Assembly (NCBI GenBank): GCA_030688735.1
Contig: JAUYJC010000630.1
Coordinates: 2,262-66,261 of the forward strand
Reading direction: 5' to 3'
DNA length: 64,000 nucleotides
Source of the DNA: Deltaproteobacteria bacterium
Lineage (GTDB): Bacteria; Desulfobacterota; Binatia; UBA9968
Part shown: positions 1 to 64,000 of the stretch, piece by piece
How the letters are laid out: every line of letters starts with the position of its first letter
Position numbering within the stretch: the first letter of the stretch is position 1
Notes under the pieces: generated by a model
Seen by the model: only the letters and a program-made list of their open reading frames with translations
Databases searched by the model: none
Told to the model about the DNA's origin: nothing
Made by a program: the position numbers and the translations under genes

Positions 1-131
1 AATCAACGCAACTGTTTGCGGAGCCCCTCGAAAGGGACCCGCTACATCTATGCGACCGTGTAGTGCTTGCTGTGGGAACAACCCATGATCTACCTACCGG
101 AGAGAAGGCAGAGAAAGCCTACCACAACTTG

Positions 132-1877
132 CTATTCGGTAGTGCCTTCCAACAGGTATTTGGCCACCTTACGGACGAAGTTGCGACCATTTACTGTCTT
201 CAAGGGAGAGCCAGGGTCGAGTACGGCGACATCATTGAGGAAAACATCCGGCCCCTCTTCTTCGAGGAAGCGCATGATGTCGGCGGGAATCATGTTCCTG
301 GCTGATTCGGCAAACTCTGCGGGGGTGGTTTTGCCACCTTGCACTGCCGCTTCCATGAACCGGACCGCCAACTTGACCTCATCCGGCTCGGGGCGTCTTG
401 CCATTTTCTCCTGTGCCTGCTGAATCTCGATGACCTGCTCTCGGGTGAGATCGTGGACGAGCCCGTGCTCGTCGCGGACCTGAATTCGGCCATCGGGGGT
501 TTGGTAGGGCTGCCCCACGGGGGGCAATGCTGCCAACTGGGTCTGGGCCTGCGGCGCCGCCGCCAACTGCGCGGGTGCTGGTGGGCCGCCGATGATGCGC
601 TGGATGGCTTCTGGATTTTCCATGACCGTTTGCGCCAGAGATTCGTACCACTTGGGTCGCTCCTCCTCGTTGCCACCGAAGACGCCGTGGAGTTGTTGGT
701 ACACGCTCGTCATCTCGACGGCTTGATCGGCAACGGATTTGTCTTTTCGGGCTCGAAGCTCACCGACCTCAGCCTCGGTCTTGCCGAGATCGCGGTTGAG
801 CTTGTCGATCTCGGACTTGAGCCCATCAATTCGGGTCTCGTAGGCCAACTTGGTGGTTTCGAGCTGCCCTTGGTGGGAGCGTTGCAGGTTGTCGATCTCC
901 CGCAGGTGTGACTGTTCTAGGCGGTTGATCTCAGCGGCTCGCAGCACTTCCTCTCGCTTGAGGTCTTCGCGATGATTCTCGCGAAGCTGCCGGGTTTCGG
1001 AGTCGTGCTGAGCCCGAAGTGACTCGACACGCCCTGACTCCTGTCCCCACATGGACTTCATCAAGTCGGTGGAGCCATCGGGTTTGCTGCCTTGCTCGGC
1101 GATGTACTTGAGTAGTTGCGTGTCCTTCTCGGTGAGCTTGGTCTGCAACTGAGTCACCTGCGCCACGAGCGGATTCATCATCGTCTGAATCAGCGCGAGG
1201 GTTTCGCCATTGCTGCCGTTGCCATTGCGTCGACCCTCCTGTGCCATCTGTTGCGCGAAGTCAAACGCACGACTGCCAAGCCCGCCATCCTCTTCGCCCT
1301 TGGTCCGGGGACCACCAAGCATGACGCCATCCACAATGGGGTGCCCGGGGATCTTCACTGTGCGACTCTTGAAATAGACCATTCGACCTTGCTCGTCAGG
1401 TCGCATGACCTGAACGGAATACGTTCCGCCACCATTGGTGAGCTTGATATCGTCCTCAGTGAGCATTTCATCGTATTGATCGATGTATCCACCGATCTCA
1501 ACAATGTCCCCGTTTGCATCGCGAACCTTGTCGGGCTTGCGTCGCTCAAGCTTGACCTTGAAGTTGTCGTGAACTCCGAGGGAGTCGAGCCACGACTGCA
1601 AGGTCTGATCGCCACGCTCGATCATCTCCTTTTGACGACGGGTTGTGGTGCGCCTGGGAATGGGTGTGACAGTGGCGATTCCATCATCGTCTTCTTCGAT
1701 CTCTGGCATTTCTTCCTCTTCTTCCTCTTCGGTTTCTTCGACTTCAACCACCTCGATAGGCGAGTCGGTCTTACTCGTCTTCCGCCGACGCTTCTTCTTC
1801 TTTAGTGGCATTTTCTTCTCTAGTTTTTCCAGCTCCGTCGTCGTCATTGTCGGAATCGTCGGCATCTTCGTCCTCAT
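132..1877 (-). CDS. coiled-coil protein with basic/poly-Glu N-terminus (possible scaffold or internal virion protein)
   Basis: 581-aa ORF. KKKKRRRK then a poly-Glu run, followed by a long Q/E/R/L-rich heptad-like middle. Start ambiguous: 1877, 1865 (GAGGA upstream) or 1811. Confidence 0.6.
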   Translation of the reverse strand: MRTKMPTIPTMTTTELEKLEKKMPLKKKKRRRKTSKTDSPIEVVEVEETEEEEEEEMPEIEEDDDGIATVTPIPRRTTTRRQKEMIERGDQTLQSWLDSLGVHDNFKVKLERRKPDKVRDANGDIVEIGGYIDQYDEMLTEDDIKLTNGGGTYSVQVMRPDEQGRMVYFKSRTVKIPGHPIVDGVMLGGPRTKGEEDGGLGSRAFDFAQQMAQEGRRNGNGSNGETLALIQTMMNPLVAQVTQLQTKLTEKDTQLLKYIAEQGSKPDGSTDLMKSMWGQESGRVESLRAQHDSETRQLRENHREDLKREEVLRAAEINRLEQSHLREIDNLQRSHQGQLETTKLAYETRIDGLKSEIDKLNRDLGKTEAEVGELRARKDKSVADQAVEMTSVYQQLHGVFGGNEEERPKWYESLAQTVMENPEAIQRIIGGPPAPAQLAAAPQAQTQLAALPPVGQPYQTPDGRIQVRDEHGLVHDLTREQVIEIQQAQEKMARRPEPDEVKLAVRFMEAAVQGGKTTPAEFAESARNMIPADIMRFLEEEGPDVFLNDVAVLDPGSPLKTVNGRNFVRKVAKYLLEGTTE

Positions 1878-2262
1878 CTTCGAGGGTGATTTCCTCGATA
1901 AGTTGGGCTGCCATCACAGCAGCGCGTTCGTAGCTCTCTTTGGCTTGGGTGAGCTTCTTCGCAAGCAGCTCGTCATCAATCTTGATGTCTTCGACGATCA
2001 AGCAAAGCGCAGCGCCAAGCTCCAAAGCGCCGATGATGGTCTTCGCAGTGTCCTCGTGGATGAGTTCGCCACTATCCTCGATGAGATCGACGAGCATCTT
2101 CTCGTGCTCGTCGGCCTTGTCCGAGACGACTTCAATGAAGCCATCGAAGAGCGAGAGGATCTCATCATTGATGAGGGACCTCATCGTGTTGTCCAGCGGC
2201 ATCTTCGCCACTCGCTTCTTCAACAGCGTCACGTCCGCTCGGATTTGCTGAAACTCTTGCAT
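1771..2262 (-). CDS. acidic hypothetical protein
   Basis: 163-aa ORF with an Asp/Glu-rich C-terminal tail. It overlaps both neighbours, so the true start may be an internal ATG (2202 or 2184). Confidence 0.5.
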   Translation of the reverse strand: MQEFQQIRADVTLLKKRVAKMPLDNTMRSLINDEILSLFDGFIEVVSDKADEHEKMLVDLIEDSGELIHEDTAKTIIGALELGAALCLIVEDIKIDDELLAKKLTQAKESYERAAVMAAQLIEEITLEDEDEDADDSDNDDDGAGKTREENATKEEEASAEDE

Positions 2263-2695
2263 TGTCTATCTCCCACTCGTGTTGTCGCGCTGCAAGCGCG
2301 GCCGTTTCTAGCGGCGTATACGGGTCCCAGCGGTTGCATTCCAGAATTGGAAGATCCCCGCTTAGAGAGGTCTCAGTGCCCGGGTGAGCACAACAGGTCC
2401 GAGTGATCTGAATCGGCGCATTGTGCCCAAGCTCGGCGTAGTCCTTCGGACTCGACGCCGCTTCAAACGGGTTGATGATTTTCCAGAGGTGGCGACACGG
2501 CCCTCGAACGCAGACGCCTGCATCGAAGTCCCCGAGAGGGCGCGTATCGACGGGGAAGGAGCCCGGTGCAATGCCGCCATCGGAGCCGATTGGCAAAGCA
2601 GAAGGTTCGTAACACTCGGCGATGAGGTCGTTGACGTTCTTCGTTTTGCCTTCCGGCGGAATCTTGGTGGTCATCGGCCGACACTGTAATGCCAA
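2165..2695 (-). CDS. Cys-containing hypothetical protein
   Basis: 176-aa ORF. The listed start is TTG; the ATG at 2674 is more likely. First gene leftward of the divergent intergenic region. Confidence 0.5.
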   Translation of the reverse strand: MALQCRPMTTKIPPEGKTKNVNDLIAECYEPSALPIGSDGGIAPGSFPVDTRPLGDFDAGVCVRGPCRHLWKIINPFEAASSPKDYAELGHNAPIQITRTCCAHPGTETSLSGDLPILECNRWDPYTPLETAALAARQHEWEIDNARVSANPSGRDAVEEASGEDAAGQHDEVPHQ

Positions 2696-2770
2696 ACGGC
2701 GGAAAGGCTACGGTGTTCCTGCGATATTTTTATGGTATTTTTTAGGTGTTTTTCTTGTTTATTATTGGGA

Positions 2771-3022
2771 GATTTGCCAAATGTCACTCTGAGGGCTTGA
2801 CCGATTTGCCAAAAGGGTCGCCGAAAGGGTTGATCGATTTGCCAAAAGTGTCGTCTTGGGTGGCCGAAAAATCGGCGACCTCGACCGGGCCGGCGACCTC
2901 GACCGGGCCGGCGACCGAGCCTATAGAGGATCGGCCCCCCGTGACACCTTGGCGCGCACTGACCTAATCCGCTACACCTATAAAATCAGGTACTTAGGCC
3001 AGGATCGTGACACCTTGGCGCG
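2771..3022. repeat. short direct repeats in the divergent intergenic region (candidate operator/promoter region)
   Basis: GATTTGCCAAA x3 (2771, 2803, 2836). 18-bp CGGCGACCTCGACCGGGC in tandem (2873-2920). GTGACACCTTGGCGCG x2 (2941, 3007). Confidence 0.8.
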
Positions 3023-3160
3023 ATCGGCGGTTTTGGGGCCTAATAATTCCGCGGGGTTACACTGGCCTGTGGCCTGCATATCCCTGTGATTTTTGGACCC
3101 GGGCGATTCTGCCCACCTGCAACCCCGCGAAAACACGCGGAAAACACTGAGGAGCACTAG

Positions 3161-4837
3161 ATGGCCGAAATCACATGGATAGGACCACGAGGATCATGGG
3201 CGCGGCTGGTTCGCGAGGTAGACCCGGGGCTCGGGGTAGGCGTCAAGAGCTTTCCGGGCCGCTACCTCACTAGCGGCACGCCGAGCGATCTACCTCCGGG
3301 CGCTGTGGTGCTCCGAGTAGGTGCAGGAGTAGCGCAGCTCGGAGTGGTGCGGGACGGTGCACTACGATTCGAGCCCGCCCGCTATGATTGGCGCCTGGAT
3401 AGCGCCGCGATCGTCACCCGGGCGCGCGCCCTACTTGCGGCCACCACTCCGGCCACCACTCCGGCCGCCGCTAGCGGCGTCGCAGCGTCGCTGACCGAGA
3501 TCGCCGCCGAGTCTCGGACGACGGCAGCGGTCACGGGTCGGCGCTGGATGCGCGGCGCGACGCGGCGCGGCGCGGCGCCGGTAGAGGATACCGGCGGCCG
3601 TGACACGTACCGGCGCCTAGTCCTCGCAGGCGGCGCCGCTGAGGGTAGCGGCGCGCTGACGGGCTGGGCGGGGCTCGGATCGGTACCACGCTCGCTGATC
3701 TCCGAGGCCCTTGAGGCCGCGGGGCTACCGGCCGGATGGGCCCCCGCGGCAAAGAGCGACGTAGCGCACGCTGGTCACGTCTTAGGCACGCTGAATGGCC
3801 ACGGATCGGGGCTGATCTCGCGCCGATGTGGGGCGGCAAAATGGGATCGCGGTGTCTACGAAAAACGACGTGAGTACCGCGCTCGCTGGACCGTCCAGCG
3901 AGCCATATCGACCGCTGAAGTAGGCGATCAGGGCGGCCCTGTGATCCTCACGGCCGAGCTGAGGGACGGTGACAGCACGCTACACTTAGATGGTCCGTCA
4001 GAGATGGTCGCTGAGCTGCGCGAACGCTATCTAGCGAGAATTGCAGCCGAAACCCTGAATGCGGGGGACGTGACTACCTGGCTCGCGCGCACCCTGCGCG
4101 ATCGGTGTGGCGCGGCGCGGTACGCGGTAGGCTACTACCTACCAGCCGGCGGCCGTGAGATCGCCGAGCGACTCGTAGCTGCGATGTCCGTCCGGTGGGG
4201 CGCGGGCTGGGCGAGCCCGCTCCTGCCGGTCGCGTCAGGCCCCGAGCTTGTCGCGGGGCTCGCCAGGGGATTTTTCGACGAGATCTCCAGGGTCGCGGGC
4301 TCGCTGGCGACCGCTCGCGAGGCCGCTAGGGCTGCGAGCCCACCCGCGAGCGAAATCAGTGCCGCGATAGCCGCGCGACTGCTGCGCGACCTCGGCGACG
4401 TGTCCGAGCGAGCGGACGCCTACCGTGTGCTAGTCGGCGCGGATGCGCTCGCTCCAGCGGTCGCCGAGCTAGCCAGGCTACACGCCGAGCTAACTCCCCT
4501 AGCGGACGGGGCCTCGGTCCGATTCGCCCTGCTCGAACTAGACGACTCACCGGCCGAAATTGCCGCATCCGAGCGAGTGTCGCCGGCTATCCGGGCTGCC
4601 GAGGTCGCGAGCGAGGCTAGGCGGGCTGAAGCTCCGGCCGCCACTCCGGCCGCCACTCCGGCCGCCGAGGCTGAGCGGGACACGTACCGCGCGGCACTCG
4701 CCCAGTCGGGGATGACCTCAGAAAAGTTCCGGGCCGCATGTGAAGCGTACCTCAGCGAAGATCGCAGCCCCGCGGCCTGGGTACGCGCTGCACAGATAGT
4801 CACACGTCCCTCGGGGCGAGAAATCGAGCTGGACTAG
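3161..4837 (+). CDS. Ala/Arg-rich hypothetical protein
   Basis: 558-aa ORF with GAGGAG upstream. Strongly GC-rich codons. Internal ATTPATTPAA / PAATPAATPAA repeats near both ends. Confidence 0.7.
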   Translation: MAEITWIGPRGSWARLVREVDPGLGVGVKSFPGRYLTSGTPSDLPPGAVVLRVGAGVAQLGVVRDGALRFEPARYDWRLDSAAIVTRARALLAATTPATTPAAASGVAASLTEIAAESRTTAAVTGRRWMRGATRRGAAPVEDTGGRDTYRRLVLAGGAAEGSGALTGWAGLGSVPRSLISEALEAAGLPAGWAPAAKSDVAHAGHVLGTLNGHGSGLISRRCGAAKWDRGVYEKRREYRARWTVQRAISTAEVGDQGGPVILTAELRDGDSTLHLDGPSEMVAELRERYLARIAAETLNAGDVTTWLARTLRDRCGAARYAVGYYLPAGGREIAERLVAAMSVRWGAGWASPLLPVASGPELVAGLARGFFDEISRVAGSLATAREAARAASPPASEISAAIAARLLRDLGDVSERADAYRVLVGADALAPAVAELARLHAELTPLADGASVRFALLELDDSPAEIAASERVSPAIRAAEVASEARRAEAPAATPAATPAAEAERDTYRAALAQSGMTSEKFRAACEAYLSEDRSPAAWVRAAQIVTRPSGREIELD

Positions 4838-4914
4838 CGAGCCTCAGAGCCCCGGGGCGCAAGCTCGGGGGCTGTAGGGTCCGCTGGACCGATCACATCT
4901 AAAGGAGCACACCG
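4838..4914 (+). promoter_or_regulatory. intergenic hairpin cassette, copy 1
   Basis: Stem-loop 4848-4873 (GCAA loop), conserved box GTAGGGTCCGCTGGAC 4874-4889, SD AAAGGAGCACA 4901-4911, ATG 4915. The same layout recurs at 6004 and 6865. Confidence 0.8.
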
Positions 4915-5298
4915 ATGAGCGACCGAAAATCCCTTACTCACTACATCGTGCAAACTGCATCCGCGCAGATGCCCGGCAAATGCCGGGGTCATTATCGCCG
5001 AGTGGCCGTCCTCGAAGTCCACTACGACCTCACACGAGTCTCGCAGATCTCCGACCGCGCGCGGGGCTGCGTCCGCATTGTGCAGACGTGGGAGCGTCTA
5101 TCGGTCGGGCGCACCATGAAATCTGCCTACCAGCGCGCACTGGTCGAGGCAGAGACACTCGCGGGCGCCCTCAACGCCGGGCTCCCGAAGACCCTAGCCT
5201 TCGCGGTCGCTGATCGCGCGGTCGATCTGTACAGTGACGGGATTTTTTCGCTCCCGGAGAGCCTCGAGATCGCCGTGCGGCGCGAGGGTGCCCGATGA
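4915..5298 (+). CDS. hypothetical protein
   Basis: 127-aa ORF behind cassette copy 1. Its first five codons (MSDRK) are shared with the gene at 6081. Confidence 0.7.
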   Translation: MSDRKSLTHYIVQTASAQMPGKCRGHYRRVAVLEVHYDLTRVSQISDRARGCVRIVQTWERLSVGRTMKSAYQRALVEAETLAGALNAGLPKTLAFAVADRAVDLYSDGIFSLPESLEIAVRREGAR

Positions 5299-5576
5299 CG
5301 CTCACCCCAGTACAGATCGCGGCGCTGGAAACCGCAGGCCGCGAGGTCGCCGAGGGGTGGCTGCAGTGGCCCGACCTCGACGCCGATGAAGACTATGATT
5401 TTTCGGGGGTGGGCGACTGGGAGCACGTACGAGAAGCCGCCATCGCTGCTGGCGTCGATTGGGATCCTGACTGGTCACAGCCTGACGATTCGGTCCACCG
5501 CGAGGTGTGGCAGGCCGTGAGACGCGGCTATCGCGAGAGGCTCGCCGAGGCCGAGGCCGAGATGGAGGACTACTAA
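5295..5576 (+). CDS. acidic hypothetical protein
   Basis: 93-aa ORF with an ATGA overlap to the upstream gene. Confidence 0.65.
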   Translation: MTLTPVQIAALETAGREVAEGWLQWPDLDADEDYDFSGVGDWEHVREAAIAAGVDWDPDWSQPDDSVHREVWQAVRRGYRERLAEAEAEMEDY

Positions 5577-5773
5577 TGACCGGCTGGTACTGGGACGGCG
5601 TAATCGACAGGTCCGATCTCCGTACCACCCGCGCAGCCGCCGAGGCCGACGCACAGTGGCTCCGTGGCCACCCTGCACGTCGTGATCGGCTGCGCATAGG
5701 ATGGGGGATCGTGGAGATACTGCGCGTCCGGGAGAGTGAGTGGCTCGCGGGAGAGTGGGAGGTACTCCGATGA
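5576..5773 (+). CDS. hypothetical protein
   Basis: In-frame ATG at 5576 (TAATG overlap) inside listed ORF 5507..5773; product starts MTGWYWDG. Confidence 0.55.
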   Translation: MTGWYWDGVIDRSDLRTTRAAAEADAQWLRGHPARRDRLRIGWGIVEILRVRESEWLAGEWEVLR

Positions 5774-6003
5774 CGCTCACACTCACAGCAGAGGCGCGCC
5801 TCGCGTTGGGAGAGGCTACAGCCGAGTGGATCGAGAACCACGCAATTACAGCTTTGGGGAAAAAGGAAAAATGGTTGGTCCACGACTCACAGGATGTACC
5901 CGAGAGCGTGGCCGCCGTCCTCACTCAGCGTTATGGACGGTGGAAGACTCCGTACATGGCTGAGCACGCATACTGGCCAATCGACGCTGGAGACGCCAGC
6001 TAG
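5770..6003 (+). CDS. hypothetical protein
   Basis: In-frame ATG at 5770 (ATGA overlap) inside listed ORF 5740..6003; product starts MTLTLTAEARL. Confidence 0.55.
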   Translation: MTLTLTAEARLALGEATAEWIENHAITALGKKEKWLVHDSQDVPESVAAVLTQRYGRWKTPYMAEHAYWPIDAGDAS

Positions 6004-6080
6004 CCTCGGAGCCCCGGAGCACAAGCTCCGGGGCTGTAGGGTCCGCTGGACTAATCACAACCCTAAAGGAGCACACCCAA
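6004..6080 (+). promoter_or_regulatory. intergenic hairpin cassette, copy 2
   Basis: Perfect 11-bp stem 6010-6035 (loop ACAA), box GTAGGGTCCGCTGGAC 6036-6051, SD 6065-6075, ATG 6081. Confidence 0.8.
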
Positions 6081-6365
6081 ATGAGCGACCGAAAACCCCG
6101 ATCCCTAGCCGAGCTGGCGCGCGAAGCGTTTGCCGTGCAAGACGCCTGCAATCTATCCGGCGTCGCACACGGATTCGCCCGTGCGATGGCCGATCTCTGC
6201 GATCTCGGCCTCGATACGGACACACGCAACCACCACCCGATCGCGATCCTATGGGCCGACAAAATCGCGCACCTGACGGGTACGCAGCACAATGAAATGT
6301 CGTACGTTTTTGACGCCTATGCACAGGTGAAAATTTTGATCGAAGGAGCTGATCATGCTGCGTAG
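6081..6365 (+). CDS. hypothetical protein
   Basis: 94-aa ORF behind cassette copy 2; begins MSDRK like the gene at 4915. Confidence 0.7.
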   Translation: MSDRKPRSLAELAREAFAVQDACNLSGVAHGFARAMADLCDLGLDTDTRNHHPIAILWADKIAHLTGTQHNEMSYVFDAYAQVKILIEGADHAA

Positions 6366-6864
6366 CATCCGATGCTGGGACGATCTAAAGCCGTTCGGGA
6401 TCAATTGCCTCACTGGCGAAGCGTGCGGATACGCGATGCGTCTGCTCTGCGACGTGACCGAGCGCGGGGCCGAGATTGTGGAGCGGTACCTCGGTGGTAC
6501 CGTCCAGATCAAGCGCGGCTCAAACTGGAACGGTGGAAGCTCAGACGATCCACACGTCGGATCGGTACTACTCGCGCGGGATTCGCTGATATCGCTCGGC
6601 GCCTTCTGTTTGTTGCGCACGCGTACTGATTCTGGATCAGCGATCATATTACTTAAAGAAGCGTATGGCGGCTATCTGGTCGAATACTCGGCCGAATCCC
6701 TGGAAAGTTATCGCGAGCTGTACCAGGGTCGAAATGGTGGTAACGGCTTTGAAGGTGGCGACAGCAGTGATCGGTTTGAGGCACGGATCGCGCGCTACTA
6801 CGCACGCCCGAGTGTGATGGACCCTGAGCGTCACACTCACGCGATGAGCGGCCGCACAATCTAG
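6355..6864 (+). CDS. hypothetical protein
   Basis: 169-aa ORF with GAAGGAG 7 nt upstream of the ATG. Confidence 0.7.
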   Translation: MLRSIRCWDDLKPFGINCLTGEACGYAMRLLCDVTERGAEIVERYLGGTVQIKRGSNWNGGSSDDPHVGSVLLARDSLISLGAFCLLRTRTDSGSAIILLKEAYGGYLVEYSAESLESYRELYQGRNGGNGFEGGDSSDRFEARIARYYARPSVMDPERHTHAMSGRTI

Positions 6865-6946
6865 CGAGCCTCTGAGCCTCGGAGTGCAAGCTCCGGGGCT
6901 GTAGGGTCCGCTGGACCAATTAACCCAATCAAAGGAGCACAACCCG
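6865..6946 (+). promoter_or_regulatory. intergenic hairpin cassette, copy 3
   Basis: Stem-loop 6875-6900 (GCAA loop, two positions changed to G-U pairs), box 6901-6916, SD 6931-6941, ATG 6947. Confidence 0.8.
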
Positions 6947-7306
6947 ATGCGATACCCTTACGAGCCACAAGATTACGTCCGCTGCACTTGCTGCGGTATC
7001 GATGTCCGCAACGTTCCAGGCGAAAATGTTTACCTCAATTTGCCCGATGGAAATTCTTACCCAAGTGATGACGGCTATGGCATGTGTATCGCTTGCGGAG
7101 GCGACCCTAGCGCCGATGTCAACGATACATCTGAGGCTAACATTCGCAAGCGTCTCGGCTACGGCATGATCGTTTTCTACAATGCTCGGATCGAGATCAT
7201 GGAAAGAGCACTGAACCCAGAAAACGCTGCACTATTCAAAAAACTTGATTACGCCAGCAAGATCTCTCTCGTGATTAAGGCTGTCGAGGACGGGTTAATC
7301 GTATGA
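6947..7306 (+). CDS. zinc-ribbon-like hypothetical protein
   Basis: 119-aa ORF with CTCCG...CIACGG cysteine pairs. Confidence 0.7.
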   Translation: MRYPYEPQDYVRCTCCGIDVRNVPGENVYLNLPDGNSYPSDDGYGMCIACGGDPSADVNDTSEANIRKRLGYGMIVFYNARIEIMERALNPENAALFKKLDYASKISLVIKAVEDGLIV

Positions 7307-7401
7307 AACCGGAGCGGATCAAGAAGGGTCTACCTCCGTCGTCGAGACATCGCGGGGCGAAGACTACAAACAAGTCACCGACGGTGACGAGAACTGTCTA
7401 G
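7303..7401 (+). CDS. small basic peptide (32 aa), tentative
   Basis: ATGA overlap with the upstream stop. Not in the ORF track because it is under 60 aa. It fills an otherwise empty 100-bp gap. Confidence 0.3.
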   Translation: MKPERIKKGLPPSSRHRGAKTTNKSPTVTRTV

Positions 7402-7410
7402 GAGAATAAA

Positions 7411-7707
7411 ATGGGACTAAAACCGAGAAAGCCACTACTCAACCATGAAGACATTTGCGCGGCTGTACAAGGGCACTTGAAACGAATCAAGGCCAAGGGC
7501 ATCACAGTCACTCAGAAGCCAAAGACGTTCCTTGTCTATGGGGAAGGTGACGGTTTCGCCTTCCCCTACGACTACGGAGTGACTTTGCAGCGCGAGCTGG
7601 GCAAGGTGCCCGATGGGGGCGGTAATCTGCCGGTGTGGGATGCGGTTGCGGAAATCATGATCAGGTGCTTGGATGCCAGAGACAAGGCGAGGGAGTCATG
7701 CAGCTAA
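7411..7707 (+). CDS. hypothetical protein
   Basis: 98-aa ORF with AGGAG 8 nt upstream. Confidence 0.7.
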   Translation: MGLKPRKPLLNHEDICAAVQGHLKRIKAKGITVTQKPKTFLVYGEGDGFAFPYDYGVTLQRELGKVPDGGGNLPVWDAVAEIMIRCLDARDKARESCS

Positions 7708-7958
7708 TCAAACTCACACCCGACGAACCGAGCGACCACGAGCGCAATCACTTCTTCCAAGTGCAGAATGGCACCGGAGCTATGATCGCCTTGAATCTCG
7801 GCGAAACCACGATGACCTTGAGGGTGTTCGCGCCTGGAAATGGGAACCTCGCCGCTATCTTCGACGTACCGCCGTTGCTGCAACCGGACCGCTGCGAATA
7901 CACAGTAGAAGAAATGGCGGCGCTGCTCTGGAGAGTGATCCGTGACGGAACAATTTAG
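7698..7958 (+). CDS. hypothetical protein
   Basis: In-frame ATG at 7698 with GGGAG upstream, inside listed ORF 7635..7958. Confidence 0.6.
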   Translation: MQLIKLTPDEPSDHERNHFFQVQNGTGAMIALNLGETTMTLRVFAPGNGNLAAIFDVPPLLQPDRCEYTVEEMAALLWRVIRDGTI

Positions 7959-8157
7959 GGCGTTGGTACGCAGTTACGCAGGGGCCATCGACGAGTCACG
8001 GGGAGAGGTACCTATGGGGCGTCTCTTCTGTGATCTCGACGATCACCCTGAGTTAGAAAATGACGCGGATCTAACGTGGATTATCGGCTGGATCACAGGG
8101 GCGGCGGCTGCACTCGGCATTTATCCCGAGCTTCTGATAGAAAGGTGCAGAGCATGA
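7942..8157 (+). CDS. hypothetical protein
   Basis: 71-aa ORF with a GTG start. Confidence 0.5.
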   Translation: MTEQFRALVRSYAGAIDESRGEVPMGRLFCDLDDHPELENDADLTWIIGWITGAAAALGIYPELLIERCRA

Positions 8158-8330
8158 AGAAATGTTACGAGGTGAGAAACGAAGAGGGGCTTCTAGAAGC
8201 TGCTTTTCCATACACAGAGCAAGGATTCGCCGCTGCTCAGAGCTACGTGAACGAATTGCGTGAATCGAACGGTATACGAGACGCTGTTATCGTGATTGCG
8301 AAGCTGTTACCGAAAGACGGCGACAAGTGA
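8154..8330 (+). CDS. hypothetical protein
   Basis: ATGA-overlapped ATG at 8154 inside listed ORF 8076..8330; product starts MKKCYEV. Confidence 0.55.
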   Translation: MKKCYEVRNEEGLLEAAFPYTEQGFAAAQSYVNELRESNGIRDAVIVIAKLLPKDGDK

Positions 8331-8647
8331 CCTGGCACCGCATCAATCCACTGGCCAAAGCTGAGCTTCCCGACATTGAGATCTGGCCCGATCTCCACGT
8401 TACAGTGAAATGTCGCAAATGCGGAATCCGCACGGGTCCCGAGGGCATGATCAACGATCCTGACAAGGGTGTCGTCTGCCCCAAGTGCGGGAAAAAGGCC
8501 AAAATGACCCAATGTAGCGCCGAGCAAGCGTTTTTCTATTGGTTCTGCGTGCCTGGGTGTACTCCGGTGTCCGATCCCTGCGGGCCCTATACAAGTGAGA
8601 CCGAAGCTCTTGATTCTGCAAGAGCTTTCGTTGCAGACTTAGATTGA
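8327..8647 (+). CDS. zinc-ribbon hypothetical protein
   Basis: 106-aa ORF with a GTGA-overlapped start; CRKCG...CPKCG motifs. Confidence 0.6.
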   Translation: MTWHRINPLAKAELPDIEIWPDLHVTVKCRKCGIRTGPEGMINDPDKGVVCPKCGKKAKMTQCSAEQAFFYWFCVPGCTPVSDPCGPYTSETEALDSARAFVADLD

Positions 8648-8742
8648 GAGGCCGGCCTTCCGGGTTGCCCCGGTGTCAGGGATGAGGATTAGTGCTCCTC
8701 TTCTCCTTGGCATCGGGGCTTTTTTGCACGAAGCTCCCGGGC

Positions 8743-9210
8743 ATGAGTAAAAAAGCCTTGGTTCTTTCAATCGTCTTGATGGGGTTCGCCGCCGACTACG
8801 CCTACGCGAATGACGCCGGTACGGTCGATACGGCCGTGGTCGTCGTCGATGCAGTGCCACCTATCGTGGTCGCAACGACGCCGCCCGCCGACGAGGATAG
8901 TGTCGTCGACAGTGCGAAGGGCGCCATTACGTCGCTCAAGGGTGGCAAAGCCATCCTCGGGCTCGGGTTCATCGCGTTGTTCCTGGGCGCGGTAGGCCGC
9001 AAGCTCGTGGGCTTGAAGTGGAATTTCTGGAAGTCAAAAGCAGGTGGCTACACAATCGCCGTGTTTTCCGGCTTGACCCTGTTTGGCACCGGAACAATTT
9101 CCAACGGTAGCTTCAGCCTCGATGTGCTGCTGAATTCCGTGGTCGTTGTTCTCGTCGCCATGGGTCTGCATGGTCCAGCGAAGTCAGCTAAAGCGGCTGC
9201 GACCAAGTGA
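8743..9210 (+). CDS. multi-pass membrane protein with N-terminal signal-like segment (possible holin)
   Basis: ATG 8743 gives MSKKALVLSIVLMGFAADYAYA followed by about three hydrophobic helices. It lies immediately upstream of the spanin pair. Confidence 0.5.
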   Translation: MSKKALVLSIVLMGFAADYAYANDAGTVDTAVVVVDAVPPIVVATTPPADEDSVVDSAKGAITSLKGGKAILGLGFIALFLGAVGRKLVGLKWNFWKSKAGGYTIAVFSGLTLFGTGTISNGSFSLDVLLNSVVVVLVAMGLHGPAKSAKAAATK

Positions 9211-9632
9211 TCGCTGCGGTCATTGCCATTGCAGGAGTAGCCGCGGGCCTCACGGGGCTTGCGGCTGCTCTCACGTATCTGTGGAACGTGGCCAACAACC
9301 GGACTTTGAGCAGCAAAGACAGCCTGCACAACGCTAATTTGCTCAATAGCCGACTGGAATTGCAGCACGAAGGGACGCTCCATGCTCTCAAAGTCAAAGA
9401 AAACGAGTGCAAGCGATTGGCCGCTGCCCTCAGTGAAAGCGATGAAGCCTATCGAGAAATCGTTGAACTCAACATCCAAGATCCTGCTAGTGCTCTGCGC
9501 TTGGCTCTTAGTCGTCTGGAGCGGCTGCGGAACGTGGAATTGCCCAAAGCCTCCGAAGCCACTACCACCGAAGGTGGTGACGGTGACGACCCCGTGCATG
9601 GACAAGATCCCAATTCTCCCTCTGAAGGCTGA
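9207..9632 (+). CDS. i-spanin (Rz-like)
   Basis: 141 aa. N-terminal TM helix (IAAVIAIAGVAAGLTGLAAAL), then a coiled-coil periplasmic part. A lipoprotein ORF is embedded out of frame. Confidence 0.65.
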   Translation: MIAAVIAIAGVAAGLTGLAAALTYLWNVANNRTLSSKDSLHNANLLNSRLELQHEGTLHALKVKENECKRLAAALSESDEAYREIVELNIQDPASALRLALSRLERLRNVELPKASEATTTEGGDGDDPVHGQDPNSPSEG

Positions 9633-9744
9633 AGACGTTCCCGAGACCATCGACGACGCCACGATTTTGGCTCTCGTGCAGAGCTTCGTGATCTTGACGG
9701 CCTACACCGCGACGCAGTATCAAAAGTGTGCAAGTGACAAGTGA
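9442..9744 (+). CDS. o-spanin (Rz1-like lipoprotein), overlapped architecture
   Basis: ATG 9442 in the +1 frame of the i-spanin gene. Signal peptide ends VVWSGC (lipobox-like) and the mature part is Pro-rich (PKPPKPLPPK). It extends past the i-spanin stop. Confidence 0.6.
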   Translation: MKPIEKSLNSTSKILLVLCAWLLVVWSGCGTWNCPKPPKPLPPKVVTVTTPCMDKIPILPLKAEDVPETIDDATILALVQSFVILTAYTATQYQKCASDK

Positions 9745-9747
9745 CAA

Positions 9748-10242
9748 GTGAGTAGACGGTGCTCCTATCGTGACGACTATGGGCGCTGCCAGAGGCACGG
9801 ATGGGGCGACCCTGCTCTATGCCGGGCACACTCGCTCAGCGCGCTCTTGGAAGAGGAAGAGCCAATCCCGCTATGGATGCGAGCCGGGATTGAGATGCTG
9901 GATCGTCAAGTCAGCCAATCAAGTAGCCAGGTGGTTCGTGGTTTTCGCGACCGCTTGGGCGATTTCCTTGCCGGTGCTGTCGGTGACATCGCTACGGCTC
10001 CTCGAGCGCCGCGACCTGAGCCTCGCCGAGCCGCTCCCCCACCGCCGCCTCCACCGCCGCCGGCTCCGAAAGAAGATCCGCGCGAAGTTCTCGGATTTCC
10101 GCCTAATCTTCCTCTCACTAAGGAGGTCATCAAGAGCCGCCAGCGAGAGTTATCCAAGCTATTTCACCCAGATAGGAACGGATCGCTGGCTGCCATGCAG
10201 CGAGTCAACGCTGCGACCAAAGAACTACTGGCTAAGCTATAG
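9748..10242 (+). CDS. J-domain (DnaJ-like) protein
   Basis: The C-terminal ~60 aa read EVLGFP...IKSRQRELSKLFHPDRNG...AATKELLAKL, with the HPD tripeptide. A poly-Pro linker precedes it. GTG start. Confidence 0.7.
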   Translation: MSRRCSYRDDYGRCQRHGWGDPALCRAHSLSALLEEEEPIPLWMRAGIEMLDRQVSQSSSQVVRGFRDRLGDFLAGAVGDIATAPRAPRPEPRRAAPPPPPPPPPAPKEDPREVLGFPPNLPLTKEVIKSRQRELSKLFHPDRNGSLAAMQRVNAATKELLAKL

Positions 10243-10303
10243 AATTTGGGCTGGTTACGGCTATACTCTGGGGGCAGCTCTCCGGGCAAGGCTAGAAGCC
10301 GCC

Positions 10304-10918
10304 ATGCTGCCGACAACATTCGACGCACTGTTCATACGACACGCCAGCGGCGTGCCGCTCAACTTGATGAGGGCTCTCACTCAGCGAGAGTCTGGCTTCA
10401 ATCCGAGCGATTCGTCGGGTCCGGCATGGGGTCTCATGCAGATCACCGAGGTTGTGCGCAATGCCTACAACTCGGCGTATCGAACCGCGTATTCCCGCAG
10501 TGACCTTCTCTCCCCTGAAGTGAACGTGGTGATGGCGGGCGACCTCCTAAAGAGGATTGCCCAGGCTTACAACAAGCACCCGTCGCCGAACATGAAGATC
10601 GACTGGAACAACCCCGAGTTCGTCAAGCTCGTGATTGCCGGTTGGAATTCGGGCTACTCCGAAGGTGGCGGCGTGGGTCGAGTCGCCAGATATCTGGAGG
10701 GCAATGGCATCCCGGTGACACACGACAACGTTTTCGCCTACGCCGCAGCGGCCGGGGCCACAACCCAGCTTCAGAAATCAGCGAAGCAAGCATGGCAACG
10801 AAGTGTCGTGGATTTGTACTTCGCCGAGGGTGGTGACAAAGCCGGAGTAGGCTCGGTCGTGTTATACGCTCTCATCACACTCGGCGTCACTTACGGCGTG
10901 TATCGGTATTTCAGCTAG
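10304..10918 (+). CDS. lytic transglycosylase (SLT domain) with C-terminal TM anchor
   Basis: LTQRESGFNP (catalytic Glu), GLMQIT and YN motifs. C-terminal VVLYALITLGVTYGVY helix. The ATG at 10304 is chosen inside listed ORF 9770..10918. Confidence 0.8.
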   Translation: MLPTTFDALFIRHASGVPLNLMRALTQRESGFNPSDSSGPAWGLMQITEVVRNAYNSAYRTAYSRSDLLSPEVNVVMAGDLLKRIAQAYNKHPSPNMKIDWNNPEFVKLVIAGWNSGYSEGGGVGRVARYLEGNGIPVTHDNVFAYAAAAGATTQLQKSAKQAWQRSVVDLYFAEGGDKAGVGSVVLYALITLGVTYGVYRYFS

Positions 10919-10926
10919 GAGTCATC

Positions 10927-11406
10927 ATGGCGTCGAACAACAAAAAAGGGTTGCGTCGAGCACTCACCAATATGGGTGGAGCGGGAATGCGCGAGATGGC
11001 TAAGAATCTCGCCGACCCTGGCGAAGCAGGTCGCTCGCAGCCTGGTCAAGTCATCGTTCCGCAGACCACACAGCAGACCGTGGTCAAGGGGCGCACGGAC
11101 ATCTTCACGCACTTCACGACTGCTGGTGGTCAGGCTTTGGTGTTCTCGGCGCCGAAGTGGACAAAGGTACAGCTTTTGCTCGAAACGGCTGGCCCCGTGG
11201 TATTTGGCACACGGGAAAACATCCTTCCCGTACTCGGTGGCAAAGGTGCGTTGCTACTGACGAACATACCTCGCGAATTCACGTTAAGCCCTGGTGATCG
11301 TCTCTACATCGCGGCGACAGCGGGAAACCGGGTACAGATATTCACTGAGCCGTACCCGTGGCTCGAGCAGATGGTCAACTCCCTCAGCGCGCTGATTGGA
11401 AGGTAG
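10927..11406 (+). CDS. hypothetical protein
   Basis: 159-aa ORF with AGGAG upstream. Confidence 0.7.
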   Translation: MASNNKKGLRRALTNMGGAGMREMAKNLADPGEAGRSQPGQVIVPQTTQQTVVKGRTDIFTHFTTAGGQALVFSAPKWTKVQLLLETAGPVVFGTRENILPVLGGKGALLLTNIPREFTLSPGDRLYIAATAGNRVQIFTEPYPWLEQMVNSLSALIGR

Positions 11407-11409
11407 AAA

Positions 11410-12249
11410 ATGAGCATCCTACAACTCGCAAGCGCGTCGAATGCCATCATCAACGAAGGCCAGAAGTTCTACCGAATCAATCAGCCAGCTCTTGGCAACG
11501 GTGACATCTTCGAGGTGGATCAATCCGTCAAGGCTATCGTCGTTGGTCCTCTGAGTGATTTTGCTGAGTATTCAGTTTACTACTACGATCCCATTACTGA
11601 TTTGGCTGTGAACCTAGCGACAATCAGTAGTGATCAACCATTCATTGGCGATCTATTAGTGCGCCTTGATCAACAGTATCGCGGAGCCCGGGGGCTGTCT
11701 GGCAAAATTATCGTCACAACAAAAGATCTATACATACCGACTGCATTTGCTGGTGCTATTGCGCCGAGCACGAGCGATATCTTCCCCCCGAACATTGATT
11801 TACTGTTCTACACAACCCCTCCGAACACTATTCCTGATAAGCGGCCTTCAAGGGTGATTAGAACGGCGATTTCTGCCGCTGCTGCTGTTGCGGTCCACTC
11901 ATTTCATTTTCCGTCTTATGGGCGACGTATTATCAGCATCTCTCTAGTGGATGCGAGTTCAGCTATCGCAGCATCACTTTCAGTGTCAGGAACCAACTTC
12001 GCGTACCCATCAGGAGATTTTTATTCGGATACGGTTCCTATGATAGCAACGCTTGGTGGGACTACCGCGATGACGCCTGGCGGTATCTCGGGAATGACCT
12101 ACAACGCTGAAACCCCCGCTGCAATTGCGGGGGGTGGGACTCGTGGTTATTGGGACTATATTACCGCCAACATTATATCGGATTTTGACATTAACCCACC
12201 GACTTCAGTACGCGGTGATCTTCAGATTTTCTTCAGTGCTAAGGACTAA
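11410..12249 (+). CDS. hypothetical protein (beta-rich, possibly virion-associated)
   Basis: 279-aa ORF, tightly spaced with its neighbours. Confidence 0.7.
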   Translation: MSILQLASASNAIINEGQKFYRINQPALGNGDIFEVDQSVKAIVVGPLSDFAEYSVYYYDPITDLAVNLATISSDQPFIGDLLVRLDQQYRGARGLSGKIIVTTKDLYIPTAFAGAIAPSTSDIFPPNIDLLFYTTPPNTIPDKRPSRVIRTAISAAAAVAVHSFHFPSYGRRIISISLVDASSAIAASLSVSGTNFAYPSGDFYSDTVPMIATLGGTTAMTPGGISGMTYNAETPAAIAGGGTRGYWDYITANIISDFDINPPTSVRGDLQIFFSAKD

Positions 12250-12252
12250 AAA

Positions 12253-12603
12253 ATGCCACTCGCCGGAAACATTCTCCAGATGCAGCAATATGCACTTCAA
12301 AACACCTGGGATCGCTACCTGGCGCCGGTTGTTCTACGCACACGGATCGTGTCATGGCGCGACAACGGTCTATCAGAACTCGACGACAATATTGCGGAAC
12401 AAGCTGAGACCATGCGATGGCTCGTTCCGACCTCTTTTTTGATCCAGCGTCTACCCATATCAACAACCTCTCAGAATCTCGCTCATGTTGAGCAGGTCAT
12501 CGAGATCCTATCTAGGACCATCGAGCGCATCCGCGACCTCACCCTGACCGTTCCGCAGACCGCGGCAATCATCACCGCCTACAACACTGCCTTCGCGGTC
12601 TAA
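12253..12603 (+). CDS. hypothetical protein
   Basis: 116-aa ORF. Confidence 0.65.
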   Translation: MPLAGNILQMQQYALQNTWDRYLAPVVLRTRIVSWRDNGLSELDDNIAEQAETMRWLVPTSFLIQRLPISTTSQNLAHVEQVIEILSRTIERIRDLTLTVPQTAAIITAYNTAFAV

Positions 12604-12607
12604 GCCC

Positions 12608-13189
12608 GTGACCGCCCTCACGACCTCACAGACAGTCTTCGTCAACCCTATCCCAAGACACAAGGATGGGCGAGCGCCGAGCATTTCAAGTGGGTTTCGT
12701 GAGAGCAATCGGCCTGAGCATGGTGGCGTTGACATCATGTATCGCCGGAACCCCTGTGGTACCGCGAAGCTGCCTGAGCAATCGAAGTGTTACGAGATAG
12801 GCAACGTCCCCGTGTTCGCCTACGGGCCTGGAGTCGTCGCAGAGAGTTCGCAGCCATCTAAGGGCGGCTACATCGTCATCGACCATCCGCTAGGCTGGCG
12901 AAGCCAGTACATGCACCTGATTCGACGAGATGTGAAAGCGGGCGAGCGCGTCACTGCGGGGCAACGAATTGGCCTTGTCGGCTATGACACGAGCCCTGGG
13001 GGCTACAAGCTCAACCATCTACATTTCCAGCTCCGTTACGAGGGGAATCTCGTGGACCCTGGGATCTACCTACGCAACGCTCCAATTCTGCCCTGGCCCT
13101 CGATGTTGAGTGGTTCGGCGATCATCTACGTCGGCATTTTGGCGGTGTTCGTCGCCGGCTTTTGGTACTTCACAGGACGAAGGGGATAG
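12608..13189 (+). CDS. M23 (LytM-type) metallopeptidase with C-terminal TM anchor
   Basis: HGGVDI, then GGYIVIDH and LNHLHFQL (HxH) motifs. C-terminal IIYVGILAVFVAGFWYF helix. GTG start. Confidence 0.8.
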   Translation: MTALTTSQTVFVNPIPRHKDGRAPSISSGFRESNRPEHGGVDIMYRRNPCGTAKLPEQSKCYEIGNVPVFAYGPGVVAESSQPSKGGYIVIDHPLGWRSQYMHLIRRDVKAGERVTAGQRIGLVGYDTSPGGYKLNHLHFQLRYEGNLVDPGIYLRNAPILPWPSMLSGSAIIYVGILAVFVAGFWYFTGRRG

Positions 13190-13191
13190 AG

Positions 13192-13734
13192 ATGGCAACG
13201 AGATTACAACTCATCGCATTACACGCCACAGAGGCCGCCGACAACATCGTAGAAGGGGCGTTTCAACAATCCAACATCGCAGGAACCGGACACGAAAAGC
13301 ACTGGGAGCTTCAACGGCACCACTCTGATCTCATTAGGGACCGAACCGCTCTCAAAGAGCTACGAGCCATAATTATTTCTGTGTGGCGGGCTGGCGATAT
13401 TGGGAAGGATCGAGTCGAACAGATAGATGCTTGGATTGATGAAGTCGGCGTGTGGATAACAAGCATAAAAAACGGGCTGAATGGAAAGCCTAGAAGCAAC
13501 CCGTCATACACACAGGAGAAGTTCGGCTCCAGTAAAAAGCACGCTACTCAATTTATACGCGAGTACAGGGACGGGGACACGATCCCTAACTCTCTGGACT
13601 CCATATCCGAGTACGTTGCGCGCTACACCGACGACGATGGTGATGCTTCGATCTTCGGAGAAGAGATACATGAGGCGCTCTATAATCTAGGTTGGGAAGA
13701 AGATCAAAGAGCCGGTATCTACGTCAAGGGCTAA
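13192..13734 (+). CDS. hypothetical protein
   Basis: ATG at 13192 inside listed ORF 13162..13734; product starts MATRLQLIALH. Confidence 0.65.
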   Translation: MATRLQLIALHATEAADNIVEGAFQQSNIAGTGHEKHWELQRHHSDLIRDRTALKELRAIIISVWRAGDIGKDRVEQIDAWIDEVGVWITSIKNGLNGKPRSNPSYTQEKFGSSKKHATQFIREYRDGDTIPNSLDSISEYVARYTDDDGDASIFGEEIHEALYNLGWEEDQRAGIYVKG

Positions 13735-13740
13735 GATGCG

Positions 13741-13941
13741 ATGGGCATCCTCCAAGGCATTGCTGGGCTCTTCAATGTAGCGACCGGTAGAGACCCGGCG
13801 TCGCCGGCTTTGGTGCAGGAGCGTCTCATGATCTGCACTCGGTGCCCGTACCGTTCTAGGGTGCGATGCCACGAGTGTGGTTGTCTGATTCATGCCAAGG
13901 CGAGATTGAAATCCGAGCACTGCCCGAGAGGATATTGGTAA
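13741..13941 (+). CDS. small Cys-rich protein
   Basis: 66 aa; CTRCPY...CHECGC...HCPRGYW. Confidence 0.55.
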   Translation: MGILQGIAGLFNVATGRDPASPALVQERLMICTRCPYRSRVRCHECGCLIHAKARLKSEHCPRGYW

Positions 13942-14381
13942 TGCCCGTCTTCAAACCAAAAAAGCTCTACGTCAAGCTCAAAGCTGCTACGTCGGAGCTT
14001 CCTCCACTGCCTCCGATCAACACTCCCTCCGCAGTGATAGGGGCAGCGCAAAAAGTCATCGGTGACAACGCCTATGAGACTTTCCTTGTTCTGTACTTGA
14101 ACAACCAAAACAACGTCTTCGCCTACGAAGAGTTCACTGATGGTGGCCTATCCAGCGTTACAGTTCACCCGTCCACGGTGATTCGCAACGCGGTAATAAT
14201 CGGCGCGCGAGCAATTATCACAGTTCACCAACACCCTTCGGGTATCAACACTCCGAGCGATGACGACCTCCGACTGTGGAAAAAGCTCAAAGAGCAGGCT
14301 GATTTCATGGATCTGGCTTTGCTTGACAACTTCATCATCACTGACAGTGGGTACTACTCAGAGATGGAGAACGGGAGATGA
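13941..14381 (+). CDS. radC: RadC-like JAB/MPN domain protein
   Basis: IITVHQHPSGINTPSDDDLRLWKKL matches the RadC HxHPSG...PS..D signature. ATG 13941 (TAATG overlap). Confidence 0.85.
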   Translation: MPVFKPKKLYVKLKAATSELPPLPPINTPSAVIGAAQKVIGDNAYETFLVLYLNNQNNVFAYEEFTDGGLSSVTVHPSTVIRNAVIIGARAIITVHQHPSGINTPSDDDLRLWKKLKEQADFMDLALLDNFIITDSGYYSEMENGR

Positions 14382-14986
14382 AGTACAAGATTCCAGAAGA
14401 GCGTGGGATTCGTCTTCGTGCAAATCCACCATACCTATTCCACGTCACAAGCTACCATCACCTCGCTAACATCGCGGAGCACGGGCTACATTACGAAAAG
14501 CGACAAGGACGAAGTATCGGAACAGCTGCTTACGACTTCAACCGGAAAGATAGCATCTTTCTCACCGAGGCCGATGGCATTGGCTATTGGGCCGAGCGGC
14601 TCGAAGCCTTCATCGAACATAACGTCGAAGACCCAAAGTACCCCATGGGGTATGAGGACGAAGAAGACATGCCTATGTTCCCTGTGGTCTTGCGTATAAG
14701 CGGACTCAAAGAAGACGAGCTTCATATCGACGATGTAGGAACCCGAGACGCGCTCGCAAACGCCTACAAAACCTCGGTGCGGATCGAAACGATAGACATC
14801 GAACTCTGGGATGGTGAAGATTGGGTGCCGATTGAGGATTATGACGAACTCATAGACACCGATGCGCCGTTCGAGTCGGACTCAGACACCGACGATGGGG
14901 AAGAGGTTGAGTACAATTTTTTGAAATCTGAGCAACCCTACATCGAGGGCGCCGAGGAAAACGCTGACGCCGAGGGAATAGAATGA
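14378..14986 (+). CDS. hypothetical protein (weak ADP-ribosyltransferase/Tpt1-like N-terminal pattern)
   Basis: 202 aa. YLFHVTSYHHLANIAEHGL...IFLTEA resembles the H-x-T...GL start of ART-fold proteins. Acidic C-terminus. The functional call is speculative. Confidence 0.6.
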   Translation: MKYKIPEERGIRLRANPPYLFHVTSYHHLANIAEHGLHYEKRQGRSIGTAAYDFNRKDSIFLTEADGIGYWAERLEAFIEHNVEDPKYPMGYEDEEDMPMFPVVLRISGLKEDELHIDDVGTRDALANAYKTSVRIETIDIELWDGEDWVPIEDYDELIDTDAPFESDSDTDDGEEVEYNFLKSEQPYIEGAEENADAEGIE

Positions 14987-16650
14987 GTAAGCACCACGTC
15001 ACAATTGGCAAGAGCTACCACGTCTACGGCAAGATGCCTGGCATGAGCAAGTACATGCCTATGGACGGGGAGCGGTTCACGAACAAGCTCATCTACGCCG
15101 AGGTCTTCTACATCAGCGACGAAGACGCGAAGCAGGACTTCCTTGAGCTGCTCAACGACCTCAACGAACAGGGCAAGTTCGAGGCGCGGGAAACAGACTT
15201 CCATAGCAGTGTGAAGCCGAACCCGTACCGCGGTGGTCAACCAGATCTGTTTGAAGAGGGCGACACAGGTGAATACGTTGCGCTCGAAGACATGACGGAC
15301 GAAGAGATCCTGGCGCTGCCGAAGAGTGCTTTCAACGAAGATGAGTGGAACAGCCTGGAGTGGGCTGTGCAAAAGCGGATCTCCAAGAACGAACCGCCGA
15401 CTCCCCGTGACTCCATCTCAAACGTGAACAACTGGGATGTCAGTTATGGTGCTGTCTACTCAACTCATGACTGGGCCTGTGATCTCTACGACAACATCTA
15501 CATCGAGCAATCGTGGCTTAAAGAGGAGATCCCTGGTGTTATCGAGAGTGACCTCGATATTGCTTGGGAAAATCACGTAAGCTCCGACGCAAAAGACTAC
15601 CTTGATTCTGACGGCATCCGCACACTAATCACTTCAAAAAAGAACTACGCGACCTATGAAACTGAATCCACGCAAATTGGCCTAGAACTCGTCGCCGATG
15701 TAATCTGGACCAACATAGACTCCGAAGTCGCCGAGGCGCTTGGTAAAAAAGCTCCAGAAAGCGAAGAAGGGACCATCGACAAAGAGCGAGCGATCTACAC
15801 ATTTGACGATGGTGCCTATGTTGTCAAGCTCACGCCCGGAGAGTTGTACCGAGAAGGCAGCAAACAGAAGCACTGCATTGGTAGGCCAGAGCAACCGTAT
15901 CTAGGCATGGTCACGAAAGGGGAGGCCGCAGCCTATTCGCTACGCGACGCCAACGGAGAGAGAGTGCTAACAGCTTTCGCCGAGCTTGATGACGACGGAA
16001 ATCCCGTCCGCATGAAGCAGATCAAAGGAAAGGCGAACCGCAAACCCGGGACGGATAATATGGCCGGGCAGATCGGTAAAAAGGGATTCCGGCAAGCCGA
16101 GGTGGATCATGCTCTTGAGTTTCTCAAGTACCTTGACATTAGCCCGGAGAGTATCCCAGACCTCGAACCCGCACTCCACTACATGAAGACGGGTGAGAAG
16201 AAGACGTGGGACAAATACAACCCCAGTAGCTCGTGTCCCGGCTGCGGTGGCAATGCTGTCGGCTTCTGCGCTCGGAATCCTCCCGATGACGACTCAGGAG
16301 AGCGACCCTTTGATGATATGGAGGATGTGATTCTTAAGCAAATTGATCGGAAAATCGATGAGGGTGGTGGTTGGGCTGCAATAAAAGGGCTACCTGGTGG
16401 AAAAGATTTTGTATGGGATCTCATTGATCAAGGCATTCTTGAAGAAGAAGGCGGCTACATTCGCCGCGCAAATCATAGCAATCCACCCCGCCATTTCGAG
16501 GCTAGCCTCACACCCAAGGGGCTCGCGATGATGAAGGACATCGAAAAGATCGCCAAAGGCAACTTCCGCTACCGCGGTCGCGAGGCCGACGTGGCCTATG
16601 AGACGGTGCTAGGGCGAGCGAAACACGGGGCCAAGGGGCTCGTGAGGTAG
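14983..16650 (+). CDS. large protein with PcfJ-like central domain
   Basis: 555 aa. KHCIGRPEQPYLGMVTKGEAAAYSLRD...MKQIKGKANRKP resembles the PcfJ family as I remember it. Confidence 0.65.
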   Translation: MSKHHVTIGKSYHVYGKMPGMSKYMPMDGERFTNKLIYAEVFYISDEDAKQDFLELLNDLNEQGKFEARETDFHSSVKPNPYRGGQPDLFEEGDTGEYVALEDMTDEEILALPKSAFNEDEWNSLEWAVQKRISKNEPPTPRDSISNVNNWDVSYGAVYSTHDWACDLYDNIYIEQSWLKEEIPGVIESDLDIAWENHVSSDAKDYLDSDGIRTLITSKKNYATYETESTQIGLELVADVIWTNIDSEVAEALGKKAPESEEGTIDKERAIYTFDDGAYVVKLTPGELYREGSKQKHCIGRPEQPYLGMVTKGEAAAYSLRDANGERVLTAFAELDDDGNPVRMKQIKGKANRKPGTDNMAGQIGKKGFRQAEVDHALEFLKYLDISPESIPDLEPALHYMKTGEKKTWDKYNPSSSCPGCGGNAVGFCARNPPDDDSGERPFDDMEDVILKQIDRKIDEGGGWAAIKGLPGGKDFVWDLIDQGILEEEGGYIRRANHSNPPRHFEASLTPKGLAMMKDIEKIAKGNFRYRGREADVAYETVLGRAKHGAKGLVR

Positions 16651-16820
16651 TGAAGATCCACACCAAAAACGTCTCCGACCCGAAGACGTGCCACGAGTGC
16701 TCAAAGGCAATCGGCCGGCACGTCATCGAGATGGCCATCTGTAAGGTCGCGCTCTGCGACTTCTGTTTCCACAAACTCGAAGAGAGCTTAGAGCGGTACC
16801 GGGACGAGTTTTGGGATTGA
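16650..16820 (+). CDS. small zinc-binding protein (56 aa), tentative
   Basis: GTG overlapping the upstream TAG; CHECS...CDFC pairs. Under 60 aa, so absent from the ORF track. Confidence 0.4.
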   Translation: MKIHTKNVSDPKTCHECSKAIGRHVIEMAICKVALCDFCFHKLEESLERYRDEFWD

Positions 16821-16847
16821 TATGACCGAAGACGAGTTTGAAACCGC

Positions 16848-17381
16848 GTGGGGGATTGGAACTGGCACGATGGCGGCATGGAGATGCTCATCTCCCTCGA
16901 AGACCAGGGGTACAAGTGGCAATACTTCATCCCCGGTGGCATTGGTTTCATTCCTGAAGACATTGGCGTGGACGCCTACGCCCTCATCACCGACGAATTC
17001 CCTCACGGCGATATTCTTCTCACGAAAAAGCTTATCAATCCGCGCATCACAATAGAGCACGGCATCAAGGCCATCGGCTACGACACCAAAAAGAAGATGG
17101 CCGTCGAGAACATCCTGTACTTCTTCCGGGACGGCAGCCCCATCGAAGTATCCTCGCGCGACGGTCTACAAGCGGCGCTCGTGCATCCTGCCACACGCAA
17201 AGACATCATGTTCCAGGGCAGTATGTTCGACGAGTATGATCCATATTCCCACGTCGAAGGCAACTCCCAGCGACGAGTCGTTGAGCAACTCATCGAATAC
17301 TCCCTAACTCGCCCCGACCCGGGAGCGGTTGAGAGAATTTTTAGGTACCGGGAGAATCCGGTGTCTAGCTGCCTGCGCTAG
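16848..17381 (+). CDS. hypothetical protein
   Basis: 177-aa ORF with a GTG start. The ATG at 16822 lies in another frame just upstream of a G5 run, so the start is uncertain. Confidence 0.6.
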   Translation: MGDWNWHDGGMEMLISLEDQGYKWQYFIPGGIGFIPEDIGVDAYALITDEFPHGDILLTKKLINPRITIEHGIKAIGYDTKKKMAVENILYFFRDGSPIEVSSRDGLQAALVHPATRKDIMFQGSMFDEYDPYSHVEGNSQRRVVEQLIEYSLTRPDPGAVERIFRYRENPVSSCLR

Positions 17382-17587
17382 ATCTTCGCCGGCAACAGAT
17401 CGAGCATCCGGGCAATGGCCGGTAAATGCCGTTTAGCTAGGTACGGGGTCCGACAGACCTTGCCGTCGCGCATAAACTCTTTCGCAAACATCACCGTGCG
17501 CTGGTTGCGAACCTTGTCGTCGGTGACGACGCAGATGACCTCACCCTCGCGGATGACCTCGCACTCAATGTAACGGTCGTCGCTCAC
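17378..17587 (-). CDS. small protein downstream of the integrase (excisionase-position gene, function unknown)
   Basis: GTG at 17587 overlaps the integrase stop (TAGTG); 69 aa. The listed ORF 17378..17716 extends back into the integrase. Confidence 0.45.
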   Translation of the reverse strand: MSDDRYIECEVIREGEVICVVTDDKVRNQRTVMFAKEFMRDGKVCRTPYLAKRHLPAIARMLDLLPAKI

Positions 17588-18453
17588 TACTGATCCTCGA
17601 ACAGTGTGTCCGCTACCGCTTCGAGATCCTTCTGGCTCGACTGAGCGACGTACAACATCGCGGTCTCGATTGCTGCCCATTGCATATGGTCCTTCAACTT
17701 CACTGGATCTTTGCAAGCCTCGTAATAGTACGTTGCGTAGGTCTTGCGCAAGAGGTGAGGGTTAATCTTAGCAATTCCGACCTCTTCCCCGCAGGCAGTC
17801 AGAGCCCGAGAGACGGTCTTTTCCGCGGCGCCGAGGGTGTGCCCGGGGGATACGCATTCTGCGACGGTCTCATCTTTTCGAGGGTAGCAGAGCTTGAGGC
17901 TAGCTTCCCAGTGACGCGTGACGGGGAAGGACAGCCGGCGCCGGCCCTTGGCGACGTAGGTGAGCGTACCCGAGGTGAAGGAATCCTTGATCACGTCCCG
18001 GGTGAGCCTCAACACGTCGCCACGACGGAAGCCGCGCGCCGCCATGAGTCCCAACACACCACGGACGGGATCGTCGATGTAATCTGCCTGGTCGATCTCT
18101 TGTCGGAGATCAAGCCACTGCTTTCGCGTGAGCACCTTCTTCTCGGAGATGCGGCTCGCCGCTGGCAGAGAGATCTCGCTGATCTCGTGCTTGAGTGCGT
18201 CATTGCGCGTGTGCTGCGCCCAAGCCCGTAGGGCGCTGGCGATGGAGTGCAACGTCTTCGGCGCCGCGGTATCGTCTAGGAGGCGGTCTAGCGGGTCTTC
18301 GCCTCCGGTGTAGCTGCGCCTGACTTGGTAGGTATAGAGGTCTGCGGTGCCTTGACAACGACCGCGCTTGCGCAGCCACTTGTGGAAGCCCTGAAGTTCT
18401 TCATCGGTGGGCATCAGTATGTGTGAGAGCTTACCACTACTGTCCATAAACAA
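17587..18453 (-). CDS. int: tyrosine recombinase / phage integrase
   Basis: 288 aa. ARGFRRGD (Arg I), HLLRKTYAT (H-x-x-R) and AIETAMLY (catalytic Tyr region). N-terminal SAM-like core-binding segment. Confidence 0.8.
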   Translation of the reverse strand: MFMDSSGKLSHILMPTDEELQGFHKWLRKRGRCQGTADLYTYQVRRSYTGGEDPLDRLLDDTAAPKTLHSIASALRAWAQHTRNDALKHEISEISLPAASRISEKKVLTRKQWLDLRQEIDQADYIDDPVRGVLGLMAARGFRRGDVLRLTRDVIKDSFTSGTLTYVAKGRRRLSFPVTRHWEASLKLCYPRKDETVAECVSPGHTLGAAEKTVSRALTACGEEVGIAKINPHLLRKTYATYYYEACKDPVKLKDHMQWAAIETAMLYVAQSSQKDLEAVADTLFEDQ

Positions 18454-18638
18454 AACCCCCGCCCGGGGGAGGGCGAGGGTTCTGAGTCCCGATCACCGAA
18501 TAGATCTTCTTGACTCGCGCCTAGAAACCAACTCGGTCGATACGAGGCGACACTAGCGGCTTCTCAGTGGTTCGTCAAGTATTTGATGAGGCCCGAGAGG
18601 GGGTAAGAGGGAGGTCAGAAAGGTCTCGGAGCAAAATG

Positions 18639-18952
18639 CTTAGAACACAGCACCTCTGTAAGTCTAGTAAATACACGGATCGGATACCGTCTGTGTTCTA
18701 AGGGCCGATCCTTAGAACACAGATTTTCTTGTTCTAAGGATTTTGGGTTTGTGTTCTAAAGTGTGTTCTAAGCATGGTCTCTGATAAAAAAGTTGTAACT
18801 ACCCGAAAGGTCGATCCGAAAAATACTTTCCCCCAACCCATATATATAAACCTCTTAGAACATACTTTAGAACAAATATTAGAACATAAAATATACTTGT
18901 TCTAAGCCTTGTTCTAAGCCGTGTTCTAAGGCGTTTTTATATATGGGTTGGG
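18639..18952. repeat. iteron cluster and palindrome (candidate replication origin, attP arm sites or operator)
   Basis: 12 copies of TGTTCTAA(G)/its complement. Complement orientation at 18639, 18711, 18854, 18866, 18878. Direct orientation at 18693, 18729, 18751, 18763, 18897, 18909, 18921. The AT-rich inverted repeat CCCAACCCATATATATAAA (18832) / TTTATATATGGGTTGGG (18936) brackets a 3+3 set. Confidence 0.85.
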
Positions 18953-19073
18953 CTGGCCATTTTTCTTCCTGACAGGCTCACTTTAGAAAAACTTGCTTTT
19001 CTCCCCCCGGGTTTGTTATGAGGGGGTCCCCGATCGCCTTCGAGGATCTTTTTCACCCCTACAACCAACCCCC

Positions 19074-21713
19074 ATGAATCGATCGCCATCTGAGGACCTC
19101 CGGGCTTTCTTGCTCGCCCTATGGGGACGGACTGACCCTCTCTCGGTCTCTACCGACCTTTTCTCACTAACGCAGCCCGAGACGAAGTGTACGCACCACT
19201 TCCCCGCCAGGCGGGTTTTGGAAGCACTACACGACGATGCCGACTTCGCCGCTCTTGCTGGAATTATTTTCGAGCTGAATGCGAGCGCAGATCTTCGCAT
19301 CAACGTGGGCCTGCGTGACCGCAAGCTCATCATGGCTAGAGCAAACGTCGACGTCGGCCCCGATGATTTTTTCTCTTCTGCGATTCGCGGCAAGCGTCCC
19401 GAGGTGAGTGTGCTGCCGTGTTTCTCAGCCGAGTTCGATATTGGTCAAGAGGGGCACGCTGCCGACGCCGCCGAACTTCCGAAAAGTCGTGAAGAAGTAT
19501 TCGAGCATCTAGCGACCTGTGGCATCCCACCAGCGTCCCTCGAAGTGTCTTCGGGGCATGGGTTCCATTTGCACTGGTGCTTTGAGCCTATCTTTTTGTT
19601 CATCGACGGTAACGACACCGGCATTACCGGGTCAGTCTGGAATCGTTTTCAGAAATTTCAGCAACGCTTTACCACCAAAGAGAGCTTTGGCGACCGAGTG
19701 TTTTTCAAGATCGATCCAACAGCCGGCATCGAGCGTGAGTGGCGCTTGCCGGGCACCAACAACATGAAGATCCCAGAGCGACCTCGCCCTGTGAGGTTGA
19801 TCGGCAATGGGGATCTTGAGCCCTACGACATCGACGTATTGGCCCCAATCAAACATCGAATTACGAAGACCGATAAAGCTCGTATCGATGCGGTCTCTGG
19901 AAATCGCGACATTGATCGCTTGAAGGCCCATCTTGCTTCTCGTCGACCTGATAGCAAGAATCAAGCGGAGATCAAATTACTGCTTGACGGGAAGTCGTTC
20001 GCTCCTTCAGGCAAACGCAATTCCACAATGCAAGCTCTTGTCGGAACCATTGTGTTTGGTGGCATAGGGGCACTCGGAATTGACCCGAACCTCGAAGACA
20101 TATACGGACTTTTTGATTCATCGTTTCAGGCATGGGAAGACGAGCCTCCTGTTTCTGGTAAGGAGTCAACAACTGTTGAGAGGGAGCGCGAGATTCTCAA
20201 GGATATGCTTGAGCGTGCGGTCGCGGAATACATCGAGAAGCAACAAGCGGCGATGGCCGCGCAGCAAGCCGATGCAAACAAAGACATCGAGTTGAGCCCT
20301 CTTGGTGAGATCAATACCATCACGACCGAGGGTGTTACCCAGCTCTGTCGCATCGTCCAACACAAAAAATCATTCGCTCTCTACTCATTTGTCGAAGGTA
20401 AATTTTTGTCTCGGTGGTTTGAACAAAACGAGATGAGCATTCTCGATATAGACTGGCCGAACCATCGAGCTGATCTCGTCGTGGTGGGGGAAAACGGAAA
20501 GTCGCGCCCTCGAAAAGCGGAAGAACTCACCAGAGCCTTCGGGGTCGTTGCCGTCGACGTGAGGTACTCGCTGCTCATCAATGAGGATTACTACGACGAG
20601 AAAGAGCGCGCATTCATCCGAGCTGCGTCCCCTCTCCGTGAAGATCTAGAGCCAATCTACAGCCCGATCATTGACGAGTTCATAGACAAACTCGGGGGTG
20701 CAAAAGCCGACATACTCCGGGATTGGTGTGCAGCGTGTTTTCGATTGGATGGTCCGTGCGCTGGTCTCTATCTCTACGGGGTCCCGGGGTGTGGCAAAGA
20801 TTTCTTCGTCAACGGGGTCGCGAGTATTTGGAAGCGCGGCTCACCCACCGAGTACAACGAATTCAAGAGCAAGAGTGGCTTTGTCTACTTCAACAATCCC
20901 ATCATTCTCATCGAAGAAGAAGTCAAAGATCCAATCGGCGTGACCAGCGACATTCGTAAGCTCGTTTCGCAACAGAATGAGCACCAGATCAAACACAAGT
21001 TCAAAGATCCCTTCTCGATGATCGGTTCACTACGACTCGTGATTACAGCAAACAACTACGACGCCATCAACGAGCCCGGCGTCAATCACACGCAGTACGA
21101 CATCGCCGCCATCCAGGAGCGCATCACATTCATCGCTGTAAATAGTGTGGTCTCTAAGCCTTGGGTCGAAGATCTACACCAGAAACTTTTGAAAGAGCAG
21201 AACGGGAACGGCCCGGGGATTGGTGCGCTCATCGAGTCAGGTGAGTTTGCTAATCACGTTGCGTGGCTTGCCACCGAGCGAGAGCCGAAGCGGGATCGAT
21301 TCTACTGTATGCAGAACGAACTCACGGACTGGCACTTGCACTATGTTCTCCACGGCTCTGGTAGCGACAATACACTTGAATGGATCACGCGCATGGCGAC
21401 GGAGCCGGCGCTGCTGTATCAAAGCGCCAGAGGGATGGCTATCCAGGGTGGGGGCAATCTCACAACGTCGATCGGTGGGGGACAAATTCGAGTGCGGACG
21501 CAGGAGGTGCTCGACCACTGGAAAGTTTACATGTCGAACATTATGAAACCCACGGTGCTCACCGCAAACCGCTCACTCGACAAACTTGCGGTGCAGGATG
21601 GCGACGGCTACACCGTGCGCCTCGATCTACTCAGGTTCTACGTCCAGAAAAGTGGCATTGGCGATTGGGACAAGATTGAAGCGAACATGAGAGGACTAGC
21701 GTTAGTAAAATGA
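19074..21713 (+). CDS. bifunctional primase-polymerase (AEP) / SF3-type helicase
   Basis: AEP-like motifs FSAEFDIG and SSGHGFHLHW; Walker A LYGVPGCGKDFF. ATG 19074 inside listed ORF 18993..21713. Confidence 0.75.
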   Translation: MNRSPSEDLRAFLLALWGRTDPLSVSTDLFSLTQPETKCTHHFPARRVLEALHDDADFAALAGIIFELNASADLRINVGLRDRKLIMARANVDVGPDDFFSSAIRGKRPEVSVLPCFSAEFDIGQEGHAADAAELPKSREEVFEHLATCGIPPASLEVSSGHGFHLHWCFEPIFLFIDGNDTGITGSVWNRFQKFQQRFTTKESFGDRVFFKIDPTAGIEREWRLPGTNNMKIPERPRPVRLIGNGDLEPYDIDVLAPIKHRITKTDKARIDAVSGNRDIDRLKAHLASRRPDSKNQAEIKLLLDGKSFAPSGKRNSTMQALVGTIVFGGIGALGIDPNLEDIYGLFDSSFQAWEDEPPVSGKESTTVEREREILKDMLERAVAEYIEKQQAAMAAQQADANKDIELSPLGEINTITTEGVTQLCRIVQHKKSFALYSFVEGKFLSRWFEQNEMSILDIDWPNHRADLVVVGENGKSRPRKAEELTRAFGVVAVDVRYSLLINEDYYDEKERAFIRAASPLREDLEPIYSPIIDEFIDKLGGAKADILRDWCAACFRLDGPCAGLYLYGVPGCGKDFFVNGVASIWKRGSPTEYNEFKSKSGFVYFNNPIILIEEEVKDPIGVTSDIRKLVSQQNEHQIKHKFKDPFSMIGSLRLVITANNYDAINEPGVNHTQYDIAAIQERITFIAVNSVVSKPWVEDLHQKLLKEQNGNGPGIGALIESGEFANHVAWLATEREPKRDRFYCMQNELTDWHLHYVLHGSGSDNTLEWITRMATEPALLYQSARGMAIQGGGNLTTSIGGGQIRVRTQEVLDHWKVYMSNIMKPTVLTANRSLDKLAVQDGDGYTVRLDLLRFYVQKSGIGDWDKIEANMRGLALVK

Positions 21714-23122
21714 TATCTAACTCAGGTGAAATAATGCACCACACCTCAGCATCTCAAGTTTCTATGTTCCTACGCTGCAATCGGCGCTGGTTCTGGACTT
21801 ACGTAATGAAGATGCGGAGCCCTCCTTCTGAGGCGCAGCTCCGCGGCTTGGCCGTTCACAAAGTCGTCGAGAACTATTTCAATCACGGAGTCATGCCCGA
21901 TGCGCCCAAAGAAGGTGAGCTTGACCTACGTCCCTACGTGGAAGCTGCTATCAAGTACGTGCATCGAAACCAGACGATCCCACTTTTGCCCGAGCCCGAG
22001 CCCGGTCCAGATCGTAGTTATCTCGTCGAGCACAAGTTCGTCATTCCTACCCGAGAAGGTTTGCCCGACTGGCTTGGCTTCATCGACTTTTTTCACGACG
22101 TACAACCCATAAGGCGTTGCCCAGATTTCAAAACGATGGGCAGCTTACGCAGCGCGAAGACGCCCATCGAACTCAGCAAAGATCCACAGATGATGTCCTA
22201 CGCCAAGTGGGCGTACATGGCTGGTCATCAAGGCCCACTCGAAGTTGGGCATTTCTGCATCGAGACAAGAATGCCGCCGCCGAAAAAAGCGGCGCCGAGA
22301 ATCTTGTATGTGCCGTTAGTGGTTGTCGAAGACACCGTAAACGAGTATTGGAATGAAACGGCACTCCCAGCGGTCGAGCGGATGACCACCATCGAAGCTG
22401 GACCCAAAGAGATTTCCCTCATCGATCCAAATGACGAGGCGTGCGGCGACCATGGTGGTTGCCCTCACCGGGAACGATGCGGGCTTGAGAAAAACGTCGT
22501 CACGTTCGGACGAAAAACAACCAAAGGAAAAGGAACAGAGATGGGAAACCCGATGCTTGAGAAGTTGAAGAACGCAAAACTCGCCGCCGCTGATAACGGC
22601 ACTAGCGCCGCGCCGGTCGCTGCTGTCGTTCCGGCTGTTGTCGCCGCGCAGGCCCAGGCCCCCGAGGCCCAGCCGACCATCCCGACCTTCGTGCGGGCTC
22701 GTATGGCCGCCGTGCCGCCCCAGGAAGTGCAGCCGGCCAACGCCGCTACCTTGGCTGCTGTGACCGCTCAGGAGCCCGTCAAGGCCGTCAAACCCAAGGC
22801 AGCCCCCCGAGGCGCCAAAGGCGGCTTCGAGCTGTACATCGACTGCCAGCCCGTCGTGGGTGGCAAGCCAGCGGTGCCTTTCGAGGTCTGGTTCGCGCCC
22901 ATCGAGGAAGCGGTCGGGCAAATTCTCGAATCAGAAGGTAAGCCAGCTAACATTATGCGGCTGGACTTCGGCGAGCAGAAGGCCGTCATTGCGGATGCTG
23001 TCCGGGCCAATCTCGATGAGGTTCCCGGCGCTCTGTGCGTGTCGACCTCGAACAACATCGGCAAGGACGCACTCAACGTCCTCATCCCACACGCATCTCG
23101 GGTGGTTAGGTCGATCCGGTAA
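21710..23122 (+). CDS. PD-(D/E)XK nuclease, Cas4/RecB-like, with Cys cluster and C-terminal extension
   Basis: GFIDFF...CPDFKT...QMMSY motifs. One N-terminal Cys plus C-x5-C-x5-C (CGDHGGCPHRERC). Ala/Pro-rich linker, then an unknown ~110-aa domain. Confidence 0.7.
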   Translation: MISNSGEIMHHTSASQVSMFLRCNRRWFWTYVMKMRSPPSEAQLRGLAVHKVVENYFNHGVMPDAPKEGELDLRPYVEAAIKYVHRNQTIPLLPEPEPGPDRSYLVEHKFVIPTREGLPDWLGFIDFFHDVQPIRRCPDFKTMGSLRSAKTPIELSKDPQMMSYAKWAYMAGHQGPLEVGHFCIETRMPPPKKAAPRILYVPLVVVEDTVNEYWNETALPAVERMTTIEAGPKEISLIDPNDEACGDHGGCPHRERCGLEKNVVTFGRKTTKGKGTEMGNPMLEKLKNAKLAAADNGTSAAPVAAVVPAVVAAQAQAPEAQPTIPTFVRARMAAVPPQEVQPANAATLAAVTAQEPVKAVKPKAAPRGAKGGFELYIDCQPVVGGKPAVPFEVWFAPIEEAVGQILESEGKPANIMRLDFGEQKAVIADAVRANLDEVPGALCVSTSNNIGKDALNVLIPHASRVVRSIR

Positions 23123-24843
23123 TGGCGACGAAGCTCAACCTCGGCGCCGCGACCGAACCTCGCTATGCGGGTAAGGTCGTGGCGTCGTGGGAGCTTCAAC
23201 GCATCGAGAAACTCCCAAGGAGAATCTTAGATCTGAACGACATCCCGGACCTCTCGCCGCTGTTCGTGCGCGAGAGAAGCCCGTACCGGCTCTGGCCAAT
23301 TCAGAGTGCGGCGCTGATCGAGGCCGCGGCACAGAACGGTTTGTTTGCTCCCATCCGCGCGGGGGCCGGCAAGACACTCATTGGCCTCTTGCTCCCCGAG
23401 GCTCTCGACTCGGATTGCGCGGTCTACCTCGTCAAGCCAAGCCTCAAGCGACAACTCATCCGTGAGCTTGACGAGTTCTACTGCAAACACTTCCTGATTC
23501 CCCGAGATCGCCTGCACATTGTTTCCTATCACGAGCTGTCGGACGCTGAAACGGACGACATACTAGACGAATTGAATCCAGATGCAATCATTGCGGACGA
23601 GGCGCACTGTCTAAAAAACCCGAAAAGTGTCAGAACCGGCCGATTTCTCCGCTTCATGGAAGAGCACCCCCAGTGTCGATTCGCCGGCATGAGTGGCACG
23701 ATGACCACGCGCTCGCTCAAGGAATACTCACACCTTGCCGAGCTGGCGCTGCACAAAAACTCTCCCGTACCCAAATCCTATCAAGAGCTGCGCGCCTGGT
23801 CCGGCGCCCTCGACGCTAAGCCTGCTGAGCTTTTCGAACCCGGCGCGCTTCTACGCTTCTGCAATGAAGACGAGACCCCGCGACAAGGGTTTCATCGCCG
23901 GCTCGTCGAAACTCCCGGGGTCGTCGGCACGAGCGAAGCGGAGACGGGATCGAGCCTACTCATGCGTCCGATCCAGATCAAGATTCCGTCGCAGATCACC
24001 GAGATGATCGCGGACCTCCTGCACACCTGGAAGCTCGTCGACGAGGCACACGATTTCATTGATGAGATCACCGAGGCCACAGTGCTCGCCGCGTACCGGC
24101 GCCAACTCAGTAGCGGCTTCTACTACGTCTGGGATTGGCCCAACACGGGCATCGATCGCGAGTGGATGACTGCTCGCGCCAACTGGAACCGCGAGGTTCG
24201 TGAAAAACGTAAGCGACCCGTCGCAGGCATGGACAGCCCCTTACTCTTGGAGCGCGCGGCTGAGCGAATGCACAAGTGGGTCGAAGAGGGTAGCAAACCA
24301 CCGCAACCGGCAAAGTGCTGGGACTCTGCATATTGGCCAGAGTGGAGACTTTTCAAAGATCAACCCAAGCCGCCGACCATCCCTGTTTGGATTGACGACT
24401 TCATTGTCCGGGCCAGTATTGTGTGGGCGAAGAAGCAGGACAAAAAAGCGATCATTTGGTACGAACATCGCGCGGTCGGCGAAGCTCTCGCCAAGCACTT
24501 TCCTTTTTATGGCCCCGGAGCGGACGCAGATCTAGCGACCGAGCCCGTGATCGTGTGCAGCATCGAAGCTCAAGGCACCGGCAAAAATCTTCAACATCAA
24601 TACAGTCGAAACCTATTTACGTCTTTCGCGCCGAGTGGTAGTAAGCTCGAGCAGCTCATGGCGCGAACGCATCGCCCGGGGCAGCCTGAAGATGAGGTGA
24701 TCTGTGACTATTTCCAACACACCTGCACAGAATCTCTCGAACGAATCATGGACGACGACGCGCCGTATGTACAGGAGAGCATGGGCCAACTACAGCGTGT
24801 CTTTTATGCGACGCACCTAGATCTGATTAGCTTGAAATATTGA
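23122..24843 (+). CDS. SNF2/DEAD-like helicase
   Basis: RAGAGKT (Walker A), IIADEAHCLKN (DEAH box), QGTGKNLQ and RTHRPGQ (motif VI). Confidence 0.85.
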   Translation: MATKLNLGAATEPRYAGKVVASWELQRIEKLPRRILDLNDIPDLSPLFVRERSPYRLWPIQSAALIEAAAQNGLFAPIRAGAGKTLIGLLLPEALDSDCAVYLVKPSLKRQLIRELDEFYCKHFLIPRDRLHIVSYHELSDAETDDILDELNPDAIIADEAHCLKNPKSVRTGRFLRFMEEHPQCRFAGMSGTMTTRSLKEYSHLAELALHKNSPVPKSYQELRAWSGALDAKPAELFEPGALLRFCNEDETPRQGFHRRLVETPGVVGTSEAETGSSLLMRPIQIKIPSQITEMIADLLHTWKLVDEAHDFIDEITEATVLAAYRRQLSSGFYYVWDWPNTGIDREWMTARANWNREVREKRKRPVAGMDSPLLLERAAERMHKWVEEGSKPPQPAKCWDSAYWPEWRLFKDQPKPPTIPVWIDDFIVRASIVWAKKQDKKAIIWYEHRAVGEALAKHFPFYGPGADADLATEPVIVCSIEAQGTGKNLQHQYSRNLFTSFAPSGSKLEQLMARTHRPGQPEDEVICDYFQHTCTESLERIMDDDAPYVQESMGQLQRVFYATHLDLISLKY

Positions 24844-24890
24844 AGACACAACACACACAACATACACAACAACAATAGAAAGACAAGAAA

Positions 24891-25391
24891 ATGGGCATGT
24901 TTGCAGGAATGAATCTGAACCAGTTCCACGGCTCCGGCGGTGGGAACTACTTCAAGGACGGTGATTTCGTCTGCCGTGTGCAGTCGATGAAGGTCATCAC
25001 GAAGCGCGACGGGCACACCGCGTTCATCGCCGAGTTCGAGGTGCTGGAATCGAACAACGACGAGATCAAGGTGGGTAGCATCCGCTCTTTTTACGTGCCT
25101 CTCTCCGACGCACAGTTCAAAGAGACGAGCTACGGCAACATGGTCGACGCGATGCGTGCGGCGACGGCCACGATGATGTTCATCCACGGCTCTCCCACCG
25201 ATCCGATGCCGGTCGTGAAGGACGTGGCGATTTCCGACGAGGATGCTGACAGCATCATTGCCGAAGATCAACCGCTCGCTGGAGCGATCTGTGGTGTGCG
25301 TGCGTACACGATCATCACCAAGATCAAAAAACAGCAGTTCACCAAGCACGAGTTCTTCGTGCCGACGAACGCTCGCGACTACGCACGGTAG
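24891..25391 (+). CDS. hypothetical protein (position is compatible with an ssDNA-binding or recombination role, but this is unsupported)
   Basis: 166-aa ORF preceded by a CA-rich leader (24846-24875). Confidence 0.65.
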   Translation: MGMFAGMNLNQFHGSGGGNYFKDGDFVCRVQSMKVITKRDGHTAFIAEFEVLESNNDEIKVGSIRSFYVPLSDAQFKETSYGNMVDAMRAATATMMFIHGSPTDPMPVVKDVAISDEDADSIIAEDQPLAGAICGVRAYTIITKIKKQQFTKHEFFVPTNARDYAR

Positions 25392-25401
25392 AGAAAGACT
25401 C

Positions 25402-25474
25402 GGTCCTGCTCCATCGAGAGGGAGTTAATCCTTTCGCCCTCTCATGTTGACAGATGGGGCAGGACCCCTTTTTT
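25402..25474 (+). terminator. structured element ending in an intrinsic-terminator-like hairpin
   Basis: GGTCCTGC (25402) pairs with GCAGGACC (25459). Inner stem GAGAGGG/CCCTCTC (25416/25437). Followed by CCTTTTTT. Confidence 0.55.
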
Positions 25475-25489
25475 GTGGAGAACGTTATT

Positions 25490-25813
25490 ATGCCTACGTT
25501 CAAACTCGATGAAGCAGGACCGAATATCTATGAAGAGCGCGGTGATGAAATAGGTAGGCTCGTCACCGAAAAGCAAAAGCAGTACGGGGATTCTGCCGGC
25601 AAGAGCGCGGACATCATGCGAATTCTCTACCCGCAAGGGATCATGTCCTATCAGATGACCGATGCACTGCTCGTCGTGCGGGTGCTCGACAAGCTCTCAC
25701 GCATCGCGCAGCGCGGTACCGATTGCAGAGACCTCGGCGGCGAGAGTCCTTGGAAAGACATTTCTGGTTATGGGCTTCTAGGGTGGGTGAAAGATGAGTT
25801 CAGATCGGTATAG
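25490..25813 (+). CDS. DUF1599-like protein (nucleotide-modification-associated domain)
   Basis: KQKQYGDSAGK...VVRVLDKLSRIAQ pattern. ATG 25490 lies after the terminator hairpin. Confidence 0.5.
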   Translation: MPTFKLDEAGPNIYEERGDEIGRLVTEKQKQYGDSAGKSADIMRILYPQGIMSYQMTDALLVVRVLDKLSRIAQRGTDCRDLGGESPWKDISGYGLLGWVKDEFRSV

Positions 25814-26111
25814 CTGCGGCGTCGCTAACTGCCCCTACGAGTCGTCCACAACTATTGAAGGCTTCCCGGTTTGCGAACTTCACAACGCACCGCAGACCCG
25901 GGGCATCCTCGATAAGCTAGAACGACCCGGCGCGTTCTTGATGGGCGGCCACCTTATCGTGGTGCCGGTTGGCGCGTTGGAAGAAGAGCACTTTTTTCAG
26001 ACGGGTGGCAAACCGATTGATCTAGACAGACTCACTCGTGATACGGATCTAGATGGGCCTGGCGCCGCCCCGCAGTTCGATCTGTTCAAAGAGTACCCGG
26101 AGATACTGTGA
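25794..26111 (+). CDS. hypothetical protein
   Basis: 105-aa ORF with Cys/His near the N-terminus. Confidence 0.55.
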   Translation: MSSDRYSCGVANCPYESSTTIEGFPVCELHNAPQTRGILDKLERPGAFLMGGHLIVVPVGALEEEHFFQTGGKPIDLDRLTRDTDLDGPGAAPQFDLFKEYPEIL

Positions 26112-28069
26112 CCGTCATCGCCTGGGACATTGAGACGCATCCGATTGTGGACGGCTGCAACACGCCGAAGCTGGTCTGCATCTCTTCCTGCGACGGCGAG
26201 AACGCCGATCTTTTTCTCGCCACCGAAGGGCTCGTGAAGCTTCGCGAGTGGCTACTCGATCCGACGATCATTCTTGTAGGTCACAATCTGCCCTACGATC
26301 TTTGCGTCGCTTGCGTCGAAGATCCAACGCTGTTGTCGTTGGTCTTCACTGCCATCGAGCAGAACCGAATACACGACAACCAGATTCGACAAGCGGTCAT
26401 CGCCAACTACGCCGGCAAGCTCAAGTTCGAGTGGGACGCCGACTCACACAAGTGGAACAAATCCAGATTCGATCAGGCCACGCTGGTAGCCGAGTACACC
26501 GGCCGCCGCCCGAAGAAGGGCGCCGACAGTGTGCAGCTCCGCTACGGGGAAGTGGATGGTCTCGCTATCGAACATTGGCCCGAAGAGTTCATTGACTACG
26601 CGGTCGGCGACTCCATCGACGCCTTCGACGTATGGCAGGCGCAGGAAGAGGGTCTCCCCGAGAGCGGGCTACCGCAAAACTGGCGACACATGGCTCATGC
26701 GTGGGCGTTGCAACTGGCCAGCACCCGCGGCTTCCGCACCGACCGGGGCAAGACCCTCGCGCTCGAAGCCGCGCTAGGTCACGAGATGGCGGCACACATC
26801 GAGGTCGTCAAGAGCTACGGCTTCATTCGCGAGAGCAGCACCAAGAATGAGAAGGCCACCCGCGCCGCAGTTGCGCGCCTGGTCAAGCAACCGATGCTCA
26901 CCCGGACCGGGCTTATCTCACTCAAGCGCGAGCAGCTTCAGGGCGTGCCGTGTCCTGAGTGTGGGCTCGATTTCGACGCACACAAGAAAGCCGACAGCGG
27001 GTGCATGGCGCAGGGCGAGCATATCGGCCTGTGGGCCTTCAGTGAGGTCAAGCGGGTCGAGAAGCAAATCTCAACCTACATCAAGGTACTCAAGCACGGC
27101 TTCGATCACCCGATCCAGTGTCACTACAACGTTATCATCGAGACCTACCGCACCTCTTGTGCGAGGCCGAACATTCAGAACTATCCACGCTCGGGGGGCA
27201 TCCGCGACTGCATCGTGCCTCGCGAGGGGTGGGTGTTCGCGTTTTGTGATCTCGATACCGTCGAGATGGGTACATTAGCACAGACGTGCATTGATCTATT
27301 CGGCTACTCAAAACTCGCAGACGCGATCAATGCTGGTCGCGATGTTCATATAGATTTTGCGTCTAAATTGTTGCAGATTCCCTATGACGAGTGTCTAAAG
27401 AGGTACGAAGAGGGTGACCCGGAGATCGAGCGCGCTAGACAGTATTGTAAGATCTGTAACTATGGCGCCGCGGGTGGCCTTGGACCCGATGCTTTTGTTG
27501 AATACGCAAAAAACGGTTATGGGATGGACATCACCCGGGAATTTGCTGTTCGACTGCTAACACAATTTAGGGATGCGTGGGAGCTGTATGATTACTTCAG
27601 CTATTGCGCTAACAGCATCGGTCCAGAAGGAGATTGTCGGTTTTTGCAGCATCCACGTTCCAAACTTGTTCGAGGACACGTTCGGTATACGTCGGTTTGC
27701 AACTATTTTTTCCAGCACCTCGCCGCGATGCTCGCGAAAGACTCGTTGTATTTCGTGACCAAAGAGTGCTACGCAGTTCCCGACTCGCCGCTCTATGGTT
27801 CGCGCCCGTGGCTCTTCGCGCATGACGAGATCGGCTTGGAAATCCCCGAGGCGTGGATCGGCACTGCTGCTTCGTCAGACGCCGCTCGGCGAATGCAGGA
27901 GATCATGGTCGCGTGTGCGAAGCACTGGTGCCCTGATGTGACCATCGGTGCCACTGTCGCGATGGCGCGGAGCTGGCTCAAGGGGGCGAAGCCTGTTAAC
28001 GACGAGCACGGGAACCTCGTGCCAGTAAAGAAAGCCAACAAGGAGTGGATTCATGACCGAGTGGCATGA
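26108..28069 (+). CDS. family A DNA polymerase with 3'-5' exonuclease domain
   Basis: Exo motifs WDIET, GHNLPYDL, YAVGDS. Pol motifs CDLDTVEM (A), RQYCKICNYGAAGG (B), AHDEIG (C), plus ARPNIQNYPR. Confidence 0.95.
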   Translation: MTVIAWDIETHPIVDGCNTPKLVCISSCDGENADLFLATEGLVKLREWLLDPTIILVGHNLPYDLCVACVEDPTLLSLVFTAIEQNRIHDNQIRQAVIANYAGKLKFEWDADSHKWNKSRFDQATLVAEYTGRRPKKGADSVQLRYGEVDGLAIEHWPEEFIDYAVGDSIDAFDVWQAQEEGLPESGLPQNWRHMAHAWALQLASTRGFRTDRGKTLALEAALGHEMAAHIEVVKSYGFIRESSTKNEKATRAAVARLVKQPMLTRTGLISLKREQLQGVPCPECGLDFDAHKKADSGCMAQGEHIGLWAFSEVKRVEKQISTYIKVLKHGFDHPIQCHYNVIIETYRTSCARPNIQNYPRSGGIRDCIVPREGWVFAFCDLDTVEMGTLAQTCIDLFGYSKLADAINAGRDVHIDFASKLLQIPYDECLKRYEEGDPEIERARQYCKICNYGAAGGLGPDAFVEYAKNGYGMDITREFAVRLLTQFRDAWELYDYFSYCANSIGPEGDCRFLQHPRSKLVRGHVRYTSVCNYFFQHLAAMLAKDSLYFVTKECYAVPDSPLYGSRPWLFAHDEIGLEIPEAWIGTAASSDAARRMQEIMVACAKHWCPDVTIGATVAMARSWLKGAKPVNDEHGNLVPVKKANKEWIHDRVA

Positions 28070-28637
28070 AAGATTTTGGGAGAAAGTAGATCAGTCTGGA
28101 GATTGTTGGGTCTGGACGGCTGCGACTGATAAGGACGGCTACGGTATATTTCAGCTCGAAGGCAAGGCACAGAAAGCCCACCGGGTTATTTTCCTAGTGT
28201 TGAATGGAAAGCTCCCTCCCAAGGAGAAGAAGTCATGTCATTCCTGCGACAACCCTCCGTGTGTGAACCCTGAGCATTTGTGGCTTGGCTCCACAAAAGA
28301 CAATATTCACGATGCATTGTCAAAAAGGAGATTGTTTCACCAAAAAGGGGATCATCCAAAGAAGCTAGCGGCTGCGATAGCTGCATACAAAGCAGGAAAA
28401 AATACAATTGGGGAAATTGTAGAAAGGTTTGGAGTGAGTTCCAGCACCTTAAATGTACACACGAAAGAAATACCTCGTCGGAGCCTAAAAGTAGTAATCA
28501 CAGACAAACAGGTACGTGAAATCCGTGCCGCAGCCACACGCGGGGAAGCACACAAAGTCATAGCGGATCGCTACGACATCTACATCAGCACAGTTGGCAA
28601 GATCTGCCGTCGTGAAGTTAGGAGTAATGTAAAATGA
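28053..28637 (+). CDS. HNH homing endonuclease with C-terminal HTH
   Basis: FWEKVDQSGDCWVW...DGYG...AHR...CHSCDNPPCVNPEHLWLGSTKDN. Overlaps the 3' end of the polymerase gene. Confidence 0.9.
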   Translation: MTEWHERFWEKVDQSGDCWVWTAATDKDGYGIFQLEGKAQKAHRVIFLVLNGKLPPKEKKSCHSCDNPPCVNPEHLWLGSTKDNIHDALSKRRLFHQKGDHPKKLAAAIAAYKAGKNTIGEIVERFGVSSSTLNVHTKEIPRRSLKVVITDKQVREIRAAATRGEAHKVIADRYDIYISTVGKICRREVRSNVK

Positions 28638-29131
28638 TTCTGTCAATTGATCCGGGCGTGCGCCAAGCTGGCGCCGCGCTGTTCGAGAACGGCGAACTCA
28701 CCACCGCGTGGCTATCCAAGGGTGACAAAGAGATCGCCGGTCTTGTGACTTGGCCCATCGCGACGGCGTGGGCAGTTTTTGAAGACATTGGCGCGCACAC
28801 GATCCCTGACGCGATACAGCACCTCGTGATGGAGATTCCCTATATCTACCCTGCGCAGTTTCAAAAGGGTGATCAACAGGACATCATTCAGGTCGCCTTG
28901 ATGAACGGCGCCCTCGCCGGGTTGTTCTTGAACGTTCCGGGTGCGGAGATCGTGACCTACCTACCAAAACAGTGGAAGGGACAGGTACCCAAAGACACGA
29001 TGATCGAGCGCATCAAGAGCAAGCTCGATACCGAGGAGCTGAGCCGGGTGCAGATCGTCGAAGACAAGAAACACCAGAAGGACATCTGGGACGCTGTTGG
29101 CGTCGGTCTCAAGTACGTAGGGCGGCTATGA
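28634..29131 (+). CDS. RuvC-like Holliday junction resolvase
   Basis: MILSIDPGVRQAGAALF N-terminus (catalytic Asp motif). 165 aa, with acidic residues spaced as in RuvC. Confidence 0.7.
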   Translation: MILSIDPGVRQAGAALFENGELTTAWLSKGDKEIAGLVTWPIATAWAVFEDIGAHTIPDAIQHLVMEIPYIYPAQFQKGDQQDIIQVALMNGALAGLFLNVPGAEIVTYLPKQWKGQVPKDTMIERIKSKLDTEELSRVQIVEDKKHQKDIWDAVGVGLKYVGRL

Positions 29132-29331
29132 GCAAGTCGATGCGTAACCCCAAGAAGGTCCGCGTCGATTTTGACATTTGGCCGGAAGAGAAAAAAGTCC
29201 TCGACAAGCTTGCGAAGAAGTACCGGGTCACGCGGACGGAAGTGATTCGCTATCTGATCCGCAAAGCCGGCGATCTGCCGGCGATGCTCGTGCCGACTAC
29301 GCAGGAAGAGATGAGTGACGGAGCCAGCTAA
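29128..29331 (+). CDS. ribbon-helix-helix (CopG/Arc-like) DNA-binding protein
   Basis: 67 aa. VRVDFDIWPEEKKVLDKLAKKYRVTRTEVIRYLI fits a beta-alpha-alpha pattern. ATGA overlap. Confidence 0.55.
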   Translation: MSKSMRNPKKVRVDFDIWPEEKKVLDKLAKKYRVTRTEVIRYLIRKAGDLPAMLVPTTQEEMSDGAS

Positions 29332-30142
29332 AGCTCTCGGCCTACTTCGATGGGCTGGCGGAAAAAAGTGGGCCACCAAATACCTCGGTCCCGCTTTTCA
29401 CAACTATCTCTCCACGGGCAAGCAATACGTCGAACCCTTCCTCGGCTCGGCGGCGATGGCTGCCTACTTAGGGCATCACAATGCCATACTCACCGACGTG
29501 ATCCCGGACCTGATTGAATTTTACGAGTGTGTTCAGAGAGACCCAGCGCGACTAGCGTGGGCGCTCTCAGTTTACGCAACCTATGGTGTCGACAAAGCGG
29601 CCTACCTTCAAGTGAGAGATGACCATCCCGAGGACAAACTCTTCCGCGCCGCTCGCGTCGTCTATCTCAATCGTCTGAGCTTCAATGGGCTCTGGCGTGT
29701 GAACAAGTCCGGGAAGCACAATGTCCCCTATCGAGAATCGGCGATAAAACGAAAGTCTTTTGAAGCCCTATCACAATCCCTACAGGGGGCCGACCTCGCC
29801 TGTCTCGACTTCGCCCCCGTCATCGGCATTGCCGAGCCCGGGGCACTCATCTACGCCGATCCGCCCTACCATGGGGTCTACGACAGCTACACGGCCGAGG
29901 GCTTCTCTGAGTTCGACCAAGAGAGGTTGGCGATGGCGCTCTGGGAAGCTCACACCCGCGGCTGCAAGGTTGTACTTCACAACTCCAACACCGAATTGAT
30001 TCAACACCTTTATTCTGACTGGCTCACGGTCGTGCCCGTGGACGAGAGACGGAGCATTGCAGCCGACCCGAGTAGCCGAGATCACGCTAAGTGCGTGGTT
30101 GCAACCAACGACGTGGAGCTGCTAGGCTCTCTGGCGTGTTGA
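29315..30142 (+). CDS. dam: DNA adenine methyltransferase (Dam / D12 class)
   Basis: LRWAGGKKW, EPFLGSAAM (SAM binding) and IYADPPY (catalytic DPPY). Confidence 0.9.
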   Translation: MTEPAKALGLLRWAGGKKWATKYLGPAFHNYLSTGKQYVEPFLGSAAMAAYLGHHNAILTDVIPDLIEFYECVQRDPARLAWALSVYATYGVDKAAYLQVRDDHPEDKLFRAARVVYLNRLSFNGLWRVNKSGKHNVPYRESAIKRKSFEALSQSLQGADLACLDFAPVIGIAEPGALIYADPPYHGVYDSYTAEGFSEFDQERLAMALWEAHTRGCKVVLHNSNTELIQHLYSDWLTVVPVDERRSIAADPSSRDHAKCVVATNDVELLGSLAC

Positions 30143-30158
30143 TGAGAAGACAAAGGGA

Positions 30159-31010
30159 ATGAAGAAGCTGAACCCCATCCTCGCCGATCCCAAAGTCAGC
30201 TTTCATCGCATTCGCGACCCAAAGCGACTCAAAGAGTTCGCCGAAGATCCCCACATAGGTGTTCACACCTCGGGAACTTGGAATATTGCCGCCGCCTACG
30301 CCATGGGCGCATGGCGTCAGAACAGCCAAAATGGTTACCCCGTCGTCATCACCCTCGATGTCACCGGGCTCGACGCGCTGCCGGATGTTGACGCCATGCT
30401 CAAGGCAAAGGAAGAACTCTACAGCTATACGCGCAGTGAAGCGTTGAGGTCACTCCAAAGTGAAGACGACCTTTGGCAGATTGCCGATCAGTGGTCTGAG
30501 TTCGAGTACGAAAGGTCGAGCACTCCTGAGCAGGTGATCTTTGCCGAGTCTCAAGATCACTTGAACCCCTTTGCTGCCATCCTCAACATCTACGACGGCG
30601 AAGAGGCAGACCGCATTGCCTGGAAGTGGGCCAAGGGTGGCACTCTACCCGATCAGGTGCTCATCCACCTCGTCGATCAGCGCCGATACTTGAACGATTT
30701 TTACGAGGATCGGGTCGTCAAGATTGAGACCTTCCGGCCTTGGTCTGAAGAAATCATTGACTCGTATTGGGATGAGCCGACTCGGGAAGAAGAACAACTC
30801 AAAGCCGCTGGCTACCACGTCATCATCACGGAAGACATCCTCGACAGTGGCGCCGATTTCTCCAGCGAGAAGGTTACACTCTACACCCGCCCCGGCCCGG
30901 AACCGGTCGAAACCCAGTACCACGGCACCGTGTCGTTCATGGCCCAGATGGCGCTTCCAGACATCGAGCTACCCGACCCCGAGGGTAACTACTGGAATAT
31001 TGAGGACTAG
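30159..31010 (+). CDS. hypothetical protein
   Basis: 283-aa ORF. Confidence 0.7.
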   Translation: MKKLNPILADPKVSFHRIRDPKRLKEFAEDPHIGVHTSGTWNIAAAYAMGAWRQNSQNGYPVVITLDVTGLDALPDVDAMLKAKEELYSYTRSEALRSLQSEDDLWQIADQWSEFEYERSSTPEQVIFAESQDHLNPFAAILNIYDGEEADRIAWKWAKGGTLPDQVLIHLVDQRRYLNDFYEDRVVKIETFRPWSEEIIDSYWDEPTREEEQLKAAGYHVIITEDILDSGADFSSEKVTLYTRPGPEPVETQYHGTVSFMAQMALPDIELPDPEGNYWNIED

Positions 31011-31110
31011 ATAGCCAGTGGCGCCAAGCTCTGGTAATCTTTCCAGACACTTGATATAAGTCGGCTTGTGCGTCGAAGCTCTCCGGCGGCGCGCACAAGG
31101 AGAACACTAG

Positions 31111-31677
31111 ATGCCCAAAGTAGTGAAGCGCGGCAACAGCCCGGCCGCTTTCCGCCGGAAACGAAAAACCATCTCGAAGCCCAAAGCGAAGCCCAATCCT
31201 CCGCTCGGCGCGGACATGACAGAACTCATCATTCCCGGCTTCGTCGCTTACGCAGGTACACGTCTTCTCGCTCGTATTGTTCACTCCCTGGCGAAGAAGC
31301 GGTTCCCGAATGGTGGCAAGCACGTCGCCGTACTGAGTTCTCTTGCCGCGGCTGGTGGGACATGGCTCATCGCCCATCGAATCCCCCAGGTCGAGAAGTA
31401 CCACACCCCTGCGACCATCGGCGCGTCCATCGCCGCAGCTCAGACGGTGGTACAGACCTACTTCCCGAAGTACGGCTGGATGGTCGCCGACCTCCCCAAT
31501 GACACGACGGGGAGCGCGCTGACCTCGGGCTCGGTAAAAGCCATGCTACCCCCGCCGCCTGCGTCGGACGATGATGACATTCTCGATGGCATCGACACCG
31601 ATGGGGGCATCCTCGGCAGCGCGGGCTTGCTCAGTGACAGCGACTTGGACGAACTCGAAGAGCTGACGATGCACTAA
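31111..31677 (+). CDS. membrane protein with basic N-terminus and acidic C-terminus
   Basis: 188 aa with about three hydrophobic helices; AAGGAG upstream. Confidence 0.7.
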   Translation: MPKVVKRGNSPAAFRRKRKTISKPKAKPNPPLGADMTELIIPGFVAYAGTRLLARIVHSLAKKRFPNGGKHVAVLSSLAAAGGTWLIAHRIPQVEKYHTPATIGASIAAAQTVVQTYFPKYGWMVADLPNDTTGSALTSGSVKAMLPPPPASDDDDILDGIDTDGGILGSAGLLSDSDLDELEELTMH

Positions 31678-31689
31678 AGTATGTGAGTG

Positions 31690-32511
31690 ATGCACCAAAA
31701 CCCACCCTGGTCGAACCGCGCTCTGAAGCAGCACTGGGCCGAGATCCGGACGGTCGGGTTGCCTATGCCCGTCGAAGACGAGAAGCGGTGGGTCTTCAAG
31801 GAGTACGGCACCGGGCACTTCGGCGTCGTGATGCCCACGGATACCAAGGGCACTGTTTTCAAGCTCACCAGCGATCACACTGAATCGGACTTCATCCAGC
31901 TCACCGAGGGACTCCGCGAAGAGGGTCGGTGGCCGGTTGGCATTGTCGACTACTACGCCATCATCCCGCTCACCTTCACGTTCCGGCGGCGACAGGTGTT
32001 CGCGATCTGGCGCGAGGAAGCCTACGAGGTTGGCTACCTGACTCACCCAGGCTACCTCGTCGACGAGTGGGAGCAACAATGCCGCAACCAATTTGCTCTA
32101 CGACTCAGCCAGTTCAAAGACCATGCAGCCCGATTTCGGATCACGCTGAACAACTCCAGACAGCCTGGCAAGATTTGGGCTGAGGCAAAGGACCTCGACC
32201 GCTGGGCTTGGAACAAGATCGGTGGTGAGGATGCCGAGGGTAAGTCACAGCATAGCTATCCAAACATCATCACGGGCCAGCGCGGCGCCTATCGACTAGC
32301 CGCCTCGTGGCGCGCGTGTGAGATCATCGCCGAACTCATGGAGAACGAACATCGATCTAGTGAGGTTGGCACTGCTTTTTCCACCTTCATGTCACACGGG
32401 TACCTGTTAGCCGACGTTCACCAAGGCAACATTGGGATGGTCCCGCGCGAAGACTACCAGGGGAAGATCTGGGTCATCACTGACCCTGGACACGTTGTGG
32501 TGTTGCCATAA
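31690..32511 (+). CDS. protein-kinase-like fold protein
   Basis: YGTGHFGVV (Gly loop), VFKL (Lys), LLADVHQGNIGM (D-x-H-x-x-N catalytic loop as in APH/Kdo/RIO-type kinases), VITDPG (metal-binding Asp). Confidence 0.55.
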   Translation: MHQNPPWSNRALKQHWAEIRTVGLPMPVEDEKRWVFKEYGTGHFGVVMPTDTKGTVFKLTSDHTESDFIQLTEGLREEGRWPVGIVDYYAIIPLTFTFRRRQVFAIWREEAYEVGYLTHPGYLVDEWEQQCRNQFALRLSQFKDHAARFRITLNNSRQPGKIWAEAKDLDRWAWNKIGGEDAEGKSQHSYPNIITGQRGAYRLAASWRACEIIAELMENEHRSSEVGTAFSTFMSHGYLLADVHQGNIGMVPREDYQGKIWVITDPGHVVVLP

Positions 32512-32528
32512 CTTGACAACCCACCCCC

Positions 32529-32552
32529 GAAGGATGTATCAAAACATCCTTC
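32529..32552 (+). terminator. 8-bp hairpin between the kinase-like and wHTH genes (weak terminator or RBS-occluding stem)
   Basis: GAAGGATG-tatcaaaa-CATCCTTC. No clear U-tract follows. Confidence 0.3.
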
Positions 32553-32555
32553 TCA

Positions 32556-32843
32556 ATGGCGAAGCGAAGTAACCCACCGGCTAATCGTCGACTTGGCGTC
32601 GCTGCCAAGCAGGTGCTCTTCGCCATCGCCTCTTTTCCAGAGTCGGTCTCCATCACGAAGGCCCAGATTCTAAGGAAAATTCCATACCCATCAGAAACGG
32701 GTGTGCCGCAGACTATCAACCGTTTGCGTCGCAGTGGCCATGTCGCGCGTACCAACGGCGCTGGCCCCGGGACCATCGGCACGTATCGGCTCACGCCGAC
32801 CGGCAAAAAGACACTTCAGCAGCTCAAGGAGGGTGCATCGTGA
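32556..32843 (+). CDS. winged-helix DNA-binding protein (MarR-like pattern)
   Basis: 95 aa; SITKAQILRKIP...VPQTINRLRRSGHVART. Confidence 0.5.
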   Translation: MAKRSNPPANRRLGVAAKQVLFAIASFPESVSITKAQILRKIPYPSETGVPQTINRLRRSGHVARTNGAGPGTIGTYRLTPTGKKTLQQLKEGAS

Positions 32844-33238
32844 AAACAGGATTCCTATCTGCCGTCCCGTGTGATCACTGTGGGCAGCCGAACAACTTAT
32901 CAGCACAGCACGCCAATCTCGGTGGCAATCAGAGTTTCGCCTCGGGCATCACCACTGAGACGAAGTTTGAGTGTGATCATTGCGCTCGCCACAACGTCGT
33001 CACAGGCACTTTCAAGGACCCATATATCTGGGTTCAAATCGGACTCACGGTGGTATCAGGACCGGCGAGCAACGTGCCTTGTCCGCAGTGTGGGAACCAC
33101 GACAACTTCCAGGGCGTTCTATCGTTCATGCCGGTTGGTGATCTTAATGGTGCTGTGAACACCTGTGTTCATTGCGACGCTGAACAGAAAATTGTGGGTA
33201 TCAAAACAGAAATGAGGGTCCGAGTTGCTGCGCAATAA
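32840..33238 (+). CDS. tandem zinc-ribbon protein
   Basis: Four CxxC pairs (CDHCG, CDHCA, CPQCG, CVHCD). Confidence 0.6.
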   Translation: MKTGFLSAVPCDHCGQPNNLSAQHANLGGNQSFASGITTETKFECDHCARHNVVTGTFKDPYIWVQIGLTVVSGPASNVPCPQCGNHDNFQGVLSFMPVGDLNGAVNTCVHCDAEQKIVGIKTEMRVRVAAQ

Positions 33239-33536
33239 ATCCGATTCTGAAATCCGGGACTTCATCCTCGCCCGCGTTCTGGCCGCGCTGGTTCGCGTCG
33301 ACAACGCCACCGAGGCACTCAAGGCCATCACGCAAATGATTATCGAGCCCGAAGGAAAGGAAAAGGATGAAGAAATCTTGGAACTCCTCGAAATCATCGC
33401 CGATGACACGGGCGGCGCGGCTCGTAGCGTGGAAGCTATCCAAGCCGTTTTTGAAGAGGCGCCGTCGTTATCTCTGTTCGACGGTGAGCCCGACTTTGGA
33501 GATGATGACGAGAAAGCCGAAGAAGACGATGACTGA
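33225..33536 (+). CDS. acidic hypothetical protein
   Basis: 103 aa with a TTG start and an Asp/Glu-rich C-terminus. Confidence 0.45.
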   Translation: MLRNKSDSEIRDFILARVLAALVRVDNATEALKAITQMIIEPEGKEKDEEILELLEIIADDTGGAARSVEAIQAVFEEAPSLSLFDGEPDFGDDDEKAEEDDD

Positions 33537-34092
33537 GAGCTACTACGATAGCGTTTGGCCTGAAAATGCGAGGACCGAAGGCAGATATGTACTAGTTCGG
33601 AGTCATTATACTCCACTACTCTTTGAGTGGATCGCGCAAACAAAAGGCGATCTGCTCGGCGAGCCCGAGAAGATTTGGCTCTTCCTACTTGACGACCCGA
33701 CGTGGTTTCGTCGCCTCACGCCGGAATCGTGGCACAACCTCAATAGCCCTCAAGGGGGTATTCCTAAGAACGTGTGGGCAGGGGTAAAAATTGACAGTCC
33801 CGAGGACATCCAAAACATCCCGGAACTCCGACGCATCCGAGCCCGTCGACTTTTTCTGGAGTGCAACCTCGAAGAGAATGGATCAAATGAAGCACTATCC
33901 AAAGAGCTTAACGCCTGGCGGTGTAAGTCCTGCGGAATGCGCGGCGAAGAAAAACAGCGCGATTGCCCGAACATTCATCTCTGTGACCGTGACACGCTCT
34001 CGCCACAAATCGAGTGGATTGTGGGCAAGGCGGCACACACGATAGCTACTCCTTTGAGCATCATACTTTGGCCGGAGCGACCCAATGACTGA
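33529..34092 (+). CDS. hypothetical protein
   Basis: ATG 33529 inside listed ORF 33367..34092; product starts MTESYYDSVWPEN. Confidence 0.6.
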   Translation: MTESYYDSVWPENARTEGRYVLVRSHYTPLLFEWIAQTKGDLLGEPEKIWLFLLDDPTWFRRLTPESWHNLNSPQGGIPKNVWAGVKIDSPEDIQNIPELRRIRARRLFLECNLEENGSNEALSKELNAWRCKSCGMRGEEKQRDCPNIHLCDRDTLSPQIEWIVGKAAHTIATPLSIILWPERPND

Positions 34093-35725
34093 GACTGAGC
34101 GAGAAATCTGGTACGCCATTCCCACCTGCAACGTCCCACGGGCACAGGCCACGCTGAAGAAGTGGAAAGAGAAGGGCTACAAGACCATCGCACTATTGGA
34201 CGGCAAGGTCGAAGATCACGCAGCAGTCGGCGCCGACGTGGTGTTGTTTCGCGACAAGTACGAGGGCTATTACGTCTCTGCGCGGCTCATGGCGCAGAAG
34301 CTCAGAGAGAAGCTTGGCGACTACCCCGACATCATGGTCTGCGGCGGCGACGACATGGACCCCGATCCGAAACTCCACGCGCAAGCCATTGCGGCTCAGT
34401 GCTACGAGAAGTTCCCTGACGGCTACTTTGTCATGCAGCCCATCGGCGACGACCTGCAAGGCACTGACAAGATCTGCGGCTCGCCATGGTTCGGTAAGGA
34501 GTGGCTCAAGAGGTCCTACAACGGCAACGGCCCCTTCTGCGGGCAATACTTCCAATTCTACGGTGATGAAGAACTCAGGTACGTCGCCGACATACGCAAG
34601 GTGCTCTGGCAGCGACCTGATCTCGCGCAGCGTCATCACCACTGGCTTCGCCCCGGCATCAAGAAAGAGAAGTACCAGTCGGTGAACGAGGTGAAGTATT
34701 GGGAAAAGGACAAGGCCACGTTCGCCGGACGCCAGACAAAAGGCTTCCCCGGATCATATCGGCAGTGTACGTTCCCTGCCGGCGCTAAGGTTGTGGTGAC
34801 CGGCGCTGGTGGCTTTATTGGTCACCACCTATCAAATCGACTCGTCGCCGAAGGCGCCGATGTTTTCAGTATTGACCGCAAGCACCCCGAGTGGGGCGAT
34901 CACCCTTCGCGGGATTTCATGCTTGTCGATTTGCGTTGCATCGAAGATTTCCTCAGTGGTCAAGACTTTGTTTTCCATCTCGCTGCGGAAATGGGTGGTA
35001 TCGGCTACATCGAGAACAACAAGGGAGACATCGTATCGAGTTCAACTCGCATAGATCTGAACGTCCTTGATGCCTCCTATCGGAGCAAGGTCGGTCGATT
35101 CCTCTATACGTCCTCAGCGTGTGTCTATCCAGGCTACCGTCAGAACGATCTCAATAACCCCGGGCTCAGAGAGTCGGACGCCTACCCCGCCGACGCGGAA
35201 GACGGCTACGGCTGGCAGAAGCTCTACACCGAGCGCCTGTGTCGCCACTACCGCAAGGACTTCGGCCTCGATACTCGCATCGCGCGGCTGCACAACATCT
35301 TCGGTCCGCTGGGGACCTACGATGGCGGCCGAGAGAAGGCGCCGGCTGCCATGTGTCGTAAGATCGCCATGGCCAAGGACGGGGACCCTATCGAGGTCTG
35401 GGGCGATGGCAAACAGACACGATCCTACTGCTACGTCGACGATTGCGTTGAGGGTCTGATTCGCCTCATGCTCTTCGACTACAACAAGCCCATCAACATC
35501 GGCACCGATGAAATGGTGTCGGTCAACAAGCTCATCGAGCACGTCGAGGCCGTGTCCGGTAAAAAGGTCAAGCGGGTCTACGACCAGACCAAGCCTAAGG
35601 GCGTTCGTGGGCGCAACGCCAACCTTGATCTTGTCAAAGTTGTCCTCGACTGGTCGCCGACGCGCACCCTCAAAGAAGGGCTGGCAGAGACCTACCCTTG
35701 GATTGCAGAGCAGGTACAGAAGTGA
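34085..35725 (+). CDS. fusion protein: unknown N-terminal domain + GDP-mannose-3,5-epimerase-like SDR domain
   Basis: From ~aa 235: VVVTGAGGFIGHH (Rossmann), SSACVYP, YGWQKLYTE (YxxxK), REKAPAAMCRKIA, WGDGKQTRSYCYVDDCVEG. This closely resembles GME-type epimerases. Confidence 0.8.
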   Translation: MTETEREIWYAIPTCNVPRAQATLKKWKEKGYKTIALLDGKVEDHAAVGADVVLFRDKYEGYYVSARLMAQKLREKLGDYPDIMVCGGDDMDPDPKLHAQAIAAQCYEKFPDGYFVMQPIGDDLQGTDKICGSPWFGKEWLKRSYNGNGPFCGQYFQFYGDEELRYVADIRKVLWQRPDLAQRHHHWLRPGIKKEKYQSVNEVKYWEKDKATFAGRQTKGFPGSYRQCTFPAGAKVVVTGAGGFIGHHLSNRLVAEGADVFSIDRKHPEWGDHPSRDFMLVDLRCIEDFLSGQDFVFHLAAEMGGIGYIENNKGDIVSSSTRIDLNVLDASYRSKVGRFLYTSSACVYPGYRQNDLNNPGLRESDAYPADAEDGYGWQKLYTERLCRHYRKDFGLDTRIARLHNIFGPLGTYDGGREKAPAAMCRKIAMAKDGDPIEVWGDGKQTRSYCYVDDCVEGLIRLMLFDYNKPINIGTDEMVSVNKLIEHVEAVSGKKVKRVYDQTKPKGVRGRNANLDLVKVVLDWSPTRTLKEGLAETYPWIAEQVQK

Positions 35726-36075
35726 GTTATTCCCAGGGACGTGAAGAAGAGATCCTCATCACTCAGGTGCAGCGTCTCGGCATCAAGAAAGGCAACTTTC
35801 TCGACATAGGCGCCTACACAGGCATCAAGTTCTCCAACAGCCGGCACTTGCTTGAGAATGGTTGGAGTGGCACCTTGATCGAGCCCTCGCCCTCGGTGTT
35901 TCCAAAGCTCAAAGAGCTGTACAAGGATCGAAAAGACGTTCTGACAATCAACGCCGCGCTCGTCGTGAGCCTGCCACCCATCAACTCCAACCATCCGCCC
36001 GGACATATCAAATTTTGGGACGCGAGCGGCAACGCTTCAGGCTCAAGTACGTGTGGCATGATGGCAACAACATGA
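35722..36075 (+). CDS. FkbM-like SAM methyltransferase, short or truncated
   Basis: SQGREEEIL...GNFLDIGAYTG...SNSRHLLENGWSGTLIEPSP matches only the N-terminal half of this family. 117 aa, GTGA-overlapped start. Confidence 0.5.
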   Translation: MSYSQGREEEILITQVQRLGIKKGNFLDIGAYTGIKFSNSRHLLENGWSGTLIEPSPSVFPKLKELYKDRKDVLTINAALVVSLPPINSNHPPGHIKFWDASGNASGSSTCGMMATT

Positions 36076-36085
36076 TCTGGGCAAA

Positions 36086-36808
36086 ATGAATAGACCACTT
36101 GTCAGAATGCTATGGTGCCTGTCACCGAACTTCGGCGACGAGCTTGCACCGTATCTCGCGAGGCGAGCCGGCAAAGAGCCCGCCTATACCCTATCTCCGG
36201 GACGCTACGTGCTCTCGGGTTCGATGCTCAATAACTGCACCAAGAACGACACAGCATGGGGGTGTGGAATCGCTCATGAGCAACACCGGGTACCGGCAGG
36301 TATCACAATTCTGAGCGTTCGAGGGCCGAAGTCACTATATCGAGCCCGTGAGCACAACAATAATGTGCCTGAAGTCATCGCGGATTCTGGGTTCATTCTA
36401 CCACGCATCTATACAAACTCTCTTCAGGGCGAAAACCTGGAAGGTGAAGTCATCGTCCCTCATTACGTTGACTTTGAGAAGCTCACAGCCGCAAACCCAA
36501 ATAAACACGTCGTCAACATTCTTGATCCCGTTGAGAAGGTACTCGATCAAATTCTAGCGGCTGAGATCATCAGGTCGAGTTCACTTCACGGGCTCGTCGT
36601 TGCCGCGGCCTATGGTCGTAAGTTTCAGTGGATTCCGAGCGCGTTGGTCAATGGTGTTGAGTACAAATATGACGACTTCTACCAATCAATGGGGCTCAAG
36701 CTCTCTGAAGACGTTGTGTCATGTCCAGAGTCTAAACAGCTTGACCTGATTCAAATCGCATCACAAACGTTCCCATTTCCTGAAATCTTCAAGTCAAAGG
36801 CAGTATGA
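36086..36808 (+). CDS. polysaccharide pyruvyl transferase-like protein
   Basis: SPNFGDELAPYL near the N-terminus and RSSSLHGLVVAAAYG near the C-terminus, as in the PS_pyruv_trans family. Confidence 0.5.
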   Translation: MNRPLVRMLWCLSPNFGDELAPYLARRAGKEPAYTLSPGRYVLSGSMLNNCTKNDTAWGCGIAHEQHRVPAGITILSVRGPKSLYRAREHNNNVPEVIADSGFILPRIYTNSLQGENLEGEVIVPHYVDFEKLTAANPNKHVVNILDPVEKVLDQILAAEIIRSSSLHGLVVAAAYGRKFQWIPSALVNGVEYKYDDFYQSMGLKLSEDVVSCPESKQLDLIQIASQTFPFPEIFKSKAV

Positions 36809-37644
36809 GCAACATCGTCGCCATGATCATGGCTCGCAATGAAGAATGGATTCTCGAAGCGAGCATCAAAGCCGCTCGCAAGCTCTGTGACAAGATTGTC
36901 GTCTTCGATCACGCGAGCACCGACCGAACCCGAGAAATTGCTCTGAGCTGCGCCGATGGCGTTGACGGTACGACGGACCCTGTTTGGCGAGAGATGGACT
37001 ACCGGCAACAGATGTTTGAACTCACGGCTGGGCTCAAACCTACTCATCTTGCTTTCATCGACGCTGACGAGATTGTCACCAACAACTGTGTCGCTTCCTA
37101 TCGCAAAGCCATTGAGAACCTCACCCCTGGGCAGGTCGCCATTGCGCCCATGGTACCAGTATGGCGAACCCTCGACCAGTACCGCAAAGATGCCTCGGTC
37201 TGGTCAACAGCTGGCATCTCCCTCGCGGTCGGTTACAAGGCGGATCTGAACTGGAAGCCACGAGCGCATGACGGCTATCAGCATCACGCCAGAGAGCCCA
37301 AAGGCATGACCGAACGTGTGCCCATCGGGCAGCGGTACCAGGGTGGCGTGATGCACTTGCAGTTCGCCTGTCACCGTCGCCTGAAGGCCAAACATACTTT
37401 CTACAAGATGATGGAGCGCATTACTACACACAAGCCTAGCGACATCATCGAACGCCAATACAACCAAGCGATGGACGAGACAGGTATCAACTACGAGCCC
37501 TTACCAAAGTCCTGGTGGGACCCCGAGGTCAAAGCACTTATCGATCTGGATCACGTCCCGTGGCATGAGAAACAGTGCCAAGAATATTTAGATAAGTACG
37601 GGCGAAAATACTTCGGTGGCCTAAACCTTTTTGGTGTTGTATGA
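36805..37644 (+). CDS. family 2 glycosyltransferase
   Basis: IVAMIMARNEE...IVVFDHASTDRT...FIDADE (DxD). Confidence 0.7.
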   Translation: MSNIVAMIMARNEEWILEASIKAARKLCDKIVVFDHASTDRTREIALSCADGVDGTTDPVWREMDYRQQMFELTAGLKPTHLAFIDADEIVTNNCVASYRKAIENLTPGQVAIAPMVPVWRTLDQYRKDASVWSTAGISLAVGYKADLNWKPRAHDGYQHHAREPKGMTERVPIGQRYQGGVMHLQFACHRRLKAKHTFYKMMERITTHKPSDIIERQYNQAMDETGINYEPLPKSWWDPEVKALIDLDHVPWHEKQCQEYLDKYGRKYFGGLNLFGVV

Positions 37645-38099
37645 ATAAGCGCAGACCGTGGCATCTTAGATTCTGGGAAAAAGTTGATCAGAGTGGTGAC
37701 TGCTGGATATGGACAGCCAGCACCAAAAATGGGTACGGGCAGTTTCAACTAAACAGGGATATTTTGTATGCTCATCGTCTTTCGTGGGAGCTTGTAAATG
37801 GCACCGTCCCATTAGGTAAATTCATCTGTCACACCTGCGATGAAAGAAGGTGTGTGAACCCGAGTCATCTATGGGCCGGCACGCACTTGGACAATCAACG
37901 TGACTGCTGGCGTAAAGAACGTTCGCACTTCCAAAAAGCAGGTAACCCGAATCAGAAATTATCTGATCAACAAGTGCGTGAGATTCACCAACTACTCAAC
38001 ACAGTAAAGATTACCCGCGAAATCGCATTTCAATATGGTGTGACAACATCACAAATCAGGCACATCGCCACGGGTTTCTCGCGTTCGGGGGTCGTGTGA
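37641..38099 (+). CDS. HNH homing endonuclease (paralogue of 28053)
   Basis: FWEKVDQSGDCWIW...NGYG...AHR...CHTCDERRCVNPSHLWAGTHLDN. Confidence 0.9.
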   Translation: MNKRRPWHLRFWEKVDQSGDCWIWTASTKNGYGQFQLNRDILYAHRLSWELVNGTVPLGKFICHTCDERRCVNPSHLWAGTHLDNQRDCWRKERSHFQKAGNPNQKLSDQQVREIHQLLNTVKITREIAFQYGVTTSQIRHIATGFSRSGVV

Positions 38100-38395
38100 A
38101 GAAGATACGTGAGGTCTCCGATTACTTTGTTGGACACAAAGCTGTCATAGAAGAGGTCTGTGACGAGTGCGCCGGCACCGGGCACGTACACACCGGCTCC
38201 TTGGGCGGCGGCACGGAAGGAATAACCTGTTGCTGGGAATGCAACGGCTCCGGGCAGCTCGCTGAGCCTCGGCCTTACCACGCCATCCCCCACGGGGATC
38301 ACTGCCCGTCATCATGCGAGCACATTGATCCGCCAATTACCATGTACCAGTTTGCTAACCTCATCACTCGCGACGTGCCGCCGCGGCATGAGTGA
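38096..38395 (+). CDS. DnaJ-type CxxCxGxG zinc-finger protein
   Basis: CDECAGTG and CWECNGSG repeats. 99 aa, GTGA-overlapped start. Confidence 0.6.
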   Translation: MKKIREVSDYFVGHKAVIEEVCDECAGTGHVHTGSLGGGTEGITCCWECNGSGQLAEPRPYHAIPHGDHCPSSCEHIDPPITMYQFANLITRDVPPRHE

Positions 38396-38427
38396 CTCTG
38401 GTTGTGGATCAAAAAGAGGTTCAAGAA

Positions 38428-39096
38428 ATGACCCAACTCATTCTCGTCGTCGGCAACGGTCGTAGTGGCACCAACTTGCTCGGCAAGCTCATTGCCTCAC
38501 ACCCGGGTGTAGAAGGCTACATAGAGGAAGAGCCTATCTTTGGTCTTGTTACCAAAGCAGCCCTCTACAACGACGGGGACGCGCTCTACGCGGCGCGAGA
38601 GTGGTATGAGAGCAAACTCAAAGCCTGCACCAAGCCCTATTTGCTCGATAAGTCACACATGAATCTGTGGCTGGTCGAGAGGTGGCTGCGTGTGTTCCCG
38701 AACGTGAAAATCATTGGCATCCGTCGTGATGCGTACAACACGATCCTGAGTGCCCGTGAGCACATGGGAGTGCAGAGCCACTACCTGCGACTTGATCTCG
38801 TTGGCAAAGACTGTCGCGCCCTCGGGCTCAAAGCTAAAGACTGGTCACGATCACTCACAGCCAAACTCTTGCTGCGCTGGCAAGCACACGAGGATGAGTT
38901 TCGCCGGCTGTCGTGGATACCCACGATTGAGTACCGAAACCTTGTTCGTGATCCTGGTAACGCATTGGAGAAACTCGGGCTTGGCAATCTCCCAAAGGGT
39001 ATTGACTGCTCTATCATCAAACCCCCGACCAAGCGGCCGTTTGATAAAGCACTCATCGACGAGATCATCTTTTACGCTTCTCAGCATGAAGACTGA
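38428..39096 (+). CDS. sulfotransferase
   Basis: VVGNGRSGTNLLGKL (5'-PSB loop) and IGIRRDAYNTILS (3'-PB motif). ATG 38428 with AGAGG upstream, inside listed ORF 38392..39096. Confidence 0.7.
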   Translation: MTQLILVVGNGRSGTNLLGKLIASHPGVEGYIEEEPIFGLVTKAALYNDGDALYAAREWYESKLKACTKPYLLDKSHMNLWLVERWLRVFPNVKIIGIRRDAYNTILSAREHMGVQSHYLRLDLVGKDCRALGLKAKDWSRSLTAKLLLRWQAHEDEFRRLSWIPTIEYRNLVRDPGNALEKLGLGNLPKGIDCSIIKPPTKRPFDKALIDEIIFYASQHED

Positions 39097-39173
39097 AATA
39101 CTCAGTCGTAAAATCTATATTTGAGCACGCATCCCTAATTACTCAATAATATCAATAGTTTAAGTATATTGAT

Positions 39174-39202
39174 TTGACTTTGTTGGTCGAGTGTAGTTAG
39201 GT
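39174..39202 (+). promoter_or_regulatory. candidate sigma70-like promoter in an AT-rich gap
   Basis: TTGACT, 17 nt, TTAGGT. This would place the transcript start at about the ATG at 39209 (a leaderless message). Weak -10. Confidence 0.3.
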
Positions 39203-39208
39203 GGCTGC

Positions 39209-39547
39209 ATGGGTGGCCCAAAACAGAGGAAAAAAGCGCCAAAACAGCTTGAAATCTCCGAAAGAGGGGTCAAGCGCCGCCGCGAGCTGGGGATCGACGC
39301 TCTCCTATCCGCGGCGGCCCGGAGCGACCTAGCACGAAAAAAGGCCGAATTGGGTACCCAAACAGAACCCGCAAAATCCACCTCTCAGCGTCACAGTCAA
39401 GAGGATGCGCGGGCTCCGCTGTGCGCGTGCGGACACTCGATGAAGTATTGGGGTCAGAGCGTACTCAGTCCGCTGTGGCAACTCTACGCCTATCGCTGCT
39501 TGTGTGGCAGCGTTGCGAATCTCAAAAGGGAGCGAGTAGCGGAATGA
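39209..39547 (+). CDS. basic protein with C-terminal zinc-ribbon-like motif
   Basis: 112 aa; KQRKKAPK...KRRRE N-terminus; CACGH...CLCGS. Confidence 0.6.
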   Translation: MGGPKQRKKAPKQLEISERGVKRRRELGIDALLSAAARSDLARKKAELGTQTEPAKSTSQRHSQEDARAPLCACGHSMKYWGQSVLSPLWQLYAYRCLCGSVANLKRERVAE

Positions 39548-39618
39548 GCGAACGGCTTTGCCTCGCGATCGGCGAGCCGGTGTGGTGTCACGATCGCAAA
39601 AACCGAAGGAAGAAAAAC

Positions 39619-39903
39619 ATGAGCAACACAAAGAAGAAAGCCACGGGCAGCACAAGCAAGAAGAAAGTCCAGCGTGGCGCCGCAAATCTCATCGGAAAAC
39701 AGGTCATGGTGTGGTGTGGGATCTACATCTATACCGGGGTCTTGGTCAGTGTGACCCCCGACGAACTCGTGCTCGACAATGCGTCGGTGGTCTACGAGAC
39801 GGGGCCACTGTGTGGCCCACCACAGACGGCCCAGAAGTTGCCAGCGCAGCTGTCGATCCGGCTCTCTGCGATCGAGTGCTATTACAAAGCACCACTATCG
39901 TGA
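39619..39903 (+). CDS. hypothetical protein (alternative start 39544)
   Basis: 94 aa from ATG 39619 (AGGAAG upstream); Lys-rich N-terminus. Its TGA overlaps the GTG of the first repeat gene. Confidence 0.55.
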   Translation: MSNTKKKATGSTSKKKVQRGAANLIGKQVMVWCGIYIYTGVLVSVTPDELVLDNASVVYETGPLCGPPQTAQKLPAQLSIRLSAIECYYKAPLS

Positions 39904-40172
39904 ACATCCCAAACAAACGCGCTAGGTGGCGGTCCGGGTCCGGATCTAAGTCCTGGTCCTGGTCCCGAACCCAGACCCGGTCCGGGTCCCGGTCCGGGTC
40001 CTGGTCCAGGTCCTGGTCCGGGTCCGGATCTAAGTCCTGGTCCTGGTCCCGAACCCAGACCCGGTCCGGGTCCTGGTCCGGGTCCTGGTCCAGGTCCTGG
40101 TCCTGGTCCGGGTCCGGGTCCTGGTCCCGGTCCTGGTCCCGGTCCAGGTCCTGGTCCGGGTCTCAGTCCTAG
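39900..40172 (+). CDS. repeat protein 1: VNIPNKRARWR-(S-G/W/R)n, coding frame uncertain
   Basis: GTGA overlap with the upstream stop. Low-complexity Ser/Gly/Trp/Arg product. Confidence 0.35.
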   Translation: MNIPNKRARWRSGSGSKSWSWSRTQTRSGSRSGSWSRSWSGSGSKSWSWSRTQTRSGSWSGSWSRSWSWSGSGSWSRSWSRSRSWSGSQS

Positions 40173-40198
40173 TTCCAGTCCAAATCCAAGGTGTCGCC

Positions 40199-40411
40199 AT
40201 GAGTACCCCGAACAAACGCATTAGGTGGCGGTCCCGGTCCGGGTCTCAGTCCGGGTCCCGGTCCGGGTCCCGGTCCTGGTCCCGGTCCGGGGCCGGGGGC
40301 GGGGCCGGGTTCTGGTCCGGGTCCTGGTCCGGGTCCTGGTTCTGGTCCGGGTTCTGGTCCGGGTTCGGGTCTCAGTCCGGGCCCCGGTCTTTGAGGGTGT
40401 TGCTGCCATGA
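40199..40411 (+). CDS. repeat protein 2: MSTPNKRIRWR-(S-G/W/R)n, coding frame uncertain
   Basis: ATG start; the stop overlaps the next ATG (ATGA). Confidence 0.35.
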   Translation: MSTPNKRIRWRSRSGSQSGSRSGSRSWSRSGAGGGAGFWSGSWSGSWFWSGFWSGFGSQSGPRSLRVLLP

Positions 40412-40617
40412 GCACTCCCAACAAACGCGCTAAGTGGCGAACCCGGTCCGGGTCCGGGTCCTGGTCCTGGTCCCGGTCCGGGTCTCAGTCCGGGTCCCAG
40501 TCTCGGTCCTGGTCTCGGTCCTGGTCCCAGTCCTGGTCCGGGTCCGGGTTCTGGTCCCGGTCCCGGTCCCGGTCCGGGTACGGGTCCTGGTCTGAATCCA
40601 AGGTGTCGCTGCCGTGA
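40408..40617 (+). CDS. repeat protein 3: MSTPNKRAKWR-(S-G/W/R)n, coding frame uncertain
   Basis: ATGA-coupled start; the stop overlaps the next GTG. Confidence 0.35.
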   Translation: MSTPNKRAKWRTRSGSGSWSWSRSGSQSGSQSRSWSRSWSQSWSGSGFWSRSRSRSGYGSWSESKVSLP

Positions 40618-40820
40618 GTACCCCGAACAAACGCGCTAAGTGGCGGACCCGGTCCGGGTCCGGGTCCTGGTCCTGGTCCTGGTCCGGGTCTCAGTCCGGG
40701 TCCCGGTCCGGGTCCGGGTCCTGGTCCAGGTCCTGGTCCTGGTCCGGGTCCGGGTCCTGGTCCCGGTCCTGGTCCCGATCCTCCGGGTTTTCAGAGGTGT
40801 CGTGGTCATCACAGCACTAG
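40614..40820 (+). CDS. repeat protein 4: MSTPNKRAKWR-(S-G/W/R)n, coding frame uncertain
   Basis: GTGA-coupled start. Ends 22 nt before the TnpB-like gene. Confidence 0.35.
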   Translation: MSTPNKRAKWRTRSGSGSWSWSWSGSQSGSRSGSGSWSRSWSWSGSGSWSRSWSRSSGFSEVSWSSQH

Positions 40821-40842
40821 AAAGATTAGAAAGGAAAGACAA

Positions 40843-41665
40843 ATGAGCAAAATTCTAGTTTACAAATTCGGAGCCCGCTATCCATCCGCAGAGTCTCGCG
40901 CGCTGTTGCTCGCACAAATGCGGATGGGGCATGAGTATTACAACCACCTCGTCGAAATGGAAAACGCTCGACGTAAGGCGGCGCAACGCTCGTGCAGATC
41001 GTATTCGTAGCACCCGCGACGTGATGCGCAACGAGCTGCTTGAGTGGCTCGGCGCCGATGAGAGTGAGTCTTCAAATCTCGTGCGTGATCGGGCGGGACG
41101 ACTCGCCATTTTCCGCGGTTTGCTGCGCGTGGTAGGAATCGATACCGACCAGGCGACAATTGATCGGCTGCAAGAGCACGTCCACCGAGATCGGCATCTG
41201 GCTCAGTACGAGAGCGGCAACCGCCGGCGCGCCGAGTTGCACAGGCGCAATGAGTTCCGCAAATTTGTTCGCGTGCTACGCCGGCGCTATCTCTGCGTCA
41301 TGATCAAGACGGACGCGATCAAGGAGATGAAGGAAAAAGGTGATCTCCCACAACCCGCGCGGAAACAGGGACAGATTGCGGCTCCGGGCGAGATGTTGGC
41401 AGAGCTACGCTCTGTCTTCCTCGACGGCGGCGCAATCATCGTCGTCGAGGGTGAGTACACGTCACGGGATTGCGTGAAGTTGGAGTGCGGGCATCGCAAC
41501 GAGGGCTACGCGGGTCCTGTGCTGATTTGCGAGCAGTGTGGTGACACGAGGGATCGGGATGAGGTATCTGTGGAGAATATGATGCGGCTGCTGGCGAGGG
41601 GGGGAGTACAAAATCAAGACCGCTCGCAAACGGGTGGCCAGGTTCGCGAAACGACACAAGAGTAG
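40843..41665 (+). CDS. hypercompact TnpB/Cas12-like (RuvC + zinc-ribbon) protein split over two frames (40843..41010 and 40931..41665)
   Basis: N-terminus MSKILVYKFGARYPSAESRALLLAQMRMGHEYYNHLVE. VVGIDTD (RuvC-I-like). C-terminus IIVVEGEYTSRDCVKLECGH...CEQCGDTRDRDEVSVENM (TNB finger + RuvC-III). A frame change is needed near 40975-41010. The CRISPR array follows immediately. Confidence 0.65.
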
Positions 41666-41673
41666 CGAGAGCA

Positions 41674-42064
41674 GTGACAATGCCAGCTCGATGGCTTAGA
41701 GATCGAGACATGCCGTCGAGCTTCGCGCCATCCACGCTGAGGTCGTGACAATGCCAGCTCGATGGCTTAGAGATCGAGACAGCTGCAAGGTGTCGACCGC
41801 TTTCCCGCACCCCCTGTGACAATGCCAGCTCGATGGTTTAGAGATCGAGACCACTGGAACAATCGCCGCCTGAGCGCGAGGGAGCTTGTGACAATACCAG
41901 CTTGATGGTTTAGAGATCGAGACTCGTCGGTACCGTTCACCGCCTCTACCACGACAGGTGACAATGCCAGCTCGATGGCTTCGTGATCGAGACCGAGAAG
42001 TCTAGGGATCTCGGGGTGAAGCAAGGGGTAGTAATGCCAGCTCGATGGCTTCGTGCACTTCCGT
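41674..42064 (+). CRISPR. CRISPR array: five 36-bp repeats plus a degenerate sixth (a seventh remnant at 42071-42106)
   Basis: GTGACAATGCCAGCTCGATGGCTTAGAGATCGAGAC at 41674, 41745, 41816, 41888, 41958. Unique spacers of 35, 35, 36, 34 and 35 bp. Repeats decay away from the TnpB-like gene. Confidence 0.85.
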
Positions 42065-42086
42065 CAAAAGTAGTAATGTCAGCTTG

Positions 42087-42413
42087 ATGCTGGATTTAGT
42101 CGTGAACAAGACACCACCACTGTTCTGTCCTAAGTGCAAAACTAAAACCCGGCTCATCTCGACCGGCATCTGCTATCGCTGCAACTGGTGGGCGAAGGTC
42201 ATGGGCAAAAAGCCGCCAAAGCGAACCCGCCCGGCGCCCTTGCCACTGAAGCCGCGCAAGCGTAAGAACCCCCCGGGCAAGCCGGGTCGACCGCGCGGCA
42301 AGGTCCGCATCCCGGGGTTGATTCAGTGCGCGGGATGGGCGTGGTCGATAGGCCGGCGATGCTCACGGATGGCAGAGCTTGGTGGTGATTACTGTTGGGA
42401 GCACAAGAGATGA
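42087..42413 (+). CDS. zinc-ribbon protein with Pro/Lys/Arg-rich linker
   Basis: CPKCK...CYRC, then KKPPKRTRPAPLPLKPRKRKNPPGKPGRPRGK. Start uncertain (42045, 42087 or GTG 42102); all three lie inside degenerate repeats. Confidence 0.55.
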   Translation: MLDLVVNKTPPLFCPKCKTKTRLISTGICYRCNWWAKVMGKKPPKRTRPAPLPLKPRKRKNPPGKPGRPRGKVRIPGLIQCAGWAWSIGRRCSRMAELGGDYCWEHKR

Positions 42414-42697
42414 GCGTCACTGAAATCGTTCGAAGTTGGCTCACAGTGAATGGCTACACCGGATTCCACCAAGCAGAGTGTGGATGTTTGGTGATCTGGT
42501 CGGCGCAGCAGCAGGGTGAGCCTGGATACCAGGTGGACTGCACCTGCAAGGAGAAAAATATGGCTGGCAAGATAGAAGACCTGAAGGCACAGATAGAGGA
42601 CCTGGAAGAGCAACTGAAGGTAGTGACGGAGATCCGGCATCACGGCTGCGAGTGTAGTGATGATGACGTGTGCGCTGTGCGCAGGACGTGGATATGA
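42410..42697 (+). CDS. hypothetical protein with short coiled coil
   Basis: ATGA-overlapped ATG at 42410; Cys-containing; KIEDLKAQIEDLEEQLK. Confidence 0.55.
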   Translation: MSVTEIVRSWLTVNGYTGFHQAECGCLVIWSAQQQGEPGYQVDCTCKEKNMAGKIEDLKAQIEDLEEQLKVVTEIRHHGCECSDDDVCAVRRTWI

Positions 42698-43128
42698 TCG
42701 ACCCCCCTCTTCGTGAACTCCTTAGAGCAGGCGCGAAGTGTGACCGAAGCGGTCCTCTTTGGCGCTCCTTCCTCGAATTCCACCACGACAACCCGTGGGT
42801 GTACAGGAGGATCAAGGAGATCTCCAATGACCTCTACACCTCCGGGTTTCGATACTACTCCACGAGAACGGTGATCAGCGTTCTGCGCTTCGAGTGGGAT
42901 CTGAGAACCGGAGGTCAAGAGGTCATCATCACCGGCAAACCACGCATGGTGAAGCTCAACAACAATCACAGCCCGTACTACGCGCGCATGATGATAGAAG
43001 AGGACCCGGGCAAGTGGACCGATTTTTTCGAGCTTCGCAGCGCCGAGGGTGACCCAGTTTGCTTTCCACCGGGGCTCGGCCCCAAAACACTGATCCAGAA
43101 ACTACGCGCGCAAATGAGCTTGTTATGA
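42694..43128 (+). CDS. hypothetical protein
   Basis: ATGA-overlapped ATG at 42694; 144 aa. Confidence 0.6.
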   Translation: MIDPPLRELLRAGAKCDRSGPLWRSFLEFHHDNPWVYRRIKEISNDLYTSGFRYYSTRTVISVLRFEWDLRTGGQEVIITGKPRMVKLNNNHSPYYARMMIEEDPGKWTDFFELRSAEGDPVCFPPGLGPKTLIQKLRAQMSLL

Positions 43129-43643
43129 CCATCAAAACCTCAGCCTACGAACGTTCCAAGCTCTGGCCGCCGAAGAGCATCCCCAAGAGCTTTCCCAAGA
43201 ACTTCAAGCGCAGCGAGTGGGACTGCTACGACAAGCGAGGCCAGCTAATTCCGAAGGGGGCGCTCATCGCCGCGGTCCCCGCGACCGGACCGGTCTATCA
43301 GGCGGTGCTGCTGTGCGCGTGGAACTGCCAGCGCATCCGTGACCGGCTCTGCGACATCTACCAGCGCGATGTCAAAATGACCGTGCTGAGCGGCTGGCGG
43401 CCCAAGATCTACAACGATGCTATCAAAGGGGCGTCTAACTCGCAGCACCTCTACGGGCGCGCCGCCGATCTAACCGCCTTCGGCGTGCCGACGAAGAGTC
43501 TCTATGAGGTCGCTTTGAAGATGGCACGCTCGGGGGAGATCGACCAAGGCGGCATCGGCTACTACCCTCGCTCGCGGTTCGTTCACGTTGACACGCGTTG
43601 CGTCTACGGTATGAAGGCCGCGCGATGGAGTCAGAAGGCATGA
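43125..43643 (+). CDS. M15-family zinc peptidase (peptidoglycan hydrolase, D-Ala-D-Ala carboxypeptidase fold)
   Basis: SGWRP...SQHLYGRAADL...RFVHVD (H-x6-D and H-x-D zinc ligands). Confidence 0.8.
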   Translation: MTIKTSAYERSKLWPPKSIPKSFPKNFKRSEWDCYDKRGQLIPKGALIAAVPATGPVYQAVLLCAWNCQRIRDRLCDIYQRDVKMTVLSGWRPKIYNDAIKGASNSQHLYGRAADLTAFGVPTKSLYEVALKMARSGEIDQGGIGYYPRSRFVHVDTRCVYGMKAARWSQKA

Positions 43644-43867
43644 CCAACTACACACCCAAACAGCTCTCCGAGGCGCTCGACATAATCGACGAGTTGCAAG
43701 CCCAGCTCAACACTATCCGCGAAACGTTGGCGGATACATATAGGATCTATGACGCTCGAATTCTCATCAAAACCGCAGAGGAAGAAATCGACGCCGCCGT
43801 ACTCCGCAAGCAACTTCAAAACGACACGGCCAACAACATTCGCAACGTTTTGGGGATATTGAAATGA
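43640..43867 (+). CDS. hypothetical coiled-coil protein
   Basis: ATGA-overlapped ATG at 43640; 75 aa. Confidence 0.55.
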   Translation: MTNYTPKQLSEALDIIDELQAQLNTIRETLADTYRIYDARILIKTAEEEIDAAVLRKQLQNDTANNIRNVLGILK

Positions 43868-44142
43868 CACACGCACGAAACGCAAAAAATATGGCTGAGC
43901 AGACATGCGAGTTCACGCTGAAAAATATCAACAGGGATCGTGATGAAAAGAGAACCCTCCACTGGAAAGCAGCTGGTCAGCAAATCAAAAAAGCAGCGTC
44001 GAAGGGGTTGTTTGAGTGTCGATACATCCTTTCAGAACACACCGAGGCAACCACTTGGCTCGCGGAAGAGTTGGCTCGGGTCGGCTTCACCATCTGCAAA
44101 GAATCTAGCTCTTTGATCATCTATTGGGGAGTGCGGAAATGA
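43864..44142 (+). CDS. hypothetical protein
   Basis: 92-aa ORF with an ATGA overlap. Confidence 0.6.
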   Translation: MTHARNAKNMAEQTCEFTLKNINRDRDEKRTLHWKAAGQQIKKAASKGLFECRYILSEHTEATTWLAEELARVGFTICKESSSLIIYWGVRK

Positions 44143-44369
44143 TCGAGTTCATGGGCCAGGACCGTCGCCATCGCGAAGAGGCCATCGCCATAGTGATTGC
44201 CCTGATCATCCTTATCGCATTGCTTGCATCGGTAGCCTATTTCCGGCTACAAAACCGACTGGACCGAATCGAAAAGGAGTGCCATTCAAATGGGCAAACG
44301 CAGCAAGCAACTCAAGAACAAGATGAACGGCGGGCGCGGCCATCGCCGCAGCAAAGTGAAGATCGATAA
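44139..44369 (+). CDS. small single-pass membrane protein
   Basis: ATG 44139; AIAIVIALIILIALLASVAYF helix. Confidence 0.5.
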   Translation: MIEFMGQDRRHREEAIAIVIALIILIALLASVAYFRLQNRLDRIEKECHSNGQTQQATQEQDERRARPSPQQSEDR

Positions 44370-44616
44370 CCGGGAAGCTCACGGGCCATGCTACTTCGAG
44401 GGCTGCAAGCGAAAGGCCGTTCGCACCTTTCACTGCAAGACTTGTGAAGCGATGCAGCTCCAAGGCAAGCGTGAAGAAAAAGACGTGGTTCGCATTCCGC
44501 ACTGTTTGACACACCTCGACGACGCCATCACGGCGATCAAGCACCACGCTATCGCCGGCCATCCATTGCTGAACGTGCCTCGGGCTGTCTTGGCGGGGCT
44601 GAAGGGGGAGCTGTGA
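44290..44616 (+). CDS. basic Cys/His-rich protein
   Basis: 108-aa ORF overlapping the previous gene by about 80 nt; the start may be internal (44323). Confidence 0.45.
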   Translation: MGKRSKQLKNKMNGGRGHRRSKVKIDNREAHGPCYFEGCKRKAVRTFHCKTCEAMQLQGKREEKDVVRIPHCLTHLDDAITAIKHHAIAGHPLLNVPRAVLAGLKGEL

Positions 44617-44802
44617 GGTGTCACGCCGGAGCCGGTCACAGTGAACCGGCAGATCGTGGTGCCTACGGTTGGTTGTGTGATGCTTGCTGGGCCGCGGTTC
44701 AGCGGCTCTGGAAAAGGAACAAATGAAGATCTCCGGCCAGTTACTCATGGATGCGATCATTCAGCGAGCAGTCATCCTCAAAGCTCTCAAGGAACTTCAG
44801 TC

Positions 44803-45240
44803 GTGAAAGTCAAAATCCGATTCGTCGCCTCGCCCATTCCAAAGTCCGTCGACTACCTGCGCTTGCTGGAGTCCTCCGCGCACGGAGTCATGGCCGTACC
44901 CATCGGCCCCGTCGCTCTCAACATGCCGCCGTGGGATGAGCTGGCGCACCTGTTTGTCAATGAACTCGCCGATGTCTACGTCAATGTCGTGTGCGCCCCG
45001 CGGGGGGTGCTCATCGCGCCGCCGGTCTGCTTCGACCAGGCGATCCCTGACGCGAGTGATTTCGTCCCCGGGACTATCTTCGCGGCGTTTTGGACTTCGG
45101 GGGTCATCAACATCGCGGCTGTTGTCGGCGGCGAGGGGGATAGTGACGCCCTCGGACGCTACGACGTAGCTATGCTAGACATGCAACCGCTCGCGCTGCG
45201 GGCGTACATCGACAACCTCATTGTGGAAAAAGGGATATGA
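44803..45240 (+). CDS. hypothetical protein
   Basis: GTG 44803 inside listed ORF 44641..45240. A 27-codon ORF (44723-44806, AAGGA upstream) may be coupled to it. Confidence 0.5.
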   Translation: MKVKIRFVASPIPKSVDYLRLLESSAHGVMAVPIGPVALNMPPWDELAHLFVNELADVYVNVVCAPRGVLIAPPVCFDQAIPDASDFVPGTIFAAFWTSGVINIAAVVGGEGDSDALGRYDVAMLDMQPLALRAYIDNLIVEKGI

Positions 45241-45395
45241 AAGTCATCGAAGATGTTCGCGGCGAGACCATCAGCGTCGTCACAATTTCTAACACTATTC
45301 AGATCGGACTATACGATGAGTCTGTGGAGCTTGACGAAGACGGGGTTAACAACTTAATCACCGCGCTACAAACCGCGAAGGAAGAGCTAGAATGA
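45237..45395 (+). CDS. small hypothetical protein (52 aa)
   Basis: ATGA overlaps at both ends. Under 60 aa, so not in the ORF track. Confidence 0.45.
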   Translation: MKVIEDVRGETISVVTISNTIQIGLYDESVELDEDGVNNLITALQTAKEELE

Positions 45396-46516
45396 GAGTC
45401 AACTACCACTGCCATTTCGGCCAGCCCACCGGCTACGCCCGAGCTGCTCACGACAACATCATGGCGTTGCTCTCAGTCGGCGTGAGCGTGAAGATCTGGC
45501 CGTTCGATTCATATGCTTGCATCGACGGGCTTGAGTCACGCTACATGAAGTTGACCAACTACCTCGCCGCCGATGACGATGATCCCTTCAAAGATGAAGG
45601 CGTTCACGTCTATCACGAGACCCCGGGGAGGCTCAAAGAGCTGTTGGACATCGACGCGCTCCCCGGGCCAGCAGTCGCTTTCACGACTTGGGAGACTTCC
45701 CAGCTGCCAGAGGAGTTTGTCGACGCTCTTTTGTCGTTCGAGAGTGTCATCGTACCTTCGGTCTTTTGTCAACATGCCTTGTCGAAAAGCGGTGTGAAGT
45801 CTGAAGTGGTTCCGCACACCCTCGATTTCGACTTCTGGGAGCCCTCAGACAAGCCCAAGGCGTCGCCGTTCACCTTCTACACCATCGGCGCCTGGAACGA
45901 GCGCAAGAACGTCGGGGCGCTGCTCAAGGCGTACCTGGCCGCGTTCCGCCGGGACGATGAGGTCAAGCTCGTCATCCACTCGATCGATCCCGACATCTTC
46001 GAGACCAAACGCATCCTCAGCCAGAGCGGCATCCCGGAAGGTCAATTGCCGCGACTCTTGATCACAGATCACTTCCTCTCCGAAGCCGCACTTTTGTCTA
46101 TCCACCAGGAATCACACTGTTTCGTGTCGATGACCCGGTGCGAGGGGTGGGGGCTCGGCGCCTTCGAGGCGCTGGCCTGCGGCAACCCCGTGCTCATGCC
46201 GGGCTACGGCGGACAGTGGGACTTTCTGCCGACGCAGAGTCACAAGGTGCAGTACACGACGACGCCTTGTTTCCCTTCTGATCGCATCGTCATCCGCGAT
46301 GACGTGGTCACGGGCATCCGCAACGTACCCAAGGGCGTCGCGTGCGATCAAGACTGGGCCGAGCCCAGCATCCACGACATGAAAGTGCTCATGCGGCGAG
46401 TGTTCACTAGCCGGGGAGAGGATATTCTTCCTATCCGAAAGAAGCTCGGCTCTCTCTACAACTACAACAAAGTCGGTGAGCGGCTCGCTTCGGTCCTCGC
46501 CTACACGGGGAAATAG
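45392..46516 (+). CDS. GT-B glycosyltransferase (GT1/GT4-like)
   Basis: RCEGWGLGAFEALACGNPVLMPGYGG contains the E-x7-E motif. 374 aa. Confidence 0.8.
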   Translation: MRVNYHCHFGQPTGYARAAHDNIMALLSVGVSVKIWPFDSYACIDGLESRYMKLTNYLAADDDDPFKDEGVHVYHETPGRLKELLDIDALPGPAVAFTTWETSQLPEEFVDALLSFESVIVPSVFCQHALSKSGVKSEVVPHTLDFDFWEPSDKPKASPFTFYTIGAWNERKNVGALLKAYLAAFRRDDEVKLVIHSIDPDIFETKRILSQSGIPEGQLPRLLITDHFLSEAALLSIHQESHCFVSMTRCEGWGLGAFEALACGNPVLMPGYGGQWDFLPTQSHKVQYTTTPCFPSDRIVIRDDVVTGIRNVPKGVACDQDWAEPSIHDMKVLMRRVFTSRGEDILPIRKKLGSLYNYNKVGERLASVLAYTGK

Positions 46517-46518
46517 CT

Positions 46519-46860
46519 ATGATCAACACACTCAAAAAACTCATCAAAGATCGCGGCACCGACATCAACGACAAGCGCGTCATCATGGGACAGATTTCCA
46601 TGCAAGGCGGTTTGCAGATCGTCGGCGCCATCTCCTTCATCACGGGGGAGGAAGGCGAGCCTATAGGCTATTGCGTCGGCGCTGTGCCACTCAACCCACA
46701 GAACCCTCGGCTGGGCATGAAGATCATCGAGCAATACTTCAACCCGTTCGACGTTACGGGCATCACCATCCAAGGCAGCCCCGAACTCGCGGGCGCCTAC
46801 GAAAAGCTCTGGAATCAGGGCAACAGCGTTGCGCCCTCGAAGTCGGCGCTGGAGATCTAG
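46519..46860 (+). CDS. hypothetical protein
   Basis: 113-aa ORF, the last gene of the plus-strand block. Confidence 0.6.
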   Translation: MINTLKKLIKDRGTDINDKRVIMGQISMQGGLQIVGAISFITGEEGEPIGYCVGAVPLNPQNPRLGMKIIEQYFNPFDVTGITIQGSPELAGAYEKLWNQGNSVAPSKSALEI

Positions 46861-47243
46861 GGAGTCACAGGTTTCGGCGGTAGGCGATTCAGCAACGTGT
46901 TTGAAATCGCCTCCTGTCGAATCTGACTCTCGCGAATCGTGCGAACCTCTTGTTCGATGACGGGGTGCCCGTGCTGCTCCACGTTGGCGAGAGCATCTCT
47001 CACAGAGAGGTACCAGCTAAAGGCAGCCACGATACAGGCTCCCAACAGGGCGAGAGTCATCCGCGTCCAGCCCCCGAGTTCGATGCCGAGAAACGCCGTC
47101 GACGGCGCTTTTTCGTGGACCTTATCCGCGATGGCGTTGATGAAGCTCTCATTGGCGAGAGGACCACTTTCAGACCACTCCCGCCGGACGGGGACCCCCA
47201 ACGGAGGGGTGGACATTATTGGGATATCATCCGTGGTAGCCAT
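46857..47243 (-). CDS. membrane protein
   Basis: 128 aa with a central TM helix (LALLGACIVAAFSWYL). Its stop shares the CTAG with the convergent plus-strand stop. Confidence 0.6.
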   Translation of the reverse strand: MATTDDIPIMSTPPLGVPVRREWSESGPLANESFINAIADKVHEKAPSTAFLGIELGGWTRMTLALLGACIVAAFSWYLSVRDALANVEQHGHPVIEQEVRTIRESQIRQEAISNTLLNRLPPKPVTP

Positions 47244-47482
47244 TATTGCCCCCAGTATCTCATGAGGAGCGCCCCGGCGCCGAGCCCTAGCGAGACGTGC
47301 AGAGCGCCTTTGTGGCCTGTGGCGAGCCCGTAGGCGAGCCCGGCAGCCGCCACGAGGCCGACGCGGCGCGTGGCGCCGGCCATGCGCTCGTCGACGGCGA
47401 TCTCGTCCGGGCCGGCGAGACCCATGATCTGGGTGACGCCGTGTTGCCCAGGAGGACCATACTCAACGATGACCTTCTTCAC
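47243..47482 (-). CDS. small Gly/Ala-rich membrane protein
   Basis: 79 aa with a GTG start. Confidence 0.5.
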   Translation of the reverse strand: MKKVIVEYGPPGQHGVTQIMGLAGPDEIAVDERMAGATRRVGLVAAAGLAYGLATGHKGALHVSLGLGAGALLMRYWGQ

Positions 47483-47493
47483 GGTGATCTATC

Positions 47494-47631
47494 TTACTTC
47501 TTGTAAAGCCAGAACAGGAAGAATACCCCGAACATCAGTGGCAGTCCGATGACGGCCCGAGTGGTCTCGCCGGCACACGCGGTACAGCCCACGGTTACCG
47601 GTACCGGGTTCGTGATGTAATTGGACGACAT
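47494..47631 (-). CDS. small tail-anchored membrane protein (45 aa)
   Basis: Perfect AAGGAGG SD 5 nt upstream of the ATG at 47631. C-terminal LPLMFGVFFLFWLYKK. Confidence 0.6.
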   Translation of the reverse strand: MSSNYITNPVPVTVGCTACAGETTRAVIGLPLMFGVFFLFWLYKK

Positions 47632-47640
47632 GATTCCTCC

Positions 47641-48459
47641 TTAGTTTTGTGTTTGCGGTAAGTAGCCGAACGCTTGGTTGAACGCGGCAAACCGCTGCAT
47701 GATCAGCCCACCGATATCTTGGGGGACATGATCCGACCAGAGACCTTCTGGCACTTTGACCGCGCCAGAGCCCTCGTGTGGGTATTTGCCGAGGTAGAGC
47801 GCGTCTGCGTCGGTCGCCGTGTTCTCGACGTGCGTGAAGTCATGCGCGAAACCGTCTTCACCAAGTACGGTGTAGATGGAGTCGAGCACGAGTTTCGGAT
47901 TTTTCACCAATGTCTCGAATTGGATCATATGGACGTAGGGTAGGTTGCGGCGCATTAGATCTTCGATACCGGCGACGTGCTGACCAACGAGCCCTTGCGG
48001 GGACAGCATTCGGTCGGCGCGGTTGTACGTGTGCAGCTCAAGAGGGCCACTAGCCTCGTCGAGCACGGGGTTTTTGGCGTGCTGCTTCTCGATGCTCGCC
48101 ATGACGGCGCGTAGATCGCGCACCATGACGAACATGTGCGACTCGGGGAAGATCTGGTGCAGGAGCAACGGGGAGTGATTCCAGTGTCGATCTTTGTCGA
48201 AAATCACTTCCCCGTTGCCTGCGTACCAGGCTTCGATCATGGCGCGAATACCGCCTACCATCTTGGTGGTCGTGACTTCTGCGTCGTGTAGCAACTGACT
48301 CTTGATCTCTGGGGAATGACTCCAGAGATTGCTGAGTGCCCGAGCCGACGACGCCACGCAGCTTGTCGAGCTAGCGTGGAATCGTGGGTTCTGATTCAAG
48401 ATGTTGCAGAGTAGTGTCGATCCACTCCGTGGTGTACCGCAGATTGTGTTGAATTTCAT
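47641..48459 (-). CDS. sulfotransferase (second copy, divergent)
   Basis: CGTPRSGSTLLCNIL (5'-PSB) and VMVRDLRAVMAS (3'-PB). Confidence 0.75.
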   Translation of the reverse strand: MKFNTICGTPRSGSTLLCNILNQNPRFHASSTSCVASSARALSNLWSHSPEIKSQLLHDAEVTTTKMVGGIRAMIEAWYAGNGEVIFDKDRHWNHSPLLLHQIFPESHMFVMVRDLRAVMASIEKQHAKNPVLDEASGPLELHTYNRADRMLSPQGLVGQHVAGIEDLMRRNLPYVHMIQFETLVKNPKLVLDSIYTVLGEDGFAHDFTHVENTATDADALYLGKYPHEGSGAVKVPEGLWSDHVPQDIGGLIMQRFAAFNQAFGYLPQTQN

Positions 48460-48725
48460 AGTGGAACGTCCACGGTGACTTTACTGACCAGGTTATCGAG
48501 AGAGGTTTTCTCGGCGACCATATCGTCTACTTCTTCTTGCTGGCTGGCGATCTGCTTCGTGAGGCGTGCGATGCGGGCGGCCAGGCGGCTAGCTTCTCGT
48601 TCAAGGCGCTTTTTGGGCACGTCGGTCGTGACTGCGGTGGGAATACCGGCGACTACGATCTGCGCCTTCCCATCAGTAACCTGCCATTTGTGTCCAGACT
48701 CTTTGTTCTTAGGCATTTTCTTCAA
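48456..48725 (-). CDS. small beta + coiled-coil protein
   Basis: 89 aa. Similar architecture to 49068..49331 (short beta segment, then a KxRLxxxxxRL...EEVD helix). Confidence 0.6.
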   Translation of the reverse strand: MKKMPKNKESGHKWQVTDGKAQIVVAGIPTAVTTDVPKKRLEREASRLAARIARLTKQIASQQEEVDDMVAEKTSLDNLVSKVTVDVPL

Positions 48726-48828
48726 TTCTTTCTTGGTTTCGCTATTTCGGAAGCCCCTGATCTGGGTACCAACTCAGGCTGAGCTTGCCTCCGCTGTTGG
48801 GCGGTTTTACGCTGAGAGCGTATCATAG

Positions 48829-48852
48829 GTGTGTGTGTGTGTGTGTGTGTGT
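48829..48852. repeat. (GT)12 / (AC)12 dinucleotide microsatellite
   Basis: 12 perfect GT units in the intergenic gap between minus-strand genes. Confidence 0.95.
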
Positions 48853-48863
48853 TAGTTGTTAGC

Positions 48864-49046
48864 TCACGAAGCGAAACGTATCTGTGGCCGCCCATAGCCA
48901 CCCTGGCCCAGAGTCAATCGGTCAGGGGAAGTGCCTACTGTGATGGCGCCGTCGTAGCTCTCAGCGTTGGTTCCGTCAACTTTCTCAACGCCACTAGCAG
49001 TAACGTACAGTGCCCATTCCCAGTTCGTTGACTCTTTGCTCGGCAT
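48864..49046 (-). CDS. small hypothetical protein
   Basis: 60-aa ORF. Confidence 0.45.
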   Translation of the reverse strand: MPSKESTNWEWALYVTASGVEKVDGTNAESYDGAITVGTSPDRLTLGQGGYGRPQIRFAS

Positions 49047-49067
49047 TTTCTTCTCTTTTGGGCGGTT

Positions 49068-49331
49068 TTACACAGGTTCTGGGTCATCCTTTACCAGAGC
49101 CAGTAGGGCCACTAACCCCACTTTGGCGGCTTTGAGCTTATCGACCTCAGCCTGATTCTCGGCACAGATCTGCCGGTGTGTTTCCAGGGCTCCTTCGATG
49201 CGGCTTAGCTGCTTTACTAATCGAGCTTTCGGCATAGCGCGGACCTCTTCAGGTACCGCGGGGGTGGTCGCTATCAGCGTACCATCTACATCCACGCTGA
49301 AGATCTTGCCGTCAAATTCTATGTTTGCCAT
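49068..49331 (-). CDS. small beta + coiled-coil protein (possible fibre chaperone or assembly factor)
   Basis: 87 aa, immediately downstream of the third fibre gene. Confidence 0.6.
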   Translation of the reverse strand: MANIEFDGKIFSVDVDGTLIATTPAVPEEVRAMPKARLVKQLSRIEGALETHRQICAENQAEVDKLKAAKVGLVALLALVKDDPEPV

Positions 49332-49350
49332 TGTCTTCTCTCTGTCTGAG

Positions 49351-51036
49351 TTAGTTTACGCTACGGCTGATTTCGTACCAGCTCGTGCCATCGGAGATTA
49401 GCTCAAGTATCGTGTCATCAGCTGAGGTAAACGCAGCCGATAGATCGACCGTGTTGGCTGTATGGGCATCCGTGTCTGTGATAGTCACGAGGCTATCGAC
49501 AAATAGCAACACCAGGCGCATTCCATCAAATCCCCCCGTGATGTCAGCTAGTGTATTTCCGCCGCCATTACCCGTGACCACCACGAAGGAAGACGTGACT
49601 GCCAGGGTAGTAGCACCTACCCCAAGCGTTTTTGATTCTTTCCCAGAGCCCGTAGCGCCACTAGCTCGCGCCGACCATTTAGTTCCCACCTGCAAGCTAT
49701 TGGCTATGCTGTTGGTGCCGGGGCCGAACTGAACTGCGTTGGTTGCCGAGGCAACGATGGCTGCTGTGTCCGTCTTGCCAAATGCAAACGAGCCCTCGGC
49801 ACTAGCAGTAATCGCAAATGTGGTCGAGCACGAACCACCCGCAAAAGCTCCTGCCCCTGCCCCAGCTGTGATATTTGCCGAGCCAGCTATGTTGCCGAAA
49901 GCGAATGTACCATTTCCTGAGGAAGCGATATTGCCACTACTATTTGCGTTGCCAAATGCAAGTGATCCAGATCCAGACGCGAGAATATTGGACGTGTTTC
50001 CCGCGCGGCCAAGTGCAAATGATCCGGTTCCAGACGCGAGAATATCGGACGTGTTTATCGCGTAGCCCAATGCGTGAGCACCGCCCGCAGCTGCGACAAT
50101 GGTAGTCCCGGTAGTCGCAGAGCCAGAGGCGAATGACCCTGCCCCGCTGGCTCGGATTGTGCCTCCTGTTGACGATCCACGCGCGAACGCCCCCGCCGCC
50201 GTAGTTGTTTCTATGAGACCGCCGTTGGTTACTGAGCCCGTTGCAAACGATCCCACACCTGTACCCGTCAAGATTCTTGACGATACAGCAGTGCCAATAA
50301 CACTCCCGAAGACAAATGAAGCCCCATTTGTGGAGTTTGCTTTCAGTGTTCCAATTTCGTTAACATAGCCACAGACAACGCTACCAACAGCAGTTGCGCC
50401 GGTTCCCATGCTGACTGTGTGGTTGCCAGAACCCGTCCGTCCATGAACAAACGCACCCTGCGCAGCCGAATATATGTTTGAGTAACCTCCATAGTAACTG
50501 TCAGAGCCAGACACGCCTCCTACCCACGCACCGGCAACACTGGCCGACATATTGGCGTAACCGCCGGCAAGTCCGTGCGCAAAGGCACCCGCCCCCGCTG
50601 CGGTGATATTTCCACCCTTATTCGCACTATCAATTGTGCTCTGCCCGTGAGCAAAGGCACCAGCCCCCGCCGCTGTGATGACCCCCGTAGGGACTCCTAC
50701 GGCGATATCTCCACCTGCTATCGCAGCATTATCAGCCAGAGCAATCGCACTGCTTTGAATGGTATTGGCTCCATTCCATCGAGCAATTCGATCATCAACA
50801 CCTAGCCCTGTGAGGTCGGTACCACCACCAGCAGTAGAAGCCACCCAGCCTGTGTTGGTGCCTACTCCAGTCTCCTTTCGGTAGAGAGTGGTATCAGTTC
50901 CACCGTCAGTACGCTGCCACGTATCACCGGGGCTACCAGTGACTGCACCCTCGGGTGAACCAGTACCAGACAGACTGCGAGCCCCACTCGCAAAAAGAGT
51001 CTGATCGACGCCGCCTCTACGTACGATGCTGGTCAT
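49351..51036 (-). CDS. fibre/spike protein with YadA-head-like Gly/Ala/Ser repeats
   Basis: 561 aa. The N-terminus MTSIVRRGGVDQTLF is shared with the next gene. Long run of G-[SA]-x-A-x-G type repeats (GAGAFAHG, GSFALGRAG...). Confidence 0.75.
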   Translation of the reverse strand: MTSIVRRGGVDQTLFASGARSLSGTGSPEGAVTGSPGDTWQRTDGGTDTTLYRKETGVGTNTGWVASTAGGGTDLTGLGVDDRIARWNGANTIQSSAIALADNAAIAGGDIAVGVPTGVITAAGAGAFAHGQSTIDSANKGGNITAAGAGAFAHGLAGGYANMSASVAGAWVGGVSGSDSYYGGYSNIYSAAQGAFVHGRTGSGNHTVSMGTGATAVGSVVCGYVNEIGTLKANSTNGASFVFGSVIGTAVSSRILTGTGVGSFATGSVTNGGLIETTTAAGAFARGSSTGGTIRASGAGSFASGSATTGTTIVAAAGGAHALGYAINTSDILASGTGSFALGRAGNTSNILASGSGSLAFGNANSSGNIASSGNGTFAFGNIAGSANITAGAGAGAFAGGSCSTTFAITASAEGSFAFGKTDTAAIVASATNAVQFGPGTNSIANSLQVGTKWSARASGATGSGKESKTLGVGATTLAVTSSFVVVTGNGGGNTLADITGGFDGMRLVLLFVDSLVTITDTDAHTANTVDLSAAFTSADDTILELISDGTSWYEISRSVN

Positions 51037-51086
51037 GGATTATTCCTCTGATTTTTAGCTTACTAGAGTCATAAGGATGGGTGGCT

Positions 51087-53015
51087 TCATGCTTTGACCC
51101 TCCGCACTTCAACCCAAGAGCCAGCAAGAAACCCGCTGGCCACCGACGAGATGAAGTCTAGGCTGGTTAAGTTGTCCGTGTTGCTGAGGTAGGACCCCAT
51201 AAGCTCGAACAGGTTAGTGGTCGTGCTGTTGTAGATAACATTGCACGTACCGCTGAACGTACGAAAACTTCCAGTTTCTCTCTCTACCAGGAACCGGAAA
51301 TCTGGGTAAATAACACATTGTGACGTGGCGCCGAGGCTCGCTATTTGTCCGGCGGCATCGGTCGTGGCCGCTCCTCCGTTGGAAGACCATCTTGTTGACA
51401 TGTTTGCCCCTGAGCCATTAGGCGCCACGTCAACCGTCTGACTGGCATTGCTCAGAATAAGCCTTCCGATGATCTCGTATTCCTCATCCAGGTCTCCGTT
51501 GAGCCCAGTGAGGGAGATGGTAGTCGCCGCAGCCGATAGCTTGGCTCGCGATACTACCCGGTCGTTTTGAGTAACCAAGGCGTTGTTGGTCAGATGGACT
51601 TGGACCGTGACTGCAGAAGGGACGCTGCCCGCGTTGTCGTAGCTCGTCGGCACGAACTCCACCGTTACATTCTCGTCGGCTGCAAAGCTAGCAACGCCAA
51701 TCGCTTCGCGAACTACTCGTGATGTTGGGTTGGTCGTATCGAGAACAGCGGTGAGCTTGGTGACACCGCCGACTTTGACGTTGACCGTGATGTCTCCAGC
51801 CGTGACCGCATCCTCGACTCGAGCTGAAATGCCAACGACCGAGCCACCGTAGATTGAATGGCCGACTGTTCGCTCGGTGGTTGCTAGTGCGCCCGGGTCC
51901 ACCGTCTCCACGGACATGCGCTCGTAGACGGCTGCCGTATCAGACCGCATGTTGGAGCGGGTTCGTCTCCAGAGAGAAAAGCGAGCGCCCGCCTTGATGG
52001 CATTGGCTACGGTTGCAACGATCTCAAGGCTCGTGATGTTCGTTGTGGTATCAGTCCAGGTCCCGCCTATGTCATTGGATCGATTATTGCTCGTGTAGTA
52101 TTGCTTCTGTGTCGCGAACCAAGTCCGGTTCTTGCCACTCTTGGCTAAGAGTTCTCCGCGTCCAACTAGTGGTTCGGTCGCCACAAGTGCTTGCCCTAAG
52201 TAGAGCCTACTGCCTGTGGTGATTCCAGTGGTGGTTCCATACCAGTGACGCGTTCCGTACTGATTGGTGGTTAAGCCATTCGGACGTAACTCAAAGTTGG
52301 TCGTGGCTCCTGGTGCTGGACCTGAATACGAGATCAGGTACTCCTCATCGACATCACCATCGAGAGCCCGACCGAAAGCGCCATCTCCACCAGCGCCGAA
52401 CATCACCGACGTGACATCGGCTAGAACCTCGATGCTATCGACGAACTCAAGCCCGCCAACGACGCTGGCCTGGACGGCACCGATTTCGTAGATGCTGAGG
52501 GCTGAACCATCGGCAATGATGTCTATCGTAGGAACTGTTGCATCTGCTGATCTGATTTCGTACTCAGAATCGATAGTAGGTGAAACCGGAATGCTAAGTG
52601 TTCCCGCCCCACCTGAGAAGGATGTTGCGTCAGCGTTGTATAAGCGTCTTCTTGATCCAGCTACCTCAGCACCAGCAGTCAGATCCCACAAGTGAAAGAC
52701 TCGTGCGGACGACACCGAATCGGAGATTCGTAGGGCGCAGGTAACCACGAACGTTTTGCCGGCCAGCAACGTGAAGCGCCCTACATTCGTGACTGTATCG
52801 ATGGTGATTCCGGTTCCACGGTAGCTCGCCACAGTGTTGAACAACACGGCACTGTTGATGGCAGGATTGAGTTGGTCCGCGCTCATCGTCGCATTCAGAT
52901 AGTCCCCCTGCGCCGTCGTCTTGTTCGCAACACTCGCCCACGCAGGGCCTGTAATGACCCCGCCATCATTGAACAGGACCTGATCAATTCCGCCTCTACG
53001 CGCGATGCTGGTCAT
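51087..53015 (-). CDS. fibre/spike protein
   Basis: 642 aa. N-terminus MTSIARRGGIDQVLF is shared with 49351..51036. Beta-rich body. Confidence 0.7.
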   Translation of the reverse strand: MTSIARRGGIDQVLFNDGGVITGPAWASVANKTTAQGDYLNATMSADQLNPAINSAVLFNTVASYRGTGITIDTVTNVGRFTLLAGKTFVVTCALRISDSVSSARVFHLWDLTAGAEVAGSRRRLYNADATSFSGGAGTLSIPVSPTIDSEYEIRSADATVPTIDIIADGSALSIYEIGAVQASVVGGLEFVDSIEVLADVTSVMFGAGGDGAFGRALDGDVDEEYLISYSGPAPGATTNFELRPNGLTTNQYGTRHWYGTTTGITTGSRLYLGQALVATEPLVGRGELLAKSGKNRTWFATQKQYYTSNNRSNDIGGTWTDTTTNITSLEIVATVANAIKAGARFSLWRRTRSNMRSDTAAVYERMSVETVDPGALATTERTVGHSIYGGSVVGISARVEDAVTAGDITVNVKVGGVTKLTAVLDTTNPTSRVVREAIGVASFAADENVTVEFVPTSYDNAGSVPSAVTVQVHLTNNALVTQNDRVVSRAKLSAAATTISLTGLNGDLDEEYEIIGRLILSNASQTVDVAPNGSGANMSTRWSSNGGAATTDAAGQIASLGATSQCVIYPDFRFLVERETGSFRTFSGTCNVIYNSTTTNLFELMGSYLSNTDNLTSLDFISSVASGFLAGSWVEVRRVKA

Positions 53016-53018
53016 GGG

Positions 53019-56000
53019 TTATTCCTGTACTTGTAGCCACGCTTCAACGTCGGTAGTGATTGGTGCGAACGATACCAATGTAGTGATCTCGATGCCTAGC
53101 TCATCGCCTGCCACGTAGGTATCAATGCCGGCAGCTTGAGTAGCTTGACCACCGGACGGGTTAGAGCCGCTTGTATGGACGATGGCCAGTGTCCCGCTGG
53201 CCCCATTCACTGTTACTTGAACGATGCAGCTACTTGCTGTGGCGTCCGTAATAGCCTCAGTGAACCGAGTGCCGAGTCCGACGATTGAACCAGCGCGAAT
53301 CATCTTGATCGTATCGAAGCTGGTCGAAACCATCGCTGATAGATCTACGTTGGCTTGTGAGGCCGCAACGTTCTGTTGATTCCACTTTTCCGGCGGGGAT
53401 GCTATGCCGCTGAGGGCGCTCAGGTTGACGCTAGCACCGCCTGTTCGCAACCATAGGTCTGTGCCGTTAATCCAAGCATCACCATCTACAGGCACTCCGG
53501 GAGCCCCATCGGTGCCCTTGAACCGCCAGCCGACACCAATGCGAAGGCTATCGTTGAGTGCGTTTACACCCGGCCCGAACTGGAAGGCGTTATTGCCCTG
53601 GGCATCGATGTCGGCGACCCCGGCGTAACCGAAAGCAACCGAGCCCGCCCCTGTTGCCAAGATTGAGTATGCTGCTTTAGCTGCTCCATGAGCGAAACCA
53701 CCTAGCCCTGACGAGGCAATTATTCCATTGAGTGCGTACCCAGAGGCGTGTGATCCACCACCAAAGGCTGCGATGTAGCCGGTACCACCTGGAGTCGTAA
53801 CTCGCGCGTACCCTTGAGCAAACGAACCCAAGCCTGACGATTGCAGATACACGGTCGGACCACCCGCGGCCACTGTGCGGGCGACGCCCATGGCGACGGA
53901 GCCCCAGTTAGTCGCGGTTACATCACCACCACTCGCCATTCCTTGCGCGAAGCTGCTGTATCCGGTTGCCAGTAGTTGCCCGTTTGATGCGAGGCCGAAG
54001 GCGAACGATGCGCTGCTTCCCAAGCCCGCCTGGAGCAAGCTCGGGCCTAGACTGCTGCCACATGAGCCGCCTGCAAATGACCCGTAGCCATACGCCAGGA
54101 TGGTGGCGTCTCTGCCAACAACAAAACCTGGTGAGATATCCCCAAACGCGAGCGACCCACCCCCGAACCCGCCGTATGCCTGTGCTCGGATGAGTCCTAC
54201 AGCATCCGCTACTTTAGTCGAACCAAAGGCAGTGCAGCCCTCGTCAGCCAGAATCGAGGAAGAATCGCCTGCGGTCACATAGGCCGAGTAGACATCACTT
54301 ACAACACCATGAGCAAAGCCACCTTCGCCCTGGGCACTGATAGTACCCGCCCCGCCCTTTACTCCTTGAGCAAGGCCGAAGGCTACGGCGCCGTCTGCTG
54401 TTGCTGAGATGGTGGCATCACTGCCGTAAACGTCATCTCCGTGAGTGTAGCCACCTGCATGGGCACCGTTGTTACTCGCAAGAATCTGTGAAGTGTTAGC
54501 ACCACTAGCTCGTGCATACCCAAAAGTTGTCGCACCCATTCCGCTGGCGTACATGAGTGCTGCGGCGGAATTCAATCCCCTTACTTTTCCAGAGGCAAAA
54601 GCACCGTCTTGCCATGCCCTGATATAAGCAGTTGCGGTAGTAGCCGCCCTAGCCCATCCCTGTGCAGTAGCTCCCTCCGCGTCTGCGGATATTTCCGCCG
54701 CCGAACCAACGGCTTCTACGGCATAACCACGGGCAAATGAACCCGGTTTATTGGCGAGTATGTAGGCACCATACGCCCACCCACGCGCATCGGAACCAGC
54801 ACCTCCAGCTACGATATAGCCACCGTCGCTTACGTAGCCCCGAGCCGTGTCACCATCATTACTAGCTCGAATGGCCCCTGTATTCTGAACTATGCCACTG
54901 GCGTGGGACCCACGGCCATTAGAGTTTATTTCACCAGCGTTGACTATGAACCCTTGTGCAAACGCTCCACGATCTGTGGCTTTGATTACGCCACCGCCTT
55001 GTGCGTAGCCACTTGCGTGCGCTCCGGCAAAACTAGCGAGGATGCTGCCATCAAGTGCAAAGCCTTGAGCGACCGCGCCGATTCCAGAACCAGTGATAGC
55101 CGCATTGGCTGTAGTGGCAGATGCAAAGCCCTGCGCCTGAGCACCCACTGCTGACGTGCTGATGTTGGCCGCATAACCACCACGAGCGTAGGCAGCTCCA
55201 AGCGCGAAGCTTCCATCCGTATTCAGGACGACTTGAGCGGTAGCTCCTGCGTCGGCGTCTACGAAGCCGGCGACAAAGCCGGTAGCCAGCAAGCTAACCG
55301 CCTCGGTACCACCCGAGCCCGCGCCCTCGGCGGCGAGTACGCCGGAGCCGGCGCCGACTACAGAGGTTGTCGGCGTACCGAGCCGAGGCAGTACGATTGG
55401 ATCGACAAATCCAGGGTTCGGGTACGTGCCATTGAGCATCCCGCCGGCCGGTCCAATGGGGGGACCGCCAGCCATAGCGGGGCTTGAAGAACCAATAGCA
55501 GCAACGGGAGTTCCGGGCGACTGTCCCGTTCCAATGCCCGTGCGACGGATGCGAAGCCTTTGACCGTTGAAGCGTTTGGTCTGTACTGAAGTGGCTCCCG
55601 TAAACGTCATTACGGGGTTCCAGCTCGTCAAATCCTCACTAATTTCGAGTGCAATTGCACCCTCAAACCGCCCTGAAATAATGACAGTAACGTTATCGTT
55701 ATAGCCAGAAATGTTGATCGCGGCACCAACACCATTACCTGCTGGCATCGTCAGTACACTAAAATTGGCAACGGTGACTTGCGCCGATACATCGACATTC
55801 GCAGTGCCACGGTTCTGCCGGTCGACACCAAGGCGTCGAACACGCATCAACTGAACAGTGAACGCTATTATTAGCTTGCCGGGCTTCGTGGCACTGATCA
55901 GCGGTCCCCAGGTAATACCACCGTCGTTGGAACCTTCAATGATGAGAGCACCCGTGAAGGTTCCTTGAACCGTGAGAGTCCTCAAACTGTCCATTGTCGA

Positions 56001-56066
56001 GGTATTCACCCCGGCGCCGACGCCATTGTCTGCTGGAACTGGTAGATTCGCTGTTACAGTGGCCAT
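53019..56066 (-). CDS. large fibre/spike protein with duplicated N-terminal domain and long YadA-like repeat region
   Basis: 1015 aa. Two ~95-aa N-terminal repeats (LPVPADNGVGAGVNTS / LTMPAGNGVGAAINIS), then hundreds of residues of GxxAxGxA-type repeats. Confidence 0.75.
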   Translation of the reverse strand: MATVTANLPVPADNGVGAGVNTSTMDSLRTLTVQGTFTGALIIEGSNDGGITWGPLISATKPGKLIIAFTVQLMRVRRLGVDRQNRGTANVDVSAQVTVANFSVLTMPAGNGVGAAINISGYNDNVTVIISGRFEGAIALEISEDLTSWNPVMTFTGATSVQTKRFNGQRLRIRRTGIGTGQSPGTPVAAIGSSSPAMAGGPPIGPAGGMLNGTYPNPGFVDPIVLPRLGTPTTSVVGAGSGVLAAEGAGSGGTEAVSLLATGFVAGFVDADAGATAQVVLNTDGSFALGAAYARGGYAANISTSAVGAQAQGFASATTANAAITGSGIGAVAQGFALDGSILASFAGAHASGYAQGGGVIKATDRGAFAQGFIVNAGEINSNGRGSHASGIVQNTGAIRASNDGDTARGYVSDGGYIVAGGAGSDARGWAYGAYILANKPGSFARGYAVEAVGSAAEISADAEGATAQGWARAATTATAYIRAWQDGAFASGKVRGLNSAAALMYASGMGATTFGYARASGANTSQILASNNGAHAGGYTHGDDVYGSDATISATADGAVAFGLAQGVKGGAGTISAQGEGGFAHGVVSDVYSAYVTAGDSSSILADEGCTAFGSTKVADAVGLIRAQAYGGFGGGSLAFGDISPGFVVGRDATILAYGYGSFAGGSCGSSLGPSLLQAGLGSSASFAFGLASNGQLLATGYSSFAQGMASGGDVTATNWGSVAMGVARTVAAGGPTVYLQSSGLGSFAQGYARVTTPGGTGYIAAFGGGSHASGYALNGIIASSGLGGFAHGAAKAAYSILATGAGSVAFGYAGVADIDAQGNNAFQFGPGVNALNDSLRIGVGWRFKGTDGAPGVPVDGDAWINGTDLWLRTGGASVNLSALSGIASPPEKWNQQNVAASQANVDLSAMVSTSFDTIKMIRAGSIVGLGTRFTEAITDATASSCIVQVTVNGASGTLAIVHTSGSNPSGGQATQAAGIDTYVAGDELGIEITTLVSFAPITTDVEAWLQVQE

Positions 56067-56073
56067 TGTTGCC

Positions 56074-56556
56074 TCACACGTCTCGGGCTATGTTGTCTTC
56101 GATAACAACCCGCCAATTGCAGATCGCATCGTGGGTACGACGGAGTTCAGGCTCAGTCTCCCAGGTGCATTGAATCGGGTCGTGAATGGAAATGACGCCG
56201 CGGAGCTGATCGATTGACGTGAGTCCAAGATCGGCAGCAAGCTCGGAATACTGTAGGCCAGTCTTCTTTGCGATCTTTTTGGGTAGCTCGTTGGCGCTAA
56301 AACTGAACGTTTTACGGTCTTGGGACACCTTCAAGGCGTTGTGACACTTCGGGCAGATCAGATGCAGATAGGCCGGAGCGTTAGGAAGAGTGTAGAGATC
56401 TAGGGTCAAAAGCCGGTCCTGCCAAAGTACAACGGGTTTTGCCGTCGCTGTATTGGTCAGGTTGTAGCCGGGCATCACCCCATTTTTCGGTTTGTAATCC
56501 GGGGTCGGGGGGTCTCCAGCTACCTGAAAGATCTCTTTTTCAAAGGGTTTTTTCAT
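56074..56556 (-). CDS. hypothetical protein
   Basis: 160-aa ORF with a CPKCH motif. Confidence 0.65.
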   Translation of the reverse strand: MKKPFEKEIFQVAGDPPTPDYKPKNGVMPGYNLTNTATAKPVVLWQDRLLTLDLYTLPNAPAYLHLICPKCHNALKVSQDRKTFSFSANELPKKIAKKTGLQYSELAADLGLTSIDQLRGVISIHDPIQCTWETEPELRRTHDAICNWRVVIEDNIARDV

Positions 56557-56565
56557 GCGGCGACT

Positions 56566-56985
56566 CTACCCCGCGGGCTTCTTTTTCATGAGCAGAAGTA
56601 GCGCCAAAAGACCGACCCCGCCGAGGGCGACGGGGATCACCCAGCTCGGCATTCCCGAGCCTGAGTTGATGGGCATCGGCGCCCCGATGCCTGGCTGCGG
56701 CTGCGGCGCGAAGACGGACATGAAGCCGGTGAGGAAGTTCGAGACCGCCCCGGTCTTGAACGGGTTCGCGACGCCAGAATTGGCGCACATGGCCTGGTTT
56801 TCGTACTTGCTCGTGCCAGCGTTGTAGCAGTTGCTCGGCTGAAGGTTGGGGCCGACGTTCTGCTGATTGGTCCAGTAGATGTTCGCGCCGATGAGTACGC
56901 AGGTCTTGTTGGCGACGCACGCTGGCGTGCTGACACCACTGAACGCCTGCTGGCCGATGAGTGTATTTCCTGCATGATATGTCAT
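56566..56985 (-). CDS. tail-anchored membrane protein
   Basis: ATG 56985 inside listed ORF 56566..57135. C-terminal WVIPVALGGVGLLALLLLMKKK. Confidence 0.6.
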   Translation of the reverse strand: MTYHAGNTLIGQQAFSGVSTPACVANKTCVLIGANIYWTNQQNVGPNLQPSNCYNAGTSKYENQAMCANSGVANPFKTGAVSNFLTGFMSVFAPQPQPGIGAPMPINSGSGMPSWVIPVALGGVGLLALLLLMKKKPAG

Positions 56986-56990
56986 GGTGA

Positions 56991-57623
56991 TTACCTTTTC
57001 TTGAGTAGCAGAAACAGAACGAGGGCGCCGCCACCGATGGCCAGAGGCAGAAAGAGCTTGCTCCCGCTGTTCGCTGGGAGGTCGATGGGAGCGAGCGGGG
57101 CTGAGACCGTGGCTGATCTCGGCTGGGGGTCCCACGGGGAAGAGGACACTGCAAGGGTCGGCGCGGCGATCCTGGCGTCCTGCTCCTGCTTAGCAACTGC
57201 GGCTTCGGCTTCGGCTGCGGCGAGTTCTTTTGCGGCTGCGGCTGCGTCGGCGGCGGCCTTTTCGGCGGCCTCGGCGCGCTCTTTGTTGCGCTCTTGCTTC
57301 GTGATGGGCTGTCTTCCGGCCGTGACGACCTTCGTCGACGTCCTCCCGCGAGCCCGGGCTGCCTCGCGAGCTTCCATAGCCCTGCGAGCCCGCTCTATCT
57401 TGGCCCTGGCAGCGGGATCGCCCGATGCTGTGACGGTGGTGGTGCGGGTGCGCCCCTCGGGGGGAGGGGACGATGTTCGCGTCAGGGTGCTCGTCGTCGG
57501 TGCGACCTTTGGTCGGCTGGTGAGGGCCGTGCCCGCGCCAGCGTAGGACAGAGCCCCCAGATCGGACGCAGCTACGGCCCCGGGGTAGCGAGTAGGACTG
57601 GTTCCGTCATTGCAATACGCCAT
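56991..57623 (-). CDS. tail-anchored membrane protein with Ala/Glu/Arg-rich helix
   Basis: 210 aa. C-terminal LFLPLAIGGGALVLFLLLKKR. Confidence 0.6.
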   Translation of the reverse strand: MAYCNDGTSPTRYPGAVAASDLGALSYAGAGTALTSRPKVAPTTSTLTRTSSPPPEGRTRTTTVTASGDPAARAKIERARRAMEAREAARARGRTSTKVVTAGRQPITKQERNKERAEAAEKAAADAAAAAKELAAAEAEAAVAKQEQDARIAAPTLAVSSSPWDPQPRSATVSAPLAPIDLPANSGSKLFLPLAIGGGALVLFLLLKKR

Positions 57624-57626
57624 TTT

Positions 57627-57989
57627 TCAAACCCTCCGCTTGCTTCGGCCAACTGAGAGACCCAAAGAGAAGATGGTGAACACGACCCCGGCGGCGATGA
57701 GGGCGGCGATGTAGGGTTTTTCCTTGGCTTTGACGTAGTAGCGGAGCGGGACCACAACATCTCGAAGACCGATGCCCTTACCAGGGAGGTAGTCCTTGGA
57801 GACGATGTTACACGCGCCAACTCGTTGCCCTTTTTCGATGGCCTGAAGTTTGAGAACTTGGCAGATGACCTCAGACAGATGCGGATCGGTCGTGACTGCG
57901 ATAAGAGCCCCGGCGGTGGACTTCACAGTGTCCTGCCAGGTGCCTTCTTTTGCGGTGAGTGGGTCTGTGGCTCCAACGGGGTAGTACAT
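57627..57989 (-). CDS. tail-anchored membrane protein
   Basis: ATG 57989 with AAGGA upstream. C-terminal YIAALIAAGVVFTIFSLGLSVG. Confidence 0.6.
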   Translation of the reverse strand: MYYPVGATDPLTAKEGTWQDTVKSTAGALIAVTTDPHLSEVICQVLKLQAIEKGQRVGACNIVSKDYLPGKGIGLRDVVVPLRYYVKAKEKPYIAALIAAGVVFTIFSLGLSVGRSKRRV

Positions 57990-58102
57990 CGTATTTCCTT
58001 CTCTTGGGCCGAGTGATTTAGATAGCCCGCCAACCAAAAACCGCGCAGCTCTCCGGTGTTCCGCAGTGACCTTCGTTTGGCAGGCTATCTAAATGACTCG
58101 GC

Positions 58103-58819
58103 CTATATACCTTTCTGAATCTGTCTGAACGCGAAGTACCCGAACACCACGACCACGGCGTAGGGGAGATATTTGAGGATGGTAAATCCGCCTTTTACCG
58201 CAGAAACAGCTACGTCAACCGCGGCTTTGATGGCCGGCGTCACGTCCTTCGCGGTGTACCAGCCCGCCTTGAAAAGTGTTTGTGTGCCCCACGGCATCAC
58301 CGAGATCCAACGCTCGAAATCACTTTGAATATTGACGACCGCCCAAAGTGTGCCGGAGAGGCCGATCACGTACCGAGAAACTGCGTCGTAGAAGCTAGCC
58401 GCAGTGGGGTACCAGACGTATTTGCCACCATCGGTGTAGAGTGCGGTTATGCGGACCAAACTGTCTACGGCACTGAAGTTTTCAACCAGCTTCGCGATGT
58501 CTTGAGAAAATCGGTAACGGTCGTTGATGGCACGTTGTTTTACGTCCGACCGACCGCTCATGCCCGTGGCGATGGCTTTATCACCGATGCTAATCCATGC
58601 CGCCGCGATTTCTCGAATTTGTGTGAGTGTCACCCGGGGGATGGACATCCCTCGCAACGTCATCGGGCCGTAGCTGCCCTCTTTGTTGCGCAGGTTGACC
58701 GCGAGACCTCCCCAAATTCGGATGGGGTCGACCGATTGTTGAGTGGTCTGCTCAACTGACTTGGTTCCGATTTGTTCCTGCGCCCAGTCGACGATGCTGC
58801 CTGCCGGTAGGTACGTCAT
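58103..58819 (-). CDS. membrane-associated hypothetical protein
   Basis: ATG 58819 with GAGGAAG upstream; 238 aa; hydrophobic C-terminal segment. Confidence 0.65.
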   Translation of the reverse strand: MTYLPAGSIVDWAQEQIGTKSVEQTTQQSVDPIRIWGGLAVNLRNKEGSYGPMTLRGMSIPRVTLTQIREIAAAWISIGDKAIATGMSGRSDVKQRAINDRYRFSQDIAKLVENFSAVDSLVRITALYTDGGKYVWYPTAASFYDAVSRYVIGLSGTLWAVVNIQSDFERWISVMPWGTQTLFKAGWYTAKDVTPAIKAAVDVAVSAVKGGFTILKYLPYAVVVVFGYFAFRQIQKGI

Positions 58820-58968
58820 TGCTTCTTCCTCATCACCCACCAGATCGCGATCCCGGCGACCGCAATCACCTTGAGTGGAAGCGAGATCGGGCGCGCACGA
58901 AGGCCACTCGCGTATTCAAGCTCGCGAGTGACCTCTTCCGTGGTGAGATCGGAAACAGGGAGGTACAC
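58816..58968 (-). CDS. small tail-anchored membrane protein (50 aa), tentative
   Basis: GTG 58968 with GGGAG upstream. C-terminal VIAVAGIAIWWVMRKK. Its stop overlaps the next ATG (ATGA). Confidence 0.45.
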   Translation of the reverse strand: MYLPVSDLTTEEVTRELEYASGLRARPISLPLKVIAVAGIAIWWVMRKKQ

Positions 58969-58977
58969 AGATACTCC

Positions 58978-59595
58978 CTACAGGTTGATGATGCGATAGC
59001 CGGGCAGGGTCACGCGGAGCACGCCGCCCTCGGTCGGGATCCCCGGAGTGGCGTTGAACGCGATATCTTCCAGCGTCGTGAAGAACTGAATGACCGTGTT
59101 CGGTGAGAACAGCGTCGGCACCGGCAGAGGCAGCGCGGCGTCGAACCGGCTGAGCAGCGGCAGCGCCGGCTCATTCTGGAACAGACGTTGCGAGCCCGAG
59201 TCAATCACCTCGTAGGAGATGTCGATCGCGTCGTTGTTGGCCGCGTCCTGCGTCGGCATCGGAGACGAGTAAATTGGAGACCAGCGACCGAAGTTGGTCG
59301 CGGTGGTGGGCAGGTTCGGCTTCCAGGCGACACACGGGTAGTGGGTCATCACGAAAGGACCGTCTTGGCTCACCAGGAAATTCAGAGGTGCCATTCGGGT
59401 ACCGGCGTCGGTAGCCACGAAGTTCCCCTCATCGGACAGGTTGTAGAAGATGCGGCGGCCTGGGAGGGCGTCGATCTCTTCTGTAATGGAAGGCGGTGTG
59501 CTCAGACAAGCCTTCAAGATCTCGCGGAGATCGTTGTCGAGCTTGTTCTGACGCTGGAGGACGGTGCGAATGATTGCGTTGATGTCGTTAGCCAT
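58978..59595 (-). CDS. candidate small capsid (jelly-roll-sized) protein B
   Basis: ATG 59595 with GGGAGA upstream; 205 aa; beta-rich. Follows the terminator after the neighbouring small beta-rich gene. The structural role is inferred only. Confidence 0.6.
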   Translation of the reverse strand: MANDINAIIRTVLQRQNKLDNDLREILKACLSTPPSITEEIDALPGRRIFYNLSDEGNFVATDAGTRMAPLNFLVSQDGPFVMTHYPCVAWKPNLPTTATNFGRWSPIYSSPMPTQDAANNDAIDISYEVIDSGSQRLFQNEPALPLLSRFDAALPLPVPTLFSPNTVIQFFTTLEDIAFNATPGIPTEGGVLRVTLPGYRIINL

Positions 59596-59654
59596 TTTGT
59601 TCTCCCAAAGGCGAGGGGTTCGATTGAATCGCTCTCGCAAAAACAACGAGGTGT

Positions 59655-59683
59655 GAAAAGGAGGCCGGAAAATCCGACCTCCT
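59655..59683 (-). terminator. intrinsic terminator on the minus strand
   Basis: Minus-strand AGGAGGTCGGA-ttt-TCCGGCCTCCT followed by TTTTC, directly after the stop at 59699. Confidence 0.65.
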
Positions 59684-59698
59684 GATCGGTTGTCTTCT

Positions 59699-60133
59699 CT
59701 ACTGAACGTCGCGGGTCTGAAGACCGTCGAAGATGTACTGGATGCACATCTGGTCGTCAGTAGCAGCCGAATTGAGCAAGGTGAGTGCGTTCGTGCCACC
59801 CATCGCGAAGAACTGCGCCTGGACGGCGATGTTCTGACGAACGGGGATCACGATAGGTCGAGCGAGTTTGAGAATGGATTCCTGGGTAGGCATACCATTC
59901 GAAAACACAGGCGCGACCGTTGCATTGCCACCCGAGTAAATTCCGCCACCTGCCGGATGATACCAACAGCCCGCAGAGAACTGCGGTTTGTCGCCGAGCT
60001 GGAACGTGAAATAGAGCTGGCTCGATACTTGATTGTACAAAGCTCGCGCATTCGTTCCGTCGAAGTAGAGGTAACAGCGAAGGGCGAGGACCACGTAGGT
60101 CTGGTCACTGGCAAGCTGTCCAGCGGACTGCAA
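59699..60133 (-). CDS. candidate small capsid (jelly-roll-sized) protein A
   Basis: 144 aa from TTG 60133. The frame stays open upstream to 60237 without any ATG/GTG/TTG. Beta-rich. A strong terminator follows it, as for a highly expressed gene. Confidence 0.55.
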   Translation of the reverse strand: MQSAGQLASDQTYVVLALRCYLYFDGTNARALYNQVSSQLYFTFQLGDKPQFSAGCWYHPAGGGIYSGGNATVAPVFSNGMPTQESILKLARPIVIPVRQNIAVQAQFFAMGGTNALTLLNSAATDDQMCIQYIFDGLQTRDVQ

Positions 60134-60249
60134 GTTCGTGAGACCAAATTGACCGACGTTGGCCGCACCGAACAGAGTCGACGGCGACGCAATAGCGGTT
60201 GCCGGCGCACCTGTAGTGCGGACGAGTGAATCCCAGACACCAGTTATTG

Positions 60250-60723
60250 CTAGTTGTTTATACTAGCTCTCCGAGTTTCCTCGGAGTGTCGGACTATATC
60301 ATCACCTGCTATATGCAGGGCCGGGCGCTCTTGGGGACCATTATTGTTGAGACTCAGGTCCCTAGTCTCTACACGTTCTTCCAAACCACCTAACTGACTA
60401 AAGTTAGGGCTCTTGAAAGCTTCGCTCGGGATTACCTCGCTGAGTAACTCAAAATACTCAGCAGGGGCTTCCCCGCCATTCCGCTTCACCGCCGACAGCG
60501 ATTCTAACACTGCAACATCTAGTGCATTTCGCTTATAGGCGCGGTGAGCACACGCACGCTGAAGAAACCACTTCACAACCTCACCCTCAACACGTTTAGC
60601 CGTGAGATAAGGAAGTAGCATCTCAGTGTCATACGTTTGCATAACGAAACAGTTTAATTCACCCGATTTTACAACCGCCCGTGGGCTACTTTGACGGTTG
60701 ATGACGACGTTCGCGAACACCAT
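60250..60723 (-). CDS. hypothetical protein in an AT-richer insert
   Basis: 157-aa ORF using TTA/ATA/GTA codons that are rare in the neighbours. A polypurine tract lies upstream. Confidence 0.6.
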   Translation of the reverse strand: MVFANVVINRQSSPRAVVKSGELNCFVMQTYDTEMLLPYLTAKRVEGEVVKWFLQRACAHRAYKRNALDVAVLESLSAVKRNGGEAPAEYFELLSEVIPSEAFKSPNFSQLGGLEERVETRDLSLNNNGPQERPALHIAGDDIVRHSEETRRASINN

Positions 60724-60831
60724 GAATACGAGGCATTTTTCTCTTTCTCTCTTTCTTAGTTGTTGTCTGTTTGATTTGGTCCCACCCCAACAACATTGCC
60801 GGGGCGTGGACCAGGCAGGTACCGCCTGCCT

Positions 60832-62148
60832 TTAGCTATTCTTGAAGATCCCTCGGTAGAGACCCTGGTCGAAACCCGGGCCAATCGAAGGAACCGCGCC
60901 GGTCCACGACCGCGACGGTATGGGGGCGAGCGAACCTCGCGCCGGGACAGGCGAGAGCATGGAGCTGCGACTCACGCCGCCGAGCCGGCGGTTGGCAAAG
61001 TCACCCATCTCCGACTCAAACGCGCCCATTTCCGACTCGAACATCCCCAGATCAGCTTCGATCTGTCCCAAGGTGATGTCGTCATCAATAGGGTTTTCGC
61101 CGACCTCGAAGTAGCCGTCCTGTGCCACGTAGTCGTCGACGGTCACGTAACCCTCAGTGGGTTGAGTGGTGACTAGCGGTGTCAAAACGGTGCCGCTTTC
61201 GAGACCGAGGACTTCCTTCACGCTTTGCGGCGCGAAGGCGTTGACCACAACGTCGATGAAGTTGAGACCGGCGCCGAGCATCAAAGAGCTGCGATGCTTG
61301 ACGAGAGCCTTGACCTTCTTCGTACCGAAGTGGGTGACCACGATGGCCCCGAGGGACAGAACCGGCTTGGCCAGATCAATCCCGCCGACCTGGAGCTTGT
61401 TCAGACCGGGGACGTACTTCGCGCCAAGATGCGCGAGCGCCTTCGACCCATAGAAGCCGGCCGCGATCGGCAGTGCCTTCATGATGGCATCTTTGATGCC
61501 TGCGGGGTTCGAGCGCATCTTGAACCTCGCTGCGACGGCGCTAGCAAGCCCCTTGCGTTTCTTGTTGACGATGGTCTGACGAGCCCGGTGCATCGACTCC
61601 CCGGTAGAAGCGCGAGGGTTCCGTCGAAGCCGACGCCGACGAACGACGCGCTTGGCAACGGACCGCCGACGCCGACGCCGCTTGGGGGCTGGATTCCGAC
61701 GAGCAACCCGCCGACGCCGACGAACGACGCGCTTGGCAGCAACCCGCCGACGCCGACGCCGCTTGGGGGCCGGATTCTTGCGAGCGCGCTTGCGGGCGCC
61801 CTTTTTGGCAGCGAGGCTGCGCTTGCGCTTGTTGGCGGCGCGAGTGCGCGCGGCTTTCTTGGCGGCAGAACTTCGACTTCGCTTGGACGGGTTGCGCTTC
61901 ACGCGGCGCCTGGTGGTGGTCTTGCGGCGCACAGGGCGGCGACGCTTGACCGTTCGTTTCTTGGCCATGGTCTTCTTTCTCCTTGTTGCGCTCGCGATGC
62001 GGCGCGGGTTGGTTTTGCGCTTCGGGCGCTTTTTTGCCGTCTTGAATTTGCGGGCCACGGCCCGCTTGAGTGCAGGCCCGACCTTGCGGCGAACTACCTT
62101 TTTGGTCTTCCGACGCTTACCGCGCGGGTTGACGTACATGATCGGCAC
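60832..62148 (-). CDS. Arg/Lys-rich DNA-binding-like protein with hydrophobic/acidic C-terminal domain
   Basis: 438 aa. About 200 aa of K/R-rich sequence, including the tandem NPAPKRRRRRR-x-AKRVVRRRR repeats. Confidence 0.75.
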   Translation of the reverse strand: MPIMYVNPRGKRRKTKKVVRRKVGPALKRAVARKFKTAKKRPKRKTNPRRIASATRRKKTMAKKRTVKRRRPVRRKTTTRRRVKRNPSKRSRSSAAKKAARTRAANKRKRSLAAKKGARKRARKNPAPKRRRRRRVAAKRVVRRRRRVARRNPAPKRRRRRRSVAKRVVRRRRLRRNPRASTGESMHRARQTIVNKKRKGLASAVAARFKMRSNPAGIKDAIMKALPIAAGFYGSKALAHLGAKYVPGLNKLQVGGIDLAKPVLSLGAIVVTHFGTKKVKALVKHRSSLMLGAGLNFIDVVVNAFAPQSVKEVLGLESGTVLTPLVTTQPTEGYVTVDDYVAQDGYFEVGENPIDDDITLGQIEADLGMFESEMGAFESEMGDFANRRLGGVSRSSMLSPVPARGSLAPIPSRSWTGAVPSIGPGFDQGLYRGIFKNS

Positions 62149-62320
62149 AGAGGCACTCCTTTTTCAGAACGTAAAAAAAGCGGCTAACGCACACTGTCGT
62201 AAAAACAGAGTCGTAAAAGCCGCGTCGGAAAAAGGAGAGTCGTAAATTTTTGGTAGAAGACTCTGGCCTGCCAGAAGTCTTCACTACCCAGAGGGTTACT
62301 GTCAACAGAAACAGGTGCTT

Positions 62321-62806
62321 TTAGTGAACAATTCCTCTCGGTTCCACGTTGAGTTTGCCACCCCAAAGGAGTGCCAAAACCGTTTTTCGCCCCTGAATCA
62401 CGAGAAGAGCCCGCCCGTCTGGGGTCGTATAAAGGTCTGGAAAGGGTTTTTGCACAACCCCTTCACATTTCTTGCTGTCGTGATCGATGTACTCAAACCC
62501 GAGGCACTGTCCGAGGCAGACAAGCTCCTGAACACCCCAAATCCACTTGGGGACAGTCCGAATTGGGCCTTCTGCATCCCCGTCGATGCGATACGCCTTC
62601 ACGTTCGCGCCGTGCTCGTGGATGTAGTCAATAGCGCCCTCATCCTCGTAAGTGAGTGGGTCGAGCTTCTCAGAGCGGTACATCACGTTCTTGGCGAGCC
62701 CAACCCATACAGCCTCTTGAGGCACAAAAAAACTCGTCGGAAACTCACCAATAGATCTTGGCTCGTACTTGTGAAAGCCCTCATACAGTTTGACAGCCTT
62801 ACTCAT
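62321..62806 (-). CDS. hypothetical protein
   Basis: 161-aa ORF. Confidence 0.65.
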   Translation of the reverse strand: MSKAVKLYEGFHKYEPRSIGEFPTSFFVPQEAVWVGLAKNVMYRSEKLDPLTYEDEGAIDYIHEHGANVKAYRIDGDAEGPIRTVPKWIWGVQELVCLGQCLGFEYIDHDSKKCEGVVQKPFPDLYTTPDGRALLVIQGRKTVLALLWGGKLNVEPRGIVH

Positions 62807-63109
62807 TTACCACTTCTTCTTGAAAACTAAGTACAGAAAAATGATGGCACCTGCGATGCTGATGATCTTCATAGGTGTTAGATCGAACCCGCCGAAGCTC
62901 ACACCGCTCACGGCGATGCGACCCTTGGCATGATCACCGCTACCGACCATCTTCGAGCCAATGGGGAGCTTCCACGATGATTGCTCAATGGTGGAGCCAA
63001 ACTTGCCCGTGGGAATGGAAGGCTTAGGAGCGTTGACTCGGTTCTGCTCTACGTTGGTCTCATAGTAGTCGTAAAGCTTCTTCCCTTGATTCCAGACGGA
63101 ATAGATCAT
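62807..63109 (-). CDS. tail-anchored membrane protein
   Basis: 100 aa. C-terminal IISIAGAIIFLYLVFKKKW. Confidence 0.6.
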   Translation of the reverse strand: MIYSVWNQGKKLYDYYETNVEQNRVNAPKPSIPTGKFGSTIEQSSWKLPIGSKMVGSGDHAKGRIAVSGVSFGGFDLTPMKIISIAGAIIFLYLVFKKKW

Positions 63110-63768
63110 GCCGTGACCCTAACCCCGCTTTTGTGTTTGCGGGTGAGCAAGAGCCCAATACCGATCGCTGCGGCTGCAATGCCGGCGTACATGATGAGAC
63201 GCTTACGCTTGAGGGCTTCTTCGAGTTGTGCCGCTGCTTCTTCGCCTTGCTGTCGGCGAACTTCCTTGACGACGGCTTTCGGGTCGATGATTTCTCGGGC
63301 AGTACCGACTCGAAGCCAAGCCCCGTCGATGCAGACCGATTGCTCGTCAACACCAACTCTGAAGTCGCGCTTTTGATCTCCAGTTTTGCACGGACGCGCC
63401 ACAGCCGTTGTCGTCCTGAACACTGCGGTAGGCTGTGTCGCGGCGACCCGATCAGCAGCCCGGGCTAGGATCCACCTGTTACCGCGGAAGACATAAAGTG
63501 CCTCGCGACCACTGCTGTCGAGCTTCTTCCAGAACATGCCCTCTCTGGCCTTCGAGGGTGGTTTGGGACTTCGCGCAGCCCCGGCGATGCTCTTCACTAT
63601 TGCGGCATTCTGGTCAGCGATGAATTTGACTGTAATCGCCTGAACCTCTTCCGGGGTCAGATCCCTGCCACGAATGCCGCGCTGCTTACTCAACTCAGCA
63701 GCGAGTGCGGCAGATTCTCTTGACGCGCGAAGATCACTCGCAGCGTCACCTAAACCCAGATACGACAT
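63106..63768 (-). CDS. tail-anchored membrane protein
   Basis: 220 aa. C-terminal MYAGIAAAAIGIGLLLTRK. Confidence 0.6.
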   Translation of the reverse strand: MSYLGLGDAASDLRASRESAALAAELSKQRGIRGRDLTPEEVQAITVKFIADQNAAIVKSIAGAARSPKPPSKAREGMFWKKLDSSGREALYVFRGNRWILARAADRVAATQPTAVFRTTTAVARPCKTGDQKRDFRVGVDEQSVCIDGAWLRVGTAREIIDPKAVVKEVRRQQGEEAAAQLEEALKRKRLIMYAGIAAAAIGIGLLLTRKHKSGVRVTA

Positions 63769-64000
63769 TACTTCTTCCGCTCCTTCCAGAGCAGGTAAAG
63801 AGCGCCCACAGCAACCGCCGCGCCAACAAGCTCCAATGTCGTTGGTTGAAACCCCGATAGTGGGTACATTTGCGGAGACAGTGGCTCCGGCGAGCCGTAC
63901 CGCGGCCCACTCACAAGGTTGACACCGTACCCTGTGCGGGGAGGAGCGAATTCGCGATACGACTTTTGAAGATTCTGGTCGTAAGTCTGATCGTAGAACG
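63768..64000 (-). CDS. partial CDS (C-terminal part), tail-anchored membrane protein
   Basis: The frame is open to the window edge. It ends ...LELVGAAVAVGALYLLWKERKK with a TAATG overlap to the next gene. The start lies outside the window. Confidence 0.5.
   Translation of the reverse strand, partial: FYDQTYDQNLQKSYREFAPPRTGYGVNLVSGPRYGSPEPLSPQMYPLSGFQPTTLELVGAAVAVGALYLLWKERKK

Follow-up and report, generated by a model that had tools for sequence, protein, structure and literature searches.

In mycobacteriophages, capsid and tail-tube subunits are glycosylated, as stated where PMC12619734 cites Freeman 2023. The fibril glycans of giant viruses are made by gene clusters of the viruses themselves, which encode pyruvyl-, methyl- and glycosyltransferases and, in some clades, include sulfate-metabolism genes (PMC9614988). 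In bacteria, GmaR is the flagellin O-GlcNAc transferase of Listeria (PMC3150276). A different acceptor is used by phage GT-A enzymes that act on 5hmC dependent on a neighbouring sugar epimerase; their genes are often near those of DNA polymerase, methyltransferase, helicase or terminase, with secondary glycosyltransferases (GTs) (Pyle et al., bioRxiv 10.1101/2023.12.21.572611).

The locus described here lies in a window of 64,000 nucleotides, the whole stretch of DNA analysed. A sequence-only reading had proposed that a phage carries there a glycan-tailoring gene set for sugar epimerisation, pyruvylation, sulfation and methylation. All the genes it named are found at 34085-39096, 45392 and 47641, and the presence of such a set is backed by profile, structure and comparative evidence. 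The enzyme calls stand, but methylation becomes unlikely, the FkbM gene being a truncated N-terminal remnant. We tentatively favour, with slightly less than even confidence, a cytoplasmic glycosylation cassette that most likely acts on the phage's own virion proteins and builds a glycan with L-galactose, pyruvate and sulfate. Its genes and their neighbours are as follows.

33367..34092, plus strand: conserved ORF ahead of the fusion gene, 241 aa if begun here (187 aa in Logan contig calls), Cys-rich C-terminus
34085..34756, plus strand: GT-A-fold domain, residues 1-224 of a 546-aa fusion (AF2 model, Foldseek)
34781..35725, plus strand: GDP-mannose 3,5-epimerase (GME) domain, C-terminus of the fusion (PDB 2c59 match, catalytic residues)
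35722..36075 (or start 35698), plus strand: truncated FkbM-type methyltransferase, 117 aa (below Pfam and TIGR cut-offs; alignments to L005 and L009)
36086..36808, plus strand: compact polysaccharide pyruvyl-transferase-like protein (PvT), 240 aa (PF04230 PS_pyruv_trans, 28.7 bits vs cut-off 25.3)
36805..37644, plus strand: GT2-type (GT-A) glycosyltransferase, 279 aa (PF13704 Glyco_tranf_2_4, 35.1 bits vs cut-off 27.5)
37641..38099, plus strand: HNH homing-type endonuclease (PF13392, 45.6 bits; phrog_1872, E 3e-30)
38096..38395, plus strand: Cys-rich (zinc-ribbon-like) ORF, 99 aa, translationally coupled (4-nt start/stop overlaps with its neighbours)
38428..39096 (or start 38392), plus strand: sulfotransferase ST1, 222 aa from ATG (Sulfotransfer_3, 60 bits vs cut-off 27)
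45392..46516, plus strand: GT4-type (GT-B) glycosyltransferase (PF00534 Glycos_transf_1, 27.2 bits vs cut-off 26.4; PF20706, 26.6 bits; phrog_2170, E 3e-19)
47641..48459, minus strand: sulfotransferase ST2, 272 aa (Sulfotransfer_3, 49 bits; Sulfotransfer_1, 31 bits; phrog_27463, E 5e-22)

The genes from PvT to the Cys-rich ORF lie on one strand with 4-nt overlaps (ATGA at the PvT stop and GT2 start), and the fusion gene starts within the upstream ORF. This ORF has a homologue of 37% identity at the same position in the related phage L005 and a weak match to DUF5131 (17.9 bits, under the cut-off). The HNH endonuclease and the Cys-rich ORF, missed by the sequence-only reading, break up the cluster between GT2 and ST1. 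The GC content of the HNH gene (0.47) is the minimum of the region, and L005 has no HNH gene at the corresponding position. The PHROGs matches of the 99-aa ORF are weak and anti-termination-Q-like.

The fusion protein (34085-35725) aligns through residues 233-546 with Arabidopsis GDP-mannose 3,5-epimerase (PDB 2c59; E 1.2e-96, 49.8% identity over 311 aligned columns), and the Pfam Epimerase profile scores 155 bits on it. Residues S344, C346, Y375, K379, N404, K418, R446 and R510 align with AtGME S143, C145, Y174, K178, N203, K217, R243 and R306, supporting its prediction as a GDP-mannose 3,5-epimerase with the full catalytic residue set. The fusion is real, since its two-domain layout recurs in four further proteins (51-61% identity). 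Residues 1-224 form a separate GT-A glycosyltransferase domain that had likewise escaped notice. Pfam and PDB sequence searches gave no match for this domain. Its AF2 model has a pLDDT of 95, and all 87 matches listed by Foldseek against the PDB (E<=1e-3) are GT-A glycosyltransferases or same-fold nucleotidyltransferases, with modest TM-scores (0.4-0.59). The domain harbors a DxD motif (D89-D90) and the invariant H184 and H186. On its modelled fold, it is a glycosyltransferase of an undescribed, virus-associated family; the nucleotidyltransferases among the matches, together with the modest TM-scores, make a sugar-nucleotidyltransferase role possible.

This GT-A family comprises 321 clusters (E<=1e-30) and 136 IMG/VR contigs, with no member in a deposited phage or plasmid. 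In 61 of 80 IMG/VR loci, a GT2 partner gene follows the GT-A gene in the same orientation, and it likewise lies downstream in all longer metagenome loci; FkbM genes occur in 41 of the 80 and PvT genes in 10. Phage L005 shares the order GT-A::GME, FkbM, PvT, GT2, and other family members are fusions with GT2, GT4 or Glyco_trans_1_2 domains. As a mobile cassette, the GT-A/GT2 pair is common to uncultured phages that are otherwise unrelated. This pair, and not the tailoring enzymes, is the core of the system; the epimerase fusion, like the sulfotransferases and the GT4, is a lineage-specific elaboration. The GT2 partner has as invariant residues D40 and the D-A-D-E motif D86-A-D88-E89. Its best solved relative, and the sole significant one, is GmaR (E 1.8e-6), in an alignment limited to the generic N-terminal GT2 region.

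The earlier description of the FkbM gene as a fragment was right: its product aligns (45% identity, E 4e-28) to only the first ~104-114 residues of the full-length, 199-aa FkbM of L005; with the 195-aa FkbM of L009, the alignment covers the N-terminal ~80-110 residues. Its profile scores (16.8 and 19.8 bits) are under the Pfam and TIGR cut-offs, and the 117-aa call recurs in two independent metagenome assemblies. The gene keeps only the N-terminal SAM-binding half and is probably inactive, so that glycan methylation by this phage is improbable. PvT covers only the C-terminal half of the PS_pyruv_trans profile; its homologues adjoin the GT-A family in L005 (41%) and in L020 (37%), where the copy has a recorded Pfam match. 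The scores of the PvT and GT4 calls barely exceed the Pfam cut-offs.

The sulfotransferases had been thought uncommon in phages, and indeed ST2 matches 8 of 50,697 phage records and ST1 none. ST1 contains the PAPS-binding motifs GRSGTNLL and RRDAYNTILS; a search of 5.8 billion clusters returned only itself, and INPHARED, IMG/VR and the PDB hold no relative. ST2 is 24-30% identical to relatives carried by Synechococcus phages S-SKS1 and S-SCSM1 and by marine single-cell viruses. The closest relative and ~90 other pair-bearing loci are devoid of sulfotransferases, which are rare lineage-specific add-ons. One other member of the GT-A family, P0292, has an intact sulfotransferase domain as its fusion partner, with the GT2 partner and a GT4 encoded next to it downstream, which ties sulfation to the same pathway.

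ST2 is located near the 3' end of a minus-strand block, in the same orientation as the following genes.

49351..56066, minus strand: three large fibre/receptor-binding-like ORFs (561, 642 and 1015 aa; N-terminus and repeat composition)

The 561-aa and 642-aa products have in common the N-terminus MTSI(V/A)RRGG(V/I)DQ, while the 561-aa and 1015-aa products are Gly/Ala/Ser/Thr-rich with recurring G-x-F/H-A-x-G motifs. Pfam, PHROGs, PDB and INPHARED searches gave no match for them, and searches of the window recognised no structural genes of this phage. The earlier statement that ST2 lies next to the fibre genes is plausible: ST2 shares their block, and no profile matches the putative fibre proteins. 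This proximity would also suit sulfotransferases that act not on the glycan but on proteins or peptides (for example, on tyrosines or on hydroxylated side chains in fibre or repeat proteins) and do so without the glycosyltransferases. Iyer et al. 2010 (PMC2938197) predicted Gly-rich collagen-like proteins and phage tail-collar proteins as targets of bacterial sulfotransferases, and the absence of sulfotransferases from nearly all other cassettes would agree with such a role. The sole solved relatives of ST2 are the tyrosylprotein sulfotransferases TPST1/2 (E 2e-8), but the resemblance does not extend beyond the PAPS-binding region common to both, and ST2 has Ser-Thr where the TPST catalytic position holds a Glu pair. 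On the 3' side of ST1, a 112-aa ORF precedes an 850-bp GGTCCN repeat array with small Ser-dipeptide-repeat ORFs or, in other frames, Gly-Pro repeats; however, such arrays are widespread in viral contigs (at least 120 stretches) and the coding frame is putative. No hydroxylase is present, and the P0292 fusion, inside a GT cluster, argues for a sugar acceptor. Sulfation of proteins is thus considered improbable.

Under the favoured glycosylation of virion proteins, the fused GT-A domain would, to judge from the fusion and its fold, pass the epimerase-made sugar to the acceptor, and the 279-aa GT2 partner and the GT4 would extend the glycan by further sugars. The PvT-like protein would add a pyruvate ketal using host PEP, and the two PAPS-type sulfotransferases would add sulfate using host PAPS, yielding an anionic glycan. 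No membrane segment is predicted in any cassette enzyme, and the window ORFs scanned include no Wzx, Wzy, priming GT or Gtr-type gene, which argues for cytoplasmic action.

The cassette occupies a fixed place within the head module in 33 of 89 loci, either after portal, prohead protease and HK97-type capsid genes, or after terminase and Mu-type portal genes and before MuF. In L019, it has large tail-like ORFs on one side and the portal gene on the other. MptE-like (DUF115) proteins recur in the Mu-type cassettes; this domain is also found in flagellin glycosyltransferases. The head-module placement, the GmaR likeness, the DUF115 recurrence and the orientation of ST2 with the fibre-like genes favour a virion target. 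This reading is drawn from genes, and its acceptor is presumed. The 33 placements probably trace back to only two or three separate insertions, made in two phage lineages. To note, chance alone would not rarely place a gene within 6 kb of the capsid gene in a genome of 40-60 kb.

The sequence-only reading had left virion glycosylation and host-surface remodelling side by side; both are candidate roles, and comparative gene order favours the former. In the latter, the soluble enzymes would modify lipid-linked or nascent LPS, capsule or exopolysaccharide intermediates of the host at the cytoplasmic face by adding L-galactose, pyruvate and sulfate. The receptor landscape would then be altered, leading to superinfection exclusion, prevention of progeny adsorption to debris, or lysogenic conversion. 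Pyruvyl transferases, FkbM methyltransferases, GT2/GT4 and Sulfotransfer_3 proteins typify bacterial polysaccharide clusters, the nearest GME homologues are bacterial, and ST2 weakly matches the NCBIfam entry for NoeE, a Nod-factor sulfotransferase. Furthermore, the main cluster belongs to an early/middle same-strand block apart from the structural genes; that it follows replication genes (DNA polymerase, Dam), here and in L005, also speaks against a virion target. So does a tyrosine-recombinase-family gene in the window (probably 17587-18453, minus strand), which would suit a temperate phage and lysogenic conversion, but it is 16 kb from the cluster. Beyond the lack of membrane segments, no membrane-embedded Gtr/Oac-type enzyme, flippase, polymerase or priming transferase is found among the window ORFs scanned. 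The GT pair is absent among 72,556 plasmids and occurs in only two short MAG contigs in a pattern-limited search through 185,579 species genomes, unlike a borrowed host polysaccharide module. The recurrent position in head-assembly operons is also hard to reconcile with host remodelling, which we consider rather unlikely.

Since published phage pathways pair a GT-A enzyme with an epimerase, glycosylation of a modified base in the phage DNA by the GT-A and its fused epimerase, possibly with the second GT, was also examined as a means of evading restriction, a role that the sequence-only reading had left out of account. DNA polymerase A is encoded ~6 kb and a Dam methylase ~4 kb upstream of the fusion gene, L005 has a C5-cytosine methylase upstream as well, and the Foldseek match lists overlap with those of Pyle et al. 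(KdsB, PBCV-1 A64R). However, the window has no C5-methylase, and its scanned ORFs include no thymidylate-synthase-type hydroxymethylase, TET/JBP-type dioxygenase or other 2OG oxygenase. Such hydroxymethylases and oxygenases are equally absent from a search of uncharacterised neighbours (E up to 10), from the Pfam lists precomputed for ten related loci and from the ten commonest neighbour families of 79 loci. The literature examined offers no precedent for pyruvyl transferases or sulfotransferases on DNA. Such a DNA modification is very improbable, and the enzymes themselves differ from those described: compared by length, the GT-A enzymes of Pyle et al. have ~272 aa and separate partner epimerases of ~234-242 aa, whereas here a 224-aa GT-A domain is fused to a 314-aa GME.

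The seven enzymes that the sequence-only reading had recognised here (an epimerase, an FkbM-like fragment, a pyruvyl transferase, two glycosyltransferases and two sulfotransferases) were all borne out, and profile searches did not reject the sulfotransferase or the epimerase calls. The genes concerned and their neighbours are listed below.

34085-35725: fusion gene encoding a GT-A domain and a GDP-mannose 3,5-epimerase (GT-A::GME)
35722-36075: FkbM-like methyltransferase fragment
36086-36808: polysaccharide pyruvyl-transferase-like protein (PvT)
36805-37644: GT2 glycosyltransferase
37641-38099: HNH endonuclease
38096-38395: Cys-rich ORF
38428-39096: sulfotransferase ST1
45392-46516, plus strand: GT4 glycosyltransferase
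47641-48459, minus strand: sulfotransferase ST2
49351-51036, 51087-53015 and 53019-56066, minus strand: large fibre-like ORFs

The epimerase occupies the C-terminal 314 residues of the 546-residue fusion product and matches Arabidopsis GME (AtGME) with an E-value of 1.2e-96 and 49.8% identity, all catalytic and substrate-binding residues being kept. It harbors the Gly-rich NAD-binding motif TGAGGFIGHH (residues 239-248) and a triad, S344, Y375 and K379, which aligns with AtGME S143, Y174 and K178 and is invariant in five fusion proteins. The Cys-Lys acid/base pair is formed by C346 and K418 (in GGREKAPAA), aligned with C145 and K217 of the plant enzyme. The Arg that acidifies the Cys is R510 (in GVRGRN), aligned with R306, and R446 and N404 correspond to R243 and N203. 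GMER differs from GDP-mannose 3,5-epimerases (GM35E) in having a His for the Lys of the Cys-Lys pair and a Lys for R306 (PMC8787198). The residues by which GM35E is told apart from GalE and GDP-fucose synthase (the triad, the Cys-Lys pair and the acidifying Arg) are all present in the window protein and invariant in the five fusion homologues. Known enzymes of this type, from plants and from Methylacidiphilum fumariolicum, stand alone, and the plant enzyme serves ascorbate and cell-wall synthesis (PMC8787198, PMC6678494), whereas the window GME is phage-encoded and has a glycosyltransferase domain fused to its N-terminus.

That N-terminal part, residues 1-224, forms a separate, strongly conserved domain (motifs GGDDMxPDP, ICGSPW, GDEEL and HxH) without any sequence match in Pfam, NCBIfam, PHROG or the PDB. 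Its AlphaFold model, built from 50 homologues, has a pLDDT of 95, and the PDB matches listed by Foldseek at E≤1e-3 are without exception GT-A glycosyltransferases or nucleotidyltransferases sharing that fold, among them B4GalT1, POMGNT1, SunS, the ABO transferases and PBCV-1 A64R. The modelled fold, the invariant DxD and the downstream His are best read as those of a putative metal-dependent glycosyltransferase, a sugar nucleotidyltransferase being less likely. The simplest inference from the two domains is that the fusion protein would make GDP-L-galactose and then transfer it. If this reading holds, the fusion would join GDP-L-galactose synthesis and transfer in one compact protein, which would make it interesting for L-sugar glycoengineering. 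The same fusion is seen in four other proteins (51-61% identity). The record for the source contig has only a 310-residue protein (P0003) covering the epimerase part, while two other assemblies call the full 546-residue fusion; given the four homologues, the shorter call is probably an annotation artefact.

The other glycan genes vary in completeness. The FkbM ORF, described as a fragment in the sequence-only reading, indeed aligns solely with the first ~104-114 residues of the 199-residue gene of a related phage. It retains the N-terminal ~100 residues only, full homologues being 195 (locus L009) and 199 (locus L005) residues long, and it stays below the cut-offs of PF05050 (16.8 vs 22.7 bits) and TIGR01444 (19.8 vs 37.7). 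A frameshift that would restore the gene was ruled out, the alternative frame having no FkbM similarity. PvT (240 residues) passes PF04230 marginally (28.7 vs 25.3 bits), over half of the profile (positions 119-273 of 280), and has no NCBIfam or PHROG match; homologues are found in two other phage loci, and the one in L020, 37% identical, has a PF04230 match. Both glycosyltransferases and both sulfotransferases score above the respective Pfam cut-offs. The GT2 protein matches PF13704 (35.1 vs 27.5 bits) and PF00535 (24.6 vs 23.3), and its D40 and D86-A-D88-E89 are invariant in nine homologues. The GT4 protein matches PF00534 marginally (27.2 vs 26.4 bits), PF20706 (26.6 vs 26) and phrog_2170 (E 3e-19). 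The PvT, GT2, HNH and 99-residue Cys-rich ORFs each overlap by four bases and thus form one operon. ST1, 3' of this operon, probably starts at the ATG at 38428, which is the start on record. To note, the HNH gene encodes a homing-type endonuclease, has a GC content of 0.47 vs 0.57 and is missing at that position in the related phage (a second gene of this type lies at 28053-28637); the segment comprising the HNH gene, the Cys-rich ORF and ST1 may be a mobile insertion.

Sulfotransferases bind PAPS through a 5'-phosphosulfate-binding loop, x-R/K-S-G-S/T-T/S, and a 3'-phosphate-binding motif, R-x7-S. In ST1, which matches Sulfotransfer_3 with 60.1 bits vs 27, these can be read directly as GRSGTNLL and RRDAYNTILS. 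In ST2 (Sulfotransfer_3, 49.2 bits vs 27; Sulfotransfer_1, 31.1 vs 22), they are PRSGSTLL and VRDLRAVMAS, and align with the corresponding segments of TPST2. The best solved relatives of ST2 are TPST1/2, with similarity over the PAPS-binding part only, and a weak match to NoeE is also observed. ST1 has no match in INPHARED, IMG/VR or the PDB, a search of 5.8 billion clusters returned ST1 alone, and its single-sequence AlphaFold model has a pLDDT of 43. The resemblance of ST2 to tyrosylprotein sulfotransferases, and a repeat array adjoining ST1, would suit sulfation of a protein, a reading that we consider unlikely; the likeness of ST2 is confined to the PAPS-binding core.

The array (39931-40782) is an ~850-bp run of the hexanucleotide GGTCCN, with about 138 copies and 81 GGWCC sites, made up of four units of ~200 bp that each carry a conserved leader. 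It is open in all six frames. On the plus strand, four small ORFs reading M-STPNKRxxWR-(Ser-X)n have ATG/GTG starts and ATGA/GTGA overlaps. Another frame, on either strand, would read (Gly-Pro)n, the variable base falling at the wobble position, and has no start codon. The related phage lacks the array, and one Logan contig stops exactly where the array starts. Viral contigs often contain arrays of this kind (at least 120 stretches in IMG/VR), none of these IMG/VR contigs being related. Further downstream, a 244-residue ORF (40931-41665) carries a Cas12f1/TnpB-like TNB zinc-finger domain (26.6 bits) and is too short for a full TnpB. It has a 46%-identical homologue in the related phage locus L006 and is directly followed by a 71-bp tandem repeat of 2.5 copies (41674-41851).

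Sulfotransfer_3 genes are also present in the marine Synechococcus phages S-SKS1, S-SCSM1 and S-SRM01 and in relatives of an OM43 phage, whose products are 24-30% identical to ST2, ST1 being unrelated to them. In the records examined, they stand by themselves and are not reported within a cluster of glycosyltransferase, epimerase and pyruvyl transferase genes, and their role is described as unclear (PMC10580990). The present cluster would provide a first functional context for phage sulfotransferases. In S-SCSM1, the sulfotransferase matching that of the window is also annotated beside an endonuclease.

The assignment of the window to a phage rests on indirect grounds, as no terminase, portal or capsid gene was recognised in it (Pfam, PHROGs, PDB, and tblastn on the large minus-strand and other large ORFs). 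Profile searches revealed a family-A DNA polymerase, an exonuclease, a helicase, a DUF5906-type protein, a Dam methylase, several HNH endonucleases, SLT, M23 and M15 peptidases and a tyrosine-recombinase-family gene. The SLT transglycosylase, M23 peptidase, RadC-like JAB and PcfJ-like proteins at 9770-16650 are more usual in conjugative elements; the tyrosine-recombinase-like ORF (17587-18453, minus strand) lies on the strand opposite to them. The source contig is 68,125 bp long, and the same sequence is present in two other metagenome runs. A nucleotide search of positions 33000-40000 against 50,697 deposited phage records gave no match, and the DNA polymerase has distant relatives only (at most 27% identity); the phage cannot be placed. 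We treat the element as an uncultured, possibly temperate phage, with the caveat that it has no recognisable structural hallmarks. A promoter and terminator scan of 32500-49500 found sites in no excess over shuffled sequence.

The three minus-strand fibre-like ORFs (561, 642 and 1015 residues) gave empty Pfam, PHROGs, PDB and tblastn searches, as did the other large ORFs searched, and no profile confirms the term fibre. Two adjacent large ORFs among them begin with MTSI(V/A)RRGG(V/I)DQ and then diverge, a common N-terminus with a divergent remainder being typical of alternative receptor-binding proteins. The 561- and 1015-residue products contain many G-x-F/H-A-x-G repeats, which reminded us of adhesin-like beta-roll repeats, with no database match.

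The GT-A domain belongs to an undescribed family, which is mostly found as stand-alone proteins of about 220-260 residues and comprises 321 clusters at E≤1e-30 in an exhaustive profile search. It is encoded in 136 IMG/VR viral contigs, while neither the 50,697 deposited phage genomes, mycobacteriophages among them, nor plasmids gave a match. A pattern-limited scan of species genomes, based on a 16-sequence alignment, returned only two short contigs from MAGs of the phylum Planctomycetota, one assigned to Phycisphaerales and one unclassified, which is a weak hint as to the host. The GT2 of the window (279 residues) is the partner of this family: it accompanies the GT-A gene in every longer metagenome locus examined and in 61 of 80 IMG/VR loci, in the latter always downstream and on the same strand; FkbM homologues occur in 41 of these 80 and pyruvyl-transferase-like genes in 10. 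Other members of the family are fused to GT2, GT4 or Glyco_trans_1_2 domains. The closest relative of the window, locus L005, has the order GT-A::GME, full-length FkbM, PvT and GT2, without a sulfotransferase, and its phage (L005-L008) alone shares genes with the window beyond the cassette (DNA polymerase, 57%; Dam, 61%). Since only this one other phage does so, we take the GT-A/GT2 pair to be a mobile cassette. Searches of about 90 other cassette loci yielded no sulfotransferase, and a motif scan of 96 related loci gave no convincing case. The exception is P0292, a GT-A domain fused to an intact sulfotransferase domain and followed by the GT2 partner and a GT4. We argue from the fusions of the GT-A family, P0292 included, that sulfotransferases, when a locus has them, act in this glycan pathway too.

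For 79 non-redundant loci, the genes lying up to 6 kb away on the same strand were clustered and the ten commonest families annotated. The commonest comprise FkbM-like, nucleotide-sugar-transferase and MptE-like (DUF115) proteins, HK97-type major capsid proteins, portals and prohead proteases. The cassette lies inside a head module in 33 of 89 loci, with two arrangements: portal, protease, capsid, cassette (about 20 loci), and terminase, Mu-type portal, cassette, MuF (about 10 loci). In L019, it lies between large tail-like ORFs and the portal. In the Mu-type modules (L014, L020, L142, L146, L147, L150-L152), a ~9-kb glycan cluster separates the normally adjacent portal and MuF genes, in the order MptE-like, Nucleotid_trans, GT-A, sometimes PvT and FkbM, unknown genes, then GT2. 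In the HK97-type loci, the cassette follows the capsid gene and is preceded by a 221-residue protein, unk1, which reads like another GT2-type enzyme; a PDB search with unk6, a suspected head-tail connector encoded after the cassette in capsid-type loci, gave no match. These placements probably represent two or three insertion events only, and proximity to a capsid gene by chance is not rare in a small genome. Other loci hold a QueD/PTPS gene (L019, 20401-20693), a radical-SAM gene directly 3' of the GT-A::GME fusion (L009, 3492-4121) and a DUF5131 protein (L011, 16122-16651); the window ORF at 33367-34092, upstream of the cluster, has a weak DUF5131 match, and a link of these extra genes to other modification chemistry is possible.

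As to the acceptor of the glycan, the evidence is indirect. The virus encodes its sugar supply and soluble transferases (three glycosyltransferase domains or genes besides the GME) with no membrane segments predicted, no segment of the cluster enzymes reaching a Kyte-Doolittle 19-residue mean of 1.6. Among the window ORFs scanned, none was recognised as a flippase, polymerase, priming transferase or Gtr-type gene, which, together with the predicted solubility, fits a cytoplasmic acceptor. The sole significant solved relative of the GT2 partner is GmaR, the O-GlcNAc transferase of Listeria flagellin (PMC3150276). In the window, the main cluster follows the replication genes and ST2 is co-oriented with the fibre-like genes; in 33 of the 89 related loci, the linkage is to the head module. 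Taken together, solubility, gene order, fixed position and the GmaR relative make virion proteins the target that we favour; the small number of insertion events, the chance of lying near a capsid gene and the place of the main cluster after the replication genes weaken the case. Remodelling of the host surface glycan would also fit the enzyme types and the recombinase gene. Serotype-converting modules (Gtr or O-acetyltransferase) have membrane-embedded transferases beside an integrase or attachment site; here, no cluster enzyme is predicted to be membrane-embedded and the recombinase-like gene is about 16 kb away. As membrane components were not found and the pair is nearly absent from bacterial genomes (pattern-limited scan) and plasmids, remodelling of the host appears less likely.

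Hypermodification of DNA with sugars deserves consideration, since phage GT-A enzymes described by Pyle et al. need a partner epimerase to glycosylate 5hmC (bioRxiv 10.1101/2023.12.21.572611). Their subclass II shares with the window a GT-A enzyme, an adjacent SDR epimerase supplying an unusual nucleotide sugar, secondary glycosyltransferases, and nearby replication and methylase genes. Those pathways are defined, however, by an adjacent C5-methyltransferase with a 5mYOX/TET enzyme, or by a thymidylate-synthase homologue (bioRxiv 10.1101/2023.12.21.572611). Neither TET/2OG nor thymidylate-synthase genes were found in the window ORFs scanned, the unknown neighbours (E up to 10), ten related loci or the commonest neighbour families; a C5-methyltransferase is absent from the window and, among the ten related loci, occurs in L005 only. 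Pyruvyl- or sulfotransferases have no occurrence in that study (bioRxiv 10.1101/2023.12.21.572611), and the motifs of its JGT-like clade (R...DDD...EDY/F), compared by motif description only, show no obvious match with GGDDMxPD, GDEEL and HxH. DNA as the target appears very unlikely; if it were right, DNA glycosylation would extend to new enzyme families.

Returning to virion glycosylation, glycan clusters of viruses, sulfotransferases of phages and GME were already known one by one. What is new is their combination in a phage, the GT-A::GME fusion, and a virus-associated GT-A family, undescribed so far, that has a constant GT2 partner and often lies in head-assembly operons. The gene calls are solid; target and product are inferences. 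A wider proposal, which we advance tentatively as possible rather than probable, is that the GT-A enzyme and the GmaR-like GT2 form a widespread, unrecognised capsid or virion cassette of environmental tailed phages, which the window phage extends with the GDP-L-galactose-producing fusion, a pyruvyl transferase and two sulfotransferases to give a sulfated, pyruvylated, L-galactose-containing particle coat. If the pair does glycosylate capsids, glycan-coated particles would be common among uncultured phages, which would matter for adsorption, for sticking to mucus or exopolymers, for colloidal stability and for recognition by the immune system. The contigs with the order portal, protease, capsid, cassette are open to synthesis and co-expression, which makes the cassette a concrete test bed.

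Precedents for glycosylated virions are provided by mycobacteriophages and by the fibril and capsid clusters of giant viruses. According to papers citing Freeman et al. 2023 (PMC12619734, PMC11256854), mycobacteriophage glycosyltransferases modify capsid and tail-tube subunits and shield the particles from antibodies, the sole experimentally shown glycosylation of phage virions in the accessible literature. These citing papers mention no epimerase, pyruvyl transferase or sulfotransferase, and the window cluster is set apart from that system by this description. Chlorovirus PBCV-1 (A064R, A111/114R) modifies its major capsid protein by means of virus-encoded, cytoplasmic GT-A enzymes with several domains and a methyltransferase, and also supplies GDP-sugars through enzymes of its own. 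The structure of A064R domain 1 (2p73) is among the Foldseek matches of the GT-A domain, at fold level only (TM about 0.45, 9% identity). Sugars and host domain differ, and the accessible part of the PBCV-1 literature describes neither sulfation nor pyruvylation. The fibril clusters of Megavirinae (Mimivirus R135-L143; Moumouvirus australiensis, Cotonvirus) likewise combine nucleotide-sugar synthesis, soluble and often multidomain glycosyltransferases, a putative pyruvyl transferase and methyltransferases (PMC9614988). Some clades also carry SAT/APS-kinase-type sulfate-metabolism genes, and the virion fibrils come to bear an anionic glycan that is pyruvylated and partly methylated (PMC9614988). 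These giant viruses infect eukaryotes and use Rha, Vio4NAc and QuiNAc and unrelated glycosyltransferase families, whereas the window belongs to a phage-like contig of ~68 kb that has a GME fusion and PAPS-type sulfotransferases, its glycan being predicted from the genes. If the wider proposal holds, the window phage would be the first with a sulfated virion glycan, and bacterial viruses would have a counterpart to the fibril glycans of giant viruses.

What the first reader, a model, noticed from the sequence alone, without database searches (positions are those of the whole stretch)
39900..40820. Four tandem genes made of the hexanucleotide GGTCCN, with conflicting coding-frame signals
Each unit has three parts: a conserved 33-bp head, roughly 130-240 bp of nearly pure GGTCCN repeats, and a short conserved tail (AATCCAAGGTGTCGC). 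Unit 1 carries an in-phase 84-bp duplication. All six frames are open inside the tracts.

Two lines of evidence point to different frames.
- The frame with start codons yields four paralogues, MSTPNKRAKWR-(Ser-Gly/Trp/Arg)n. Their starts overlap the preceding stops as ATGA/GTGA, beginning with the stop of the upstream gene at 39901. This looks like translational coupling.
- The variable hexamer position N, and the GGT-to-GGG changes in unit 2, fall on wobble positions of a Gly-Pro frame (GGT CCN) on either strand. That is what selection on (Gly-Pro)n would produce. This frame has no start codon and opens directly after in-frame TGA codons, so it would need readthrough or frameshifting.

I do not recognise either product type as a known phage protein family. 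The block sits immediately upstream of the TnpB-like/CRISPR locus.
Basis: seen in the sequence. Interest (0 to 1): 0.85.

Follow-up and report, generated by a model that had tools for sequence, protein, structure and literature searches.

The report
Phage Sm-like gene with serine-repeat peptides
The GGTCCN block is four small, back-to-back genes for disordered (Ser-Gly/Trp/Arg)n peptides, not Gly-Pro, and they belong with the upstream Sm-like protein gene to a widespread, unannotated two-gene module of phages and some bacteria whose function is unknown.

Summary
Window 39900-40820 holds four tandem units (head, GGTCCN tract, tail); 72 tract matches were found against 0.02 expected by chance.

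The frame conflict is resolved by comparison. The upstream gene (39619-39903) encodes a protein with a predicted Sm-like fold and about 550 relatives at 50% identity. In 85 of 86 related loci read, this gene is followed at once by a short ORF, usually overlapping as ATGA or GTGA. That ORF has a short head, usually basic, then a hexamer tract.

The hexamer differs by lineage (GGTCTN, GGTCGN, GGTCAN, AGCNGG, GGTCCN). Only one frame keeps its meaning throughout: Ser alternating with Gly, Arg or Trp. All six Ser codons occur across lineages. The "Gly-Pro" frame exists only in the TCC lineages.

Nitrospinaceae chromosomes carry a 51-codon version that is not repetitive at the DNA level, with differences of 33/43/125 at codon positions 1/2/3, as expected for a real coding gene.

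Tract length varies in multiples of 6 nt between near-identical phages. One to four tandem peptide genes occur elsewhere too.

No link to the neighbouring Cas12f-like/CRISPR locus is conserved. No Pfam, PHROG, NCBIfam or PADLOC family and no paper was found. Function is inferred only: disordered Arg/Trp-rich tails acting with an Sm-like ring on nucleic acid.

The parts
39544..39903 (+). Gene for the Sm-like partner protein. A gene caller's product is 119 aa from 39544. The conserved core is covered by the 94-aa version from ATG 39619, which follows the SD-like GAAGGAAG.
   Evidence: 30 homologues with invariant YIYTG / ASVVYETG / DAQKLP. The AF2 model has pLDDT 84 and pTM 0.71, and its top PDB fold matches are all Sm/LSm proteins. 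There are 551 clusters at E<=1e-3. Sequence is shown.
39900..40172 (+). Peptide gene U1: GTG start overlapping the upstream TGA (GTGA), head VNIPNKRARWR, then 79 residues of Ser-X repeat, ending at TAG 40170-40172.
   Evidence: Translation. The first 60 nt are confirmed by the independent contig L239.
39931..40098 (+). Two copies of an 84-bp in-frame duplication inside U1 (39931-40014 and 40015-40098).
   Evidence: 83 of 84 positions identical; TRF period 84.
40173..40202 (+). Cut-off tail of U1 after the premature TAG. It stays in frame (FQSKSKVSP) up to TGA 40200-40202, which overlaps ATG 40199. It contains the SD-like AAGGTG at 40188-40193.
40199..40411 (+). Peptide gene U2 (70 aa): MSTPNKRIRWR plus Ser-X repeat, with tail SLRVLLP. 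The SD-like GAGGGTG at 40393-40399 serves U3.
40408..40617 (+). Peptide gene U3 (69 aa): ATG in an ATGA overlap with the U2 stop. The SD-like AAGGTG at 40600-40605 serves U4.
   Evidence: Its head differs from the U4 head only at synonymous third positions in its non-start codons (AGC/AGT, ACT/ACC, CCC/CCG, CGA/CGG), read.
40614..40820 (+). Peptide gene U4 (68 aa): GTG in a GTGA overlap with the U3 stop, ending at TAG 40818-40820. Its tail keeps a relic SD (GAGGTG, 40794-40799) and a degenerate head remnant.

Best explanation
SHOWN. The block is four tandem, co-oriented small genes read in the start-codon frame. Each encodes a short basic head (MSTPNKRAKWR) followed by a low-complexity tail in which Ser alternates with Gly, Trp or Arg (codons TCC-NGG). 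Together with the gene just upstream, which encodes an approximately 90-aa protein with a predicted Sm-like fold, they form a conserved module: [Sm-like protein][1-4 coupled Ser-X peptide genes]. This module occurs in hundreds of uncultured phage lineages, in integrated elements, and as a stable chromosomal pair in Nitrospinaceae.

INFERRED from the patterns. In phages the tail is encoded by a homogeneous hexamer that expands and contracts in multiples of 6 nt, by slippage or unequal recombination. That turnover erases synonymous variation. Selection keeps Ser at every second position and a Gly/Arg/Trp mixture at the others. This is why the only variable base is the first base of the NGG codons, and why a spurious 'Gly-Pro wobble' signal appears in the TCC lineage.

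MECHANISM (inferred; about 0.3 probability on its own). The peptides are intrinsically disordered polycations with Arg/Trp 'stickers' and Ser/Gly 'spacers'. Their conserved head docks them to the Sm-like ring, or to the same nucleic acid. The complex then behaves like an Sm/LSm ring with basic low-complexity tails supplied in trans, binding or condensing RNA (or ssDNA) during the early or replicative phase of infection. Start/stop overlap keeps the partners in step.
For: Coding frame within the window:
- Differences among the four heads fall mainly at third codon positions of this frame. Outside the ATG/GTG start codon, all four U3/U4 head differences are synonymous.
- Only this frame has starts and SD-like sites.

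Comparative evidence:
- The upstream protein has 30 homologues, 93 viral loci, 20 MAG loci and 551 clusters at 50% identity.
- In the 86 loci analysed, 72 have a long Ser-X tract directly downstream. Of the other 14, 13 show the start of one, or a short one; 7 of these are contigs that end within 100 nt. Only L138 lacks it.
- The dominant Ser codon per locus is TCT in 29, TCG in 25, AGC in 10, TCA in 7 and AGT in 1. The window and L017 use TCC.
- Pooled X residues are G 649, R 467, W 450 and L 77.
- Nitrospinaceae orthologues (51 codons, mixed codons) differ at codon positions 1/2/3 by 33/43/125.
- In-frame length polymorphism with identical flanks occurs in L139/140, L194/195 and L197/198.
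- Tandem copies occur elsewhere: 8 loci have 2, 1 has 3 and 3 have 4.
- A second, distantly related partner family (hhalign probability 81%; 347 members) has the same coupled Ser-X ORF.

Fold and disorder:
- The partner model matches Sm/LSm proteins at TM 0.6-0.8.
- The peptide model has pLDDT 52 and pTM 0.22.

Genomic setting:
- The module sits among early, replication and recombination genes in related phages.
Against: - There is no experimental evidence that the peptides accumulate, and none on function.
- Binding between the head and the Sm-like ring was not tested.
- The Sm2 'RG' motif is not evident, so RNA binding is not assured.
- Gly is GGG in 92% of cases in phage tracts, against 19% GGG in the window's other genes. 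I attribute this to concerted evolution, because Nitrospinaceae orthologues lack the bias. An RNA-level constraint in phages is not excluded.
- U1 carries a premature TAG.
- Some assemblies show frame slips inside tracts (L127, L236).
- The exact tract lengths in the window rest on a single assembly. Another assembly broke there.
Confidence: 0.8

Rival explanations
1. The tracts are translated as (Gly-Pro)n on either strand, after readthrough of TGA 39901 or frameshifting. The variable N and the GGT-to-GGG changes would be silent wobble positions.
For: Both GP frames are stop-free in all four tracts, and N falls on the third position of CCN in both. Short GGTCCN runs elsewhere in viral contigs mostly encode GP linkers inside large proteins: the GP frame is the longest spanning ORF in 72 of 121 tracts.
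Against: Neither GP frame has a start codon. In relatives of the same module the hexamer is GGTCTN, GGTCGN, GGTCAN or AGCNGG, so this frame would read Gly-Leu, Gly-Arg and so on, and is not conserved. Head substitutions are synonymous in the Ser-X frame, not in the GP frame. The other wobble position of the GP frame (the T of GGT) is almost invariant, which GP-level selection does not predict.
Confidence: 0.02
2. The repeats act as DNA or RNA and the ORFs are incidental. For example, they could be an array of binding sites for the neighbouring small protein (centromere- or iteron-like), or a periodic NGG RNA bound by the Sm-like ring.
For: A small nucleic-acid-binding-type protein lies next to a tandem array. 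GG at codon positions 2-3 of X is kept in about 83% of units, and Gly is GGG in 92%, far above genomic usage. Sm-type rings bind short repeated RNA motifs (established knowledge of Hfq/LSm).
Against: The only sequence feature shared by all lineages besides NGG is the meaning 'Ser', written with TCN or AGY codons. Start codons and stop overlap are conserved. Nitrospinaceae orthologues are non-repetitive, with third-position variation and even Gly codon use. Length changes always keep the frame and the C-terminal tail.
Confidence: 0.05
3. The module is coding, but the peptides are effectors in their own right. They could be Arg/Trp-rich membrane-active or toxic peptides, or decoys or inhibitors aimed at a host defence. 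The Sm-like protein would act as chaperone or antidote, and tract hypervariability would reflect an arms race.
For: Arg/Trp-rich cationic peptides are classic membrane-active agents (general knowledge). Tracts differ between contigs whose partner proteins are identical or near-identical. There is multi-copy amplification. In Nitrospinaceae the pair sits beside a divergent Xre-type HTH gene, as many toxin-antitoxin-like pairs do.
Against: There is no hydrophobic segment or signal peptide. The module lies among early and replication genes, not lysis genes, and on the opposite strand to the lysozyme genes in L130 and MW202825. There are no PADLOC hits. Hypervariability is expected from slippage alone.
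Confidence: 0.12
4. The Ser-rich repeats are substrates for the neighbouring sugar and sulfate enzymes (epimerase, pyruvyl transferase, GT2, sulfotransferase, GT4), giving an O-glycosylated or sulfated serine-rich repeat protein.
For: (Ser-X)n is the repeat type of bacterial serine-rich repeat glycoproteins (general knowledge). The window has a sugar-modification cluster at 34085-39096 and a GT4 gene at 45392-46516.
Against: These neighbours are not conserved. Related loci show methyltransferase, HNH, RadC, ligase, exonuclease and lysozyme genes instead. The sulfotransferase ORF found only the window's own phage (L239) among the 118 related loci. The peptides have no secretion signal or anchor.
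Confidence: 0.04
5. The block is an accessory or leader of the adjacent Cas12f-like/CRISPR locus, or it is an assembly artefact.
For: It lies 23 nt upstream of the Cas12f-like ORF, with no predicted terminator between them. Repeats of this kind break assemblies, and many contigs end in them.
Against: None of 118 related loci has a homologue of the Cas12f-like ORF near the module. The module recurs in more than 100 independent assemblies, including Mb-scale contigs. Unique heads and tails anchor the four units.
Confidence: 0.03

Closest known systems
Eukaryotic Sm/LSm proteins with basic low-complexity tails (SmB, SmD1, SmD3 RG tails; LSm4 RGG tail) and bacterial Hfq with its disordered C-terminal region
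   Same: There is an Sm-type fold, predicted here, plus a flexible, Arg/Gly-rich, low-complexity extension. Both are expected to deal with nucleic acid.
   Different: Here the tail is a separate, translationally coupled gene present in 1-4 copies. It is Ser-alternating and Trp-rich, and hypervariable in length. There is no sequence homology to Sm/Hfq detectable by HMMs. The Sm2 motif is not evident. Ring formation and RNA binding are untested.
LSm-like fold early proteins of T4-type phages (GoF, MotB.1, Frd.2; PMC12152347)
   Same: They are small phage early-region proteins with a predicted LSm-like fold and a suspected RNA role.
   Different: They belong to different sequence families, and no coupled repeat peptide is described in that paper's abstract and outline. 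No T4-like record matched: tblastn against 50,697 phage records found only one metagenomic record.
RS domains of SR proteins and RGG/RG motifs; sticker-and-spacer disordered regions of the FUS type
   Same: They share a dipeptide-repeat architecture with Ser and Arg. Arg plus an aromatic residue is interspersed with Ser/Gly. Disorder is predicted.
   Different: The setting is prokaryotic or viral. The aromatic residue is Trp instead of Tyr. The molecule is a stand-alone 30-120-aa peptide. No RRM or kinase context is present, and phase separation was not tested.
Serine-rich repeat glycoproteins of Gram-positive bacteria (GspB, Fap1 type)
   Same: (Ser-X)n dipeptide repeats encoded by homogeneous, length-variable DNA repeats.
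   Different: Those are very large, secreted, cell-wall-anchored adhesins with X = Ala/Val/Thr/Glu, and they have dedicated SecA2/GtfAB loci. None of these features is present here.
Simple-sequence contingency loci and C9orf72-type hexanucleotide repeats
   Same: A hexanucleotide tract that changes length readily and is open in several frames. The C9orf72 analogy (Gly-Pro among possible products) probably prompted the GP idea.
   Different: Unit length is a multiple of three, so slippage changes length and not frame; there is no on/off switching. Comparative data single out one frame.

Membership tests
Module defined here: Sm-like partner + coupled (Ser-X)n peptide gene(s) | An upstream gene of the YIYTG / ASVVYETG / DAQKLP family. 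| tested here: met
   The window protein aligns with 30 homologues at 34-49% identity and carries the invariant residues.
Module defined here: Sm-like partner + coupled (Ser-X)n peptide gene(s) | A downstream ORF that starts at or next to the partner's stop codon. | tested here: met
   GTGA at 39900-39903. In relatives, 35 of 72 overlap as ATGA/GTGA and 25 of 72 lie within -10..+12 nt.
Module defined here: Sm-like partner + coupled (Ser-X)n peptide gene(s) | A short basic head with an aromatic residue (K-x-K-[WY]-R type), then Ser alternating mainly with Gly/Arg/Trp. | tested here: met
   Window heads read PNKRAKWR. Odd positions are Ser in 102 of 125 cases. Even positions are G 40, W 34, R 27. 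Relatives show G 649, R 467, W 450.
(Gly-Pro)n or collagen-like repeat protein | The Gly-Pro reading frame has a start and is conserved in homologous loci. | tested here: not met
   There is no start in either GP frame. The frame reads Gly-Leu, Gly-Arg or Ala-Gly in relatives.
Sm/LSm/Hfq superfamily (for the partner protein) | An N-terminal helix followed by five strongly bent beta-strands. | tested here: met
   The AF2 model shows H11-22 and five strands. Foldseek top hits are all Sm/LSm, with E 2.5e-4, TM 0.6-0.8 and rmsd about 2 A. This rests on a prediction, not a solved structure.
Sm/LSm/Hfq superfamily (for the partner protein) | Sm1 and Sm2 sequence motifs, or a significant profile match. 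| tested here: inconclusive
   No Pfam, PDB-sequence or NCBIfam match. By eye there is an Sm1-like G-x-L-x-G-V-N...L-x-D-A pattern but no Sm2 'RG'.
Sm/LSm/Hfq superfamily (for the partner protein) | Hexameric or heptameric ring formation and RNA binding. | not testable with these tools
   Only monomer prediction was available. Natural tandem double-domain relatives exist (P0032, P0033, P0103), which fits oligomerisation but does not prove it.
Serine-rich repeat glycoproteins | A signal peptide, a cell-wall anchor, a large size, and an accessory Sec/Gtf locus. | tested here: not met
   The products are 68-90 aa and consist only of head plus repeat. Sugar-enzyme neighbours are not conserved in related loci.
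RiPP precursor arrays | Conserved leader plus core peptides, next to a conserved modifying enzyme. | tested here: not met
   The only conserved neighbour is the Sm-like protein. Flanking genes differ between loci.
CRISPR/TnpB accessory element | Conserved co-occurrence with a Cas12f/TnpB-like gene or a repeat array. | tested here: not met
   tblastn of both Cas12f-like ORFs against 118 related loci gave no hit.
Phase-variable contingency locus | Repeat-number change shifts the reading frame or promoter spacing. | tested here: not met
   The unit is 6 nt, and observed length differences are 18, 42 and 84 nt with the frame and tail kept.

The most novel reading that the evidence does not exclude
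The module may be a minimal, self-contained condensate-forming system. An Sm-like ring would carry, in trans, several Arg/Trp-sticker and Ser/Gly-spacer tails. Their number (1-4 genes) and length (slippage-prone hexamers) would be tuned rapidly by the phage, to organise or protect viral RNA or replication intermediates. A domesticated, stabilised version would serve Nitrospinaceae cells. A related possibility is that the phage tracts are doubly constrained, as protein and as periodic NGG RNA bound by the Sm-like ring for autoregulation.
Probability: 0.2. Interest if true: 0.85.

Novelty: categorically new. Interest (0 to 1): 0.68.

Why it matters
The finding turns an odd repeat into a defined, testable gene pair that is widespread. 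There are about 550 partner-protein clusters at 50% identity, plus a second related family. The pair occurs in phages and in a bacterial family, yet it is missing from the Pfam, PHROG, NCBIfam and PADLOC libraries searched here.

It is a clean natural case of a protein whose conserved property is a composition rule (Ser at every second residue; Gly/Arg/Trp between) and not a sequence. That rule is written with all six Ser codons in different lineages.

It shows how concerted evolution of a coding hexamer can mimic a selection signal in the wrong frame.

If the Sm-like ring and the tails work together on RNA, this would be a prokaryotic or viral counterpart of tailed Sm/LSm proteins, and a compact model for low-complexity tails.

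In practice, these tracts break short-read assemblies of many phage genomes and are often left unannotated.

Tried and rejected
- Head motif search. The pattern AACAAACGCNNTARGTGGCG in IMG/VR gave 5 hits, all chance matches without repeats.
- GGTCCN x5 scan of IMG/VR. It gave at least 120 loci, mostly 30-54-bp linkers inside large ORFs, so the hexamer alone is not diagnostic. It did yield the two analogous long tracts, L017 and L109.
- Pairwise BLASTP. The window partner against the L017 and L109 partners gave nothing. A profile comparison gave 81% probability for L017 and only 11% for L109, so I do not count L109 as a member. L109 shows a Thr-[R/W/G] repeat after a small gene on the other strand.
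- Rfam and tRNA scans of the window gave nothing.
- Promoter and terminator scan found nothing inside the block.
- Pfam, PHROG, NCBIfam and PADLOC searches, and a PDB sequence search for the partner and for two peptides, gave nothing significant.
- GenBank phages. Only one metagenomic record (MW202825.1) carries the partner gene, and it is unannotated there.
- Literature. Peptide strings gave 0 papers. Keyword searches found nothing on this module. The nearest paper concerns T4 LSm-like proteins.
- Programmed -1 frameshift fusing the Sm-like protein to the repeat. I considered and rejected this: there is no consistent slippery site before the stop, several loci have 20-70-nt gaps before the peptide ORF, and no fused protein appears among the 9 long or multi-stretch relatives inspected.
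- A co-fold of partner and peptide could not be submitted with the tools available.
Full report
**1. What is in the sequence**

Window 39900-40820 (+ strand) contains four head-to-tail units:
- U1 39900-40172
- U2 40199-40411
- U3 40408-40617
- U4 40614-40820

Each unit opens with GTG or ATG and an 11-codon head ([V/M]-[NS]-[IT]-P-N-K-R-[AI]-[RK]-W-R). It then runs through 134-237 bp of GGTCCN hexamers and ends in a short tail. The tail carries an SD-like AAGGTG, GAGGGTG or GAGGTG for the next unit.

The tract is far beyond chance. There are 72 matches to GGTCCNGGTCCNGGTCC (up to 1 mismatch), all on the + strand between 39949 and 40781, against 0.02 expected. The 84-bp duplication in U1 is exact at 83 of 84 positions.

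- Only three of the six frames are stop-free in all tracts.
- U2's ATG does not overlap U1's actual stop. U1 has a TAG at 40170-40172, but its frame continues in phase to TGA 40200-40202, which does overlap ATG 40199.
- The 15-nt tail is exact only after U1 and U3.

An independent assembly of the same phage (L239) is identical to window 37544-39960 and then ends inside the tract. The block's beginning is therefore confirmed, but its exact lengths rest on one assembly.

**2. Which frame is read: evidence inside the window**

Only the frame TCC-NGG has start codons and SD-like sites. In that frame the heads of U3 and U4 differ, in their non-start codons, at four positions: AGC/AGT, ACT/ACC, CCC/CCG and CGA/CGG. 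All four are synonymous third positions. That is the signature of purifying selection on this frame. Neither Gly-Pro frame has a start.

**3. Which frame is read: evidence from relatives**

The gene just upstream (94 aa from ATG 39619; a gene caller's version is 119 aa from 39544) has 30 homologues of about 85 aa. They share invariant YIYTG, ASVVYETG and DAQKLP motifs. Scans found 93 relatives in viral contigs, of which 80 were read. They also found 20 in genome bins and 4 in metagenome contigs. A full HMM search gives 551 clusters at 50% identity.

I analysed 86 loci in a systematic way.
- 72 have a long alternating-Ser tract directly downstream.
- 13 of the other 14 show the start of one or a short one; 7 of these are contigs that end within 100 nt.
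- Only L138 lacks it.
- The ORF start overlaps the partner's stop as ATGA/GTGA in 35 of 72, and lies within -10..+12 nt in 25 more.

The hexamer is not the same everywhere. The dominant Ser codon per locus is:

| Ser codon | Loci |
|---|---|
| TCT | 29 |
| TCG | 25 |
| AGC | 10 |
| TCA | 7 |
| AGT | 1 |
| TCC | window and L017 |

. The window's closest relatives use TCT (L240, L241), AGC (L237) and TCG (L238).

The only meaning that survives across lineages is Ser alternating with X. Pooled X residues are Gly 649, Arg 467, Trp 450, Leu 77, and little else. A switch between TCN and AGY Ser codons cannot be explained by a DNA- or RNA-motif constraint.

**4. A non-repetitive version proves a real protein**

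In Nitrospinaceae/Nitrospinales genomes the pair sits at a fixed chromosomal place. That place lies between a divergent Xre-type HTH gene and convergent GBBH-like_N (DUF971) and Mrp/NBP35 genes.

There the coupled ORF is a 49-51-codon peptide, for example MKQRNRFRLRNSVMSASGRKSWANSWSGPFTMRYWRFSWSGSRSHSLSWAG. It is Ser/Trp/Gly/Arg-rich with a basic head, but not repetitive at the DNA level.

Four 51-codon orthologues differ at codon positions 1/2/3 by 33/43/125, with 97 synonymous and 71 non-synonymous codon differences. Gly codons are used evenly there (GGG 10, GGA 15, GGC 14, GGT 11).

**5. Why the false Gly-Pro signal arises**

In phage tracts each position of the hexamer except N is nearly invariant. 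In the window, Ser is TCC in 89 of 102 cases and Gly is GGG in 38 of 40. The window's other genes use 13% TCC and 19% GGG. Pooled relatives use NGG for 83% of X codons.

Near-identical phages with identical flanks differ by 18, 42 or 84 nt inside the tract. The simplest account, which is an inference, has two parts. Rapid expansion and contraction homogenises the unit and wipes out synonymous variation. Selection keeps a mixture of Gly/Arg/Trp, the only amino acids reachable by changing the first base of NGG. In the TCC lineage that base happens to be the third base of CCN in the other frame.

The Nitrospinaceae genes show that the NGG bias is not required by the family. An additional RNA-level role in phages is not excluded.

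**6. The partner protein and the peptide**

The AF2 model of the partner (pLDDT 84, pTM 0.71) is an N-terminal helix plus five bent strands. All top PDB matches are Sm/LSm proteins, with E from 2.5e-4, TM 0.6-0.8 and rmsd about 2 A. Matches among viral models are uncharacterised phage proteins and one annotated 'RNA binding protein'.

No sequence library recognises the partner. Natural tandem double-domain relatives exist.

The peptide model is unconfident (pLDDT 52, pTM 0.22), as expected for a disordered chain.

**7. The architecture is general**

A second partner family is distantly related to the first over the Sm-like core (hhalign probability 81%, E 1.2e-5) and has 347 members. It is also followed by a coupled Ser-[Gly/Arg/Trp] ORF:
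- L017 uses GGTCCN, as the window does.
- L244 has two tandem copies on a 2.5-Mb contig.
- L245 and L246 also carry it.

The heads in this second family are neutral, not basic.

Tandem amplification of the peptide gene, as in the window, recurs elsewhere. Of 73 loci, 8 have two copies, 1 has three and 3 have four; L142, for example, has four MTRGQKQKYRPW heads.

**8. Context**

The window is phage-like, with DNA polymerase, helicase and exonuclease PHROGs. Upstream of the module lie an epimerase/dehydratase, a pyruvyl transferase, a GT2 glycosyltransferase, an HNH endonuclease and a sulfotransferase. Downstream lie a small Cas12f1-like TNB ORF split over two frames and a 36-bp-repeat array.

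Neither neighbourhood is conserved. Related modules sit among methyltransferase, HNH, RadC, ligase, YqaJ-exonuclease and HTH genes, typically at the end of an early or replication block. No related locus has a homologue of the Cas12f-like ORF nearby. No promoter- or terminator-like site lies inside the block, so co-transcription with the Sm-like gene is likely and read-through into the Cas12f-like gene is possible.

**9. How it probably works**

What is shown:
- The coding frame.
- The coupling to the upstream gene.
- The conservation of the pair.
- The composition rule.
- In-frame length variation.

What is inferred:
- The peptides are disordered polycations with Arg/Trp stickers and Ser/Gly spacers.
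- The conserved head suggests a specific docking site.
- The invariant partner is an Sm-like, probably ring-forming protein.

I therefore favour, at about 0.3 probability, a complex that behaves like an Sm/LSm ring with basic low-complexity tails supplied in trans. It would act on RNA or single-stranded DNA early in infection, with stop/start overlap keeping production of the two partners linked.

The alternatives are set out with their tests in the rival explanations: peptides as toxic or anti-defence effectors with the Sm-like protein as chaperone, a dual protein/RNA function, a glycosylation substrate, and a CRISPR accessory.

**10. Comparison with what is known, and novelty**

The nearest analogues are the following:
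- Tailed Sm/LSm proteins and Hfq.
- The LSm-like early proteins of T4-type phages (PMC12152347).
- RS and RGG low-complexity domains.
- Serine-rich repeat glycoproteins.
- Hexanucleotide contingency repeats.

The locus is not a member of any of these by the features I could test (see the membership table). I found no family model, no annotation (only one unannotated metagenomic GenBank phage) and no paper. I therefore rate the module as a new kind of gene pair of unknown function. The window's instance is an ordinary, four-copy, TCC-codon member of it.

**Verdict**

The Gly-Pro and CRISPR-link ideas are rejected. The coupled Ser-X paralogue reading is upheld and generalised.

Noticed in passing
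window 40843-42089: A small Cas12f1-like TNB-domain gene is split over two overlapping frames (40843-41010 and 40931-41665; Pfam PF07282, E 6.7e-6). This could be a frameshift, a pseudogene or a sequencing error. It is followed by 6-7 direct repeats of about 36 bp spaced 70-72 bp apart (41674-42089), and the last two repeats are degenerate.
   Followed up: partly
window 34085-39096 and 45392-46516: A sugar-modification cluster in a phage-like genome. It holds an NAD-dependent epimerase/dehydratase with a 235-aa N-terminal extension, a pyruvyl transferase, a GT2 glycosyltransferase, an HNH endonuclease and a sulfotransferase. A GT4 'conflict-system' type glycosyltransferase lies further downstream.
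   Followed up: partly
window 39544-39680 (TRF repeat 39609-39662): Uniquely among the aligned family members, the window's Sm-like protein has a Lys-rich N-terminal extension (MSNTKKKATGSTSKKKVQRG). It is encoded partly by a 24-nt repeat (2.2 copies), where relatives have an acidic helix (EVxGEGL). The true start (39544 or 39619) is unresolved.
   Followed up: partly
window 40170-40202: An in-frame TAG truncates U1 nine codons before the conserved tail and uncouples its stop from U2's ATG. It is one base away from the recurrent CAG (Gln) and TGG (Trp) codons of the tracts. It could be a recent nonsense mutation, a sequencing error or a read-through site.
   Followed up: no
window 40159, 40242, 40368, 40481, 40687: The variant GGTCTCAGTCC (Ser-Gln-Ser in frame; it contains a GGTCTC site) recurs once or twice in every unit at similar relative positions. 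The units therefore share internal landmarks and are not pure hexamer runs.
   Followed up: no
L218-L222, L226-L228 (Nitrospinaceae/Nitrospinales MAGs), about 2300-5000 in each locus: A chromosomal version of the pair sits at a conserved place: a divergent Xre-type HTH gene upstream, and convergent GBBH-like_N (DUF971) and Mrp/NBP35 Fe-S carrier genes downstream. This suggests a domesticated or cellular role.
   Followed up: partly
L127 about 5375; L236 about 546-620; L182: Some tracts contain a 5-mer, or switch from a (Gly-Arg)n reading to the (Ser-X)n reading within one ORF. These may be real frame slips or assembly errors in the repeats. If real, Gly-Arg stretches are also made.
   Followed up: no
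L134 306-578: A second copy of the Sm-like gene starts right after the peptide gene on a 578-bp contig. This is either a tandem duplication of the whole module or an assembly loop.
   Followed up: no
L242 and L243 (marine metagenome contigs): A divergent module in which the Sm-like protein ends in an acidic tail (EEEEEDE). The coupled 89-aa peptide has the basic head but a non-repetitive Ser/Gly/Trp/Asp/Glu-rich body, so it is acidic and not basic.
   Followed up: no
L109 1813-2004 (minus strand reading): A GGACCN tract following a small gene on the minus strand reads as (Thr-[Arg/Trp/Gly])n with its own ATG. Its upstream protein matches the family profile only weakly (hhalign 11%), so this may be an independent or very distant analogue using Thr in place of Ser.
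   Followed up: partly
L133 1062-1292: One related phage contig carries a 76-aa Cas12f1-like_TNB fragment about 4 kb upstream of its module. It is not similar enough to the window's ORF to be found by tblastn and is probably a coincidence.
   Followed up: partly

Follow-up and report, generated by a model that had tools for sequence, protein, structure and literature searches.

A broken Cas12m-like gene beside a foldable CRISPR array on a phage-like element: a probably recently inactivated type V-M-like locus

The window, the whole 64-kb stretch of DNA analyzed here, carries a gene split over two frames that runs towards a CRISPR array (Table 1). The first frame encodes 55 aa and the second 244 aa, and the TAG stop of the second (41663–41665) lies 8 nt upstream of the array. 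Five 36-nt direct repeats with the consensus GTGACAATGCCAGCTCGATGGCTTAGAGATCGAGAC alternate with five unique spacers of 35, 35, 36, 34, and 34 nt, an arrangement that TRF also detects as a periodicity of 70–72 nt, and the array ends in a trailer that holds two decayed repeat copies and overlaps the start of the next ORF. The original prediction, made from the sequence alone, had described five repeats at 41674–41958 with unique 34–36-bp spacers and an 8-nt gap between gene and array, all of which is borne out; the two decaying copies that it placed at 42029 and 42071 exist as well, but each lies 1 nt further upstream. It had also called the array phage-borne and free of neighboring cas1, cas2, and cas4 genes. 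The locus does lie on a phage-like element, and neither Pfam searches of the adjacent ORFs nor PADLOC on the 59 ORFs of the window reveals cas1, cas2, cas4, or any other Cas gene, while tblastn and PADLOC find no second effector in the window.

Table 1. Coordinates of the gene remnant, its lesions, and the array within the window
Feature	Position	Strand	Evidence
ORF1, 55 aa (frame 1)	40843..41010	+	tblastn, family alignment, sequence
Deletion junction and first frameshift (frame 1 to frame 2)	40981..40990	+	tblastn, alignment, Logan contigs
C-terminal remnant, frame 2, within ORF 40931-41665 (244 aa)	40985..41602	+	PF07282, phmmer, tblastn, alignment, Foldseek
G7 homopolymer, second frameshift (frame 2 to frame 0)	41598..41604	+	frame reading, alignment, tblastn
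Ancestral frame of conserved basic C-terminal tail (frame 0)	41601..41699	+	alignment, family comparison
CRISPR array core: five structurally competent 36-nt repeats and spacers 1-4	41674..41993	+	sequence, TRF, pseudoknot covariation
Repeats 1-5	41674-41709, 41745-41780, 41816-41851, 41888-41923, 41958-41993	+	
Spacer 1, derived from a homologue of a tail-fibre-type gene of another, high-GC phage	41710..41744	+	match to L052
Spacers 1-4	41710-41744, 41781-41815, 41852-41887, 41924-41957	+	
Array trailer: spacer 5 (41994-42027) and two degenerate repeats	41994..42105	+	
Degenerate repeats in trailer	42028-42063 (3' stem arm lost), 42070-42105	+	

TnpB/Cas12-like motifs had been proposed at both ends of the gene, together with profile and fold searches for RuvC and TNB similarity. 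The motifs are present and the similarity is found, with Cas12m as the best match. When the two frames are joined, the top PDB match by phmmer is Cas12m 23vw_A (E 1.2e-8), the N-terminus aligning with Cas12m residues 20–111 and the C-terminus with residues 422–576, whereas TnpB matches are far weaker (E 0.07 in the PDB by phmmer and E 0.095 for NF040570). The Cas12f1-like_TNB domain PF07282 is detected with a score exactly at the gathering cut-off. An intact relative, P0002, likewise has Cas12m as its top PDB match (phmmer E 3.2e-13), and its AlphaFold model (pLDDT 83) is predicted to adopt the bilobed WED-REC/RuvC-TNB fold of Cas12m: Foldseek ranks the Cas12m2/Cas12m structures 8hhl, 8hhm, 8hio, and 8pm4 first (E 1e-19 to 3e-16), followed by TnpB and Cas12f. 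A model of the window fragment also retrieves Cas12m first, with about one quarter of the target covered, namely its C-terminal quarter (TMt 0.25–0.30). The window gene is a Cas12m homologue by both sequence and fold.

Intact relatives of this gene are 470–530 aa long and occur on other phage contigs (L001, L025–L028, and L074), where they directly abut the same kind of array. P0002, with 479 aa, and 13 members of its clade, with 472–527 aa, align from end to end, and in this alignment the window covers only family residues 1 to ~46 and ~266 to the end; columns ~47–407 contain no window residues. Some 226 codons of the intact relatives (P0002 residues 40–265) are missing, and tblastn finds no copy of the missing segment in the whole 64-kb window. 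Residues 1–39 of P0002 and 3–40 of P0011 match window positions 40852–40980, so that one tblastn match ends at 40980–40983 and the next starts at 40985–40991 in a different frame. ORF1, whose ATG is preceded by a Shine-Dalgarno-like AGGAAAG, consists of ~46 codons of Cas12m-like N-terminus, comprising WED strand 1 and the first REC helix (MSKILVYKFGAR...YYNHLVEMENARRKAAQ), and ends in nine out-of-frame codons and a TAG.

The C-terminal remnant retains the helical insertion of RuvC, strand 4 of that domain, which bears the Lys of the RuvC-II position (CVMIKTD), a TNB with its CxxxxC...CxxC zinc ribbon, and RuvC-III (DRDEVSVENM). A second lesion interrupts it at the G7 homopolymer. Past this run, frame 0 reads TARKRVARFAKRHK, the conserved tail of the family, while the annotated frame reads unrelated sequence, a pattern consistent with one extra G. 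The ancestral tail frame enters repeat 1 (…SSESSDNASSMA and then a stop), as in those relatives whose ORFs terminate in …NASPAA. Altogether, three tblastn matches abut in three different frames, and what the window gene lacks is the REC helices, the WED barrel, and RuvC strands 1–3 with the RuvC-I Asp. In the P0002 model, the missing part spans helices 57–107 and strands 123–258, including the IAVDV strand; only two RuvC strands are left in the model of the window fragment.

These lesions bear directly on the most striking element of the original prediction, in which the joined frames encode a true hypercompact protein of ~273 aa, a TnpB/Cas12-like factor guided by RNA from the array next to it. 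The gene does abut its array, its allele is common to three samples, and residues conserved in the clade are kept, among them the RuvC-III Asp, as is the zinc ribbon of the TNB. However, no 273-aa ORF exists: such a product requires two frame changes, at ~40985 and at the G7 run, and no single uninterrupted ORF holds a complete WED, REC, RuvC (strands 1–5 with three motifs), and TNB. The gene is small because of the out-of-frame internal deletion and the second frameshift. The VVGIDTD block that had been assigned to RuvC-I maps, in the family alignment, to a variable linker immediately ahead of the conserved helix W..RDRHLWQYE, and the true RuvC-I motif (AVDVGWR) lies within the absent segment. 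The missing RuvC strands, the entire WED, and most of the REC are the parts that in Cas12m hold the pseudoknot and read the PAM, and far smaller engineered deletions in the WED, RuvC, or TNB of PmCas12m already reduce activity markedly or abolish it. No other protein with the N- plus C-terminal architecture of the window came to light in a search of 1.8 billion representatives, and the short family proteins considered as recurrent mini-forms (P0016, P0017, P0019, and P0053) look like contig-end fragments of full-length genes. A hypercompact factor is therefore strongly disfavored and retains next to no probability. With the middle third of the effector gone and two frameshifts in what remains, the locus is a decaying CRISPR locus rather than the home of a new miniature enzyme; the apparent "smallest Cas12" is an evolutionary deletion artefact and is not to be pursued as a genome-editing effector.

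The frameshifts are not products of assembly or sequencing error: SRR13727534 and SRR26726065, two independent Logan assemblies, match the window at 100% identity across both lesions, with the same deletion junction in their contigs L002 and L003. Presence of the lesion-bearing allele in three samples implies that the phage pays no heavy price for it. Of 53 positions conserved in the clade, the remnant has retained 47, within the leave-one-out range of 82–98% for intact members, and its coding segments contain zero internal stops; judged by this retention, the lesions appear to be recent. Since searches found no close relative of the window phage with an intact gene, and JGI metagenomes yielded no near homologue of the window gene, the deletion is read against relatives only 38–47% identical.

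The same stop-free 244-aa ORF, with its conserved residues and its recurrence in three samples, could be taken for a fragment co-opted for a guide-independent role, either as a dominant-negative or anti-CRISPR factor against the Cas12m-like effectors of rivals or as a zinc-ribbon DNA-binding regulator. This is very improbable. No convincing ribosome-binding site precedes the ATG at 40931, the ORF opens with ~18 residues of out-of-frame filler and lacks the conserved tail, and the model suggests that two strands cut out of an RNase H fold are unlikely to fold by themselves; moreover, selection on the fragment has no diverged homologues against which it could be gauged. The undecayed coding segments and foldable repeats nonetheless speak somewhat against plain inactivation, in that ongoing selection, whether on the fragment or on the array, would explain them just as well.

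The repeats themselves fold into a two-stem pseudoknot like that of type V-M (Cas12m) crRNAs, the handle lying 5' of the guide. In a comparison of 11 related phage arrays, positions 9–11 with 20–22 and 14–19 with 29–34 are paired in 99 of 99 cells, and compensatory double changes are seen in eight of the nine pairs (slid controls, 25–37%). Repeat 4 of the window contains one such compensated pair, G9A with C22T. In negative numbering, the stems are −28..−26:−17..−15 and −23..−18:−8..−3; the pairs reported for the PmCas12m crRNA, −28..−26:−17..−15 and −23..−20:−6..−3, occupy the same positions where the two overlap. This covariation-supported pseudoknot provides a handle for finding such arrays. 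A seed-based search, of a simple kind and bearing on a tracrRNA, finds no inverted match to the repeat (anti-repeat) in 40500–42800, Rfam returns only sub-threshold noise, located in a GGTCC repeat, and the exact window repeat has no match in IMG/VR.

The original prediction had aligned a Lys with the RuvC-II position, and this is correct and typical of the whole clade: the window and 13 of 13 compact-clade members (VVKD) have Lys there, while the more distant P0020 and P0024 and the Cas12m structures in the PDB have Glu. Judging from the alignment, the RuvC triad of the compact clade would be D-K-D rather than D-E-D. These relatives are found only on viral or metagenomic contigs, and the patterns used detect no compact-clade effector in species-representative genomes. 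Cas12m-type systems as such are not rare on phages, with at least 27 viral contigs carrying them; a 2026 preprint reports the "first" phage Cas12m, MvCas12m of myxophage MV-1, which is phage-borne with a short adjacent array, no adaptation genes or tracrRNA, and spacers that are mostly unmatched (bioRxiv 10.64898/2026.09.14.751636). The window locus resembles it in pairing a phage-borne Cas12m gene with a short array without adaptation genes, but MvCas12m is intact, 610 aa long, and D-E-D, whereas the window gene is broken and comes from the shorter clade. Compact D-K-D proteins may merit testing as small DNA binders.

A source can be named for one of the five spacers. Spacer 1 matches the phage contig L052 at 29 of 35 positions, and all six mismatches are synonymous in frame DLSVDGAKLDGI of a long ORF that hits phrog_863 (category 'tail'). 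The L052 protospacer has ...CCTCG as its 5' flank. A tail gene of this type is absent from the window. A second match of spacer 1, to L053 (25/35), falls in an unrelated ORF of 159 aa and is probably a coincidental 20-mer. The spacer search suggested by the original prediction thus succeeded in this one case but not beyond it: the first 20 nt of spacers 2–4 have no exact match among IMG/VR viral contigs, and blastn of the array region 41660–42110, which includes spacer 5, gives nothing significant against reference phages and plasmids. No spacer is self-targeting in the window, where the best matches have 11–15 mismatches and the best of all, at 15109, is not homologous. The compared arrays and loci show no cross-targeting.

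Among known systems, type V-M Cas12m (MmCas12m, GoCas12m, PmCas12m, and Cas12m2; PDB 8hhl, 8pm4, and 23vw) is closest to the window by sequence and fold. The likeness extends to a 36-nt repeat whose two-stem pseudoknot is identically placed, an adjacent array without cas1, cas2, or cas4 (PMC10691335), a RuvC triad that looks degenerate by sequence, and residence on a mobile element. The window copy differs in being a pseudogene, without its middle ~226 residues and with two frameshifts. Its intact relatives differ as well, at 470–530 aa against ~577–610 aa for characterized Cas12m, with D-K-D against D-E-D, H-D-D, or N-D-D triads, and on viral or metagenomic contigs rather than in species-representative bacterial genomes. 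With TnpB and TldR the gene shares the RuvC-TNB core superfamily, and TldR and Cas12m both resemble the window clade in having no canonical catalytic triad; however, the adjacent ORFs contain no transposase domain, and the guide comes from a CRISPR array instead of a ~150-nt omega RNA, since the 3' flank is a series of repeats with unique spacers and not the 3' omega RNA of an IS200/605-type transposon.

The locus is best explained, with a probability of about 0.82, as a type V-M-like (Cas12m-like) CRISPR locus that lies on a phage-like element and was inactivated recently; the fallback of the original prediction, a binding-only factor with the logic of Cas12m or a decaying remnant, had thus named both the correct family and the correct state. 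In its ancestral form, one effector gene of 470–530 aa would have run straight into the short array, and because of this junction the pre-crRNA was most likely co-transcribed with the gene. Each repeat would have folded into the pseudoknot, which in solved Cas12m complexes is gripped by the WED and RuvC domains. By analogy with characterized Cas12m (PMC11013384, PMC10442227, and PMC10691335), the guide would have directed PAM-dependent DNA binding without cleavage, thereby silencing essential genes of competing elements, and at least one spacer of the window comes from the tail gene of another phage. In the window, an out-of-frame deletion of ~0.7 kb has removed the REC helices, WED barrel, and first three RuvC strands along with the RuvC-I Asp, and a +1 shift at the G7 run has cost the conserved basic tail. 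Owing to these two lesions, the gene can yield only a 55-aa peptide, or a 244-aa fragment if the internal ATG is used, and that fragment would be without the crRNA- and PAM-binding parts. The locus presumably cannot work in cis. Its array would now be an orphan, structurally intact yet either heading for loss or usable only with an effector in trans.

Use in trans forms the chief content of a further reading, in which the crRNAs are loaded by a Cas12m-like effector of a co-resident phage, prophage, or plasmid to exclude competitors, or act as RNA decoys (RNA anti-CRISPR) that soak up the effector of a rival. The complete, covarying pseudoknot in all five repeats, including the compensated pair, is in line with it, as is a spacer that appears to target a tail gene of another phage. 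A compatible effector does occur elsewhere, given that the L025, L028, and L074 arrays have a stem II identical to that of the window (CTCGAT/ATCGAG); in a metagenome scan, the window-type repeat occurs only in L074, which is intact and of the L025 lineage. Viral mini-arrays and RNA anti-CRISPRs are established (PMC11656645), and the window array resembles them in being effector-less; at least one of its spacers is probably directed against another phage. Classical mini-arrays, in contrast, have 1–2 spacers and repeats identical to a host CRISPR, whereas this array has five spacers, and its repeats are those of the phage's own, now broken, system. A host array with the repeat is not in evidence: exact pattern matching recovers no array with the window handle among 185,579 species-representative genomes, and the nine pattern hits there are all single chance matches within coding genes. 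The window holds no second effector, the effector gene is broken, a promoter and terminator scan, uninformative here, finds no promoter-like site, and the intactness of the array may merely reflect a recent deletion. Use in trans is accordingly rated unlikely.

A recently inactivated type V-M-like locus remains the preferred account, and it allows a bolder extension, which we hold to be unlikely: that a phage from an uncharacterized compact, virus-borne D-K-D clade of Cas12m shed its effector while selection maintains its foldable array, the crRNAs of which serve the Cas12m-like effectors of co-infecting relatives as guides or as decoys. If true, the window would capture the way in which phage arrays become orphans, and the crRNAs would parasitize or sabotage, at the RNA level, the CRISPR system of a rival phage. 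On the phage contig L022, an array from this repeat family stands without any effector gene, an indication that effector-less arrays persist, as use in trans would have it. Taken with the intact loci of L001 and L025 and the broken locus of the window, it completes three states, intact, broken, and absent, which represent stages of effector loss with the array kept on phages and which bear on the origin of viral orphan arrays. The window and L022 loci both lie near an M15 peptidase gene, but their gene order differs.

The gene upstream of the CRISPR array is broken. It is split between a 55-aa and a 244-aa ORF in different frames, and the ~273-aa product of the original prediction is a construct to which no ORF corresponds. 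The joined translation matches the Cas12f1-like TNB domain of Pfam with a score right at the gathering cut-off, and its best PDB match is Cas12m, the type V-M effector (23vw_A, E 1.2e-8). Query residues 5-98 align with Cas12m 20-111 and residues 109-256 with 422-576, leaving ~300 Cas12m residues without a counterpart. The sole non-self relative from the indexed search, the intact 479-aa protein P0002, matches the window at the N-terminus (VRVYKYGAR...YYNQLVKAENARRQA) and over its last ~210 residues, with ~226 residues intervening. HMMER with P0002 as query returned a tight clade (470-530 aa, 42-56% identity) and, outside it, roughly 2000 proteins, mostly of 550-640 aa among the 150 listed.

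Features of the CRISPR locus and of its flanks in the window
Feature	Position	Strand	Remark
Nucleotide-sugar epimerase-like gene	34085-35725		flanks CRISPR locus
Sulfotransferase	38392-39096		flanks CRISPR locus
ORF, 55 aa	40843-41010	+	frame 1, first half of split gene
ORF, 244 aa	40931-41665	+	frame 2, second half of split gene
Direct repeats, 36 nt (n=5)	starts 41674, 41745, 41816, 41888, 41958		repeat-spacer array
Degenerate repeat copies (n=2)	42028, 42070		downstream of the five good repeats
GT4 glycosyltransferase	45392-46516		flanks CRISPR locus; also matches 'GT4-conflict' family

In an alignment with 15 relatives, the window product spans family positions 1 to ~46 and picks up again at RADRIRS, a conserved motif; AVDVGWR, the nearly invariant RuvC-I motif, falls in the absent segment. 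The VVGIDTD block, previously taken for RuvC-I, sits in a variable linker ahead of the W..RDRHLWQYE helix. The Lys noted at the RuvC-II position was read correctly and is a clade trait, with V-K-D/N/A in all 13 compact-clade members; Glu occupies this position in PDB Cas12m and in P0020 and P0024, which are more distant. Searching the whole window with family members by tblastn gave abutting matches at 40852-40980, 40985-41602 and 41601-41660 in three different frames, and no copy of the missing middle segment elsewhere. The second frame change sits at a G7 run (41598-41604). Past this run, the annotated frame gives unrelated residues, while frame 0 reads TARKRVARFAKRHK...DNASSMA, which is the basic tail conserved in the family and then the first repeat in translation; the ORFs of several relatives end in the same way (...NASPAA).

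The AlphaFold model of P0002 (pLDDT 83) has as its four best Foldseek matches Cas12m2/Cas12m cryo-EM structures (E 1e-19 to 3e-16), followed by TnpB and Cas12f. The missing residues 40-265 correspond in this model to the REC helices (57-107), the entire beta-rich WED region and the initial RuvC strands, IAVDV among them (123-258). The frame-corrected window product is modelled as mostly helical, keeps only two strands of RuvC plus the zinc ribbon, and covers only about a quarter of Cas12m. In solved Cas12m complexes, WED and RuvC grip the crRNA pseudoknot and REC/WED reads the PAM, and far smaller engineered deletions in WED, RuvC or TNB markedly reduce or abolish the activity of PmCas12m, a characterised example. 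A functional hypercompact effector is highly improbable for a product that lacks the REC helices, the WED region and the first RuvC strands.

The lesions are present in independent data: two Logan contigs, each from a different sequencing run, are 100% identical to the window over 40748-41703, a stretch that spans both frameshifts. Of 53 clade-conserved positions the remnant retains 47, inside the leave-one-out range of intact members (82-98%), and it has no internal stops. These features suggest a recent inactivation or else some continuing constraint on the fragment; metagenome searches found no diverged sister sequence by which to choose between the two. Co-option of the effector fragment is scarcely more probable than a working hypercompact enzyme.

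The array, in contrast to the gene, is well preserved. It starts 8 nt past the stop of the 244-aa ORF, and its unique spacers are 35, 35, 36, 34 and 34 nt long. The original description of the DNA was accurate: five repeats, two decayed copies and a split gene upstream were confirmed. An alignment of 11 arrays, with one repeat per array, backs a pseudoknot in which stem I pairs positions 9-11 with 20-22 and stem II pairs 14-19 with 29-34. Standard pairs occur in 99/99 cells, with two-sided changes at eight of the nine pairs; when partners are slid as a control, pairing falls to 25-37%. Counting back from the 3' end of the repeat places the stems at -28..-26:-17..-15 and -23..-18:-8..-3, and the pairs described for the PmCas12m crRNA (-28..-26:-17..-15 and -23..-20:-6..-3) are also present in the window-family repeat. 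Both stems are preserved in window repeats 1-5, with one G-U pair in repeat 3 and a compensated A-U pair plus one wobble in repeat 4; repeat 6 has lost its 3' arm. Apart from its decayed trailer, the array is a normal one of the V-M type.

With a probability of about 0.8, the effector of a phage-borne type V-M-like locus has recently been destroyed, and what is left in the window is an orphan array with its structure intact. The window encodes phage-type replication, lysis and integration genes (DNA polymerase, helicase, exonuclease, endolysin/M15 peptidase, integrase, HNH endonucleases and methyltransferases), and its DNA polymerase shares only 27% identity with that of the nearest deposited phage. 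PADLOC found no Cas proteins among 59 window ORFs; type V-M systems come with an array but lack adaptation genes, and their catalytic site has been gradually inactivated (PMC10691335). By analogy with characterised Cas12m, the ancestral effector would have self-processed single crRNAs, bound DNA in a PAM-dependent manner without cleavage, and silenced competitor genes (PMC11013384, PMC10442227). The main live alternative, though an improbable one, is continued use of the array, either in trans or as an RNA decoy: viral contig L022 also has an array of this repeat family without an effector, but no array with the window-type handle was found in species-representative bacterial genomes. Nor was a compact-clade effector detectable in these genomes with the patterns used. 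Because its own effector copy is a pseudogene and the compact D-K-D clade lies outside the window, the locus that we regard as a destroyed V-M-like system is classed as a degenerate representative of a known type.

Intact effectors run straight into arrays of the same repeat family at the related phage loci L001, L025/L028, L026, L027, L074 and many more distant loci. A 2026 preprint presented what it took to be the first phage Cas12m, a protein of 610 aa (bioRxiv 10.64898/2026.09.14.751636), whereas this viral-contig scan returned at least 27 viral loci. The compact clade (P0002-P0015, 470-530 aa; loci L001, L025-L028 and L074) occurred here on viral or metagenomic contigs only and carries the motif VVKD, with Lys in place of the RuvC-II Glu. 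Characterised Cas12m proteins are ~50-130 aa longer, and the D-K-D clade, shorter than any of them, may be an undescribed group. Several of its ORF calls finish in ...NAS(P/A)AA, which is the first repeat in translation; the gene thus abuts or overlaps the array.

The orphan array of L022 (1500-1900, minus strand; IMGVR_UViG_3300037424_000687; repeat CTAACAATGCCAGGACAACGGCTTATGAGTTGTCAC) has four good repeats and a decayed trailer on a phage contig of ~40% GC. No Cas12m-like gene is present on L022, and the ORF upstream of the array encodes an unrelated 135-aa protein. At L025/L028 (8400-8900), the repeat recurs at 8403, 8517, 8621 and 8848, beyond a ~330-nt ORF downstream of the main array, which suggests a split or secondary array. 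L031 (2700-3600) and L032 (7750-8650; IMGVR_UViG_3300024260_000887 / 3300024243_000005) carry an unusual array downstream of a distant Cas12m-like gene (26% identity), with units of ~30 nt spaced ~46-50 nt apart and spacers of only ~16-25 nt, about the mature Cas12m guide length. Although the stem sequence changes in almost every unit, pairing is kept: the repeats are hypervariable, with compensating changes.

Spacer 1 matches viral contig L052 over its first 20 nt, and at 29/35 over its full length of 35 nt. All six mismatches are synonymous in frame DLSVDGAKLDGI, and the long L052 ORF holding the match hits a PHROG of the 'tail' category. For the five codons that lie beyond the searched 20-mer, amino-acid identity by chance would be very unlikely. 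Since the mismatches are synonymous and the window encodes no such tail gene, spacer 1 derives from a homologue in another, higher-GC phage, an origin consistent with competition between elements. For spacers 2-4, the first 20 nt had no match in viral contigs, the whole array region including spacer 5 had no significant blastn match in reference phages or plasmids, and no spacer targets the window itself.

Sugar- and sulfate-modification genes flank the locus (34085-39096 and 45392-46516); a type II DNA methyltransferase, two HNH endonucleases and an integrase lie elsewhere in the window. Directly upstream of the remnant, positions 39905-40842 hold four tandem units, each made up of a conserved ~47-nt block (...CCAAGGTGTCGCTGCC[A/G]TGAGTACCCCGAACAAACGCGCTAAGTGGCGG) and, after it, some 15-35 copies of the hexamer GGTCCN. 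GGWCC sites number 74 in 40001-42000 versus 1-8 in each 2 kb of the rest of the window. This region has long open stretches in all six frames. One plus-strand frame yields four small ORFs, MSTPNKRAKWR(SG/SW/SR)n, of which ORF3 and ORF4 share a GTGA stop-start overlap and ORF2 stops (40409-40411) just upstream of the ORF3 ATG. In the Gly-Pro frame (GGT CCN), which lacks a start codon, the variable base is the wobble position. The region has no counterpart in any related locus compared, and Rfam gave sub-threshold noise only. Finally, a tandem repeat with an 81-nt unit (1.8 copies, 92% matches) lies at 61629-61777, within or beside ORFs of both strands.
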